DNA of 64,000 nucleotides from Haliotis cracherodii. Taxonomy: Eukaryota. The notes beneath the pieces were generated by a model. It was not told the origin of the DNA. It saw only the letters and a list, made by a program, of their open reading frames with translations, and searched no databases. Within the stretch, counting starts at the first letter, position 1, and each line of letters starts with the position of its first letter. This document shows positions 1 through 64,000 of the stretch, piece by piece. A program made the position numbers and the translations under genes. The stretch covers positions 6,696,001 to 6,760,000 of the forward strand of contig NW_027266266.1 in the NCBI RefSeq assembly GCF_022045235.1. The letters are read 5' to 3'.

Positions 1-1356
1 GTGTCTCGTGACTTTTGTCTACGGACACTTACTAATTATCCCGATGCCATTTGGCACACACGTCCCATTCCGTAATTCCGAGTGGTGAGAAACGTTCCAA
101 AATGGCGTGAACTGAAAACAGCTACATGTGTCAGACGTCGACCTCGCGAGTACGCATGAATGACATGATATTTAATAATTCGTCGGGTGGATTTTGTGAC
201 AGAAAAGTGTGGTAGGGAACACTCTAAGGATGATGTGGATAATAGTTAGGATCGAGGGAGGCATGAGCATGGCTAGTGATGACACAACGGTGAGTTTGCT
301 TTTGAATAAGTACTGAAAAAATGTAGCCGGTGAAAGTGGCTTGTGTGAATATTCCAGGACAGATTCCAGTAGCCAAAATATTTGACACAAAACCATTTCA
401 TCCTTTTTACTTGATGTTATTCTAAGAAAAATATTAGGAGTCTCTATAGAATCTACAATAGACACTAAACGGGAACGTAACCCTAAGATCGTAAAGGGGT
501 GATTGATCGTAAAGGGGATCCAAGAGCTAAGGATAGAGTTCGGGGTAACCTACCCTAACACTGGCAACATTTGGATGTGTTTAGCGCCAATATAATATAC
601 CAAAGAAACTACATTCCTATGCATAATAATGAAAATGAATGAACAGAAAAAAGAATATATATAGATTAGTTCCCATTTATAACCATTTTAGCCACTTGAA
701 TTACGAAACAGACGAAATAAAAAAATATACTGAAAATAAAAGTGCTTACATAAACTAGCCCTTGCTATAAAATGTGCTCTCAACATAGCTGGGTGTATTT
801 AATGACATTGCATATAGAGATGATAAATCACTGGAAAAAAGTTTATGCACACTCGATGACCCCTGAAATCACAGGGCATTATTTCGCCGGTGTGAAGGGC
901 AATAACATACTGTTGTGTGTGAGACAATCTCCACTTCCGTTGGAGACATTCGGTTTCCCTCGGAACTGTACGGGCAGCCGAGGTAGAAATGCACATGGCC
1001 GAGCGCCCCCGGAAAAGAGGTCGTCTGCAAACGAAGCTTCGAAACAGGTAAAATCCCTAGGTCTCAGCTAGCAGTCGCGGACCGTATTTTAACCTAACAC
1101 TACGCGGATTGGGCTGTGCAATCTTGCCATTAATTGGCGAAACCCTCAGAGCAGCTAATCACTATATTGTTCGCGGAGGTAAAATCACTACAATAGTACA
1201 AATTACATCATAGGGTATTGTCAAGTGTCTGTATTCTAAAGGTAGGCCCAAGTACTTTGCTACAAATAGTAACTTCTGTGGTGGTCATAGTGATTTGATA
1301 CTCCTGACTGACCAATCAGAATCAAGCATTTTCGAAACTCATGGTAGAATTTATTA

Positions 1357-1818
1357 TTTATCATGTTTACAGGCCATGTAGGAATGTTTATCATGTTTAC
1401 AGGCCATATAGGAATGTTTATCATCTTTACAGGCCATGTAGGAATGTTTATCATGTTTACAGGCCATGTAGGAATGTTTATCATGTTTACAGGCCATATA
1501 GGAATGTTTATCATGTTTACAGGCCATATAGGAATGTTTATCATCTTTACAGGCCATGTAGGAATGTTTATCATCTTTACAGGCCATGTAGGAATGTTTA
1601 TCATCTTTACAGGCCATGTAGGAATGTTTATCATCTTTACAGGCCATGTAGGAATGTTTATCATGTTTACAGGCCATGTAGGAATGTTTATCATCTTTAC
1701 AGGCCATGTAGAAATGTTTATCATGTTTACAGGCCATGTAGGAATGTTTATCATGTTTACAGGCCATGTAGGAATGTTTATCATGTTTACAGGCCATGTA
1801 GGAATGTTTATCATGTTT
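1357..1818. repeat. 30 bp minisatellite, ~15 copies
   Basis: Unit ATGTTTATCATGTTTACAGGCCATGTAGGA. Confidence 0.95.
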
Positions 1819-4036
1819 GAGATTCTTGTTTGTGGAACTGCAATGATCCCATCAGCTATATTGAACAACGGGTAAAGATTGTCAACAGGAACATTCTTGG
1901 CTATTTCCGCAATTGTGATACCAAAAAAAACTGAACTTCTTCTGCAGTTGTACGGAATTCAGGTATTGCAAAAATCAGTGCAGCTGATGTCCAAAAATGC
2001 GAACAGCTCAATGAGATCTCGTATAACGGCAGTAAGACAATCTCAACATCCCTTGGCCAATGTCTCCGCATTAGGTCTATTACAAGGCTTTCAGTTGACT
2101 ATAATAGTGTGATACTTTGAGAGATGTCTAATTGAATTTGGCCTATTTCAATGACACCAATTCCCAATCACAACCACAACACACTTCTTCATATCCAGCA
2201 ACACCTAATTACAAAACGAGTTGAATTTTTCAGCACTCGCTAACATCACTTGCTCGGCCGTACCGTCATGCATTGATCATACACAGTCCTACTCACAGAC
2301 AACAGTGGATAAATTAAGCGACGGGCCTTTCATGCCAGAGAACACATTACATCAGATATGTTTGCGTGAAATCGATAATTTACCTACCCCAATTAATCCT
2401 CTGATAAATGCTGTGGACGACGATACGACAGTAAATATACTACGAAGGTCAATGTCATCGTTGACCGATATCTGCCACCATTTTGATAAGTTGCCAAGTT
2501 TGGTGGTCAAGGGGGAGACTACTTTTGTCAGACTAATGTTCGGTGTTCTTTCTCGAACAACCATCCATTTTCAGGATCGAGTCGACGATTTCAAGTGGTT
2601 TTGATAGAAGGCGTATAATTATACATATACATGTTGTTGTATATTTATTTGATATCCTGATCGACCACATCAATTACCTCATGTATATTAAGGAAACAAT
2701 TTTATTGCGACATGAATAGAAAACAGTAAAGTCATAAAGTTGAATTAATTTACAAAAAACAACATTTTGTTAACGTAAATTGACCCTTGTTTCGACTCAA
2801 AACCCAGATTGTGGTTGCTGTAGAACAACTGAAAGCAGAAACTGTAGCTATTCACTAATACATAGGTACTAGTATAACTATTTTTTTACCAATAGGTCAA
2901 AGGTGCTTCAAAGCAAGGCAGTAAACATGTGAAACTTATGCCAGTATGTGAAGAGTTGTCTCCCCTACATGTAAGAATTATTTAGAAGCAATTCGAAATG
3001 TGACCTACAACATAAGGGACCGTATGGGTGAAAAGTCACATTTTAACTTTTCATTATATTTTTTAACTAAAGTGTCTTCGGAACACAAAAATACAATTCA
3101 CAAGCTTAAATTCATATTTATTGCAGAGATACATGACATCAAACGTTTGGACTCATTTTCCGACTTATTAAGCGATCGTGAATATTTGGGGAGATATTAT
3201 TTTGTAGTGAAGACTGAACACAATTCAATTTAAATATACAAAACTATTCATGATCCCTCACAACATAATATTATTCACGTAAGGTATTGAGTGGTTTAGA
3301 ATCCTGATTATTTAAGTATTACTGTAAACCCAATATTTTGTTTTATTTGCTTACGTAATGCTGTTGTATTTCATTGAGAGCTACGAATCTTTGTATGATT
3401 TACATTTATCACATGAAAATTGACAAAATTGATTTTGAAAATTAAATTTTATGATTTTCCGAAGTTATTTAATGATTTAGAAACAATATCGTTTGTCAGA
3501 AACGTCAGTCATTTGAAGATATTTGTCTTCGTCACGACCATCAATCAAAAGGGTGCATTCCATGAACAAATGAAATGAACGTATGGGTGAGTGAGTGAGT
3601 TGTGTTTAACGCCGCTTTTAACAGTATTCCAGTTATATCATGGCGTGTCAGCTTAATGTGGGAGGAAACCCTGAAGTGATGCAGGTCTCAGACGTTTACC
3701 ACTTCGGTGAAACCCACGAGCACGGTATGGTGCTGACAAACCTAGAAACATAATCGGGGCGAACCGAAGGGACGCAACTCTGCACAGCGGATCGCGGCGC
3801 CGGGGGTGGGCCCCCCGTGCCCCCCGTATCACTACACCACAGAGAGGGGACAGTCGGGATACCACCAGGTTTCTGAGATGATCGGAATTTAACTCGTTGT
3901 ACAGCACCAAACTTTGTCAGTTGTCTAAGTGCCCAGGCTCTTATTATGGCGATTATGGTACTTGTAATACCGCTTGACCTGACATGTTTTCTTTTTATTT
4001 CCCATGTATCTATCTACAATCATTTTAACATGTTTA

Positions 4037-4314
4037 CGGGGGCACAGGTGGCCCAGTTGTCTTAGGCGCCACGATTCACTGTGCAGAGTTGCGTCCCTTG
4101 GGAACGCCAGAAACCTATGATTGTAGGTTCGAGTCCCGGTTCGCCCCGATTATGTTTCTAGGTTTGTCAGCACCATACCCGTGCTCGTGGGTTTCACCGA
4201 AGTGGTAAACGTCTGAGACCTGCATCACCTCGGACTTTCCTCCCACATTAAGCTGACACGCCGCGATATAACTGTAATACTGTTAAAGGCGGCGTTAAAC
4301 CCAACTCACTCACT
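4037..4314 (+). mobile_element. SINE family A (tRNA-Leu-like head, (ACTC)n tail, ~280 bp)
   Basis: A box TGGCCCAGT, B box GGTTCGAGTCC. Further copies at ~3586-3826(-), 11597-11716(-), 17347-17627(-), 23986-24266(-), 33319-33599(-), 38898-39131(-), 43555-43824(+), 44763-45033(+), 46533-46809(+), 59386-59600(-). Confidence 0.85.
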
Positions 4315-5238
4315 CTGGGACATTCAACTGAGGAGCAATAGGAAATTTACCTCAAAGTTGATTTGATCATGGTTGATTTTCAAATTGAAAATATCTTAAG
4401 CGACATTATATCCCCAAAATGGACTATACTAGCGCTTAGTCAGCATTCAAAGAATACTTCAACACGGTTTTATTTGTTTATTTAAAAAAAACAAATTTGA
4501 TTTAAAACTTTTAAAAAATTAAAAATCGCATAATACACAATTGTTGGTGGGTGTCTTAGACATCTTATCTTTGAAAGTCAATAAATATTTTAGGAACAAA
4601 TTTACATTTCAAACATAGTGGGGTCGTTGGTTGATGCATGTCACCGTATCCCAAATTACGTGGACCGATGCTCATGACGTCAATCACTGGATTGTCTGGT
4701 GCAGACTCGATTATTTACAGATCGCCGTCTTATAGCTGGAATATTGCTGAGTGCAACGTTAAACAACAAACAAACAAACATGATCACATTCCAGTTCCAT
4801 ATTACAATTTTTCTGCCGCTTTCAGGCATCTTCCCCAGGCAAGGGAGCTAACTGACTGTAAAAGCCCAGCTTCTTTCTACAGTCAGTCAACTCCCTTGCC
4901 TCTGGAGGATGCTTTGCGCCTGACATGTCGTTCATCGGATGTTTACATCACGACTAAAACACGAATGCTATTATCTACAACCCTCTAGTGCACGTGCGTT
5001 GCAGGCACACGTGACGTTGCAGTTGAATAATTTGCATACTCCCATATGCAAAGGGTCGGCTTATGGTTCTCGGTAAGACGTAACGACATCAATGGCTTGC
5101 GGTGTATACATTTCTACTTTATACAGGTAGATATATACATGCAAAAAACACCGTGCTCCAGGTCAGCACATAGTGGTAGTGGTTGTTGTCTTGGTGCCCT
5201 GGAGCACCCCGCCTGACCGTAGCTAGGCTGAGGGTAAG

Positions 5239-5278
<40 letters not shown>

Positions 5279-5865
5279 CAGGATGACAGACAGTGGACGT
5301 ACAATGCAATAGGGATTAACAGTTTGGGTTAGCATCTTATTAATAACAGCAATTGCGTTTTTCAAGGCATTTAGATGTCATGGCTCCAGGGTAATTACCC
5401 TTTGGAATTTAATGTTCATTCAGACAATGGGCGCCCCAAATTCGCTATGGCTGTATTATTGTAGACCAGGTTTAGCGCTAGTCCACCCGACAGGGAGCAT
5501 GAGGCAGAGTAGTCAGACGCTCTACACTGTTATGCTCTAAGTAGTATAGATTTCCACACCCGAAGTGACAGCTTTGATCGGTTGTTATTACGATATTTGC
5601 ATTTTGTTTTCATTCATTTTCTGTAGCATGGACAGAATCATTCTTGTTCCTCTACGTTTTCGTTGGGAAGTTCTTCGATGCGAGACAGACAACACTCAGT
5701 TGTTGTTTTCACAGTCCTTGGTTTGTAGGCGTGTATATGTTACAGTCAATGTGATTCAACTAGGCAATATATAAAATATATAAATATTGTATGTCATTTT
5801 TCAGTTAATTTGAAATAACTGATTATGTAGGCGTTTAATAACATGCCTAAGTGAAAATGTTATTC

Positions 5866-6318
5866 CAATCTCATTAAAATCAGATCTTAGTTCTCGCAAC
5901 CGCTAAACAAAGATCTGAGGACATCCCATTGCTGGTCATGTCAGAACGACCTTTCATCTGACCAATCAGAGCATCGCTTAGAAGATCATGAAAGTGTCAG
6001 TTGGAATGTGATTTTTTTTATCGTGCAACCTAAAAAACACAAAGGGTATTAGCCATTCCAGAATGTTCTTTTGTTCAGTTTTTAATTTTTTAATCGAGTA
6101 TATGTCAAAATATGTTTTGAATCGTAGTCGCCAGTGGGAAACTCGTGATGTAAAGCTCGATTAGGCTGCCTTCTGATTGGCTATTGCCGACTTCTTGTTA
6201 GTTATTCCATTGGTCGGTAAAAGTTCGCGAAAATTCGTTCCGACGTGACCCGTAATGGGATGTCCTCAGATCTTTGTTTAGCGATAGCGAGAACTAAGAT
6301 CTGATTTTAATGAGATTG
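5866..6318. mobile_element. MITE with ~65 bp TIRs (CAATCTCATTAAAATCAG...)
   Basis: Near-perfect inverted repeats at 5866-5930 and 6254-6318; no clean TSD. Confidence 0.8.
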
Positions 6319-6477
6319 ACCCATTCTCTTCTTCAATGCGACGTCTCGTTGCTTGGTGATTGTACCGTTATGAAGTAAGTACCCAAAAATAACAAGAAAA
6401 AAGAACTCTGGATTTATTGCACTGATCCACAGATGTTCAAATAAATACATAACAACAAAACACTTTTGAAAAAGATG

Positions 6478-6685
6478 TCACACAGAGGTGTGATAAACAA
6501 CTTTGTAAACTGGTTTCACATGCGCAGAACCAGGTTTGTGGACTGCGGCTGCGCTTGGAAAAGGTGGCCGTGGTTCCGGTGGAGTACTTCCGGTGGCTTG
6601 GGGACTGCAAGGTTTCTTCTTCACGGCCTTGGGATTATTGTTCTGAATCTGAAGACGCTGGACCATCAACGGCGGGAGTGGGAAC
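6478..6685 (-). CDS. TSSK-like terminal exon 12
   Basis: ctttcatcag|(E)[11 protein letters not shown]...VYHTSV*; phase matches exon 11; polyA signal ~60 nt downstream. Confidence 0.7.
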
Positions 6686-9600
6686 CTGATGAAAGCAAAG
6701 ATTGAGCGAGACTGCTGTTTCATTCCACCTAGGGGTTGATAGCATGACAGCCTTAAACACCATACTTCACTGGTGCTCAGAGCGTGTCGCTAGTCCTGCT
6801 TGAACAGGACAAATATGTTTTCTATGTTTAGATTAATTATTATTCAGTTCCAGTTTGTAGCAAAGTTGAAGAATTGAGACCTGGTTCAGAATAATAACCT
6901 TCAAATGCTACCAGTAAATGACGACAACCATTGGATTTGTCCTCGGCACAAGTAAATAGTCTCGAACTAACGTGAATTTCGAAGGCAACCATGGTTAACA
7001 CGCACGCCTTTTGCAATCCGTTCATTATCGACCAAATTGTATTTGCATACTGTTCAATCAAGCTAGCTGGAGTGAATTCAACCAGATTCTCCATATTACA
7101 AATAGTATGTCGCACATACCCTATTAGTATCATTTCTCCTTACACCCATTCCTTATTGTAACGCTATAGCTCTAAACGAAGCAAGTCTAGGTTTTCCACA
7201 GGTTCAGCTTTGAATCTCCCATTACACTGGGGCTCCCTTTCAATTTAAATGGAGTTTCAATTTAAATGGAGAGACTAAGCTTTAGTCGATATTGCACAGG
7301 ACAATGACGTTTTTGCAAGCGGCGGGGAGATCGAGGTATGAAATAGGCATATAATAACAGAGTATATAATAAACTGAATAATTGAATAATTGGACTTTGA
7401 CTGGAAATATCAACTGACCATGGGCCCTTAATCAATTTATATTCGTCTCCACATGTTAAGCTAGTTTTTACATATTCACTTGAAAATACTTCATCGTCAG
7501 AAGCTCAAGTTCAAATGTCCTACCGTGAAGATCCGCGTTAGAATTGGTCTTCAGCAACCCATGATTGTCGTAACGGATCGACTAACGGATCTGTTTATTA
7601 CAGTAAACTACAGTTATAACGAACACGCTTATAACGAACTGACGGATATAACGAACTAACTTTTTAGTCCCGACTATTTGCTGTAGTTATGCTGTATATA
7701 TGCTTATAACGAACTACGGTTATAACGAACTAAAAATAGTAGTACCTTTGAGTTCGTTATAACCGTAGTTTACTGTACTACAAACTGCCATCACATGACT
7801 TGCATAATGCTGAGTGCAGCGTTAAAAGAGAAACAAACAACTAAAGAGGCGACTAACAGATCCGGTGGTCAGGTCGCTGACTTTGTCTGGTCCAGACTCG
7901 GTTATTGACAGACCGCCGTCATATAGCTGGAATATTGCTGAGTCGGCGTTAAAGTGAGTGAGTGAGTGAGTATGGTTTTACGCCGCTTTTAGCAATATTC
8001 CAGCAACATCACGGCTGGGGACACCAGAAATGGGCTTCACACATTGTATCCATGTCGAGAATCGAACCCGGATCTTCAGCGTGACGAGCGAACAATTTAA
8101 CCACTAGGCTACCCGACCACCCGAGTCGGCGTTAAACAACAAACAAACAAACAAACAAACAAAACCAAAAACAAACATACTCATTAAGGTATGCTGGCAT
8201 GTTCGGACCATAAATTTTGAGGAACCTTTCTCTGCAGCTTTTGGATCTATTGGCGGAAGAACGACTTTCCTGTGGTTGTTGTGTGTCGGCAGCATCAGTG
8301 ACAGGAGTTGCGTCCCCCTGGAAAGAGTAAAGACATGGTGTGGTTCGAGGACCCCTCCCTTGGAGAAGGTTGGTTGGTTTGTTGTTTAACGCCGCAATAT
8401 TCCAGCTATATAATCCAGTGATTATTATCATGAGCATCGATCCACGCAATTGGGATCGATGACTTGCATCAACCAAGTCAGCGAGCCAGACCACCCGATC
8501 CCGTTAGTCGCCTTTTACGACAAGCATAGTCACCTTTTACGGCAAGCATGGGTTGCTGAAGACCTATTCTACCCTGGAATCTTCACGGGTCTATGAGTGA
8601 AGTCGATATGAATGAATTTGCCAAATGAGCCAAACGCTCAAGGGATGCAACTCCGCACAGCAAATAGCAGCGCGAAGGGCAACCCCTACAGTTTTGTATA
8701 TTTATGTGGACAACTGTAAAACCCGAAATATCATATTCTCATTTTGCTGAAGACCTATTCTACCCCCGAATCTTCACGTGTCCCTTGGAGAAGGAGAAAG
8801 GAAGGTAAACATTGTTAGTTTAAAAACACATTATCACTCATCTAATATCACCTAAAATGTTAATAACGTGGTTATCATGAACTCATAAGCGGGATACGAT
8901 ATGGCTTTAGCAACCCATGCTTGCCGTAACAGGCGACTATGCTTGTCATAAGAGGCGACTAACGGGATCGGGTGGTCAGGCTGGCTGACTTGGTTGATGC
9001 ATGTCATCGTATCCCAATTGCGTAGATCGATGCTCATGATGTCAATAATTGGATTTTCTGATCTAGACTCGTCCATTTACAGACTGCTGTCATATAGCTG
9101 GGATATGGGACGTTGAGCAACAAACAAACAAACAAACAAACACGTGATGGAGCAACATGGTAAATGTATACAAACATGTGAAATAGTGATATCTAGTATG
9201 GCTTCCAGCTGGTTACTAGGTGAGGTGAGGTGAAATGGGGATTAACGTCGCGTCCAAGATTATTGCACGTATATAGCAACGTGCATGCACGTGTATGTGT
9301 GTGTGGCTGCTTGTACTAGTCCGGACTGATGCCGATTTATAGTGCAAGCACACTGAGATACCATGCCGCAGTTTAACATGAATACTAGTACCCCACTCAG
9401 ACATAGTATACTGACTCCGAGCCAACCAGTCCTTGTCCAGACAGGGTAACAAGAAGTACCATCTTTTAACGTCTTTTGGTATGACGCGGCTGGGGATCGA
9501 ACCCCAGACCTTCCGCTCTTCGGGCGGACGCTCTACCACAAGACCACGGAGGCGGTCCAGCTGTCAACTAAGTTTCACTATAATGTAGACTAGAACATAA

Positions 9601-12600
9601 AGTCGATTTTAACATTTACTTCCCACGACATAATAATTGTATTCACTCACGGCTTCTACTTCGGGGGTTGCTGTCTCGCTGCTCTTTGACAGGTTGTCCA
9701 TGAGGGCACTCTTCGTGGTGTCGCCGTGGAGCTTCACTACTCCCCCGCCGTTCTTCGCGCCCCTCGCGTAAGTCTTGTACCGCTTCCTTGGCCCGCTAGA
9801 GGGCACTGCAGTGCAGCCCATCTGGCGACTTCCGGTGTTACCATCGTGTTGACCGGTAGAGTCGTTGAACCTATGACCATTCTGTTTACAGCTGTTTTGT
9901 AGGATCTGTGGAACAGGATATGACCCGTGTACATTTATCTAAACAATCAAATATATTCTGATACTTTTTGTACAATAACAGTTCGACCGGATGTCATGGC
10001 TTCAGAATTGTTCACTTTAAAGGGGCACTTATCGCTGGCTTCTTCTCGGCTGTCTAACACTGCCCGCTTGGGCTCATTAGCTGCCGTGTGTCGATTTGCT
10101 CGCTTACGCAACAGGGGAATTGCTGTAGATCAGTGCCCCTTTTTAACCATTTTTGACTTGAATCCCCAATTTCCCCCGATTATGACCCACGGTCTATCGG
10201 TTCATTAACATATTCAAACTCGTAACGTTTCCTCGAACATTCAGACGACAAGCTGGGATAGCTGGAATATGCAGCCCCAAACGCAACTTGCATAATCAAT
10301 CAGTCACTCTCTGGGTTTCTGTTCTTAAGGGGACCAGTCGTCTAAGGCGCCGCAAATCACTATGCAGGGTTTCGTAAACCTACGACTGTGGGTTAGAATC
10401 CTGGTCCTCCCGATTATGTTCCTAGGTTTGTCAGTTCCATACACGTGCTCTAGGGTTTTACTAAAGGCGACTATGCTTGTCGTAAGAAGCGACTGACGGG
10501 ATCGGCTCACTGACTTGGTTGATGCATGTCATCGTATCCCAATTGCGTTGATCGATGCTCATGATATCAATCACTGGCTTGTCTGGTCCAGACTCAATTA
10601 TTGACAGACCGCCGTCATATGGCTTGAATATTGCTGAGTGCGGCGTTAGACAAAAAACAAACAAACAACAACGTAAGAGCAAACAACTGTCCTCATTAGT
10701 CATACATTAACCATGTATGCTGATCATTCATATATGTTACACGTCCGACATAATGGTTACACGTTTAATGTCTAACCTCTAGAGTGAGGTGAGGTGAAAT
10801 TGGGTTTAACGTCGCGTCCAAGATTATTGCACTTATATAGCGACGTGCATGCACGTGTATGTGTGTGTGTGGCTGCTTGTACTAGTCCGGACTGATGCCG
10901 ATTTATAGTGCTAGCTCACTGAGATACCATGCCGCAGTTTAACATGAATACCCCACTCAGACACAGTATACTGACTCCGAGCCGACCAGTCCTTGTTTTA
11001 GCCCCTTAATGCCGAGCGCCAGACAGGGTAACAACAAGTACAATCTTTTAACGTCTTTTTGTATGACGCGGCCCGGGATCGAACCCTGGACCTTCCGCTC
11101 TCCGGGCGGACGCTCTACCACAGGACCACGGAGGCGGTCACCTCTAGAGTGATATGTATCTGACACGGCACGACACGAACACAAATAGCTCACCTTGTAC
11201 ACATACCACAGTGGCACTCTCATCTGGCCGTGTTGTCGTCCAGCCTTCTGACGTGTTGCTCTCTCTTTGGCCAATTCTAGCAACTGCGTCAGACGAGCCG
11301 TGGACTGTGATTGGCCCTTAAGCTTCCTTGGCGGTGCCGTCCTACCGCGTCTTCTAGGCAACTGTTTGTCTTCCTGTCTTCTCTCCTTCTCGGTCTTCGG
11401 CCATGTTTGTGGGCGTGGTTCGACTCCTTGGTACTCTTAAACACAGCACTCCAATACAACTTACTGATATGTGAAGATCCATCCGTGATGATCCGATTAT
11501 TTACAGACCGCCGTCTAATAGCTGGAATATTGCTGAGTGCGGCGTTGAACAACAAACAAACATGCGAAGATCATTCTGGGGTTTTGGTTTCTAACAGTGA
11601 GTGAGTGAGTGAGTTGGGTATAACGCCGCTTTTTAACATTATTCCAGTTATATCGCGGCGTGTCAGCTTAATGTGGGAGGAAAGCCCGAAGTGATGCAGG
11701 TCTCGGACGTTTACCAGTTTCTAACAGTGACCCGTTTCAGTCTCGCCCTTTTTCTTTTCGGGCTTTTGGTGTTGTCTTTGTAAAAGGTGGACTGGGATTG
11801 GGACATGTGGCAGTCCGTTAAAAAACAAGATTGTTGTTTAAAAACAACTAACATGGCACTAATTAAAACTATATAAATCTATAGGGGTTGTCTACATGCC
11901 ATAATAACTACACGACATTGTTTTCATTCAGTGTTTTTGTGTTTGTATGATGCGACACTAGACCACTCAAGTGCGGATCAAACATTTTCAAAAGTGACTA
12001 CATTTGGTTTTATAAAGGGGGAGGGGGGTGTCCGGATAACAAGATAACAGGCAGTTATACAGGTTATATGTGCCCACGTTCAGATGACCAACTCACCGTC
12101 TTGACATTTGCAAGTCTACCTTATTTTATGACACACGTGGACGGTTCTGGGCCCACTTGCACAAAGTGATCTTAGCGCTAAGATGGCCGTAACTACCATA
12201 GGCTTAAGATAATCTTAACTCTAAGATGGTTTTGTGCAAGTGGGCCCTGGTATGTGACTCACTCGTTTCATAAAATTGGTTTTACATGGGAGCTCGTTTA
12301 GTATTCGATATGTATCATCCCAAAACTGGCGTCCAAAGGAGATATCCCATCTTCCCCAAGCTCCTCACAGCGATAGCCCGTTCGCGAAGCTCTCTATTCT
12401 ATCGCTGCCACCAGTCAAAACTCCCCACTGTGATAGGTGACCCAAACCATGCTTGGAGTTGAACTCGCAATCGAATGACCGTTATGTTTACAAACAAGTG
12501 ACGACTGTCGTGGCACCGAATATACTTACCCCTGCTAAATTACTTGTCTTTGTTTGTCAATTTGAATCTCTATTTCACTAAAACTATCGTGTTATTGATA

Positions 12601-15600
12601 TGGTAAGAATGTAAGGGAGAAGTTAGTTGATTTTCCGTTTGTCTGCAATCTCGAACCAATCTGATTATACAAACAACAAAGTAAATTCATCTGGAAAACA
12701 TGGTTAAACGTAAACCTTTTCAAAATGAAATATGATGGCATTCCCAAAGACATAAACAAAAGTATAAACGTTACTACATTTGGGATTAGAGGGCAAATTT
12801 CAAGATTCTTGTAATGGCCGCGCCCACACTGGTGGCAGCGATGTTACCGAGAGCGTAACGAAGGTGTCACGCGCTGGGAAGGAGCGTGCATCTTCCCGAG
12901 GCAAGGGAGGTAATTGACTCAGTCTGTAAAAGTCAGGTTTCCAACCTTGCCGAACTAGGCTGGTTTTATGGAGTTATCGTTTGGCTGGATTAACGAGTCT
13001 ATGCATATTCAAATCAAAATCGCCTAACGAAATCGACATCCGGATGTAAACAACATGGATTTCAACGGGCGGATTTCGGTCGACTGCAGGATTTGCAAAG
13101 CATGTGTACCGTCAAATGGGCGTAGACAGAAAATTTCCAAATCTTTTAGTGCTTTTAATCAAGGTGCCCAAATGATTTGATGCACTTCTCGAGGTAAGAC
13201 CCGTTTTAAACCAACTGTGTTTTGAAATGTGATGTAGTCCCACTGTAGTGTAGATACCTCTTTATTTTTTAGTCATTTCTTGGAAATATGCGAGAGGTCA
13301 TTTCTTGGAAATCGAACATGCCATTTCCATTGTAGGGGTGACATATTTTTAAAATTCTAAACTTATATATGTCTACAACAAACTTTATGAATTAACATTC
13401 AACTATGTATTTAACATGTGTAAGTCTGATTAGTTAGTTTGCAATTACCCCTAGTAAATAAAAAAATAAAAATATATATGCCTCTCCAACTTGGATGTGG
13501 CAGAACTTGACGTACATCACGGTTACTCACACCTCACAGCTGTCAATGGCTGACAATCTTGTGTTTACATTCTCTGTAACTAGTTAAACGAAGCAAGATG
13601 ACAACTCCGATCTATGATGTGGTTCAACATTAACCTGTAGATATACTGGGAATGATTGAGCCTGCTGGTACATTATGATTACCAAAGGAACTGAGTATGA
13701 CTGAACAGCCGTTTTTCAGGCTGCAAACGAGCCGGATATTTTGACAGGGGTATTTGCATGGTGTGACCTGTCAATTTAAAGATTTCACGGTTTCAAAGCC
13801 AGAGTGTGAAAGCAATGAGACCTTTGTGGCCAAGAAAATGTGGTTCCTGGAGTATTTTCTTAATTGTGCGTGTTTTGAAATGAATTTGATCAAGTTTGAT
13901 AAGCGGTGACTTCAGTAATGCCAGGACATTGTTTTCGTGGCCTTTCGAAGGGAGGAGTATTTTCTGATGGATTTTCAAATCCCTTCCTGCCAAATCCTGC
14001 CACAGAAATGGCAATGAATATCGAACACAAAAAGTTTAGTAAACTACATGTTGTTATAAATAAAGTTTCTTCAAACACATTTTTATCATGTTATATTTTA
14101 CTTTCATGGTCGGTCTTTTCAATGACGATCGATATTGCCTATTCCGAGTCTGTTCACTTCGAACATGTCCCTGACAGTTTCATAAACATTTCACTTGCAT
14201 GCAAATGATATGCCTTTGTAAAGTCTTGTAATCTCATCTCCGAAGCAGTCAGGATTACTTCCTAGAAAAACATTCCGTCGCCAAAAATAACCGATATCAA
14301 ACTACCGTATTTCCTCTATTAGACGCCAGGCCGTCTATTAATTTCGCGAGAGCCATTGACTTGGCATGTATTAGAGACCGGGGTGCCGTTGTACAAAACA
14401 ACATTAGCGCTACGACTGTCGTAAGTCTATGTTAAGGTATGGGAGTTACGATCACCTTAGCGCTAAGGTGGCTTTGTACAACGGCGCCCAGGCTTGTATT
14501 AGAGACAAAGCGTGTAATATAGGAAATATCGATAGTATTACGTTTTATGTTCCTAGTGGTGACCGATGTATTTATGCGGACGTTTTTGTGTGAAAAGGCT
14601 TACTGTATTTAAAAGGGCTTTCCATAGCAAAAACGAAACCCCTTTTTAACCAATAAGAATCAAGCATTCTTCAATGTCATGGTAGAATACAATATAGATC
14701 TTATAGCCTTACAAGTGATATGAAAGATGGAAGCTGATTGGTCAATAGGAAGGGCACAGAAGGGACATAACTCGTTATAGACTCTGGTGATTCAACGATA
14801 GAGCCAAGAAATTCCAACCTAGTTCGGAAAGACTGCAATCTGGACTTTTATAGTCAGTTAACTCCTCTGCCCCGGGAAGATGGGGATATCCCTGGGTAAG
14901 ATCAAGCTGCAGTGCAGTGAATTTGCATCCCAATACTTTGCAGATCATTGTGACGTCATCAATCAAATGACATCGCTATTCCTTCAATATGGGGCATATT
15001 CTTTTCCCACGTGCTTCATCAGATTTCTATTTTCATACTGTAGTCGACTTACTCTGGTTCTTGCCCCGGCTCTTCAGAATGACTGTCTCCCCTATTCTCT
15101 GGTTGATTGTCACAGTAGACTTTGGGGTGGCGTTCGACCGACCTCTATCACCATGGTAACATAATGGCTGACTGCTCTTCTTGGAACCAGCGCCATCTAC
15201 ACGCAAGTGCTCCTTCTCCGGACCAAACTCCTCCTTGCTCGCCGTGTATGGATTCTGAAACACAGGACATATATAACTTCGATAGCGACATATAACTGCG
15301 TGAAGACTTTAATGTCTTACATTTATATTTCAACTTTTTTTTTTTTTTGGTGGATGAAATTGAATTTAACGTCGCTTTCAAGGTTATTTCACATATACAG
15401 CGACATGCATGCACGTGTGTGCGTGGTTTGCTTGTGCGGTTTACTAGTCCGAAGAAATGCCGGTTTTATACTTCTAACCAATGAGATACCACGCAGCTTC
15501 GTAACATGGATACCACTCTCAGACACAGTATACTCCGAGCCGAGTAGTCCTTGTTTAATCTCTTAAGGTTCAAATATGAAGGAATCCATCTTCCCGAGGC

Positions 15601-18600
15601 AAGGGAATTAACTGACTGTAAAAGTCCAGTTTCCACCCTTGCAGAACTGAGATGGATTTATGGAGTTATCGTTTGGCTGGATTAACGAGTCTATGCATAG
15701 TCCAATCAAAATCGCGTAACGAAATCGACATCCGGTTGTAAACAACAAGGATTTCAACGTCCAGATTTCGGTCGACTGGAGGATTTGCAAAGCATGTGTG
15801 TCGTCAACTGGGCGTAGACAGATATTTTCCAAATCTTTTAATGCTTTTAATCAAGGTGCTCACGTGATTTGATGCACTTCGCGAGGTAAGACCCGTTTTA
15901 TTTAGGAGATAAACCTACTGTGTTTTGAAATTTGATGTAGTCCCACTGTGGAGTAGATACCTCTTTAACCATGCTTTACTCTCTCTCATAAATCACTGAG
16001 CGATTGTCGTAGACACTTTCCCTACAATATCATTGTATTTTAAAATTTATTTTACGTATGAGACTTAAATACAATCTTCCGTCTGTCTATTTGTCGGTCT
16101 TGTCTGGTCATATTTAACCTCATTAATGCCGGATGAGTGAATATGGTTTTACGCCTCTCTAGCAATATTCAGCAATATCACAGCGGGTATCACCTGAAAG
16201 AAGTGAGTGAGTATTGTTTTACGCCGCGTTTAGCAATATTCAAGCACTATCACGCCGGGGGACACCAGAAAGGGCTTCACACAAATGTACCCATGTGGGA
16301 AATCGAACCGAGTCTTCAGCGTGACAAGCGAACGCTTTAACCACTAGGCTACCCGACCGCACGATGTCGGATGAAGAACATTGTTCTATAGATGCCCAGG
16401 CCTGTAAGGCTGTTTTGCTACTCACGATCCACTTGGGCCTGTTGAACTGGCGGGGGATGGGCTTCTTGCCAGTGAGCCAGGGGTCTGCCAGCACCTCCTC
16501 CACGACCGGGCGGAGCAGGGGGTTGTACTGGAGCATCCTCCGTATCAGTACCATGCAGTCTACACAACAGGGGAGACTTAAAACAACATTTTGGCGTGTA
16601 TTTCAGAGCAAGCACCTGACCCAACATACCGAAATAACCATGAGTGAGTGAGTGAGTTTGGTTTTACGCCGCTTTAAGCAATACTCCTGGAATATCAGAG
16701 TGGGGGACACTATAAATGGGCTTCACACATTGTACCCATGTCGGGAATCGAACCCGGGTCTTCGGCGTGATGAGTGAACGCTTTAACCTCAAGGCTACCC
16801 TACCGCCCCAAAATTACCATGAATAAGCAAAAAAGATATTTATTGTTTGCTCATGGTGGTATAAGCGTAAAACTGGTGTGCATACAGTGTAAATCCGCAT
16901 AGCCGAATTAAAAATCAATATATCTACGGTATTTACTTTAACAGACATATGTTTTGACGCGGAAAAATCACGGTTAGAATTTCTTCAGCAACCCATGTTT
17001 GTCGCAGGAGGCGACCAACGAGATCGGGTGGTCAGGTTCGGTTTTTCGGTTGATGCATGCCCAATTGCGATCGATGCTCATCATGTCAGTCACTGGATTG
17101 TTTGGTCCAGACTCGATTACTTACAGACCGCCGTCACATAGCTGGGAAATGTCGTTGACAGATTGATCTTCTCAATACATTTTACATCATGCAGCTATCT
17201 TTTGTGATTTTAAAACTCAGTCATTTAAAATTATGGTAAAGTTTCTTTTGACCGTCAGTATATATTCATGTGTATACATTCTTTACTTTCCGATATAAAA
17301 TACAAGATCAGCGCGCTGGACGCGCATCTATCGTTCTGTATCAACTGAGTGAGTGAGTGAGTGAGTTTAACGCCGCTTTTAACAGTAATCCAGTCATATC
17401 ACGGCGTGTCAGCTTAATGTGGGAGGAAAGCCCGAAGTGTTGCAGGTCTCAGACGTTTACCACTTAGGTGAAACCCACGAGCACGGGTATGGTGCTGAAA
17501 AACCTTGAAACATAATCGGCGCGACGCGGGATTCGAACCCACAATCACAGGTTTCTGGCATGCCTAAGGGACGCAACTCTGCACAGCGAATCGCGGCGGC
17601 TTAGTCGACTGGGCCACCCGTGCCCCCGTATCAACTGATTGGGTCTCATCTTGGTCTCATATCGGGTCGGCTCGGCCAACTATACTACTCAAAAGAAGTT
17701 AAGGACCAAGCCATGCCAGATTAACTATCGTAATATGAAAGAATAGAGTGGTCCTTAACTTCTTTTGTGTAGAACATGACAGATTAACTATGGTAATATG
17801 AAAGAATAGAGTGGTCCTTAACTTCTTTTGAGAAGTACATACTACTGAATATTTATTAAATGAAATAGCTACGCGATATATCCTAAATAACAATGAACAA
17901 CGAAGCGTGGTTTATGTCACGATGAAACATTGTTCTGTCTTGACGTCATTTATGGAAAATAGAACATGCGCGCGCAACTTGATGACGAGGAAAGTCTAGT
18001 GAGTTGTTCCCCATAATGCAGCTGGACAGCGCAGATGAACGCAATGGCCGCGCGATCGCACCCAAAAGTAGGAGAGATATGACAGTCAGTATTGGGAGAA
18101 AAGGTGCAGATAATCGACGTGAAAATTGTGAGAATACCAAACTTAACCCCCACCCCCCTGTACATGAAATGGATTTGTCCAACATTGAAGAGGTCAGACT
18201 GTATTCAGGGAGTTATTATTTAAATACTGGAAAATGTTTTCGAAGTTTGTACAATTTATTTACATTCTTGAAAAAGGTGTACAAAATGATATCTCATATA
18301 AGAAATAAACGTCTCGTGGTCGTTGTTTATCGTCCAATAAATTATATTGTACGATAAACAACTCCTACTTGTCTTTTATTTCTTAAATAATGTTGGTTTG
18401 TTTGTTTGTTGTTTTACGTCGTACTCAGCAATATTCCAGCTCTATGACGTCGGTCTGTAAATAATCGAGTCTAGACCAGACAATCCAGTTATCCACGCAA
18501 TTGGCATCGATGACATGCTTCAACCAAGTCAACGAGCCTGACCACCCGATCCCGTTGGCCGCCTCTTACGACTTAAATAATGTATTAACAAATGTAAAGG

Positions 18601-21600
18601 TTGGGCAGTATAGGACGCTACAATATCCTGGCGGTCATGTAAGAAACACTCACCAAATGAGACATTACGCTCGAATCTGAGCCTCTGCATTTTCATATCC
18701 TCGTCCATCTCGCTGAGGTGACTGTCGTTGAAAGGGAGACGGCCGTTCACCATGGCGAACAGGATGATGCCACTGGAAATACACACCCATCGGTATCAGA
18801 CAAGGTTGTGTCTTGAGCCCAATTTTATTCATCTTCTAAACGAGACAGCGTGTACTATCAAAAGGGAACGTAACCGTGGAATTTTCGCGTTATAATTTTT
18901 TTAAAGATTTCTGTTGTTGCTATTTTGTGTTGACATTGTACTTATTGATTATGCTGTTCGTGATTTTCAAAAATTTGAAATTTGATAAAATACAATTGAA
19001 ATTCATTCCATGTATTGTCAATAATGTCAAATGTAAACAGGAAATGGTAAATATATTAATTTCTGATAATACTGAAAATGTTCGCTGTAGCCATGTATCA
19101 CATGTTCCGGAATCATTGCGCATGCGTTTGCATTGTTTTATGATGCCGCACGTACAATGCCTGGAATACCCCGTTGTTGACATTCACAGGTATGTATCCT
19201 CTACGTTCCTTAATTACCTGAGAGCACATTTTCAGAAGACAAAAGTCCTGTACACTGTTTATAGCCACGAGTAAAGCATTTACTCACAGACTCCAGGCAT
19301 CCGCTCTGTATCCGTCGTACGGCTTGTTCTTTATCACTTCCGGTGCTGTGTACGCATATGACCCACAGGAAGTCTTCAGGAGCAGGTTCCGGTCTGGGAA
19401 GCGGCAGGAGAATCCAAAGTCTACAATGAAAATATGACACACATTTATAATAATAAACATGCATGTTTTCAGTATTCTGTTTTCGTATCATTGTGATAAG
19501 GAAGACTTAGTGTAAAATAATTGTACTACTTCATATGTCCCCGCGGTGATTCTGGGTTGGAATTGTCCCCAGAAACCTATGCTGGTCGGAAAAGGAGGCC
19601 AGGTAGATCGGGTTTTGTTTGTTTATTTGTTGTTTAACGCCGCTCTCAGCAATATTACAGCTATATGACGGCGGTCTGTAAATAATCGAGTCTGGACACA
19701 GCAATCCAGTGATTAATATCATGAGCATCGATCTACAGAATCATGAATCAAGAGAGGGAGCCTGACCTCCTGATCCCGTTAGTTGTCGTTTAAGTTTGTT
19801 TGTTGTTTAACGCCACGCTCAGCAATATTCAAGCTATATGACCGCGGTCTGTAAAGACTCCGGTGATGGACATCATGGGCATTTATCCACGCAATGGGAT
19901 ACGATGACATGTATCAACCAAGTCAACGAGCCTGATCCCCCGTCCTCTTACGACAAGTATCATCCCCTCTTAAGACAAGCATGGGTTGCTGAAGACAAAT
20001 TCTAACCCGTATCTTCACGGCTGCGACTCTGAGTGTATAAACGAGTATACTTCCTCATCATACTGACCTACATTCCGAAGAAATCAGTATTTCATGACCT
20101 ACATTCCTTCTGTTTATAAAGGCTTACCTGTTATTTTAACGGTTGTTTCTGACGTGATGAGGATGTTCTCACACTTCAGATCTCTGAAGACAGAAACATA
20201 CATTGAGAATATACCTCCATAATCTTTCACACAAACAGAAACATGGACCCGATTCCTCAAAACGATCGCAGGGCTAATGCGATTTTATCATCCATACTGG
20301 CTTCCGCAGGAGATATCGCTTGGATATATGAACAATGAAATTGCAATATAATGCTTTACGGGTGAGGTGAAACAGGGTTTAACGTCGCGGTCAAGATTAT
20401 TGCACTTATATAGCGACGTGTTGTTGTGCAGGTGTTACTGTGAGTGAAGTCCACCTACCTGTGCACGATGGCGTTGTTGTGCAGGGGTTACTGTGAGTGA
20501 AGTCCACCTACCTGTGCACGATGGCGTTGTTGTGCAGGTGTTACTGTGAGTGAAATCCACCTACCTGTGCACGATGGCGTTGTTGTGCAGGTGTTACTGT
20601 GAGTGAACTCACCTACCTGTGCAAGATGGCGTTGTTGTGTAGGTGTTACTGTGAGTGAAATCCACCTACCTGTGCACGATGGCGTTGTTGTGCAGGTGTT
20701 ACTGTGAGAAAATCCACCTACCTGTGCACGATGGCGTTGTTGTGCAGGTGTTACTGTGAGTGAAATCCACCTACCTGTGCACCATGGCGTTGTTGTGTAG
20801 GTGTTACTGTAGGTGAAATCCACCTACCTGTGCACCATGGCGTTGTTGTGCAGGTGTTATTGTGGGTGAAATCTACCTACCTGTGCACGATGGCGTTGTT
20901 GTGCAGGTGTTACTGTGAGTGAAATCCACCTACCTGTGCACGATGGCGTTGTTGTGCAGGAGTTACTGTGAGTTAAATCCACCTACCTGTGCACGACGGC
21001 GTTGTTGTGTAGATGTTACTGTGGGTAAAATCCACCTACCTGTGCACGATGGCGTTGTTGTGCAGGTGTTACTGTGAGTGAAATCCACCTACCTGCGCAC
21101 GATGGTGTTGTTGTGCAGGTGTTACTGTAAGTGAAATGCATCTACCTGTGCACGATGGCGTTGTTGTGTAGGCGTTACTGTGAGTGAAATCCACCTACCT
21201 GTGCACGATGGCGTTGTTGTGCAGGTGCTACTGTGACAAAAATCCACCTACCTGTGCACGATGGCGTTGTTGTGTAGGTGTTACTGTGAGTGAAATCCAC
21301 CTACCTGTGCACGATGGCGTTGTTGTGTAGATGTTACTGTGAGTGAAATCCACCTACCTGTGCACAATGGCGTTGTTGTGCAGGTGCTACTGTGAGTGAA
21401 ATCCACCTACCTGTGCACGATGGCGTTGTTGTGCAGGTGTTACTGTGAGTGAAATCCACCTACCTGTGCACGATGGCGTTGTTGTATAGATGTTACTGTG
21501 ACTAAAATCCACCTACCTGTGCACGATGGCGTTGTTGTGCAGGTGTTACTGTGAGTGAAATCCATCTACCTGTGCACGATGGCGTTGTTTTGTAGGTGTT

Positions 21601-24600
21601 ACTGTGAGTGAAATCCTGTGCACGATGGCGTTGTTGTGCAGGTGCTACTGTGAGTGAAATCCACCTACCTGTGCAAGATGGCGTTGTTGTGCAGGTGCTA
21701 CTGTGACTAAAATCCACCTACCTGTGCACGATGGCGTTGTTGTGCAGGTGCTACTGTGAGTGAAATCCACCTACCAGTGCACGATAGCGTTGTTGTGCAG
21801 GTGCTACTGTGAGTGAAATCCACCTACCTGTGCACGATGGCGTTGTTGTGCAGGTGCTACTGTGAGTGAAATCCACCTACCTGTGCACGATGGCGTTGTT
21901 GTGCAGGTGCTACTGTGAGTGAAATCCACCTACCTGTGCACGATGGCGTTGTTGTGTAGGTGCTACTGTGAGTGAAATCCACCTACCTGTGCACCATGGC
22001 GTTGTTGTGTAGATGTTACTGTGGGTAAAATCCACTTACCTGTGCACCATGGCGTTGTTGTGTAGGTGCTACTGTGAGTGAAATCCACCTACCTGTGCAC
22101 GATGGCGTTGTTGTGCAGGTGTTACTGTGAGTGAAATCCACCTACCTGTGCACGATGGCGTTGTTGTGCAGGTGTTACTGTGAGTGAAATCCACCTACCT
22201 GTGCACCATGGCGTTGTTGTGTAGATGCTACTGTGAGTGAAATCCACCTACCTGTGCACGATGGCGTTGTTGTGCAGGTGTTACTGTGAGTGAAATCCAC
22301 CTACCTGTGCACGATGGCGTTGTTGTATAGATGTTACTGTGACTAAAATCCACCTACCTGTGCACGATGGCGTTGTTGTGCAGGTGTTACTGTGGGTGAA
22401 ATCCATCTACCTGTGCACGATGGCGTTGTTTTGTAGGTGTTACTGTGAGTGAAATCCTGTGCACGATGGCGTTGTTGTGCAGGTGCTACTGTGAGTAAAA
22501 TCCACCTACCAGTGCACGATAGCGTTGTTGTGCAGGTGCTACTGTGAGTGAAATCCACCTACCTGTGCACGATGGCGTTGTTGTGCAGGTGCTACTGTGA
22601 GTGAAATCCACCTACCTGTGCACGATGGCGTTGTTGTGCAGGTGCTACTGTGAGTGAAATCCACCTACCTGTGCACCATGGCGTTGTTGTGTAGGTGCTA
22701 CTGTGAGTGAAATCCACTTACCTGTGCACGATGGCGTTGTTGTGCAGGTGTTACTGTGAGTGAAATCCACCTACCTGTGCACCATGGCGTTGTTGTGTAG
22801 GTGTTACTGTGAGTGAAATCCACCTACCTGTGCACGATGGCGTTGTTGTGTAGGTGTTACTGTGAGTGAAATCCACCTACCTGTGCACGATGGCGTTGTT
22901 GTGCAGGTGCTACTGTGAGTGAAATCCACCTACCTGTGCACCATGGCGTTGTTGTGTAGGTGCTACTGTGAGTGAAATCCACTTACCTGTGCACGATGGC
23001 GTTGTTGTGCAGGTGTTACTGTGAGTGAAATCCACCTACCTGTGCACCATGGCGTTGTTGTGTAGGTGTTACTGTGAGTGAAATCCACCTACCTGTGCAC
23101 GATGGCGTTGTTGTGTAGGTGCTACTGTGAGTGAAATCCACCTACCTGTGCACGATGGCGTTGTTGTGTAGGCGTTACTATGAGTGAAATCCACCTACCT
23201 GTGCACGATGGCGTTGTTGTGCAGGTGTTACTGTGAGTGAAATCCACCTACCTGTGCACGATGGCGTTGTTGTGTAGGTGTTACTGTGACTAAAATCCAC
23301 CTACCTGTGCACGATGGCGTTGTTGTGTAGATGTTACTGTGGGTGAAATCCACCTACCTGTGCACGATGGCGTTGTTGTGTAGGTGTTACTGTGACTAAA
23401 ATCCACCTACCTGTGCACGATGGCGTTGTTGTGCAGGTGTTACTGTGAGTAAAATCCACCTACCTGTGCACGATAGCGTTGTTATGCATGTGTTGCACGC
23501 CCTGGCTCATCTGTTTGAAGATCTTCTTGGTGAGGTCCTCACCGATGCCGCGTTGGTTGTTGTTGATGGTTTGGTTGATCATGTCCAGTAGGTCCCCCTT
23601 CTCGCAATACTCGAGGACAAGGTACACCTGGTCGGCCGTGGAGAAGTTCTCGAACACTTGAACCTGGGACGTGGACATGTGACATAGCTTCGATTAGACT
23701 TAAGTTTTGTGTCTCATCTCCTACTGGCTAACTCTGGAAGGGGGAAACCGGATGTCGATGGCGTGAGCATCTATTAGTATACTCATCACGATTGGATGCG
23801 TATACACCAAGTACTCACCACGAGTGGAGGATTTGAGGAATTGGTGAATTAGTGAGAGCCCCAAGCCAATAAAATGTTAAACAAATAGTGAGTGAGTGAG
23901 TGAGTGAGTGAGTGAGTTGGGTTTAACGCCGCGTTTAACAGTATTCCAGTTATATTGCGGCATGTTCGACAAATAACAACTAGGAGAGTGAGTGAGTGAG
24001 TTGAGTTTTACGCCGCTTTTAACAGTATTCCAGTTATATCACGGCGTGTCAGCTTAATGTGGGAGGAAAGCCCCAAGTGATGCAGGTCTCAGACGTTTAC
24101 CACTTCGGTGAAACCCACGAGCACATGTTGGTGCTGACAAACCTAGAAACATAATCGGGGCGAACCGGGATTCGAACCCACAAGCATAGGTTTCTGGCGT
24201 GCCCAAGGGACGCAACTCTGCACAGCGAATCGCGGCGCCTTAGACGACTGGGCCACCCGTGCCCCCAACAACCAGGAGAACCAGCCTGAAGAGGTTCGTT
24301 GGAGCTGAAAGTTCGCTCAAATGTTGGGATTAATTTACTCAAAGTTGGTATTTATATCTATCTGCTGTCTGAGAGTTCATATATATGTATATGTTTTTTA
24401 CTTTTTTTGGTGGGTGGGGGTGTGGGGTGTGGGGTGTGGGATGTGGGGGTGGGGAAGAGGGATATACTCACCACGTGTGGATGGTGAGGGAGTATAGAGT
24501 GGTTGTCTAGTTCACGGGGAAGGAACTTTCGGAGGAACTCTTTTGGCACCAACTTCTTGTTGATTACCTTGATAGCCACCTGGGGTGTAGAGATACAGTA

Positions 24601-26813
24601 CAACCTCTTTAGTGCGGACACCCTTTGTCCAGAAAGCCACCTTTAGGAGATTACTTCTTGGAAGGTTGGCTTATATATGAAAGGAACATCTCACATACCT
24701 CACCAGTTAATCTGGACATTTATTAATCCGAACCATCTCAATAGACATGCTACGGTCCCGACTGACAGGGTTTAACTGTGCGTTGTATATACTAATGAGT
24801 GAGTGAGTGAATTTGGTTAAAAGGAGCTTTTGAGCAGTATTCCGGTTATATCACGTGGTGTCAGCTAAATGTGGGAGGAAAGTCTTAGACGTTTACCCCT
24901 TTGGTGACCTCTATGAGCACGGGTATATTGTGCTCAAAAACTAAAAACATAATCAAAGCGGACCGGGATTCGAACCCACTATCATTGGCGTTTGCGGCAT
25001 GCTTGAGGGACGCATCTCTGCACAGCGATTTGCGCCGCCTAAGACAAAGGGGTCAAATTAGTTGTTTACAAATACATTTGACAAAATCAGTTGTATGGGA
25101 TCGCTTAGAAAGATATATTAATACAAAATAACCACATCGTAAATCGTGCATTACATTTTATTTAAAGAGCCATTTGCATGGTCCATTTTTTAGTACATGG
25201 TGCAATAATTCTGTCGTACATGTTCATATGACTTAAATATAATAGTTGTATGATATTTCTCATTATTTATAAATCCAGATTTGAAAGAATAATAATGATA
25301 ATATCAGTAAATAATGTAACCCCAATATCATGGTTCAGTCGGTACCCTTTACCGTTTTTATAATCAATATTCGTATTATTTATTTGACAAAAAACGAATC
25401 CCAACCGTGGGAGTTAAAAAAATGGATTAATTTGTTCCAGAAACAAACTCGAAAAGATTAAGCTGTCCGCGTGTTTGAAATGTAAATTTGGGGCAAATGA
25501 AGCAAATTTATTGATTTTCAAAGATCAGATTCTAAGATACCCACCAGCAGTTGTGTATTATGCGATTTATAGTTATTTTAATTGTTGAAAGTTTTTAAAG
25601 CAAATTAAATATTTATACCATGTAGAAGTATTCTTTGAGTGTTGAGAAAAGGCAAGTACAGTTCATTTTTATATAATCTCTCTAACTAACGATATTTTCA
25701 TTTGAAAATGAAACATATGATAAAATCAACTGAGAGGTATAGTTTCTTTTGCATTACAGTAACTTATGTCATGAATGAGGATAAATTTTGTATGTACATT
25801 TGATTGTTCCAGCCCAGTGAGTGAGAGTGATTTTACGCCGCTTTTAGCAATATTCCAGCAATATCACGGCGGGGACACCAGAAATGGTCTTCACACATTG
25901 TACCAATGTCGGGAATCGAACCCGGCGTGACGAGCGAACCACCGTAAAAAACTGGTTTAAAATTGGTCTGCAGCCACCCATGCTTGTCCTAAGAGGCGAC
26001 TAACGGGATCGGGTGGTCAGACTCGCTGACTTGGTTGATGCATGTCATCGCATCCCATGTGCTTAGATCGATGCTCATGATGTCAATCACTGCATTGTCT
26101 GGTCTGTTATTTACAGAACGCATAATTAAGTTGGAATATTGCTCAGTGCTGCGCTAAACAACAAACAAACAATCGAAATAATTCTTCAATGTGCCGTATC
26201 ACAAGGGATCAAGCCTACTTCAGCCGTAAGTTAATGGTAATTAACAACAAGTACACGCTTTGCCCCTATACAACGATACTGTTACACGGATTGTACCCAA
26301 GAATTAATAAAAAAAAAACCGTGGGGGAGTTTTACCCAAGAATTAATAACGACAAACGGGCGGTCGGGTAGCCTAGTGGTTAAGGCATTCGCTCGTCATG
26401 CCGAAGACCAGAGTTCGATTCCCGACATGGGTACAATGTGTGGAGCCCATTTCTGGAGTCCCCCGTCGTGATATTGCTGGAATATTGCTAAAAGCGGCGT
26501 AAAACCATATTTACTCTCACTCAATAAAGACAAACGGTATACTCACGAACGGGTTGCTACCATCCAGGGTCTCAGACAGTCCCTTGCATCGAGCGAGTTT
26601 GGCTGCCGATACTTCAGCGAGACTGACTTTGGCGTATGCCCCTTCCCCCAAAGTCTTACCGAGTAGTCTGTACCCCCTGCCCAGACACTCTGTCTTTACA
26701 ATCTCACTCTCGGTTTCGGACTTACACGCGAAGAGTTTTCCTTTCTTACCCCCCTCGGCCGCTGGTACATTAACCCTGCGATTGTAAGGTAGCTTAATCG
26801 TATCCGTTGCCAT
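6478..26813 (-). CDS. TSSK5: Testis-specific serine/threonine kinase, TSSK5-like; 12 coding exons, ~686 aa
   Basis: Exons 26547-26813, 24472-24579, 23464-23663, 20128-20183, 19288-19420, 18654-18772, 16426-16559, 15053-15254, 11194-11435, 9651-9905, 8181-8317 and 6478-6685 join in frame (2061 nt) with GT..AG introns. Motifs: [39 protein letters not shown]. The insert between the Gly loop and VAIK, plus the multi-exon structure, resemble TSSK5. AATAAA (minus strand) at 6413-6418. Confidence 0.85.
7601..7775. mobile_element. Tc1/mariner (pogo/Tigger-type) MITE
   Basis: TA|CAGTAAACTAC...GTAGTTTACTG|TA; second copy at 33793-33973. Confidence 0.8.
8181..8317 (-). CDS. TSSK-like exon 11
   Basis: ctctttccag|[16 protein letters not shown]...PAYLN(E)|gtatgt. 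Confidence 0.7.
9651..9905 (-). CDS. TSSK-like exon 10
   Basis: ttccacag|[10 protein letters not shown]...ATPEVEA|gtgagt, 255 nt, phase 0/0. Confidence 0.7.
10783..11139 (-). mobile_element. SINE family D (tRNA head, (CACCT)n tail, ~355 bp)
   Basis: TGGTAGAGCG...GGTTCGATCCC head; TSD ACCTCTAGAGTGA at 10775-10787 and 11140-11152. Copies at 9219-9557, 32813-33147 (TSD GATTATCGATAAGA), 37540-37893, 42992-43486, 49808-50148. Confidence 0.85.
11194..11435 (-). CDS. TSSK-like exon 9 (basic tail)
   Basis: Open frame ...[16 protein letters not shown]...PLWYVYK|gtgagc. The acceptor is a weaker tttaag, so the 5' boundary is less certain. Confidence 0.6.
12150..12246. mobile_element. PIF/Harbinger-type MITE
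   Basis: TIR GGCCCACTTGCACAAA with CTG TSD; a related copy at ~14381-14490 is nested in another MITE. Confidence 0.7.
12889..14882. mobile_element. Putative DNA transposon with CATCTTCCCGAGGCAAGGGA termini
   Basis: Left end at 12889, inverted degenerate end at 14810-14882. Left ~380 bp repeated at ~15588-15966; 85 bp mini-version at 4827-4911; ends also at ~34245-34370 and ~44090. Confidence 0.5.
15053..15254 (-). CDS. TSSK-like exon 8 (C-terminal tail)
   Basis: tttcag|[13 protein letters not shown]...SRGKNQ|gtaagt, phase 0 to 1. Confidence 0.75.
16426..16559 (-). CDS. TSSK-like exon 7 (end of kinase domain)
   Basis: tag|(D)[28 protein letters not shown]...KWI|gtgagt. Confidence 0.9.
17347..17627 (-). 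mobile_element. SINE family A full copy with TSD
   Basis: TSD GTATCAACTGA at 17338-17348 and 17628-17638. Confidence 0.85.
17683..17838. mobile_element. Tc1-like MITE (TACTACTCAAAAGAAGTTAAGGA termini)
   Basis: Inverted ends; copies at ~35972-36263 and ~44638-45083, each with a nested SINE. Confidence 0.6.
18654..18772 (-). CDS. TSSK-like exon 6
   Basis: cag|[39 protein letters not shown]|gtgagt. Confidence 0.9.
19288..19420 (-). CDS. TSSK-like exon 5 (activation segment)
   Basis: tag|(D)[43 protein letters not shown](L)|gtgagt. Confidence 0.92.
20128..20183 (-). CDS. TSSK-like exon 4 (catalytic loop)
   Basis: cag|(R)[18 protein letters not shown](D)|gtaagc; too short for the ORF track. 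Confidence 0.92.
20419..23490 (-). repeat. 53 bp tandem array (~58 units) derived from the exon-3 3' end plus 5' splice donor
   Basis: Sense-strand unit TAACACCTGCACAACAACGCCATCGTGCACAG|GTAGGTGGATTTCACTCACAG; the unit nearest the exon is the real exon/intron junction at 23464/23463. Confidence 0.95.
23464..23663 (-). CDS. TSSK-like exon 3
   Basis: cag|VQVFENF...[12 protein letters not shown]...[10 protein letters not shown](R)|gtaggt, phase 2. Confidence 0.92.
24472..24579 (-). CDS. TSSK-like exon 2
   Basis: cag|[36 protein letters not shown]|gtgagt. Confidence 0.92.
26547..26813 (-). CDS. TSSK-like exon 1 (ATG, Gly-rich loop)
   Basis: MATDTIK...[17 protein letters not shown]...GSNPF, then GTGAGT donor, phase 0. 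Confidence 0.9.
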
Positions 26814-26910
26814 TTGCAGGTGTTTTTTTCTATCTGTCCGTTCTTTGCGCAGTTACATCGCCACGTCTTCTCGCTATCCAGCCATGGCGATGACTGCGCT
26901 CTGTGGCTTA

Positions 26911-26935
26911 TGACGTCATGGTGTTTGTGACGTCA
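26911..26935. promoter_or_regulatory. Two perfect CRE palindromes (TGACGTCA) ~100 bp upstream of the kinase ATG
   Basis: TGACGTCA at 26911-26918 and 26928-26935. Confidence 0.65.
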
Positions 26936-29129
26936 CGGCTTTGTGACTTTAAACAGTAATGGCACTTCGAGAAGCGCCCCAATTCCACGTTCGGCTATTT
27001 CCGTCGATCCGGGGAAAAAGTCACTGGTTATGCCAGCGCCCTCTGTTAGCGCTACGACCACCTTCACTGGCACCAACCCCTGGATGCCACGGGGACATAT
27101 ATGTCCCTCCTTTTAACCCCAAATTGAACACAAATAAAATTCAAACTGCATCACTCACAGACATACTCTTCAGGTTGTGAACCCTGCCGGAAATTCTCTA
27201 TTTTGAGACATATTCCGCTGACATTTTAGGCAAACAAAAATTACTGAAAACTGAAAATTAGTAACATCGTAAATCTCGGCATTTTTTACATATTACCAAA
27301 TCACCATTCACGGCGTTATTCGCGTATGTTTTGAAATATGAATATCGGCTATTTACCCAGAGATTTTAATTACCAAAAATGCTTGTATGTGATAACGGGC
27401 ATCTGTTTTCTAATCACATCATCGATGATCATTCTGAATCGTCGCCGATAAGCCTTAATCGTTTAGAAGTTGGTTTTTTTTTAAAAATACGCAAATACGA
27501 ACGCCGAAGTGGATAGTGTTTACAAAATCACGTTTGATTGAAGAGTAAACAAAGCAAAATTCAGATTTTACTCTGTGTAGCATTTTCTCCTTTTTTGAGG
27601 GATTTATTCGGTTGATTGCTTGTCAACGTATCCCGCTGTTTCTCATTATATCAATCACTGCATTGTCTGGCCCAGATTTGCTTATTTACGGACGTAAAAT
27701 GGCTGGTATATAGCTGGGTGCGGCATTAAACAACAAACTAACATACAAATATAGATCAACTGTTGATATATCTTCACTCAGGGACTACATCTATATATAA
27801 AGGTTCTATGCGAAGACTAAAAACATCTCTTATTCTTTCCGATTGTTTGGTTCAGGATATTTTTCAAAAGATAAATTGAAAAATAATTTAAACCCTTTCT
27901 TAAAGTCACCTTGTACAAGTATTGACGGCCGGTGGATAGAGTAAAGCGAAAGTAAAATGAGAAAAAAATGTTTTTGAGAATTACAAGTCAATTACAATGA
28001 TAATTTCATCCCCATATTTGCCTACGTTGAGCCATTTTCTCATTGCTGAAGGGCGGCAAAGGGAGAAGAAGGGAGAAGAGTGGAAAATTGTCCCAAACCA
28101 TCACAAGGATTTCGTTTATTTGTATATTGAAACACTGAAATGCAAATGAAATGTTCCTCAGGTCCTGAGATTGTCGCTTCATATCGTGTAGTACTTTGGG
28201 GGCGGTGGGGTAGCTGAGTGGTTAAAGCGTTCGCTCGTCACGTCGAAGACCCGGGTTCGATGCCCCACATGGGTATACAACGTGTGAAGCCCATTTCTGG
28301 TGTCCCCGCCGTGAAATTGCTGGAATATTGCTAAAAGCGGCGTACTTTGCAACGGATTTTACTCGTGTAATATTATGGATATGTCGGTTGACATCAGTCT
28401 TTTGATAGGTTTCAATTATTGGGGAATTCATGAAATAATTAGCGCGACACCCTCTTCTTGAGCTCAGCTGGGTATATCTGTTACAAATCAACAGTATATT
28501 GAGTTAATCTGTCACATTATCAAGGCGTTTAGCATGACAAACTACAAAGACGTTCGTCATATGGAGACTTCGTATCGCGACCATAACTGCAAATCTGAAG
28601 ATCTTACACCGAAACATGGTTAATATTTTCCGTTGTAGAGGAAAAGGTCACAGGTTAAATATATTTCCACATTTAGTAAAGATTTAAACTGAGAATAGTA
28701 CCTATAATTAGTCGAAGCGTCGAGGGAGGGATACTTGACGGTCGTTTGTCATTATTTTGTCAATGTGGTACTATCGTTTTGTTTGTTTGTTTGTTCGTTG
28801 TTGAACGCCACACTCAGCAATATTCCAGATATATCAGGGCGGTCTGTAAATGGTCGGGTCTGAACCAGACAATCCAGTGATTGATATCATAGGCATCGAT
28901 CCACGCAATAGAGATACGATGACATGCATCAACCATGTCAGCGAAACTGACCTCCACATCCCGTTAGTCGTCTCTTACGACAAGCATAGTCGCCTTGTAC
29001 GGCAAGTATGGGTTGATGAAGACCTATTCTATCCCGGATCACGGGTCAAGGAAGTCATCAGTTTGTGGGCCAGACACTTACAAGGCCCTCGCAGCGATAT
29101 CCCATCCGCGGAGCTCTCTATGCTATCGC

Positions 29130-29984
29130 ATTCGTGACCAACTCGTGTTATTCCGGGACAAGCCGAATAGCAACTCGTGCCCCTCTTATGACCATTTTAG
29201 CGACTAGGTTCCGTCTTAGCGCAAACGGGCATACCTTAAACAATTGTCAACTCGTTGCGTAATGGTTCACATATATTTCCCCATATAATATATATTTTAC
29301 TGATGCAATTTAAAGGACATCGGGACGTGCGGAATTATACAGTATGATTAAACACATTTAACTGTGTCTTGGGTATCTTTTTAAATGCAAGACATATGTA
29401 AAATCAAGAATTATTTCTGAGGGATTATTTGACAAAGAACTTGAAATCATACGCGCATTCTGATTGGTTTGTCGTATTTTCGCACATAACATTCATCGAG
29501 AGGGGGACGAGTCTTCTTGCAGGTTACGGAAAGGGGCGAGTGGTGACGAATGTATGCTATCGCTGCCACCAGTCAAAACTCCCCACTGTGATAGGTGGCC
29601 ACAACCATGCTTGGAGTTGAACTCGCAGCCATACTGGCCGTTATGTTTTCAAACAAGTGATGGCTGCCAAGACGTCGAATACTCTAACCTCTGCTAAATT
29701 ATTTTCGTTGTTTGTCAATTTGAATTTCTATTTCATTTCAACTATCATGTAATTGGTATGGTAAGAATGTAAAGGGGAAGTTGATTGATTTTCCGTTCGT
29801 CTGCAATCTCGAATCAATCTGATGAAACAAACAAAAAGGTAAATTCATCTGGGTAAACTGGTCAGTCGTAAACATTTTTAAAATTCACTATGATGGCATT
29901 CCCAAAGACATGAACAGAACTATAATATGACTACATTTGGGGTTAGACGGCCAATTCTTGTAATGGCCGCGCCCACACTGACGG

Positions 29985-29987
<3 letters not shown>
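29130..29987. repeat. Dispersed repeat family (probable non-autonomous DNA element)
   Basis: Segments recur at ~12395-12832, ~39690-40055 and, inverted, at ~42330-42640. Confidence 0.6.

Positions 29988-30069
<82 letters not shown>
29988..30069. repeat. (TA)n microsatellite
   Basis: Direct observation. Confidence 0.95.
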
Positions 30070-30071
<2 letters not shown>

Positions 30072-31388
30072 TATTGCAATGTAAATACTGTGTATATTCA
30101 TTGTATACAACCCTCAAACGTAAAAACCAGAGGCACTTCCGGTTTATGGCGAGATTCTTGGAAAATAGAACAAAACACAGCCGGCGTCACTCTCGTAAGA
30201 TCTCGCGTAACTTTGAAATTCGTGATCGATCTCTAGGCATTCTGTGATTGATCGATAATTCACTTGAGGGACAGGTATGCCATGACCTATTTAACAGAGA
30301 GATGCCAGCTCGCACCCGGAAGGTCGACAGACGGATTTTATTTATTTAAACGTCGGTAAATTTAAATTATTTAAAGTAAAGAAGATAAAGCGAGAGAGAC
30401 ATTCCCAGGGGTGTGGCAGCACTTTCCTTCCATAACATCATCGTCACAGGTTATCTGTTCCGGTCAAATATCTAACCCTTCATAGAAAATATCAAAAACA
30501 TCAACAAACAAACAAAGCACTAAATAGAAAAGATATAAATAACAGCCACACCAACAAATATTAAACCTTCCAAAGTAAATAATTAGATAAATAACAAAGC
30601 AAAAGCTAACATAAAAATAAATATAAACGCATATGAAAAACAAAAATTGTTGCAAGCTTCGACGTTCATACAGTTTGGCCCTGGATCTGAGAAGGTTAAG
30701 GGGCGGTCGGGTAACCTAGTTGTTAAAGCGTTCGCTCGACACGTCGAAGACCCGGGTTCGATTCTCGACATGGGTACAGTCTGTGAAGCCAATTTCTGGT
30801 GTCCCCCGCCGTGATATTGCTAAAAGCGGCGTAAAACCATACTCACTCACCCACTGACTGTGAAGGTTAATCCTCCAGTGAAATCAAAGAACGTGAAAGT
30901 CAAATATCAAATGTCCGCATGCAACAATCTCTGGACGGGGGAGCCAGACAGTTTGGGGGAACTCGGAAGATCCAGTGTGTTGTATGCCAGATGTTTTATT
31001 TTGCTTATTTTTTTGCTGTATTCCTGGAAACAGATTATTATTTTCAACACCACTTCATTAAAATTTGACGTATATGTTTTAACTTCCAATATCTTTGCTT
31101 CAATCGCCTCTCAAAGTCTTAGTATACTTTCTTTTGGACGTCAGTTTTTATAAAGGATTTATAACATACACAATTATTTATTTTAAATGTTGAATCTGCA
31201 TACCAAATACTATTTTATTTGCCTAAAACTCCGTTCTCGCAGCCTCAAGGTAGCTTGGTGTTCAGTGACAGGGCTAATCTATTCATTCGATAATACCCGA
31301 GAAGGCAAGGGGGTGTATACCTTAAATTGGGTTTAAAAACAATGAATCCTCATCCTTGAAAACACTCAAATCAACCCTAAAAATGAGA

Positions 31389-31650
31389 CCCGTGAAGATT
31401 CCGGGGTAGAATAGGTCTTCAGCAGCCCATGCTCGCTGTAAAAGGTGACTATGCTTGTCGTAAAAGGCGACTAACGGGATCGGGTGGTCAGGCTCGCTGA
31501 CTTGGTTGATGCATGTCATCGATCCCAATTGCGTGGATGGATGCTCATGATATTAATCACTGGATTGTCTGGTCCAGCCTCGATTATTTACAGACCGCCG
31601 TTATATAGCTGGAATATTGCTGAGTGCGGCGTTAAACAACAAACCATCAA
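31389..31650 (+). mobile_element. Short retroposon family C (no tRNA head, (AAAC)n tail, ~260 bp)
   Basis: CCCGTGAAGAT...GCTTGTCGTAAGAGGCGACTAA...GCTGAGTGCGGCGTTAAAC. About 20 or more copies or fragments, e.g. 8369-8591, 8898-9141, 28777-29046, 40607-40850, 45568-45833, 57064-57340. Confidence 0.8.
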
Positions 31651-31741
31651 ACCAACCCTAAAAATGAACTCTTCCAAAACATTTCGAGACACAACTGTTT
31701 CCCTTTCAGAATATAAGGTCCTGTACATGACAAAGTAGTGA

Positions 31742-31906
31742 GGGGCGGTCGGATAGCCTAGTGGTTAAAGCGTTCGCTCGTCACGCCGAAGACCCGGGTT
31801 CGATTCCCAACATGGGTACAATGTGTGAAGCCAATTTCTGGTGTCCCCCGCCGTGATATTGCTGGAATATTGCTAAAAGCGGCGTAAAATCAAATTCACT
31901 CACTCA
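31742..31906 (+). mobile_element. SINE family B (tRNA-Asp-like head, ~165 bp)
   Basis: TAGCCTAGTGGTTAA...GTCACG...GGTTCGATTCCC; TSD AGTAGTGA. Copies at ~7954-8121, 16203-16361, 16643-16809, 26358-26522, 28198-28343, 30700-30850, 36057-36216, 41387-41548, 41594-41761, 48212-48363, 54775-54936. Confidence 0.85.
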
Positions 31907-33318
31907 CAGTAGTGACGTCCTGAACGGTAGGCCGTCTTGTCGGCTCGGTTACATTAGGTCAATCCCCCGATACATTGATGTTGAACCGGTGTTTCTCATG
32001 CACCAACTGTTGATTGTAAGTATGCATACGTTATTCATTCTGTACTTTTGAAAAAGAAAAGATTGAGTAAGATCGTGGAGATTTTTTCCAATCATATTGA
32101 TTGTCAATAAAGTATTGATGAAGAAACAATAGCCCCAGTCAATTGAAGCGTGATGTCTGCGTGTGGCAGGGTTCAATGTTGGGTAGGCCATCAATAATTG
32201 ATGTAAGACTCCGACCTGCGTTGTTAATTAACATACCGGAAGTCAATATCCCCAACGCTAACTGACAGCTCACAGGACCGTGGAGGCCGTTTGGGTGAGT
32301 AGTTGAGTTGTTGAGTTGTTGAGTAGCTGAGATGTTGAGTAGTTGAGTTGTTGACTTGTTGATTTCTACTACATGTTTGTCGCTACCAGATCCACCTCTA
32401 AGTTATGTAAACAACACTACGACCGACGACCGACCAGACGCGCTGGGAACCCCTCTTCTTCAGCGTATGTCCAGAAGAAATTGACGTCATAATTAATTAA
32501 CCCGTACAGTTGTGATAACAACCCAATTATTGCACAGAATCAATCTTCGGTGTATCCTGGTTATGTCTTGTCTCCCTCTGCCTCTGTTCTCTCACTGTAT
32601 GTCTGTGTGCGCGTGTAAGTAAACGCCGCCCCCTCTCAAAGATCTTGTACTCAAATAGTCTTTGTTGAATGTGGAACCGCACGAAGCCCGCAGATGACAC
32701 GAGCGTCTGATCATCAAGTGACGGACGATGGACGTGCTCAGTACCGTATTACCCTCTGGTGATTACGGGACAGAATGTTACCTCAGTGTATGACATAATG
32801 GATTATCGATAAGAGGTGAGGTGAAATTTGGTTTAACGTTGCGTCCAAGATTATTGCACTTATATTGCGTGTTTGCGTGGCTGCTTGTACTAGTCCGGAC
32901 TGATGCCGATTTATAGTGCTAGCTCACTGAGATACCATGCCGCAGTTTAACATGAATACCCCACTCAGACGCAGTATACTGACTCCGAGCCGACCAGTCC
33001 TTGTTTTAGCCCCTTTATGCCGAGCGCCAGACAGTGTAACAACAAGTACCATCTTTTAACGTCTTTTGGTATGACGCGGCCGGGGATCGAACCCCGGACC
33101 TTCAGCTCTCCGGGCGGACGCTCTACCTCAAGAACACGGAGGCGGCCGATTATCGATAAGATAAACCAATCTGATTAACGTGGTGTCCCGATCTGATAAA
33201 TATGCAAATGAGATAATCTCGCAGGAAGATCAATACATACAAGGAATGCCAACTTGCTCACTATCCTATGCTCAGTGTTCACCAAAGATTATCTCGGCTT
33301 CCTGATTTGTGAATCCTT

Positions 33319-33599
33319 GTGAGTGAGTGAGTTGGGTTTAACGCCGCTTTTAACAGTATTCCAGTTATTTCACGGCGTGTCAGCTAAATGTGGGAGAAAA
33401 GCCCGAAGTGATGCAGGTCTCGGACGTTTACCTCTTCGGTGAAACCCACGAGCACGGGTATGGTGCTGACAAACCTAGAAACACAATCGGGGGCGAACCG
33501 GGATTCGAACCCACAATCATAGGTTTCTGGCGTGCCCAAGGGACACAGCTCTGCACAGCGAATCGCGGCGCCTTAGACGACTGGGCCGCCCGTGCCCCC
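33319..33599 (-). mobile_element. SINE family A full copy with TSD
   Basis: TSD TGAATCCTTGTGA on both flanks. Confidence 0.85.
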
Positions 33600-34960
33600 T
33601 GAATCCTTGTGAAACAAACATGGCTGCAAGGCGTTGGCACTTATGTAAGATTATACATGGGGATATTCACTCGGTCACTGTATTCCAACGCTGTATCTCA
33701 AGTTACTTAAGTGAATGAAAATATGTCTTAAAAGTATCATAAGAATGACATTGCATGTTAAAGTGTTTATTACCCTTGCGGATTAGTACATACAGTAAAC
33801 TACGTTTATAACAAACACGCTTATAACGAACTACCGCGGCCGATACAACGAACTTATTTTTTAGTCCGACCCATTTGTTGTATACATGCTGTATATATGC
33901 TCATAACGAACTACGGTTATTACGAACTAAAATTGGTGGTCCCTTTTGAGTTCGCTATAACCGTAGTTTACTGTTCTAGTATTTTAAGAATAAAAAGTAC
34001 GCATTATGCTCGAAACAGGCCCGCATACTACAATTGTATTGTTAATATATGATACATGTATTTACGATAAGAAACACACTCATCTATTAATCTCTTTATC
34101 GTTTAAAGTGATGTTTTTCGACATATTCACTGGCCGACAAACGGTCACGTGTCATTCGACAAAAACGCATGCCAGGAGTGATATGTTATCACTTCGATCG
34201 ATCGAGCTCAGAAATTCCAGCCTGGTTCGGCAAGGGTGGAAACTGGACTTTAACAGTCAGTTAACTCCCTTGCCTCGAGAAGATGGAGTGGCGTACATTT
34301 TGTTTGGTAAAAATATGTTTGACAAATTGGACTTTTAAAGTCAGTTGACTCCCTTGCCTCGAGAAGATGGAGTGGCGTACATTTTGTTTGGTAAAAATAT
34401 GTTTGACAAATATATATATTTTTTCATTTATTATGTATTTTCTTTCGAGCTTCACGATCTGTCTGAAAACCGTAGCGTCACTTCCGTGAATTTCCCAATT
34501 CCTAAAATAAGACTGGAAGAAGCTACGACAGATAGTGTTATTGCACTTGAGTGAGAGATAAATTTCTTATTTTGTTACAGTATCTCATCACCAAATACAT
34601 ATTAGTTGAATAAGACTGTTTATGTTCATAGATGGATTGAGAACGTCACCAGCGACAGTCAGTCTCCGGCGACGTCAGCACAGCTTCGTAGGAAACGCCC
34701 ACGGGTGTGCATGATGCCATGGTCTTACCACGCCCGGGGAGAGTCAGCGCATATATAGAGAGTCAGTATAATCCTGTTCTCATGAAGAGCCACTGTTAGT
34801 GCAAGTTAATGTTTGTCAGAGAAACATTTGTTCCAAAAGCCCAGATAAACAGACTAGGTCTTCGGTCTTCAAGATTTAAACACATTTGAATGGACAGAAT
34901 CAAAGAAAAATTATTACCTGTGGGAAAAAACCCAAAAGGACCTTGCTATCAACACCACTG

Positions 34961-35956
34961 ATGATGACGGTTTTTACGTCAACCATTCTCAGAAGCCTGT
35001 TCGTGGTGTCGAAGTCGAGACGCTTATCCAAGACGTGTCACAAATCGGTGTGTTTGGGCGCTGCGGTCGTGTTTCTGGCGTCAGTTGTTTGTTCCGTGTT
35101 GATATGGCGCTACGTATCGTGTCCACCTGCTGTGTACGTGGACGAACTGTTGTCACAGAGGCTGTACGTGACAGTGACACCTGGTGGCAGAACGGGAAAC
35201 CATCTCTTCAAGTATGCCTCATTGTTAGGAATTGCGGAGCGAACGCGCCGTACACCGTTCATACCACCCTCCTATCCCCTCTTGGAGCTGTTTGAACTCA
35301 CCTACGTCCAAGAGGTGGATTCGAGATGTTGGCCCTTCGTGAAGGAAAAGTCTGCTGGAATTTATGACGGTAGTTTTTACACCCTACCTTTAACGAATGC
35401 GACACTTTTTGAATTTTTGCAATCATGGAAATATTTTAAAGCAGTTGAATCTCAACTTAGGGCTGAATTTCGTTTCCGGGCCTACATTGCTAAACAAGCA
35501 AAAGGTCTTTTCAAACGCTATGTGGAATCCGTGACGGATGTGAATCGTCACGTGGTTGGTGTACATATTCGTCACGGTGACTACATGTACAATCGGTTTA
35601 AGAAGCTTGGATACGCGGTGCCGTCTCTTCAGTACTACAAGAGAGCAATGGACTACATGAAGAGAAAACTCGGTAACGTGACGTTCCTTGTTGTTGGGGA
35701 TGATCTCCCTTGGGCCAAGGTCAACCTGCAGGGCCCGGATGTAGTTATATCTGAGCCGCACCCCGCGGGCATCCACCTGGCCCTTCTATCTCGTTGTGGT
35801 CACATGATCCAGTCTACCGGAACCTTCAGTTGGTGGGCGGGGTGGTTTGTTTCAGGTCACGTGGTGTATTTCAAGGACTACCCAGAACGAGGCTCATGGC
35901 TGGACGGCCGGGTGGTGAAGAATGACTACTACCTGCCTCACTGGGTGGCGTTGTGA
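34961..35956 (+). CDS. Galactoside alpha-1,2-fucosyltransferase (GT11, FUT1/FUT2-like), type II membrane protein, ~331 aa
   Basis: Uninterrupted ORF, first ATG at 34961. N-terminal TM segment VCLGAAVVFLASVVCSVLIW. GT11 motifs GRTGNHLFKYASL, VGVHIRHGDY, STGTFSWWAG. C-terminal YYLPHWVAL. Confidence 0.93.
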   Translation: MMTVFTSTILRSLFVVSKSRRLSKTCHKSVCLGAAVVFLASVVCSVLIWRYVSCPPAVYVDELLSQRLYVTVTPGGRTGNHLFKYASLLGIAERTRRTPFIPPSYPLLELFELTYVQEVDSRCWPFVKEKSAGIYDGSFYTLPLTNATLFEFLQSWKYFKAVESQLRAEFRFRAYIAKQAKGLFKRYVESVTDVNRHVVGVHIRHGDYMYNRFKKLGYAVPSLQYYKRAMDYMKRKLGNVTFLVVGDDLPWAKVNLQGPDVVISEPHPAGIHLALLSRCGHMIQSTGTFSWWAGWFVSGHVVYFKDYPERGSWLDGRVVKNDYYLPHWVAL

Positions 35957-36793
35957 GGAAGATAACTTTATATACTACTCAAATGAAATTAAGGATCATC
36001 CGCTTCTTTCATATTACTATAGCACTGGCATTACAGATTACGTATCGTAATATGAAAGTGAGTGAGTATGGTTTTACGTCGCTTTAAACAATATTCCAGC
36101 AATATCACGGCGGGGGACATCAGAAATGGGCTTCACACATTGTACCCATTTCGGGAATCGAACTCTGGTCTTCGGCGTGACGAGCGAACGCTTTAACCAC
36201 CAAGCTATCCGACCGCACCAATATGAAAGAAACGGATGGTCCTGAACTTCTTTTGAGCGGTATAGAAACACGAAAGAACTGCTGGTTTCAAAATTGGAAG
36301 ATCATGTATATGTTTCAGTGGAATTGTTTAATTTTGACATAACACTCTGGTTTTTTAATTGTGTTGAGTTTAACGTCTATGAGAACACAGCACTAGACTA
36401 AAATGCGCCATTTTGTAACTGCACTTGACTCTGTCTGCAGCAGTTTGCCACAAAGGGGCTCACCGGAAGATGTATAACAAAGCCTTTTTGCTACATTACG
36501 TACATATACATGTATATGTATTACATCATCTTATTACATAGTACATCTTTGCGATTGTCTGTGCATATGATCGTTATCATTCATTATCAGCTGTTGCATT
36601 GCAAACAACAGCAACTTCTACCCAATTCCCCGCGCAGGAGCCAAGCTACGGTGTACTGACCGCGGGGTCGAACAATGGGTTCGCTCCTCAATAATGGAGA
36701 CAAAGTGGACTCACGCCATCCTCACTATGGTACCCTGGCATCCCTAGGGATTACCACACGTAGACGTCAAGGGTCTGCGTCCGTTCCATTCTT

Positions 36794-37026
36794 NNNNNNN
36801 NNNNNNNNNNNNNNNNNNNNNNNNNNNNNNNNNNNNNNNNNNNNNNNNNNNNNNNNNNNNNNNNNNNNNNNNNNNNNNNNNNNNNNNNNNNNNNNNNNNN
36901 NNNNNNNNNNNNNNNNNNNNNNNNNNNNNNNNNNNNNNNNNNNNNNNNNNNNNNNNNNNNNNNNNNNNNNNNNNNNNNNNNNNNNNNNNNNNNNNNNNNN
37001 NNNNNNNNNNNNNNNNNNNNNNNNNN
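36794..37026. other. Assembly gap (N run); second gap at 38473-38606
   Basis: N characters. Confidence 1.
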
Positions 37027-37076
37027 GAGAGTGTGAGTATGTGTGTGTGTGTGTGTCTGTGTATGAGAGTGCGCGC

Positions 37077-37113
<37 letters not shown>

Positions 37114-37536
37114 TTTGCGTGAGCGCGTGTGTGTGTGAGTGTATGCGAGTGTGTGTGCAGTGTGTGAGTGATTGTGTGTGTGTATGCGAGTGAGTGTGTG
37201 TGTGTGTTAATGTAAGTGTGTGTGTGAGTGTGTGCAGTGTGTGTGTGCGAGTGGGCGTGTGTGTGAGTGGATGTGTGTGTACGCGAGTGAGTGTGTGTGT
37301 TAATGTAAGTGTGTGTGTGAGTGTGTGTGTGAATGTAAGTGAGTGTGTGTGTTGTGAGTGTATGCGCGTGTGTATGCAGTGTGTGTGTGCGAGTGGGCGT
37401 GTGTGTGAGTGTGTGTGCAGTGTGTGTGTGCGAGTGGGCGTGTGTGTGAGTGTGTGTGGGCGTGTGTGTGAATGTAAGTGTGTGTGTGTGTGAGTGTGTG
37501 TGTGAGTGTGTGTGCGAGTGTGTGTTGTGAGTGAGT
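37027..37536. repeat. Compound (GT/GA)n low-complexity tract next to an assembly gap
   Basis: Direct observation. Confidence 0.95.
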
Positions 37537-40126
37537 AAGAGGTGAGGTGAAATTGGGTTTAACGTCGCGTCCAAGATTATTGCACTTATATAGCGACGTG
37601 CATGCACGTGTATGTGTGTGTGTGGCTGCTTGTACTAGTCCGGACTGATGCCGATTTATAGTGCTAGCTCACTGAGATACCATGCCGCAGTTTAACACGA
37701 ATACCCCACTCAGACACAGTATACTGACTCCGAGCCGACCAGTCCTTGTTTTAGCCCCTTAATGCCGAGCGCCAGACAGGGTAACAACAAGTACAATCTT
37801 TTAACGTCTTTTTGTATGACGCGGCCCGGGATCGAACCCTGGACCTTCCGCTCTCCGGGCGGACGCTCTACCACAAGACCACGGAGGCGGTCTGAGTGAG
37901 TAAGAGAGTGTGAGAGTTGGAGGTAGGGTGTTGGGTGCAAGCAACTGTGCCACATTCCTGTTTGATTTGAACTCGTGTCGCCCTAATATAATACAATGTC
38001 ATGCATATTGATTGTAATAAAATGATATGAATGTTTGCCTTTTATATTGACACAGCAGTAGTTGTCATGACGACATACAATACAACAATTAACAGGTATA
38101 GAAAGCAGGTATTGCATGTACTTACAATGGACAGGAAATTCTCATTTAGAAAGACACATTTAGTACACGCCAATTCCACAAACATATTACGACATTAAAA
38201 TACGGTATAGGGTATACGTGAAGTGCCCAGGGGTAGATCAAGGCCGGATGCAGCATTTTGCAACGTCAATAAAGTATTTTTGGTGCATATGAATATCATA
38301 AAGCCATTCTACACCAAGCCACATAACGTGGAAACTGTGTTGGGAATATAGTCTCGTGTATAAATACCGCTTGCATCATATCAACCAAACAGTGTGGTTC
38401 CGGTGTGGCACAAATGGCAATGGAATCGGTGAGAGCACCAATCCCCTATGGATATATGTAAAATAAATAATANNNNNNNNNNNNNNNNNNNNNNNNNNNN
38501 NNNNNNNNNNNNNNNNNNNNNNNNNNNNNNNNNNNNNNNNNNNNNNNNNNNNNNNNNNNNNNNNNNNNNNNNNNNNNNNNNNNNNNNNNNNNNNNNNNNN
38601 NNNNNNGAAAGTTAACTTGGGTCAGTAATGCCCGAATTTGCGAGGTTTCACTGTATTCAATAAGTTTTAGCAGCCTTCCACTTCAAGCTCTTTTAAAAAG
38701 ACATAGAAGGGGAGCACGAGTGGAGTTGATAATCAAGGCATAGCAGAGAAGCCACCGTTGATGTTGACGGACAGGGCGTGAAGTGTTGATACCACTGGTC
38801 AGTGCTGATAGTGTAGATACTCCCACAGCTCATGACCTTCATATTTCGACGGACGCCTTGTTAAAGCGGCATTGCCGTGTGGTGAGGAGAACAGGTGTGT
38901 GAGTGAGTGAGTGAGTGAGTTGGGTTTAACGCCGCTTTTAACAATATTCCAGTTATATCACGGCGTGTCAGCTTAATTTGGGCGGAAAGCCCGAAGTGAT
39001 GCAGGTCTCAGACGTTTACCACTTCGGTGAAACCCACGATCACGGGTATGGTGCTGACAACCCTAGAAACGTAATCGGGGCGAACCAGGATTCGAACCCA
39101 CAATCATAGGTTTCTGCCTTCCCCTAGGGACACTTAGTCTACAAAAGAAATGTTTCTCATATTTTTGCGTAGATGGCCTTTTCATACAGCGATTGAAAAG
39201 GGACAGCCAGACACACTAACTAAGAGTGAGTATCTAATTCCAACAGCGAAAGAGTTGTAAGTACGTTCCATGAACGTGGAAATATACAAACAGACAAACA
39301 AGCAAACAAACTGTAGTTTTTTTATCATGGCCTTAAGGACAGGAGGAACCATACAATACTGTACTATTTTAAACATGTAGAAATTTAAATCATAGTCGAA
39401 TTCGAAACCGGGGAAAATGCATTGACCCGACAGGCTTAAAATGACCCGCAATTAGCAGGTACCGAATACACGTTGTTAATTCGAACCCCTCAACTCTTGA
39501 GACGAGGCAATGTTATGACGCAGGCAGACATTCTATCTGTAGAATAACCTAACATCGGCACTTCGCTTGTCTCGAACTACAGATAATTCGACATACAATT
39601 TGAACAGTCTCGAGGACAACTTGTGACGGGACAGTCGCGGTATGTGCATATTATACGGGCGCTTCATACAGTTTTACTCGCACCTTACCATCTATCGTTA
39701 CCAACTCGTGTTTTTCCGGGACTCGGGTTCCGTCTTAGCGCAAATGGGCATACCTAAAACAATTGTCAACTCGTTGCGCAATGGTTCGCATATATTTCCC
39801 CATATATTATAATATATATTTCAGATGCAATTTAAAGCACATCTGGACATGCGGAATTATACAGTATGATTGAATACATTTAACTGTGTCTTGGAGATAT
39901 TTTTCGATGCAAGACATATGTAAAATCAAAAATTCTGTCTGAGGGTTTCTTTGACGGAGAAATTCTGATTGGTTTGTCGTATTTTCGCACGTAACAATCA
40001 TCGATAGGGGGGTGAGTCTTCTTGCAGGTTACGGAAAGGAGCGAGTGATGACTAATGACTTCTTTCTCTGTTAGTTTGTGTTAAGCAGCAATATTTAGGA
40101 CTCCAAGCCAGAATTATTCAGAATCC

Positions 40127-40135
40127 TATCATCAT

Positions 40136-40177
<42 letters not shown>

Positions 40178-40188
40178 CAGCAGCAGCA
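40127..40188. repeat. (CAT)n(CAG)n trinucleotide repeat
   Basis: Direct observation. Confidence 0.9.
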
Positions 40189-40999
40189 GGGATAACCCTA
40201 TAACCAGTGGACCGATTAGTAAACTGCAGAGAACCAAATACCACAAAAAATCCAAAACCATTCGTCCAATGACCAATATTATTTAACAAAATCATTTCAA
40301 AGACAAAGCCACAACCGTTCATGCAATAATAGTTAAACTTCACATGCTTCTGCTGGTTTAGACGCTTGTCATTTAATGTTCTTGGCTTTGGTCATTTGAA
40401 ATCAAGACTTGCAGAATTCATTTGACTTGATTCATGCACATGGGTACATGTCATCAAAATCCTTCTCTGAACCTACCAGTTGAAGGTGAGGTGAAATGAA
40501 ACGTCGCAATTTTACATGACTCCGAGACGACCAGTCACTGTCTTATCCTCTTAATGGCGAGCGCCGGGCAGGGTAACAACAAGTACAATCTTTTCAGGCC
40601 TTTTTACCCGTGAAGATCCGGGGTTAGAATAGATCTTCAGCAACCCATGCTTGTCGTAAGAGGCGACTGACAGGATCGGGTCGTCAGGTTCGCTGACTTT
40701 GTTGATGCATGTCATCGTATCCCAATTGTGTGGATCGATGCTCATGATGTCAATCACTGGATTGTTTGGTCCAGACTCGATTATTTACAGACCGCCGTCA
40801 TACAGCTGGAAAATTGCAACAAACAAACAAACAAACAAACAAACAAACAAATTTACCATCTTTTGGTATGACGCGGCTGGGGCAAGTACCTGCCTGGCGC
40901 CGGAAACACGTAGAGAGTGTACCTTTAAGGCCATGCGTGTGAACAGAGACACCACCGGCCCAGGTCAGAGTCTCAGTGTTATGTGGACCCAGGGAGACG

Positions 41000-43900
41000 A
41001 TGTTGTACCCCTTGCTGACCGTATTGTTGACCCTGTTTGTAGGTGAGTGTGTGGTAAGACTCTGTTACCCACTCGGTCTGCATTCATTAAGAAATCCAAA
41101 ATTGTGTAAATGTATGATATAAATGGAAACTAAATGGTTGGCCTAAAACGTACAATCATAATTTTGGTAATATACGCATGCTCGTAATTATTGTCACCCC
41201 TAAGACGCATATATCTAGGGAGTGACAGTAATTATTAACTTGGGTATATATTCAGCTTTGGTATCGGACATAGATATTTTTCTTTAGAAGTTTGTACAAA
41301 TCGATTTTCTTATCTTATCTTCGCCATTCTGCTGTGATCGACCATACCATGTCCCTAGGCAGAAGACCGTTCATGTAGCGTAGCCTGAGTAAGTGAGTAT
41401 GGTTTTACGCCGCTTTAAGCAATATTCCAGCAATATCACGGCGGGGGACACCAGAAATGGGCTTCACACATTGTACCCATTTCGGGAATCGAACCCGGGT
41501 TCGGCGTGACGAGCGAACGCTTTAAACACCAGGCTACCCGACCGCCCCTGGCGTTGTCTGGCTTACGCCTCGGAAGTCTGCTAATTAGTGCCGGGGCCGG
41601 TGGGGTAGGCCAGTGGTTAAAGCACTCGCTCGTCACGTCAAGGACCCGGGTGCAATTCTCCACATATGTACAATGTGGGAAACCCTTTTCTGGGGTCAAG
41701 CCGCGATATTGCTGGAATATTGCTAAAAGCGACGTAAAGCCACAATTACTCACTCACTCACTTAATAAGTGCCAATTATTAGTGACATTCTTGACGTCTT
41801 GGGTTTTACAGTTTGGGGATTTTGCTGACACTATCATACTCCTAGTTTGTTGGGTCCCTGTGTAAATATAATCCATGTCCCAACTCTGATATTGAGCACT
41901 GCCCTCATTCCACGAGCCATAGACTACCTAATGGGTGACGTCATGTATCTAAAAGAGGTTTTAGTTTTTGCAATAAAATGTATTTCCGGGAATGCTCGAA
42001 ATAACTAATTTCTAACCAGGGTTCAACTTTTGCTTAAAATGCTCCATCTTCCCAGAATCTCGAACTATATAAATGTTCTGTCTCAAACAAACTCTATCCC
42101 TAAGTGATATTTACGCTTACACGCCCATCTCCCCTTTGTCAATGTTCTTTCTGTTGTAGCCGACGTTGCCGATGGTGTTAACTGCACGACGTTAAACGAC
42201 GGCGTGTACGAGAAGAGTTGCCGTTCCTTCACCGTTTGTCATGGCGGCAAAGCGGAAGTGAAATTCTGTGACAATGGACTGGTCTTCAACGCAAAGACTG
42301 TCAGCTGCGACAGGTACCATTCGTCAACACCCCTATCGATGAATCTTATGTGCGAAAATACGACAAACCAATCAGAATGCGCGTATGACTTCAAGTTCTT
42401 CGGTCAAAGAATCCCTCAGGAATAATTTTGGAATTTACACATGTCTTGCATCCAAAAATATACCCAACATACAGTTAAATGTGTTCAAACATGCTGTATA
42501 ATACCGCAAGTCCCGATGTGTTTTAAATAGCATCTGAAAATATTCATGATGGGGAAAATATATGTGAATCATTACACAACGAGTTGACAATACTTTTAGC
42601 TGTGCCCGTTCGGCTTGTCCCGGAATAACACGAGTTGGTCATTAATGCAACAGGTACGTTACAACAGTTAACGCGAAGCATGGGATGCAATGGCGACGCA
42701 CAGTAGTCCAACCTAGGCGTGGGGAAGTTATAGTTTTGTGTTGGTTTTCCCTTTCTACTGTAACGTATATATGAACGAGCATCCATAGACAACTAAACAT
42801 ATTTTTCGTATTAATATTTTCTGAGAATTCTATCTTGACAGATGACGTGGGGATTTAGGGTAAGAAAACGTCCCCAGCAACCCATGCTCGCGAGCGTCTA
42901 AATAGATCGAAGTGGTCAGACTCGGTGTTGATGATGGCAATCACTTGATTGTCTAGTCCAGATTAGATTACCACAAACCGCCTTAATATAGGTGAGGTGA
43001 GGTGAAATGGGGTTTAACGTCGCGTCCAAGATTATTGCACTTACATAGCGACGTTCATAAACGTGTGTGTGTTTGTGTGTGTTTGTGTGGCTGCTTGTAC
43101 TAGTCCGGACTGATGCCGATTTATAGTGCTAGCTCACTGAGATACCATGCAGCAGTTTAACATAAATACCCAGTCAGACACAGTATACTGACTCCGAGCC
43201 GACCAGTCCTTGTTTTAGCCCCTTAATGCCGAGTGAATTTTATTATGAAATGCTAGTTTTAAATCTACATCTGTGATAGTCTAGTGGTTTTACTGTCCTT
43301 TGTCGACAGATTTTAATGTCTATAGGTATTAATATATAACTTGATTTAGTCACTATATGGCTGGAAAACTCACTCACTCACTTAATGCCGAGCGCCAGAC
43401 AGGGTAACAACAAGTAGCATCTTTTAACGCCAATTGGTATGACGCGGCCGGGGCAGACGCTCTACCACGGGACCACGGAGACGGTTGCCTTAATATAGCA
43501 AAACAACAACAAAACAACTACAAAACAACAACAAACATGTTTCTTGACAGTTCAGGGGGCACGAGTCGTCTGAGGCGCCGCGATTCGCTGTGCAGAGTTG
43601 CGTCCCTTAGGTACGCCTGAAACCTATGATTGTGGGTTCGAGTCCCGGTTCGCCCCGACTATGTTTCAAGGTTTGTCAGCACCATACCCGTGCTCGTGGG
43701 TTTCACCGAAATGGTAAACGTCTGAGACCTGCATCACTTTCCTCCCACATTAACGGACACGCCGTGATATAACTAGAATACTGATAAAAGCGGCGTTTAA
43801 CCCAACTCACTCACTCACTCACTCAGTTGACTGTTCAGTTATTATTTTTTCTCGTTTCAGCCCAAGTGCCGTAGAGCCCCCTTGTGGTAGATCACGTGAC

Positions 43901-46180
43901 TGCACCGGCAAGGACGACGGTGTTTACGTGGACGACGGGTGTCGTTCCTACTACACATGCATGGGGGAAGTCTTCTTCGGTCACGACTTATGTCCCGAAA
44001 GTAAGCCCGGAGAGTATGATACATTTTCCAACTGCGAAAATATTGATTAACTAGACCTTTGGACACTTGCATTTTACACTTTTACACTCAGTTAACGCCC
44101 TTGCCTCGGGAAGATGACTTGCATTCTGCCCCCCCTAGATTCCAGCAGCCCATGCTTGTCGTGAGAGGCGACTAACGGGATCGGGTGGTCAGACTAGCTG
44201 ACATGGTTGATGCACGTCATCGCACACCAATTGCGTAGATCGATGCTCTGGATGTCAATTACTGGATTTTCTTGTCCAGACTCGATTAATTACAGACCAC
44301 CGTCTGGAATATTGCTGAGTGACGCGTAAATCAAACAAACAAACAAACAAACAAACAAACAAATGTGCCTCATGGTTCCCGTCAATGCTGACACACAATG
44401 GCGATCAGGCGTTATCTGTTTAACAAGGGACCAACAAACCTTTAACCCAAAACTGTACTCCACTATTTAACATAGACATACGATACTCGTAGAGATGATA
44501 TAATTTAAAAAAAACTCCCCTGATTAATGTGTTTATTCCCACACTGACGAGGTAGATATCCTTATCAGACCCCAGTCTGCTTAGGTGTCGCCATTAAACC
44601 AGTGCTTTGAGATAGTGATTTTTAAATTGTCTCCATATTACTCAAAGATGTTAAGGATCTCCGTTTCCTTTATATCACTATAGTTAATCTGGCATGCCAT
44701 GACCGATTAGCTATTGTAAGTGCTCACTATTGTCGTGCCATGACATTTTAATTATAGCAAAAGGGGGCATGGCGTCTAAGGCGCAGCTATTTGCTGTGCA
44801 GAGTTGCGTCCCTTGGGCACGCCAGAAACCTATGCTTGTGGGTTCGAATCCCGGTTCGCCCCGATTATGTTTCTCGGTTTGTCAGCACCATACCCGTGCT
44901 CGTGGGTTTCACCGAAGTGGTAAACGTCTGAGACCTGCACCACTTCGGGCTTTCCTCCCACATTAAGCTGACACGCCGTGATATAACTGGAATACTGTTA
45001 AAATCGGCGTTAAACCCAACTAACTCACTCACTAAATATAGAAATATGAAAGAGTTGGTCCTTAACTTCTGTTGAGTAGTATAGGTCGGTTGATTGGTTC
45101 GAGTTTAATTGAGTCTGGAAATAAACAGATGATGTATGGTTCAGCAGTAACTTTGGACTGTGGGGCGTTGGGAAACCAAAATTTATTGTATGAAAAACAA
45201 CACGGGTTTTTTTGTGGAACTGCGGCGTTTTACTTGACAGATAAACGAATTTGAATTTTACTACATAAACGCCATACGTCCGACCCCGTCAATCCACAGA
45301 CCTTCCATTCTAACGTTTACTGTCTATTTTACAGATAGATAAAGCGTCATATTTACGATTTATTAATATGTACATGTGTTAATCCGTCGATTAACATAGG
45401 AACAGTACATTCGGATTAACAGGCTTTTAGTGTATAAAGTGTGTGTGTCAGTAATTTCTTTATAGATATTGAAGTAAACGAATGACTTTCTCCAAAATAG
45501 TCACGAATACAACATCAAGATTGTCTGATGTATACAGGCTTAATGCTGGATTATTAGTCAAAGCGGAACCCGTGAAGATCCGGGGTAGAAGGTCCTCAGC
45601 TACCCATGCTAGCCATAACAGGCGGCAATGCTTGTCGTAAGAGGCGACTAACTGGATCGGGTGGTCAGGCTCGCTGACTTGGTTGATGCATGTCATAATA
45701 TCCCAATTGCGTGGATCGATGCTCATGACGTCAATCACTGGATTGTCTGGTCAAGGCTTGATTATTTACAGACGTCATTTTGCTGGAACTTTGCCAAGTG
45801 CGGCTTTAAACAACAAACAAACAAACAAGCAAACTAAAAGCGGCGTTAAACCTCACCCACTCACTCACTCCGCATTCAGGAGCCAGACACACCAGTTCCC
45901 GATTCCTTGTGAACGCCTACATTCCAGTCTTATACGAACTCCGGTTTTGAAAGATAGTTGTTGTTTTATCTTTCCACGATACGCAAAACTGATTCTCATA
46001 TTTCAAGTGCATATTAAAATAGAATAATATATCAGATTATTCCTATCAAAAGTTGACGGGTATACTGATTATCTCTGATCTAATTTTGTCATGCTATATC
46101 CAGGTCTCGTCTTCAACCAGGAACTTAAGACCTGCGACTGGCCGAATCACGTGGCGCCACCTTGCGGTTCGAAACACTGA
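41000..46180 (+). CDS. Secreted protein with two chitin-binding type-2 (peritrophin-A/CBM14) domains, gene 1, 137 aa
   Basis: Exons 41000-41042 (signal MLYPLLTVLLTLFV), 42160-42313, 43861-44000, 46104-46180; phases 1/2/1; two six-Cys domains ending ...LVFNQELKTCDWPNHVAPPCGSKH*. Confidence 0.85.
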
Positions 46181-47591
46181 TGACATTCAGAGTGACCTCG
46201 GATTTTGGAACGAGGACGAAGACTTTCGAAGTCCCCGACTTTTCGGTACCACTGCACAACCCTATTGTGTGTACATGTTCAGAGACACGGCAGTATTACG
46301 ATAGTGTAGTGACGTAAGATAAGAGTAAAGACATACAGACAAGAATAGTTTGACATACCTTATCTGCAACCGAGGTCACCGAGATCTTGTATTGTAGATT
46401 CGTATCATGCAAAGACGAGGCGACCATTGTTATAATTAGCCGATTTAAATAAATATGTTAATTATAATATACTTAATATCTTGGTGAATAAACTGCTTTC
46501 CAACAACTGTTTGTCGAATTCTGTCATTGGAAGGGGCACGGGTGACCTAGTCGTCTAAGGCGCCGCAATTCGCTGTGCAGAGTTGCGTCCCTTGGGCACG
46601 CCAGAAAAATATGACTGTGTGTTGCAATTCCGGTTTGACCCGATTATGTTTCTAGGTTTGTCAGCACACCCGTGCTCGTGGGTTTCACCACAGTGGTAAA
46701 CGTCTGAGACCTGCATCACATGGGGCTTTCCTCCCACATTATGTTGACACGCCGTGATATAACTGGAATACTATTAAAAGCGGCGTTAAACACAACTCAC
46801 TCACTCACTAACTATAGAACAACATATGGCTAAAGGCTTATATTATCTTCTAATTTAAACTATATTGGATGCTGGACAGAGAATCATTGTTTACATGCAT
46901 ACATGCAGTTTATATATTTAAATAACTTTAAATGACGAGAAGTACTGGACACCAACAAATTCGTTTTAAATGTAACGGCTAATAGTTTTGAAAAGAACTG
47001 GAATAAAATATAAGAATTGTGAGTTTTGCTTTCCTCAGCAATGTTCCATCGACGTGACGGCGGTAATAATTGAGTCTGGATCAGACAATCTTGTGATTGA
47101 CATCATAGGCATCTATCCACGCACGAAATCACCGAGCCTGAACACCCGACCCATTTAGTCACCTCTTACGACAAGCATAGGTTGCTGGGAACCGATAGAT
47201 TTACCATACATATATTCAAAGTCGCCTTTAAACGACTAAAACCAAACGCGCTGGATCTGCCACCTGGCCCAACCCTTGTCCCCTTCAAAACGGATATAAC
47301 GAGCCAACACGATTGGCGGTAACAGCAGCCTCGTTTTGGATTACTTACTGATGTCACATGGCCGTTCATATGTCGTCAGGCGTGTTCTATATTTGGGATG
47401 GATGTGACAATGGCGCATGGAGTTATCGTGGCGCATGGGGCATGCGATTCTTCACCTAATCAACGTCCGGAACCAGACTGACCTTCGATAACAAGTAGCA
47501 TGGGGCGGTGTGAACGGAATGCATGTCTTGGAAACAGATAAGTTTCTGTGTCCTTCCCATCATTCCGCCATTTTCCTTCGTCTGGTTCAAC

Positions 47592-50500
47592 ATGATCTGT
47601 CTGGTGCTTCTCGCCCTCCTCCCGGCAGGTGAGTGAGTGAGTGAGTGAGTGAGTGAGTGGGGATGGAACGTCAACTGTAACGGCATTACGTTGTGTTACG
47701 TCAGTCTTTATAATGTTGAAATTGGGTGAAATTGGGGTTTGACGTCGCTTTTAAAAATTGTGTCACTTATATAGTAACGTGCACGTGTCTGTGTGTTGGA
47801 TGGTTGGTTGGTAGGTTGTTTAACACCGCACTCAGCAATATTCCAGCTTAAATCCAGCTGTAAATAATCGAGTCTGGCCCAGACAATCCACTGATTAATA
47901 TCATGAGCATCAGCGAGCCTGACCACCCGATCACGTTAGTCGCCTCTTACGACAAGCATTGTCACCTTTTACGACAAGCATGGGTTTCTGAAGACCTATT
48001 CTAACCCGCATCTTCACGGTTCGCCTGTGTGTGGCTGCTTGTACTAGTCCAGACTAATGCTGGTTTTAAAGCGCCAGCCCACTCAGATACCAGGCCGCAG
48101 GTTAATATGGATACCCAGTCAGATAAAGTATACTGACCAGTCCTTAGTTTTATCCCTTTAAATCCGAGATCCAAGCCATTTTGCAAAGCCGAACTGAGCA
48201 GGTCAGTCAACGAGTGAGTATGGTTTTACGCCGCTTTCAGCAATATTCCATCAATATCACGGCGGGGGATACGGGGAAATGTGCTTCACACAAGTTTGGA
48301 ATCGAACCCGGGTCCTCGGCGTGACGAGCCAACGTTTAAACCACTAGGCTACCCCACCACCCCCGGCACAAATAAGTAAACAATGTGAAGCTAAATTGTT
48401 ATGTGAAGACAGTATTTTATGAATAATATTAAGCCTTTGTTGCATTTAAGTCATGGGGTGAAAACAGATGTTCTTTGTCAGCTCTTTTCAACAAACAGTT
48501 TTATTCAGTTTAAAGATCTTTGGCCCCAACTACATTCATATATAGAATAAAACATACTTTAAGATGAATATGTACACGGGTGTTTTGGAATATATAATAA
48601 ATCTTGAGAGTGAATACTTTCTTCTAAATAAAAAAACAAACCTGTTACACTATCAAAAACTTTGATCCAAAACTTGGTCCAAGATGGACGGTTTACTCTA
48701 ATCAAAGTTTTTGATAGGCTGTCAAAGTTTTGGTGGGAATTATCTTGCCAAGGTGGATGATACTGACGAAGAATTGTTTGCTGTTGTTATTTGTATTTTG
48801 TGTATTGCCATGTTGAGAAGGCGGCGTCGGGGTGGGCAAAGTCATTTTTGGTCCCGAGAATGGCTGCTCGTTGTTGAAACAAATCAATTAATTCTTCCAA
48901 CATCTCCTCAGTCCAAAATAGTTGACTCATTTTGACTTGACTCTTTGCACTTCCGGCTGAAAAGTCTGATTGGCTAAATTAAATCAACGTCATCAAACTT
49001 TGATCAAAGTTTGACGAGAAATAGTATCGGTTTCTATTCCATCAAAGTCCCGTCAAAAACTTTGTCACAGTTTTTGACGGTATGTAACACTATCAAAACC
49101 TTGGTCAAAATGGACTTTCACCAAGTTTTTTATCAAAGTTTTTGAAAGTGTAACGGGGGCTTAAGGATTGTGCAGGGACCAATGTGCCAAAAGCGCTGAC
49201 GTTTACTGAGTAACCATGGCAGAATTAGCTTCGGTTGAAGTCCGGGAGATTGAAACGACTAAAGGAAGACATCGAGCGATACCGAAAGGCTTGACGACTT
49301 AAAGTAGCATGTGACCCAAATACGTTCCTGTTGTTCTGTATACAACATCAGTGTAATAACTGTCAGACTGGACCGATGTTTCGAAAACTCAGACAAGCAT
49401 GATAACGAAATTTCGTTATGGAAAAACAGCGTTTGGAATGATCGCTTGATGTCTACCTTTAAATGAGTAACGTCATTCTTTCGGTGCACCCCTGAATAAT
49501 CTGCCCTGCCAGATGCCAATCTCATTATTCGTGAGCCCCACAGTAAACTTGGACATGCATTCACTTATTATATGTCACGATTATCACACTGATCGGATAT
49601 CAGAATACATACTTATGACACCCGTGAAGATCCGGGTTAGAATTGATCTTCAGCAGCACATGCTTGTTGTAAGAGGGGATCGGGTGGTCAGGCTTGCTGA
49701 ATTGGTTGGGGCATGTCATCGAATCAATCACTGGACTCGATTATTTATAGAACCCCATTATATAGCTGGAATACTGCTGAGTGCGGCGTTAAACACCAAA
49801 CAAACAAGGTGAGGTGAGGTGAAATGGGGCTGAACGTCGCGTCCAAGATTATTGCACTTATATAGCGACGTGCATGCACGTGTGTGTGTGGCTGCTTGTA
49901 CTAGTCCGGACTGATCCCGATTTATAGTGCTAGATCACTGAGATACCATGCCGCAGTTTAAAATGAAAAACCCACTCAGACACAGTATACTGACTCCGAG
50001 CCGACCAGTCCTTGTTTTAGCCCCTAAATGCCGAACGCCAGACATGGTAACAACAAGTACCATCAATTTTGGTATGACGCGGCTGGGGATCGAACCCCGG
50101 ACCTTCCGCTCTCCTGGCGGACGCTCTACCATTAGGCCCGAAGGCGGCCAACAAACAAACAAACAAACACACATACTTATGAATCACGGTTGATCCCCAT
50201 CGTGAATGGTACTTGAGGTATAGGTGAACAAATTCAGCCTCATTAAGTTTTCCGTGATCTTTAATGCACACTTTGTTGCAGCTTTTGCGGTAGACTGCAC
50301 CATCAATAGTGATGGAGTGTTTGAGAAGGGATGTCGTGCCTTTGTCACTTGTGTGGGCGGAGTTGCCACGGTAACAGAATGTCAAGGCAACGAAGTCTTC
50401 GATGAAAAAACAAAGGCATGCGCTGAGTAAAGTATAATTTTCACTCATGATATTTTTTTTATATTTATATTAAATCTGGAGTTACCATTCCGTGCACACT

Positions 50501-53500
50501 CGCTTATCCATTCTATTTGATCAAATCGAAAAGTTCATGGCGTCACACGGAAAATCGATCAGAATGATGTTTTCAAAATAATCGTTTTACATGGTCCAGC
50601 GATGCTCCAGTTTCACTGTCCCTTAGAAGTGGTCATCGATGGGGGTACTGGTCAAAAAACGTAACTGTAAAGGTCAGCTTTTGTTTCTTAAAGTTTAGGG
50701 GTTCAATTATTACAGCTGCAGGCTTTGGTGCACTTTTGAGATACAAACGAGCATGCTCTTTCTACCAAGATTTAAAAGTGCGTCATACGACTCTTGCTCA
50801 GAAGTTGTTTGATCAAGGTTACAGCATTCAAGGCCTCGGTAACTTGTACGATATGTTCCCGTGTTTTTTCAGGTGGACATTTGGCTTGCCTTTGCATGTG
50901 TTTGTGACGGGTGCCGCCGGTTGGGCCGGATACGCTCATCTTTTCGCAAACATCTGGTATCATCACTATCTGATAGTGATTGATTAACACATGTTTATGA
51001 TATAGTGGAAAGCGTACTATCGACTCTGCTTAATGCAGAGATTTCTATTGGATATGGAAAGGGTTTTGTCGCTTTATTTATTTAACCTAAAAACGAACTG
51101 TATTCTTTGGGCACTTTATAATATAGACTTCTGTTAAGGATGATCCGACCTTTTGCAAGATAATTGACACTTGCAGAGCAGTGCTTGTTATGTCTATACA
51201 GGCTTACTCGGAAAGGAAAGCCCTGTAGCTGTAGCTGTGGATTGAATCTGCTGGACTTGCACTTCGCCTGTTCTTCCGCCGAGTCCGTTTTTCTTGGCCT
51301 CCGCTGAGGTCCTGCCTCCATCGCCTGTGGTCGGCGAGTTCCTCCTACCTTTCAGCATCTAGTGCCCGAGGTGAGCTTGTCGTACAGGAGGCCCTTCTGG
51401 ATCATCGCGTCCTTCATACGACGAAAGTGGCCGTGCCAGCGAAGTCGGCGCTGTTGGAGCTGTGGGAGAAGACACTGGTGATCGTGGCGCAGGAGAAAAC
51501 TTCAGTGTTTGTGACTCCCTCCAGCTGATTCCGAGGATGCGCCTTAGGTAGCCACTATTGAAGGCGTTCAGTCTCTTTTGTTGTCTGCTGAGAGCAAGCT
51601 TGGAGTGGGTTGTAAGCTTGCTGTTCTACCATTCTCTTCGTAAGTCTGGCGAGGGAAATTTGACGCTCAGCCGATCCGCCTGTTCATCTCCGGACAGGTT
51701 TCCAAGGACAGGGTTTTTGTGATGGTGGGGCTGTGGTAGATGAACTGTTTCACCAGCTCCAGCTCGTAGACGTTTGTCTTCTTCAAGCTGATGGTCAAGC
51801 TGACGTTCTGACCTGCCCCTGATAAGCGGTCCATGACGTTTTGCAGCTGTGTCTCTGAGTGGGTTGCCAGAGCCGCTTGTCTGCGAAATGCATGTCTCTG
51901 ATGAGGGCTTCTCCCACTTTGTGTTTTGCCCTTAAGGCTGCCTGGGGCACCGCTCCTTCTTCCAAACACTGACATGGAAGTTCATACAGGTGCCTTAGCA
52001 GGACCACCTGTCCGCAGTTGATGGTCTCTTGAGGGGTTCAATCCGTTCCAGGCACGTTCCTGCAAGACAGCCTCTTGATGGCCTTGCCTCAGCTGCTTCA
52101 CCAAGGACAACCCAGGATAAGCTGATGATTGAATGGCCTCGCAGAGCTGCAGCCAGTATATGTTCGTGCATGTTATTGCTGTTACCTGAGTTTGTTTCTG
52201 GTTGTTCTTAGAGCTTGCAGGGTTAGGGTAGCATTTGTATGCTGTCAGATCTGTGCACCCTTCTCAGTGACAGAGATCAGCTCGCAGAAGTGGACTTCGA
52301 GTTTTCCCGATTTCTTATAAAGGGCTGCGTGTGCAGTGGTGACGAGTGTCTCTCAATTGGTCGCAACATTGCTCCCTTTGGACGTTCTGTAAGCATAACA
52401 TAATCCAGGGCACCAGTAAAGGAGTCCACTCTCTGCAGGTGTGGTGTCTTGCTGACGTTGATACGACTCTGTCCATCTGGCCTAGAGTGGTGCATGACTC
52501 TGATCATGCATCAAACCACCGAAGAATGGACTGTGGTACGAACGTGTCATGATCACGTTACTGAGGTTACATCGTCTTGTGATCATCATGTCTAGATTGT
52601 GCTTGGACAGGAGTGACTCCAGGACACCTTAGTCTGAGGCTTGTCTGGAAGAAGGAATTGATGCTGCACAGGAAGTTGGGTATGCACAGCTCATCAAATT
52701 CTGTATTGTCCCAGACCAGCAGGGTCTTGAACTGAACTCTTGAACTGAAGTAGCCAAGCAAGAGCAGCATTTCTGTGATACCTTTGATGGCGATCTGGAG
52801 CTGGTTGCAGAACTCATCCTTCACCTCCTTTGTGGAGCAGAGGATAGGAGCGAACATTCTGATAGACCGATCCGTCAGGCTCTATCGTTCTGAGCAGTCA
52901 GTTCTTGACAGGAAAGCAGATGCTCTGCTTTCCAGTTTGATCACCTACCATTCCACGCAGCGTGGTGAACATTCCAGCATCCCAACTTGAGAACTGACTT
53001 CTGAAGTTTCTTTCTTTTTTTCTTTGTTGTCTTATCCGGTGCAAGGTTTACAGTCAGTGGGCCAGGCTGGTCAGAGCCCTGAGCCCCACGCATCCACTAG
53101 AACAGGCAGACTGTTGTGTGGGTGAGGCAGGGGATCCAGTGAGATACAATTATCCTTCCCACTGTTGGAACCAGCACATGGCTCCATGTTCTGAGCCAGT
53201 CAAGCCAATTGGGCTGCCGCTGGAGGTTTCTCTTGAGGGAGCAGGCCTAGGTAGCTTGATGTTAGGGACCAGCTGTTGACCACACCCCCACCTGGGTAGC
53301 TTGACGTGAGGGACCAGCTGTTGACCACACCCCCACCTGGGTAGCTTGATGTGAGGGACCAGCTGTTGACCACACCCCCACCTGGGTAGCTTGATGTGAG
53401 GGACCAGCTGTTGACCACACCCCCACCTGGGTAGCTTGGTGTGAGGGACCAGCTGTTGACCACACCCCCAACCTCTGAATGTCAAGGAGAACGCCAATAC

Positions 53501-55645
53501 TGCTTGGTATGAGAGGCATCGCAAGTGTTGCCAGAAGTGAATTAATTACAACGCAAGACTGCCTCGGGGACTCTGACTCAAGACTTCTGTTGGGTTTCTT
53601 CATAGTCTTGTTCATGTCACAGTTTAACATAAGCACTTGTGATGTAAAATGTCACTTTTCGATCTTATATACACCCCGCCCAAACCCCTGAAAATCAAAT
53701 GGTCGCTCCCTAAGCTTCTTTTAAGCTATACTTTTAGAAAGCTGTACTATTTTGTGACCATTAGGCTTGTTGCAAGTGGTTGAGGAAGAGTTTCTTCCAT
53801 TCCATTGAGAAATCATTTTTTAAGTTAGTGTTGTAATTCAAGGTATTGCATAATTTTTCTTTGTTTTCCTGAATCCTAAAGGGAATTTGGTTTGGCCTTA
53901 TACACAAATCGATTTTTGTTTCCAGTCCCAACACGCTGAGTAACCTCTGCTCAATGAGCAAGGACTGCTCTATAAAGCAAGATGGGAAGTATGCGGATGG
54001 AAGCACCGGGTGTAGTACCTACTTCACTTGCCACGGAGGAACCTTCTTTGGCCACAACTACTGCCCCGGAGGTGAGTGACATGGTGGATGTTGTGGGTAC
54101 GAGGATGTTGGGTGAGCTGGGCTGGGCTGGGGCAAATTATATGATGTAAGCTGAGATCTGGGAAGGATTAGAAAGCGATGATGATAACATTTTAAGGTGA
54201 GGATAAGGGAGAAAGTGGTCAGTAGATTTGGATTTAGGAATTGGTACTGAATTAAGAGAGGGGGATGGGGGGTGGGGTGGTGGATGGAGGGCTGCAGCTC
54301 CAAATATAGATGAGGTGAGAGGGAAAATAAGGAGTAGGGTGAAGCTCAGGATACGATGAGTGAGCAGTATGGGTATGGTGCAGACAAACCTAGAACCCAC
54401 AATAATAGGTTTCTGGCGTGCCCAAGAGACGCAACTCTGCACAGCGAAAAATAAGGGGTGGGGTGAAAGTCAGGATACGGATGTAATAAGGTGAATTTAA
54501 GGATAGGATGTGTTTAAATAAATGATAAAAGTATGCAATAATAGTCACATTACGAACAAAGAAAATGTTACAAATAAAGTTTTTTGGGGTTTGGTTTGTT
54601 GTTTAACGCCGCACTCAGCAATATTCTAGCTTTTTGACGGCGGTCTGTAAATAATCGAGTGTGGACCAGACAATCCAGTGATTAATATCATGAACATCGA
54701 TTCACGCAATTGGGATCGATGACATGCATCAACCAATACAAAAAAGGTAATTATTTACATACAAATATTGAGAGAGTGAGTGAGTATGGTTTTACGCCGC
54801 TTTTAGCAATATTCCAGCAATATCACGGCTGGGGACACCAGAAATGGGCTTCACACATTGTACCCATGTCGGGAATCGAACCCGGGTCTTCGGCGTGACG
54901 AACGAACGCTTTAACCACTAGGCTACCCGACCGCCCAACAAATATTGAATTCAAACGACAAAACGATACCAATGAACAACTCGCAAACAAAGACGTCACG
55001 TGCAAAGAAAGAACAATGTGTGCCAAAGAACATCAGTGCACAAAAAGGACACAAAACTGCCAGAGGACAACGCTGACACTAAAGAACGGCAGATGGCGCT
55101 GCAATTTGTAAAACATTCCGAGTTTAATCGGCTTGTTCCGCCGTGTACATGGTGCATGCTGAAGAGCTCACTGTATTACGTCATTCCTCGTGCATTAATT
55201 ATTTGTATGTAAACAATGACCTTGTTTGTAACATTCATTCTTTATTCGTAACATTTGACTATTAATGCGCACATTGTCCTTTATTTCAACTTTATATTTT
55301 TTGACCGGTTGGCCCCCATAACTTCCCGTCTTGTACCCAGTGAAGTTAAATATAAGGCAAGGATTGAGATGAACCGTGGGTAACTGCAAGCGACGTTAGT
55401 TGTCAACACTAGCATCGGCGACACAGCCCAGTTAAAACATTCTTAGGGTGATACACGTGTTTTAATATCATTGACAGAAAATCCTCAGTTGCTTTGTAAA
55501 ATGACGAACTAATGATATCTAGCGGTAACCTCCTCTGTTTTGTGCAGGTACTATCTTCAATGAGGTGCTGCAGTCCTGTGATTGGCCAATCGACGTCGCG
55601 CCTCCATGTGGAACCAAAGGGTACACGACAGTAGCTTCCGGTTAA
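47592..55645 (+). CDS. Two-domain chitin-binding type-2 protein, gene 2, 141 aa
   Basis: Exons 47592-47628 (MICLVLLALLPA), 50282-50426, 53926-54071, 55548-55645; same phases as gene 1; ends TIFNEVLQSCDWPIDVAPPCGTKGYTTVASG*; AATAAA near 55674. Confidence 0.85.
48641..49161 (+). mobile_element. Harbinger-like deletion derivative
   Basis: TIR (C)C(C/T)GTTACACT.TCAAAAACTTTGAT. Internal DEELF...LRRRRR...WSREWL resembles Harbinger transposase N-termini. Absent at the equivalent site in duplicate copy B (~59905). Confidence 0.6.
50710..50990 (+). mobile_element. Penelope-like retroelement 3' remnant
   Basis: LRYKRACSFYQDLKVRH...KLFDQGYS resembles the post-RT segment of Penelope-like elements. Confidence 0.6.
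51230..52990 (-). mobile_element. Decayed RTE-clade LINE (APE and RT remnants)
   Basis: FAPILCSTKEVKDEF...LLLGYFSSRV (endonuclease); YLRRILGISW and QRRLRWHGH-like C-terminal motifs; many frameshifts. Confidence 0.75.
53248..53470. repeat. 45 bp tandem repeat, ~5 copies
   Basis: Unit CTGGGTAGCTTGATGTGAGGGACCAGCTGTTGACCACACCCCCAC. Confidence 0.9.
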
Positions 55646-58160
55646 GACTCCGAACCATGTGTGCGATTATGTCAATAAAGCGTTTGACATTAGCCTCTTC
55701 TCAAGTTGGTCATCAGGTGTGCAGCCAAATGGTTGTCTTTGGTCCCCTGACCTACTCACTACGAAACACGATTACAATCGGCCAACCTCGTATGAGTTGT
55801 AGAAGCAGCGAATGTGTGTGCGAATGTGTATTGTGTTGTGTGTGTGCGTGTGCGGCGTAAAACAGCAAACCAAACCAATCATACATAAAATTCCATTTAG
55901 AAACGAGAGAAAATCGATACACTGCCAACTGTTAATGTCATTGCGAACGTCAAGACATTATCGGCTGGGCTAGTTTGTTTGTATGTTTGTTGTTTAACGC
56001 CGCACTGATCAATATTGCAGCTATATGACGGAGGTCTGTAAATAATCGAGTCTGGACCAGAGTATCCAGTGATTGGCATCATGTTTGTTTCTTTGTTTGT
56101 TGTTTAACGCCGCACTCAGCAATATTCCAGCTATGTGTATTGTGTTGTGTGTGTGCGTGTGCGGCGTAAAACAGCAAACCAAACCAATCATACATAAAAT
56201 TCTATTTAGAAACGAGAGAAAATCGATACACTGCTGGCACCAACTGTTCACATCATTGCGAACGTCAAGACATTATCAGCTGGGCTAGTTTCTTTGTTTG
56301 TTGTTAAACGCCCCACTCATCAATATTGCAGCTATATGACGGAGGTCTGTAAATAATCGAGTCTGGACCAGACTATCCAGTGATTGGCATCATGTTTGTT
56401 TCTTTGTTTGTTGTTTAACGCCGCACTCAGCAATATTCCTGCTATATTACGGCGGTCTGTAAAGAGATCGAGTGTGGACCAGACAACCCAGTGATTGACA
56501 TCATGAGCATGTATCAACCAAGTCAGCAAGCCTGACCACCCGATCCCGTTAGTCGCCTTTTACGACAAGCATAGTCGCCTTTTACGGTAACTATGGGTTG
56601 CTGTAGACCTATTCTACCCCGGAATTTTCACGGGTCGATTGGCATCATGAGCATCGATCCACGCAATTGGAATACGATGACATGCATCAACCAAGTCAGC
56701 GAGCCTGACCATCAGATCCCGTTAGTCGCCTCTTACGACAAGCATAGTCGCCTTTTACAAGGATTAGTTGCTTAAGACCTATTCTACCCCGGATGAAGTA
56801 AATTTACATTTTAGATGTCCATTATAATTTGACTCAATTCCACAGCAGCCATTACTGGTGCATACTAAAATTAGGAATCAAATACAAAACATGGAATGAT
56901 ATTCGAAATGGTTTCATAATAAAACGGAATTAGATTTGATTACATCATTCTTCAGGATAGATAGGAAGGTGTACAATCATCCGGGTCATACTTGGATCAC
57001 CTTATCCTAAATTTTGCCAGGCCTGGCATGAAGGTTCGGGGTGCAGTCTGCCCGTCTTTCCCTAGTGAAGATTCCGGGGTAGAATAGGTCTTTAGCAACC
57101 CATGCTTGCCGTAAAAGGCGACTATGCTTGCCGTAAAAGGCGACTATCCTTGTCGTAAGGGGCGACTAACGAGATCGGGTGGTCAGGCCCGCTGACTTGG
57201 TTGATGCATGTCATCGATCCCAATTGCGTGGACCGATGTTCATGATATTAATCACTGGATTGTCTGGTCCAGACTCGATTATTTACAGACCGCCGTCATA
57301 TAGCTGGAATATTGCTGAGTGAGGCGTTAAACACCAAACCCAAACCCTAGATGGCGCTACTAGCTGTCAGTGAAACAATGACTGCTTCGTTGACAGTATT
57401 GATGATGCTGATGATGATGGTCATCAACTGAATTATTGCTGATGGTGACAGCAGCGACGACGTAGGTGGCAACGTGCCGGTGAAAATAGTAGTGAAGGTT
57501 TTCAGCTTGAGATGGTCCACTTCCCATGAAACAGATGAAAAATATAACTTCGTCTACCCCCTATCACAACACACACGCAAAGCACTCGCATTTACATATT
57601 CTGAAATATTATTTTAGTGCACTTAAAATGTAAACACATGAACAATGTTAGTAAACCCATGCTTGCCGTAACAGACGACTATGATTGTCGTAAGAGGCAA
57701 CTAAAGGGATCGGGTGGTCAGGCTCGCTGACTTGGTTGATGCCTATCATCATATCCCAATTGTATGGATCGATACTCATGATGTCAATCACTGGATTGTC
57801 TGGTCCAGACTTGTTTATTTACAGACCGCCGTCATATAGCTGAAACATTGCTGGCTGCGGCGTTAAACAACAAACAAACAAACAAACAAACAAACTAATA
57901 GCGGTGTTAAACCTCACCCACTCACCCACTCCGCATTCAGGAGCCAGACACACCAGTGCCCGATTCCTTGTGAGCGCCTATATTCCAGTCATATACGACT
58001 CCAGTTTTGAAAGATAGTTTTTTTATCTTTCAAAGAAAACTGATTCTCATATTTTCATATGATTACTGCATATTACGATAGAATAACATATCGGATTATC
58101 CCTATCAAAAGTTGAGGGGTATAATTCACTGGTGATCTAATTTTGGCATGCTGTATCCAG

Positions 58161-58237
58161 GTCTTATCTTCAACCAGGAACTTAAGACCTGCGACTGGCC
58201 GAATCACGTGGCGCCACCTTGCGGTTCGAAACACTGA
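58161..58237 (+). pseudogene. Orphan duplicate of gene 1 terminal exon, with 3' UTR
   Basis: ccag|GT-LIFNQELKTCDWPNHVAPPCGSKH*; near-identical to 46104-46180, but no upstream gene 1 exons are in the duplicated block. Confidence 0.7.
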
Positions 58238-58791
58238 TGACATTCGGAGTGACCTCGGATTTTGGGACGAGGACGAAGACTTTCGAAGTCCCCGACTTTT
58301 CGGTACCACTGCACAACCCTGTTGTGTGTACATGTTCAGAGACACGGCAGTATTACGATAGCGTAGTGACGTAAGATAAGAGTGCAGACATACAGACAAG
58401 AATAGTTTGACATACCTTATCTGCCACCGAGGTCACCGAGATCTTGTATTGTAGATACTTATCATGCAATGGCGAGGCGACCATTGTTATAATTAGCCGA
58501 TTTAAATAAATATGTTGATTATAATATATTTAATATCTTAGTGAATAAACTGCTTTCCAACAACTGTTTGTTTACTTTCTGTCGTCGGAGGGGTCACGGT
58601 CGGCCCAGTGGTCCAAGGCGTCGCAATTCGCTGTGCAGAGTTGCGTCCTTCGCAGGCTGACCTTCGAGGACCTTCTGACCTATATCGCCCACAAGGAACA
58701 TGGGGCGATATAGACGGAATGCAAGTCTAGGTAAAAGATAAGTGTCTGTGTCCTTCCCACCATTCCGCCATTCTCCTTCGTCTGGTTCAAC

Positions 58792-60842
58792 ATGATCTGT
58801 CTGGTGCTTCTCGCCCTCCTCCCGGCAGGTGAGTGAGTGAGTGAATGAGTAGGGATGGAACGTCAACTGTAACGTCATTACGTTATGTTACGTCAGTCTT
58901 TATAATGTTGAGCCTTTTTAATGTTGAAGTTGGATAAAATGGGGGATTGACGTCGCTTTTAAAATTGTTGCTCTGATAGAGCAACGTACATGTGCCTGTG
59001 TGTGGCAGCTTGTATTAGTCTAGACTAATCCTGGTTTTATAGCGCCAACCCACTCAGATACCAGGCCTGTTAACATGGATACCCGGTCAGATAAAGGTTA
59101 CTGACCAGTCCTTTTTTTATCATTTAAATCCGAGATCCAAGCCATTTTGGAACGCCTAAGTGAGCAGGCCAGTCAATGAGTGAATATAAATTTCAGCAAT
59201 ATTCCATCAATATTATGGCAGGGGACACCGGAAAATGGGCTTCACACATTTTACCCATGTTGGGAATCGAACCCGGGTCCTCGGCGTGACGAGCCAACGT
59301 TTTAACCACTAGGCTACCCCACCACATCCTGCATGAATAAGTAAACAATGTGAAGCTAAATTGTTATGTGAAGACATTATTTTATGAGTGAGTGAGCGAG
59401 TGAGTTGGGTTTAACGCCCCTTTAACAGTATTCCAGTTATATCACGGCGTGTCAGCTTAATGTGGGAGGAAAGCCCGAAGTGATGCAGGTCTCGGACGTT
59501 TACCACTTCGGTGAAACCCACGAGCACGGGTATGGTGCTGACAAACCTTGACACATAATCGGGGCGAACCGGGATTCGAACCCACAATCATAGGTTTCTG
59601 TAAGTCCTTGGGTGAATACACGTGTTATGTGGAGACAGTATTTTATGAATATTGTTAAGCCTTTGTTGCATTTACGTTCTTGGGTGAAAACAGGTGTTCC
59701 TTGTCAGATCTTATCTTATCTCCCTTTTGGGAGGAAAAATTCAACAAACAGCTTTATTCAATTTAAAGATCTTTGGTTCCAACTACATTCATAAACAAAA
59801 TAAAACATACTTAAAGATGTATAAGTACACTGGAAGATATAATAGTACACTGGTGTTATGGAATATATCATACTGTTGAGAGTGAATATCTTTTTCTAAG
59901 ACAAGATGTAAGGATTGTGCAGGGACCAATTTGTCAAATGCGCTGACGTTTACTGAGTAACCATGGCAGAATAAGCTTCGGTTGAAGTTCGGGAGAGTGA
60001 AACGACTTGAGGATGACATCGAGCGATACCCAAAGGCTTGACGACTTAAAGTATCATGTGACCCAAATACGTCATAGTTGTTCTGTAAACAACATCAGTG
60101 TAATAACTGTCAGACTGGACAGATGTTTCGAAAACTCAGAAAAGCATGATAACGAAAGTTCGTTGTGGAATAAACAGCGTTTGGAATGATCGCTTGATGT
60201 CTACCTTTAAATGAGTAACGTCATTCTTTCGGTGCACCCCTGAACAATCTGCCCTGCCAGATGCCCATCTCATTGTTCGTGAACCCCACAGTAAACTAGG
60301 ACATGCATTCACTTATTATATGTCACGAATATCACACTGATCAGATATCAGAATACATACCTAGACACCCATGAAGATCCGGGTTAGAATTGATCTTCAG
60401 AAACCCATGCTTGTCGTAAGAGGGGATCGGGTGGTCAGGCTTGCTGACTTGGTCGGGGCATGTAATCGTATCAATCACTGGATTGTCTGGAACTGACTCG
60501 ATTATTTATAGAACCCCATTTTATAGCTGGAATATTGCTGAGTGCGGCGTTAAACACCAAACAAACAAACAAACAAACAAACACACATATTTATTAATCA
60601 CGGTTGATCCCCATCGTGAATGGTATTTGGGGAATAGGGGTGAACAAATTCAGCCTCATTAAGTTTTCCGTGATCTTTAATGCACACTTTGTTGCAGCTT
60701 TTGCGGTAGACTGCACCACTAGTGGTAATGGGGTGTTTGAGAAGGGATGTCGTGCCTTTGTCACTTGTGTGGGCGGAGTTGCCACGGTAACAGAATGTCA
60801 AGGCAACGAAGTCTTCGATGAAAAAACAAAGGCATGCGCTGA
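58792..60842 (+). CDS. Chitin-binding gene 3 (duplicate of gene 2), exons 1-2; remainder expected beyond the window
   Basis: Exon 58792-58828 identical to gene 2 exon 1; exon 60698-60842 differs only in one 15 nt patch; splice sites intact. Confidence 0.75.
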
Positions 60843-61362
60843 GTAAAGTATAATTTTCACTCATGATATTTTTTATTTTTATTTATATCAAATCTGGAGT
60901 TACTATTCCGTGCACCCTCGCTTATCCATTCTATTTGATCAAATCGAAAAGTTCATGGCGTCACATGGAAAATCGATCAGAATGATGTTTTCAAAATAAA
61001 CGTTTTACCTGGTCCAGCGATGCTCCAGTTTTGTTATCACTGTCCCTTAGAAGTGGTCATCGACGGCGGTACTGGTCAAACAATGTACCTGTAAAGGTCA
61101 GCTTTTCTTTCTTAAAGTTTAGGAGTTCAATAATTACAGTTCCAGGCTTTGGTGCTTACATTTCACAATTTTTGAGATACAATCGAGCATGCTCTGTCTA
61201 CCAAGATTTCAAAGTGCGTCATACGGCTCAAGCTCAGAAGTTGTTTGATCAAAGTTACAGCATTCAAGGCCTCGGTAAAGCTTTCAAAACCTTTTACGGT
61301 TGACATGTGGAAGACATTTCCAAATTGGACGCATCAGTGACAAAGATTATGTCCGATGCAAT

Positions 61363-62077
61363 CACAGGAACTCGTTATTGGTCAGTAAATAAAAATATAT
61401 ACCCCCTATATGTAAGTAGAGAAAAGGAGCGTCACTCGCCATCTTGCCGGTTTGTTTACATTCAATATCCAAGGCGATGTTTTTATTATACGCTTATTGA
61501 CAAGCGGATTTCTGGCCGTAGATTGATCGATAACATATTTCTACACATGTACAAGTCATCTGTATTCGATTAATGTCCCTTACCTAACGAAATATCGACA
61601 GTTTATTTCGCTAGCTGGAAAATGCTACCAACCCCGAGCGGAAGTAGATTTCTAACGCGGGCAGAATCTAGCGAGCCACCTGATTGGCTGACCTACTTAT
61701 GTCAAGTCAGCGTGAAAACAATAACACATGTGCAACCAACGTGGGTTCAAAATGATAGCTTTGACTGAAGAACAAGTGTTTGCATGGAATTTGATCAAAG
61801 ATGGACACAACACTCTAATCATTGGCCAGGCTGGCGCAGGAAAAATGGTTCTTATCAAGGAAATTACGTTGAGATTGAGGAGAAATGGAAAATTGGTGTC
61901 TGTTACTGCTAGCACTGGTATGGCTTCTCAACAGCTTAAGGGGAGAACTCTTCATGACTGGGCTTGGCTGAGTGATGGAAGACACAGAAATCCTGACTTA
62001 TATAAGATACGCTCCTTTTCTCTACTTACATATAGGGGTATATATTTTATGTTACTGACCAATAACGAGTTCCTGTG
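61363..62077 (+). mobile_element. Non-autonomous TIR DNA transposon (CACAG termini, 8 bp TSD, possibly P superfamily) carrying a Pif1-like helicase fragment
   Basis: ~70 bp TIRs at 61363-61432 and 62009-62077; TSD GATGCAAT at 61355-61362 and 62078-62085. Confidence 0.85.
61752..62005 (+). pseudogene. Pif1-family (SF1B) helicase N-terminal fragment
   Basis: LTEEQ...GHNTLIIGQAGAGK (Walker A), VTASTGMA (motif Ia), GRTLH (motif Ib); truncated by the right TIR. Confidence 0.8.
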
Positions 62078-62489
62078 GATGCAATTCCCTATTTTGACTT
62101 GTACGACATGTTCCCGTGTTTTTCCAGGTGAACGTTTGACTTGCCTCTGCAATGGTATAAGGATCTATACCCAAACGTCGCCTTTACAGTATTAAAGAAA
62201 TTGTTATTCATAAACAACTTATCAACTTTGTCGTCCATCAACTTCTAAGTAATGCCTATCTAACAGTTGCCTTTGCAAGTGTGTGACGGGTGCCGCCGTT
62301 GGGTCAGGATACGCTCCCCTTTTCGCGAACACCTGGTGTCATCACTATCTGATAGTGATTCATTAACATATTCTTATGATAGATTGGGAATCGACTTTGC
62401 TTAATGTAGAGATTTCTATTTCATATGAAATAACTTTTTTGCAAGGTAATTGGCACTTGCAGAGCAGTGCCTGTTATGTCTATACAGGC

Positions 62490-64000
62490 TTACTCGGAAA
62501 GGAAAGCCATGTAGCTGTAGCTGTAGATAGAATCTGCTGGACTTGTACACCGCCTGTTCTTCCGCCGAGTCCGTTTTTCTTGGCCTCCGCTGAGGTCCTG
62601 CCTCCATCGCCCGTGGTCGGCGAGTTCCTGCTACCTTTCAGCATCTAGTGTCCGCTGGCAGACGTCTTTTTAAGCGTAGGTGGAGACGCCAAGGTGCCAT
62701 TTTGCCGAGGTGAGCTTGTCGTACAGGAGGCCCTTCTGGATCATCGCGTCCTTTATATGAAGAAAGTGGCCGAGCCAGCAAAGTCGGCGCTGTTGGAGCT
62801 GTGGGAGAAGATACTGGTGATCGTGGTGCAGGAGAAAACTTCAGTGTTTGTGACTCCCTCCAGCTGATTCCGAGGATGCGCCTTAAGTAGCCACTATTAA
62901 AAGGCGTTTGGTCTCTTTTCTTGTCTGCTGAGAGCAAGCATGCTGTTCTACCACTCTCTTCGTCAGTCTGGCCATGTTTCTGAGTGGGTTGCCAGAGCCG
63001 CGTGTCTGCGAAAAGCATGTCTTTCATGAGGGCTTCTCTGGCATCAGAGGCACTGTCTTGCTTTGAGTACACTGATGGCTTTCTTGATGCCAAAATATGC
63101 CCCAAGGATAAGCTGATGATTGAATGGCCTTGCAGAGCTGCAGCCAGTATATGTTCGTGCATGTTATTGCTGTTACCTGAATTTGGTTCTGGTTGTTCTT
63201 AGAGCTTGCATGGTTGGGGTAGCATTTGTATTCTGTCAGATCTGTGCACCCTTCTCAGTGACAGGGATCAGCTCACAGAAGTGGGCTTCGAGTTTTCCCT
63301 GTTTCTTATAAAGGGCCGCGTGTGCAGTGGCGGCGAGTGTCTCTCAATTGGTCGCAACATTGCTTGACGTTTCCCTTAGGACGTTCTGGAAGCAGAACAT
63401 GATCCAGGGCACCAATAAAGGAGTCCATTCTCTGCAGGTGTGATGTCTTGCTGACGTTGACACGGCTCTGTCCATCTGGCCTGGAGTGGTGCATGAGTCT
63501 GATCATGCATCAGACCATGCATCAGACCAAAGAATGGGCTGTGTCTCAGTCAGCACTGTGGTACGAACGTGTCATGATCACGTTACTGAGGTTACATCGT
63601 CTTGTGATCATCAGGTCTAGATGGTGCTTGGACAGGGGTGACTATAGGACACCTTATGCTGAGGCTTGTCTGGTAGAAGGAATTGATGCTGCACAGAGGT
63701 GTATGCACAGCTCATCAAATTCTGTATTGTCCCAGACCAGCAGGGTCAGCACAACTCTTGAACTGAAGTAGCCAAGCAAGAGCAATAGTTCTATGATACC
63801 TTTGATGGCGGTCTGGAGCTGGTTGCAGAACTCGTCCTTCACCTCCATTGTGGAGCAGAGGATAGGAGCGTACATTCTGATAGACCGATCCGTCAGGCTC
63901 TATCGTTCTGAGGAGTCAGTTCTTGACAGCAAAGCAGATGCCCTGTTTTCCGGTTTAATCACCTACCATTCCACGCAGCGTGGTGAACATTCCAGCATCC
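62490..64000 (-). mobile_element. Decayed RTE-clade LINE, duplicate copy
   Basis: MYAPILCSTMEVKDEF... and FNSGYLRRILGISW in the ORF track. Confidence 0.75.

Follow-up and report, generated by a model that had tools for sequence, protein, structure and literature searches.

Intron 3 of a TSSK1-like kinase gene in the gastropod Haliotis cracherodii is filled with 57 extra copies of its own 5' boundary, and this raises the question of what such an array is, how it arose, and which of its many 5' splice sites is used. The locus lies within a 64,000-nucleotide stretch of genomic DNA, referred to here as the window. The array is a striking but ordinary case of a repeat type that has been described before, in lancelets and in several human genes. 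We consider it likely to be an intronic minisatellite that spans the junction, as in the "mirage" or F7-IVS7 type, in which splicing takes the first donor, the decoy donors are silent or nearly so, and the repeat is carried as a near-neutral passenger. The features on which this reading is built are listed in Table 1.

The host gene is intact, and its conservation spans gastropods to bivalves. Its exons match the RefSeq protein XP_071092981.1 (P0271) with 100% identity exon by exon, with GT-AG borders throughout, and the Pfam Pkinase profile (PF00069) matches exons 3, 4 and 5. The GxGxxG, VAIK, HRDLKxxN, DFG and APE motifs can all be read in this product, which identifies it as a protein kinase. 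Its naming differs between sources: RefSeq calls it TSSK1-like, and the bivalve orthologues are labeled MARK2-like. Orthologue models from H. rufescens (XP_048257092), H. rubra (XP_046581819) and H. asinina (XP_067681302) read across the same HR/D junction (13 residues; here and below the slash marks the exon/intron boundary). A protein search of the H. cracherodii genome itself found distant TSSK-like paralogs, which are at most 41% identical and mostly intronless. A word search with exon 3 alone gave no match inside the length range searched, longer proteins lying outside that range. Exons were searched singly, full-length comparisons were made via database proteins, and the frame walk described below joined short window slices in a script. 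The window contains masked runs of N at 36794-37026 and 38473-38606. The TSSK1-like gene described from H. discus hannai (PMC6905558) is a different, 4-exon gene, whose intron 3 carries a 27-bp minisatellite (27 bp x 62).

Table 1. Features of the TSSK1-like locus and its intron 3 array, in window coordinates.
Feature	Position	Strand	Remarks
TSSK1-like gene, coding span (Haliotis cracherodii)	6478..26813	-	12 coding exons, 2061 nt = 686 codons + stop
Exon 3, 200 nt	23464..23663	-	ends AIVH + AG of the HRD arginine codon; Pfam PF00069 E = 3.7e-13
Authentic 5' splice site, CAG/GTAGGT	23458..23466	-	donor of the RefSeq model
Native unit, repeat template	23443..23495	-	last 32 nt of exon 3 + first 21 nt of intron 3
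57 extra 53-bp units + 18-nt partial unit	20420..23442	-	GT decoy donor in 55
Decoy donors, last exon-like base	23411, 23358 (first two decoys); 22987, 22722, 22040 (perfect consensus)	-	
Perfect-consensus decoy CAG/GTAAGT, unit 9	22981..22989	-	
Perfect-consensus decoy CAG/GTAAGT, unit 14	22716..22724	-	
Perfect-consensus decoy CAG/GTAAGT, unit 27	22034..22042	-	
Two neighboring 5-unit (265-bp) blocks	22542..23071	-	2 differing positions, 99.2% identity
Unit 19, 46 bp, donor lost by 7-bp deletion	22443..22488	-	copied as unit 35, 21602-21647, 16 units (841 bp) off
Interspersed-repeat fragment, ~60 nt, high-copy	20361..20421	-	1904 first-look candidates; 39 other genomic copies scored 90-97% identity
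Non-repeat rest of intron 3	20184..20419	-	real acceptor ...tttctgtcttcag
Exon 4, 56 nt	20128..20183	-	(R) + 18 residues

TRF reports one array, at 20420-23494 on the minus strand, with a period of 53, 58.3 copies, 92% matches and a score of 5198. This confirms the claim, made in an initial sequence-only reading, that the intron contains a tandem array of an exon end together with its 5' splice site. The array has a unit of tens of base pairs, is intronic, and adjoins exon 3, which ends at 23464; its first monomer straddles the exon 3/intron 3 junction and the authentic donor is reiterated in the copies that follow. The array consensus is TAACACCTGCACAACAACGCCATCGTGCACAG/GTAGGTGGATTTCACTCACAG and the native unit is CAACACATGCATAACAACGCTATCGTGCACAG/GTAGGTGGATTTTACTCACAG, the two differing at 5 of 53 positions, with the C7 and C12 differences fixed. 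The first of these differences (C/T) perhaps marks the boundary of the original duplication, in which case the unit would consist of 31 nt of exon and 22 nt of intron. The composition initially given, 32 nt of exon 3 plus 21 nt of intron, is accordingly found as 31-32 nt plus 21-22 nt, at the split arginine codon of HRD. Copies of this flanking exon-end unit make up about 92% of intron 3 (an array of ~3.0 kb in an intron of 3.28 kb), and the truncated last unit runs directly into a piece of an interspersed repeat that is present in high copy number. The array was found at a single locus in the 1.18-Gb genome, and the same repeat type was verified elsewhere on this chromosome in two more arrays. 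Two other minisatellites in the window (1357-1818 and 53246-53470) have no evident link to an exon/intron junction.

Comparison of the units reveals recent block duplications within the array. The two neighboring 5-unit blocks differ so little that their duplication must be recent, and a run of near-identical units comes back 16 units further on. With 87% identity to the rest, as against 92.7% within the array, the native unit stands apart, as expected of a boundary unit that homogenization passes over and as described for amphioxus globin mirages (PMC3087553). Variants among the units are either private or shared by blocks, and their pattern is non-periodic, unlike that of a collapsed or looped assembly. 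Tandem arrays may be mis-sized in assemblies, and one draft genome contained a wrongly assembled mirage of amphioxus (PMC3087553), but the HiFi reads behind the xgHalCrac1 assembly (37x) have a mean length of 15.7 kb, five times the length of the array (PMC9709981). It is extremely unlikely that errors of assembly account for the array or for its length.

The repeated donors are largely preserved. More than 50 decoys had been claimed, and the count bears this out: GT is kept in 55 of the 57 extra copies, and in 47 decoys the whole 9-mer matches the real donor exactly. Over all 58 units the donor 9-mer is CAGGTAGGT in 48 (the native unit included), CAGGTAAGT, the perfect consensus, in 3, CAGGTAGAT in 3, and CTGGTAGGT in 2. 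A donor in every unit, as also claimed, is too many, since two of the 58 units have lost theirs through a 7-bp deletion. A second correction is that the last unit is truncated. Variation per site is equal in the donor columns (0.043, or 4.3%) and the remaining columns (0.044, or 4.4%), and similarly in the parts of the unit that derive from exon (0.043) and from intron (0.045). Donor columns thus show neither extra conservation nor extra decay relative to the other columns, and nothing in their variation suggests selection on the decoys.

The reading frame depends on which donor is used. The canonical HR/D junction preserves the frame, as verified over 19 residues read across it. Read-through past the first donor adds R and then meets TAG. 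Inclusion of one pseudo-exon shifts the frame and leads to a stop after 13 codons, two also give a frameshift and a stop, and three bring TAA in frame. The frame and stop claims of the initial reading hold in the frame walk, and the reading frame survives only if the first donor is used directly. The RefSeq model has one isoform, in which the first donor is used (23464 joined to 20183), although RefSeq models may derive from protein homology and not from RNA.

The decoys could nevertheless make the array a quantitative modifier of splicing. A measurable share of transcripts would then come from the first one or two decoys, or from the three with perfect consensus; these transcripts would carry the in-frame TAG and be degraded or encode a truncated N-lobe, and kinase output would fall with copy number. 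The abundance of GT decoys, the identity of most of them to the real donor, the three perfect-consensus sites, and the TAG into which each exon extension runs straight are all consistent with such an effect. In addition, perfect-consensus pseudo-sites shifted some splicing in F7 constructs (PMC1557585), and the same paper lists human IFI6 and CBS as using the two nearest pseudo-sites constitutively. On the other hand, human F7 IVS7 has 5-9 identical donors, only the most upstream of which is used (Borensztajn et al. 2006, PMC1557585); LMNB2 and PDGF are listed there as likewise using the authentic donor only, and amphioxus mirages are reported to leave splicing undisturbed (PMC3087553, PMC3902484). 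The donor columns are without a signal of selection, and the single RefSeq isoform of this intact and widely conserved gene takes the first donor. We regard a modifier as unlikely; it would be a by-product or, with a very slim chance, a selected "tunable" device. The poison-splicing device proposed in the sequence-only reading finds no support, given that the precedents use the most upstream donor and at most the next two, and that the acceptor of the 32-nt pseudo-exon has a pyrimidine fraction of 0.45, the poorest in the gene, as against 0.55-0.80 in the 11 real acceptors. Distinctly improbable, too, is the broader idea that abalone exon/intron junctions are favored birthplaces of minisatellites through splice-site- or transcription-linked mutation, and that array length might set the output of a sperm-expressed kinase by decoy use and NMD. 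If it were true, an endangered broadcast spawner would possess, in the length of this array, a natural dial of gene expression that is inherited.

The pyrimidine content of the repeat also bears on whether the array could act as a ladder of recursive splice sites, with the AG before each decoy GT serving as a 3' splice site and stepwise removal regenerating the end of exon 3 and its donor. Joining to any CACAG/GTAGGT would restore the native junction, and in the array consensus the yUnAy-like motifs CTCAC and TTCAC lie ~35 nt upstream of the AG with no usable AG between. A recursive site, however, has a strong 3' splice site, consisting of a long pyrimidine tract and AG, fused to a 5' splice site. 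The CAG/GT acceptor has a pyrimidine content of 0.50 at -23..-4 and a longest run of 2, and is weaker than every one of the 11 real acceptors. Known recursive splice sites are located in very long introns, and this intron measures merely 3.3 kb. The ladder is thus without support, and we rate it as highly unlikely.

An intron that consists so largely of copies of its flanking exon end might also have been born when an exonic AGGT segment was duplicated in tandem (the Rogers model), with the array as the remnant of that event, and it has been suggested that new introns can arise by way of mirage repeats (PMC3087553). The intron is, however, old. The first 51 residues of a 102-aa ORF (P0015) equal M. 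edulis XP_071180268.1 (P0005) up to ..VHR, after which the ORF runs into non-coding sequence whereas the M. edulis protein continues DLKCEN; eight more short ORFs break at the same HR/D point. An intron at the identical position and phase is therefore present in Mytilus, and the array did not create it. The Rogers model calls for an intron that is absent in outgroups and takes both splice sites from the duplicated exon. Here the unit already holds 21 nt of intron, and the acceptor and the last 236 nt of the intron are unrelated to the repeat. These observations contradict the proposed origin by tandem duplication, which is almost certainly wrong.

We therefore return to the junction-spanning minisatellite with first-donor splicing. 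The array would have started as a 53-bp tandem duplication across the exon 3/intron 3 boundary, in a pre-existing intron of ~257 nt, which would have put a second exon end and donor inside intron 3. Growth to 57 extra copies may have proceeded by unequal exchange or replication slippage, including duplications of multi-unit blocks. Every copy would lie downstream of the authentic donor, so that 23464 could be joined to 20183 and the whole array leave as ordinary intron. By analogy with the known cases we infer that the decoys are silent, or nearly silent, in vivo. The array is probably neutral or close to it, a passenger that is probably polymorphic in length. Several points weigh against this reading. 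Three decoys have the perfect consensus, the only kind of pseudo-site that drew some splicing in the F7 experiments. Use of the first two pseudo-sites, as in IFI6 and CBS, would here result in a premature stop. Finally, the first-donor rule rests on mammalian cells, not on molluscs.

With 55 GT decoys behind one real donor, the locus tests 5' splice-site choice in nature more severely than do the human cases of PMC1557585 (≤25 pseudo-sites), and its host is a lophotrochozoan, a group outside the tests of the rule that the most upstream donor wins. Should abalone testis RNA contain the first junction alone, the rule would hold outside vertebrates and lancelets as well; should decoys be used, the array would act on a conserved kinase as a brake whose strength depends on copy number. 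In practical terms, such arrays are likely to provide hypervariable markers in a species that is critically endangered, and they can mislead gene predictors.

Among known systems, the 37-bp VNTR of F7 intron 7 is built in the same way: its first monomer spans the boundary, and the authentic donor is followed by identical intronic pseudo-donors that are potentially functional and of which a downstream one would alter the product. It differs in having 5-9 copies with 4 nt of exon per unit, as opposed to 58 copies with 31-32 nt in the abalone, and it is a mammalian case in which splicing was tested by experiment, whereas the gastropod array is known from sequence. IFI6 (6-16) intron 2, with 25 pseudo-sites, CBS intron 13, LMNB2 and PDGF intron 4 also share this build, a boundary-spanning minisatellite reiterating the donor (10-25 times there), as listed in PMC1557585; the nearest two pseudo-sites used in IFI6 and CBS mark the difference, since the same use in the abalone would bring a premature stop. 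Recursive splice sites and poison exons share the AG/GT juxtaposition and the premature stop on inclusion, but the abalone repeat has acceptor tracts below any real acceptor of the gene, a pseudo-exon of 32 nt and a short intron. The amphioxus mirages (Adh3, the globins BflGb6/9, TnC and PGBD5; originally described by Cañestro et al. 2002, as cited in PMC3087553 and PMC3902484) are likewise minisatellite-like tandem duplications of exon/intron boundaries, with AG/GT signals kept in the units and boundary units outside homogenization. Their arrays are length-unstable and smaller, with 3-6 units (BflGb6) or a tandem triplication (PGBD5) of 60-160 bp and Adh3 units of 10-72 bp. They include acceptor-side arrays and belong to a different phylum from the abalone.

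The end of exon 3 of the TSSK1-like gene, together with its 5' splice site, is reiterated within intron 3. Tandem Repeats Finder resolved one array with a period of 53, 58.3 copies, 92% matches and a score of 5198, which bears out the tandem array of exon end and donor recognized in the sequence-only reading. Read on the minus strand and cut in the phase of that reading, the array consists of the native unit, which is the copy at the real exon 3/intron 3 junction, 57 further units and an 18-nt partial unit. Units are 53 bp long (54 units), 52 bp (two) or 46 bp (two). Five of the 53 positions distinguish the native unit from the array consensus; at the first, the exon has C and every copy has T. 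This difference may merely mark the duplication boundary, in which case the unit comprises 31 nt of exon and 22 nt of intron. Among the 58 units, the donor 9-mer is CAGGTAGGT in 48 (native included), the perfect consensus CAGGTAAGT in 3, CAGGTAGAT in 3 and CTGGTAGGT in 2; an identical 7-bp deletion has removed the donor from two units. Across the entire 1.18-Gb assembly, a DNA search found the 53-bp unit at no second locus.

Features of the window and of two further arrays on its chromosome (C3 of the H. cracherodii genome, G000). Positions are window positions except for L022 and L023, stretches cut from C3.
Feature	Position	Strand	Description
53-bp array	20420-23494	minus	intron 3 of the TSSK1-like gene
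Native exon/intron unit	23495-23443	minus	
Perfect-consensus decoy	22981-22989		
Perfect-consensus decoy	22716-22724		
Perfect-consensus decoy	22034-22042		
Adjacent 5-unit blocks	23071-22807, 22806-22542		differences at 2/265 positions
Exon 11	8181-8317		
Interspersed-repeat fragment	20361-20421		at exact distal edge of array
Interspersed-repeat fragments	~23887-23990, ~16220-16400		
Minisatellite	1357-1818		30 bp x 15.4, 97% identity
Tandem repeat	53246-53470		45 bp x 5, 97% identity
(GT)n tract	37031-37533		~250 units; adjoins masked N run 36794-37026
Donor-anchored array	L022:378-1621 (G000:C3:4339378-4340621)	minus	39 bp x 31.9; from MMP-like exon end ...QALYG|GTGAGT
Donor-anchored array	L023:1317-3146 (G000:C3:22973316-22975145)		59 bp x 31; from ...ACACAG|GTAAGG

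The window holds other repeats. The unit of the 30-bp minisatellite includes an acceptor-like TTTATCATGTTTACAG|G, with no neighbouring exon or coding frame evident. A 45-bp repeat and a long (GT)n tract are also present.

Searches for the host gene were run one exon at a time. On the minus strand, open frames of exon size matched Pfam Pkinase; a word search with exon 3 gave no match within its length range, and an HMMER search of all proteins returned a Haliotis protein at 93% identity. The RefSeq protein of the host gene, XP_071092981.1 (686 aa), belongs to the cluster retrieved when the full-length H. asinina orthologue served as query. It maps at 100% identity to 12 exons from 26813 to 6478, with GT-AG borders throughout and exon lengths totalling 2061 nt, and the RefSeq model joins 23464 to 20183, using the first donor. 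Conservation of the gene family extends to other abalones, to limpets and to bivalves, and the other TSSK-like genes of the genome are distant (<=41% identity) and mostly intronless. Many intronless TSSK-like frames of 285-376 aa, with <=41% identity to exon 3 of the host gene, lie elsewhere in the genome (e.g. contig positions C12:70004330, C23:16245346 and C56:66588233), and several form clusters, at about 16.13-16.26 Mb of C23 and about 28.41 Mb of C12. The H. rufescens orthologue has isoforms X1 and X2 that diverge by 11 aa at the end of exon 11, where the X2 match stops at 8210; this points to an alternative donor that has nothing to do with the array. The xgHalCrac1 assembly comprises 1,182,252,637 bp in 81 scaffolds, from HiFi reads averaging 15.7 kb at 37x (PMC9709981); a single read thus covers the 3-kb array several times, making a gross assembly artefact unlikely.

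The first 51 residues of a 102-aa ORF (P0015) are identical to Mytilus edulis XP_071180268.1 through ...NGVVHR; beyond this point the ORF is non-coding and the Mytilus protein goes on DLKCEN. Eight other short ORFs stop matching at the identical point, and the next codon begins with T every time, as expected for AG|GT. These shared breaks show that intron 3 is older than the gastropod-bivalve split. Origin of the intron by tandem duplication, which the array had been said to fit, is contradicted by the Mytilus break at the HR junction and by the 21 nt of intron that the 53-bp unit already includes.

Without the extra copies, intron 3 would be about 257 nt, the shortest in the gene (others, 515-3617 nt). 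The array has no regular higher-order repeat, but block duplications within it are recent: two adjacent five-unit blocks are nearly identical, and a five-unit run that includes a deleted-donor unit reappears 16 units on. Identity among the array units averages 92.7%, whereas the native unit averages 87% identity to them (maximum 90.6%). In amphioxus mirages, a kind of junction-spanning minisatellite, the boundary units likewise escape homogenisation (PMC3087553), and coding also holds the native unit in place: its ATG is CTG in all copies, and the Met it encodes is common to four Haliotis species. Per-site variation is 0.043 in the nine donor columns and 0.044 elsewhere, and 0.043 and 0.045 in the exon- and intron-derived parts. 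Within the limited power left by concerted evolution, these values give no sign that decoys, the donor copies inside the intron, are preserved or disabled. A fragment of about 60 nt of a very abundant interspersed repeat adjoins the truncated last unit, so later deletion or rearrangement of the distal edge is likely. This repeat, whose tail is ...CGTTAAACCC...(CACT)n-type, gave 1904 first-look candidates genome-wide.

A frame walk agreed with the reading frames and stops described earlier. The canonical exon 3-exon 4 junction keeps the frame, read-through of exon 3 runs into TAG directly behind the Arg codon, inclusion of one 32-nt pseudo-exon or of two causes a frameshift with early stops, and a third brings an in-frame TAA at its start. 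The regulatory readings attached to this structure fared less well. Poison splicing by pseudo-exon inclusion, proposed as a possibility, would draw on an acceptor whose pyrimidine tract scores 0.45, compared with 0.55-0.80 in the gene's 11 real acceptors, and on an exon of only 32 nt. Stepwise splicing along a recursive ladder of internal CAG|GT acceptors, likewise proposed, faces a tract of 0.50, again below all 11. U1 is abundant in the cell, and a cell-wide U1 sink is implausible given 55 sites on one tissue-restricted transcript.

The array has the structure of a junction-spanning (mirage or F7-type) minisatellite. In human F7, the first element of a 37-bp VNTR in intron 7 crosses the boundary with exon 7; tests show that the 4-8 identical pseudo-donors can function, but the most upstream site alone is used, for which the authors invoke 5'-to-3' oriented scanning, and only perfect-consensus pseudo-sites draw splicing (PMC1557585). 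IFI6, with 25 pseudo-sites of which the nearest two are also used, belongs to the same class, as do CBS, LMNB2 and PDGF (PMC1557585). The first donor is used in all cases studied, at times along with one or two of the copies that follow it. A duplication across a donor places every extra copy downstream of the real one, so under a first-donor rule it would be harmless to the message, and the array would be removed as a plain part of the excised intron. By this analogy, and in view of the RefSeq model and the intact, conserved reading frame, the first donor of the abalone gene is most likely the one spliced, the decoys having no effect on the message and the array being excised as intron. A measurable side effect, through a low rate of splicing from the first two decoys, for which IFI6 and CBS offer precedent, or through splicing from the three perfect-consensus decoys, is unlikely; in either case the resulting transcripts would carry a premature stop. 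That the array is an adaptive device is highly improbable. The locus is mainly of value as a natural experiment in how a mollusc chooses between splice donors.

Two further donor-anchored arrays lie on the same chromosome. A different TSSK1-like gene of H. discus hannai (4 exons) carries a length-polymorphic 27-bp minisatellite in intron 3, with 62 repeats shown (PMC6905558), so large polymorphic intronic minisatellites seem common in abalone. The 53-bp array is bigger than every case given in PMC1557585 and is an unusually large new example of an already known repeat class.
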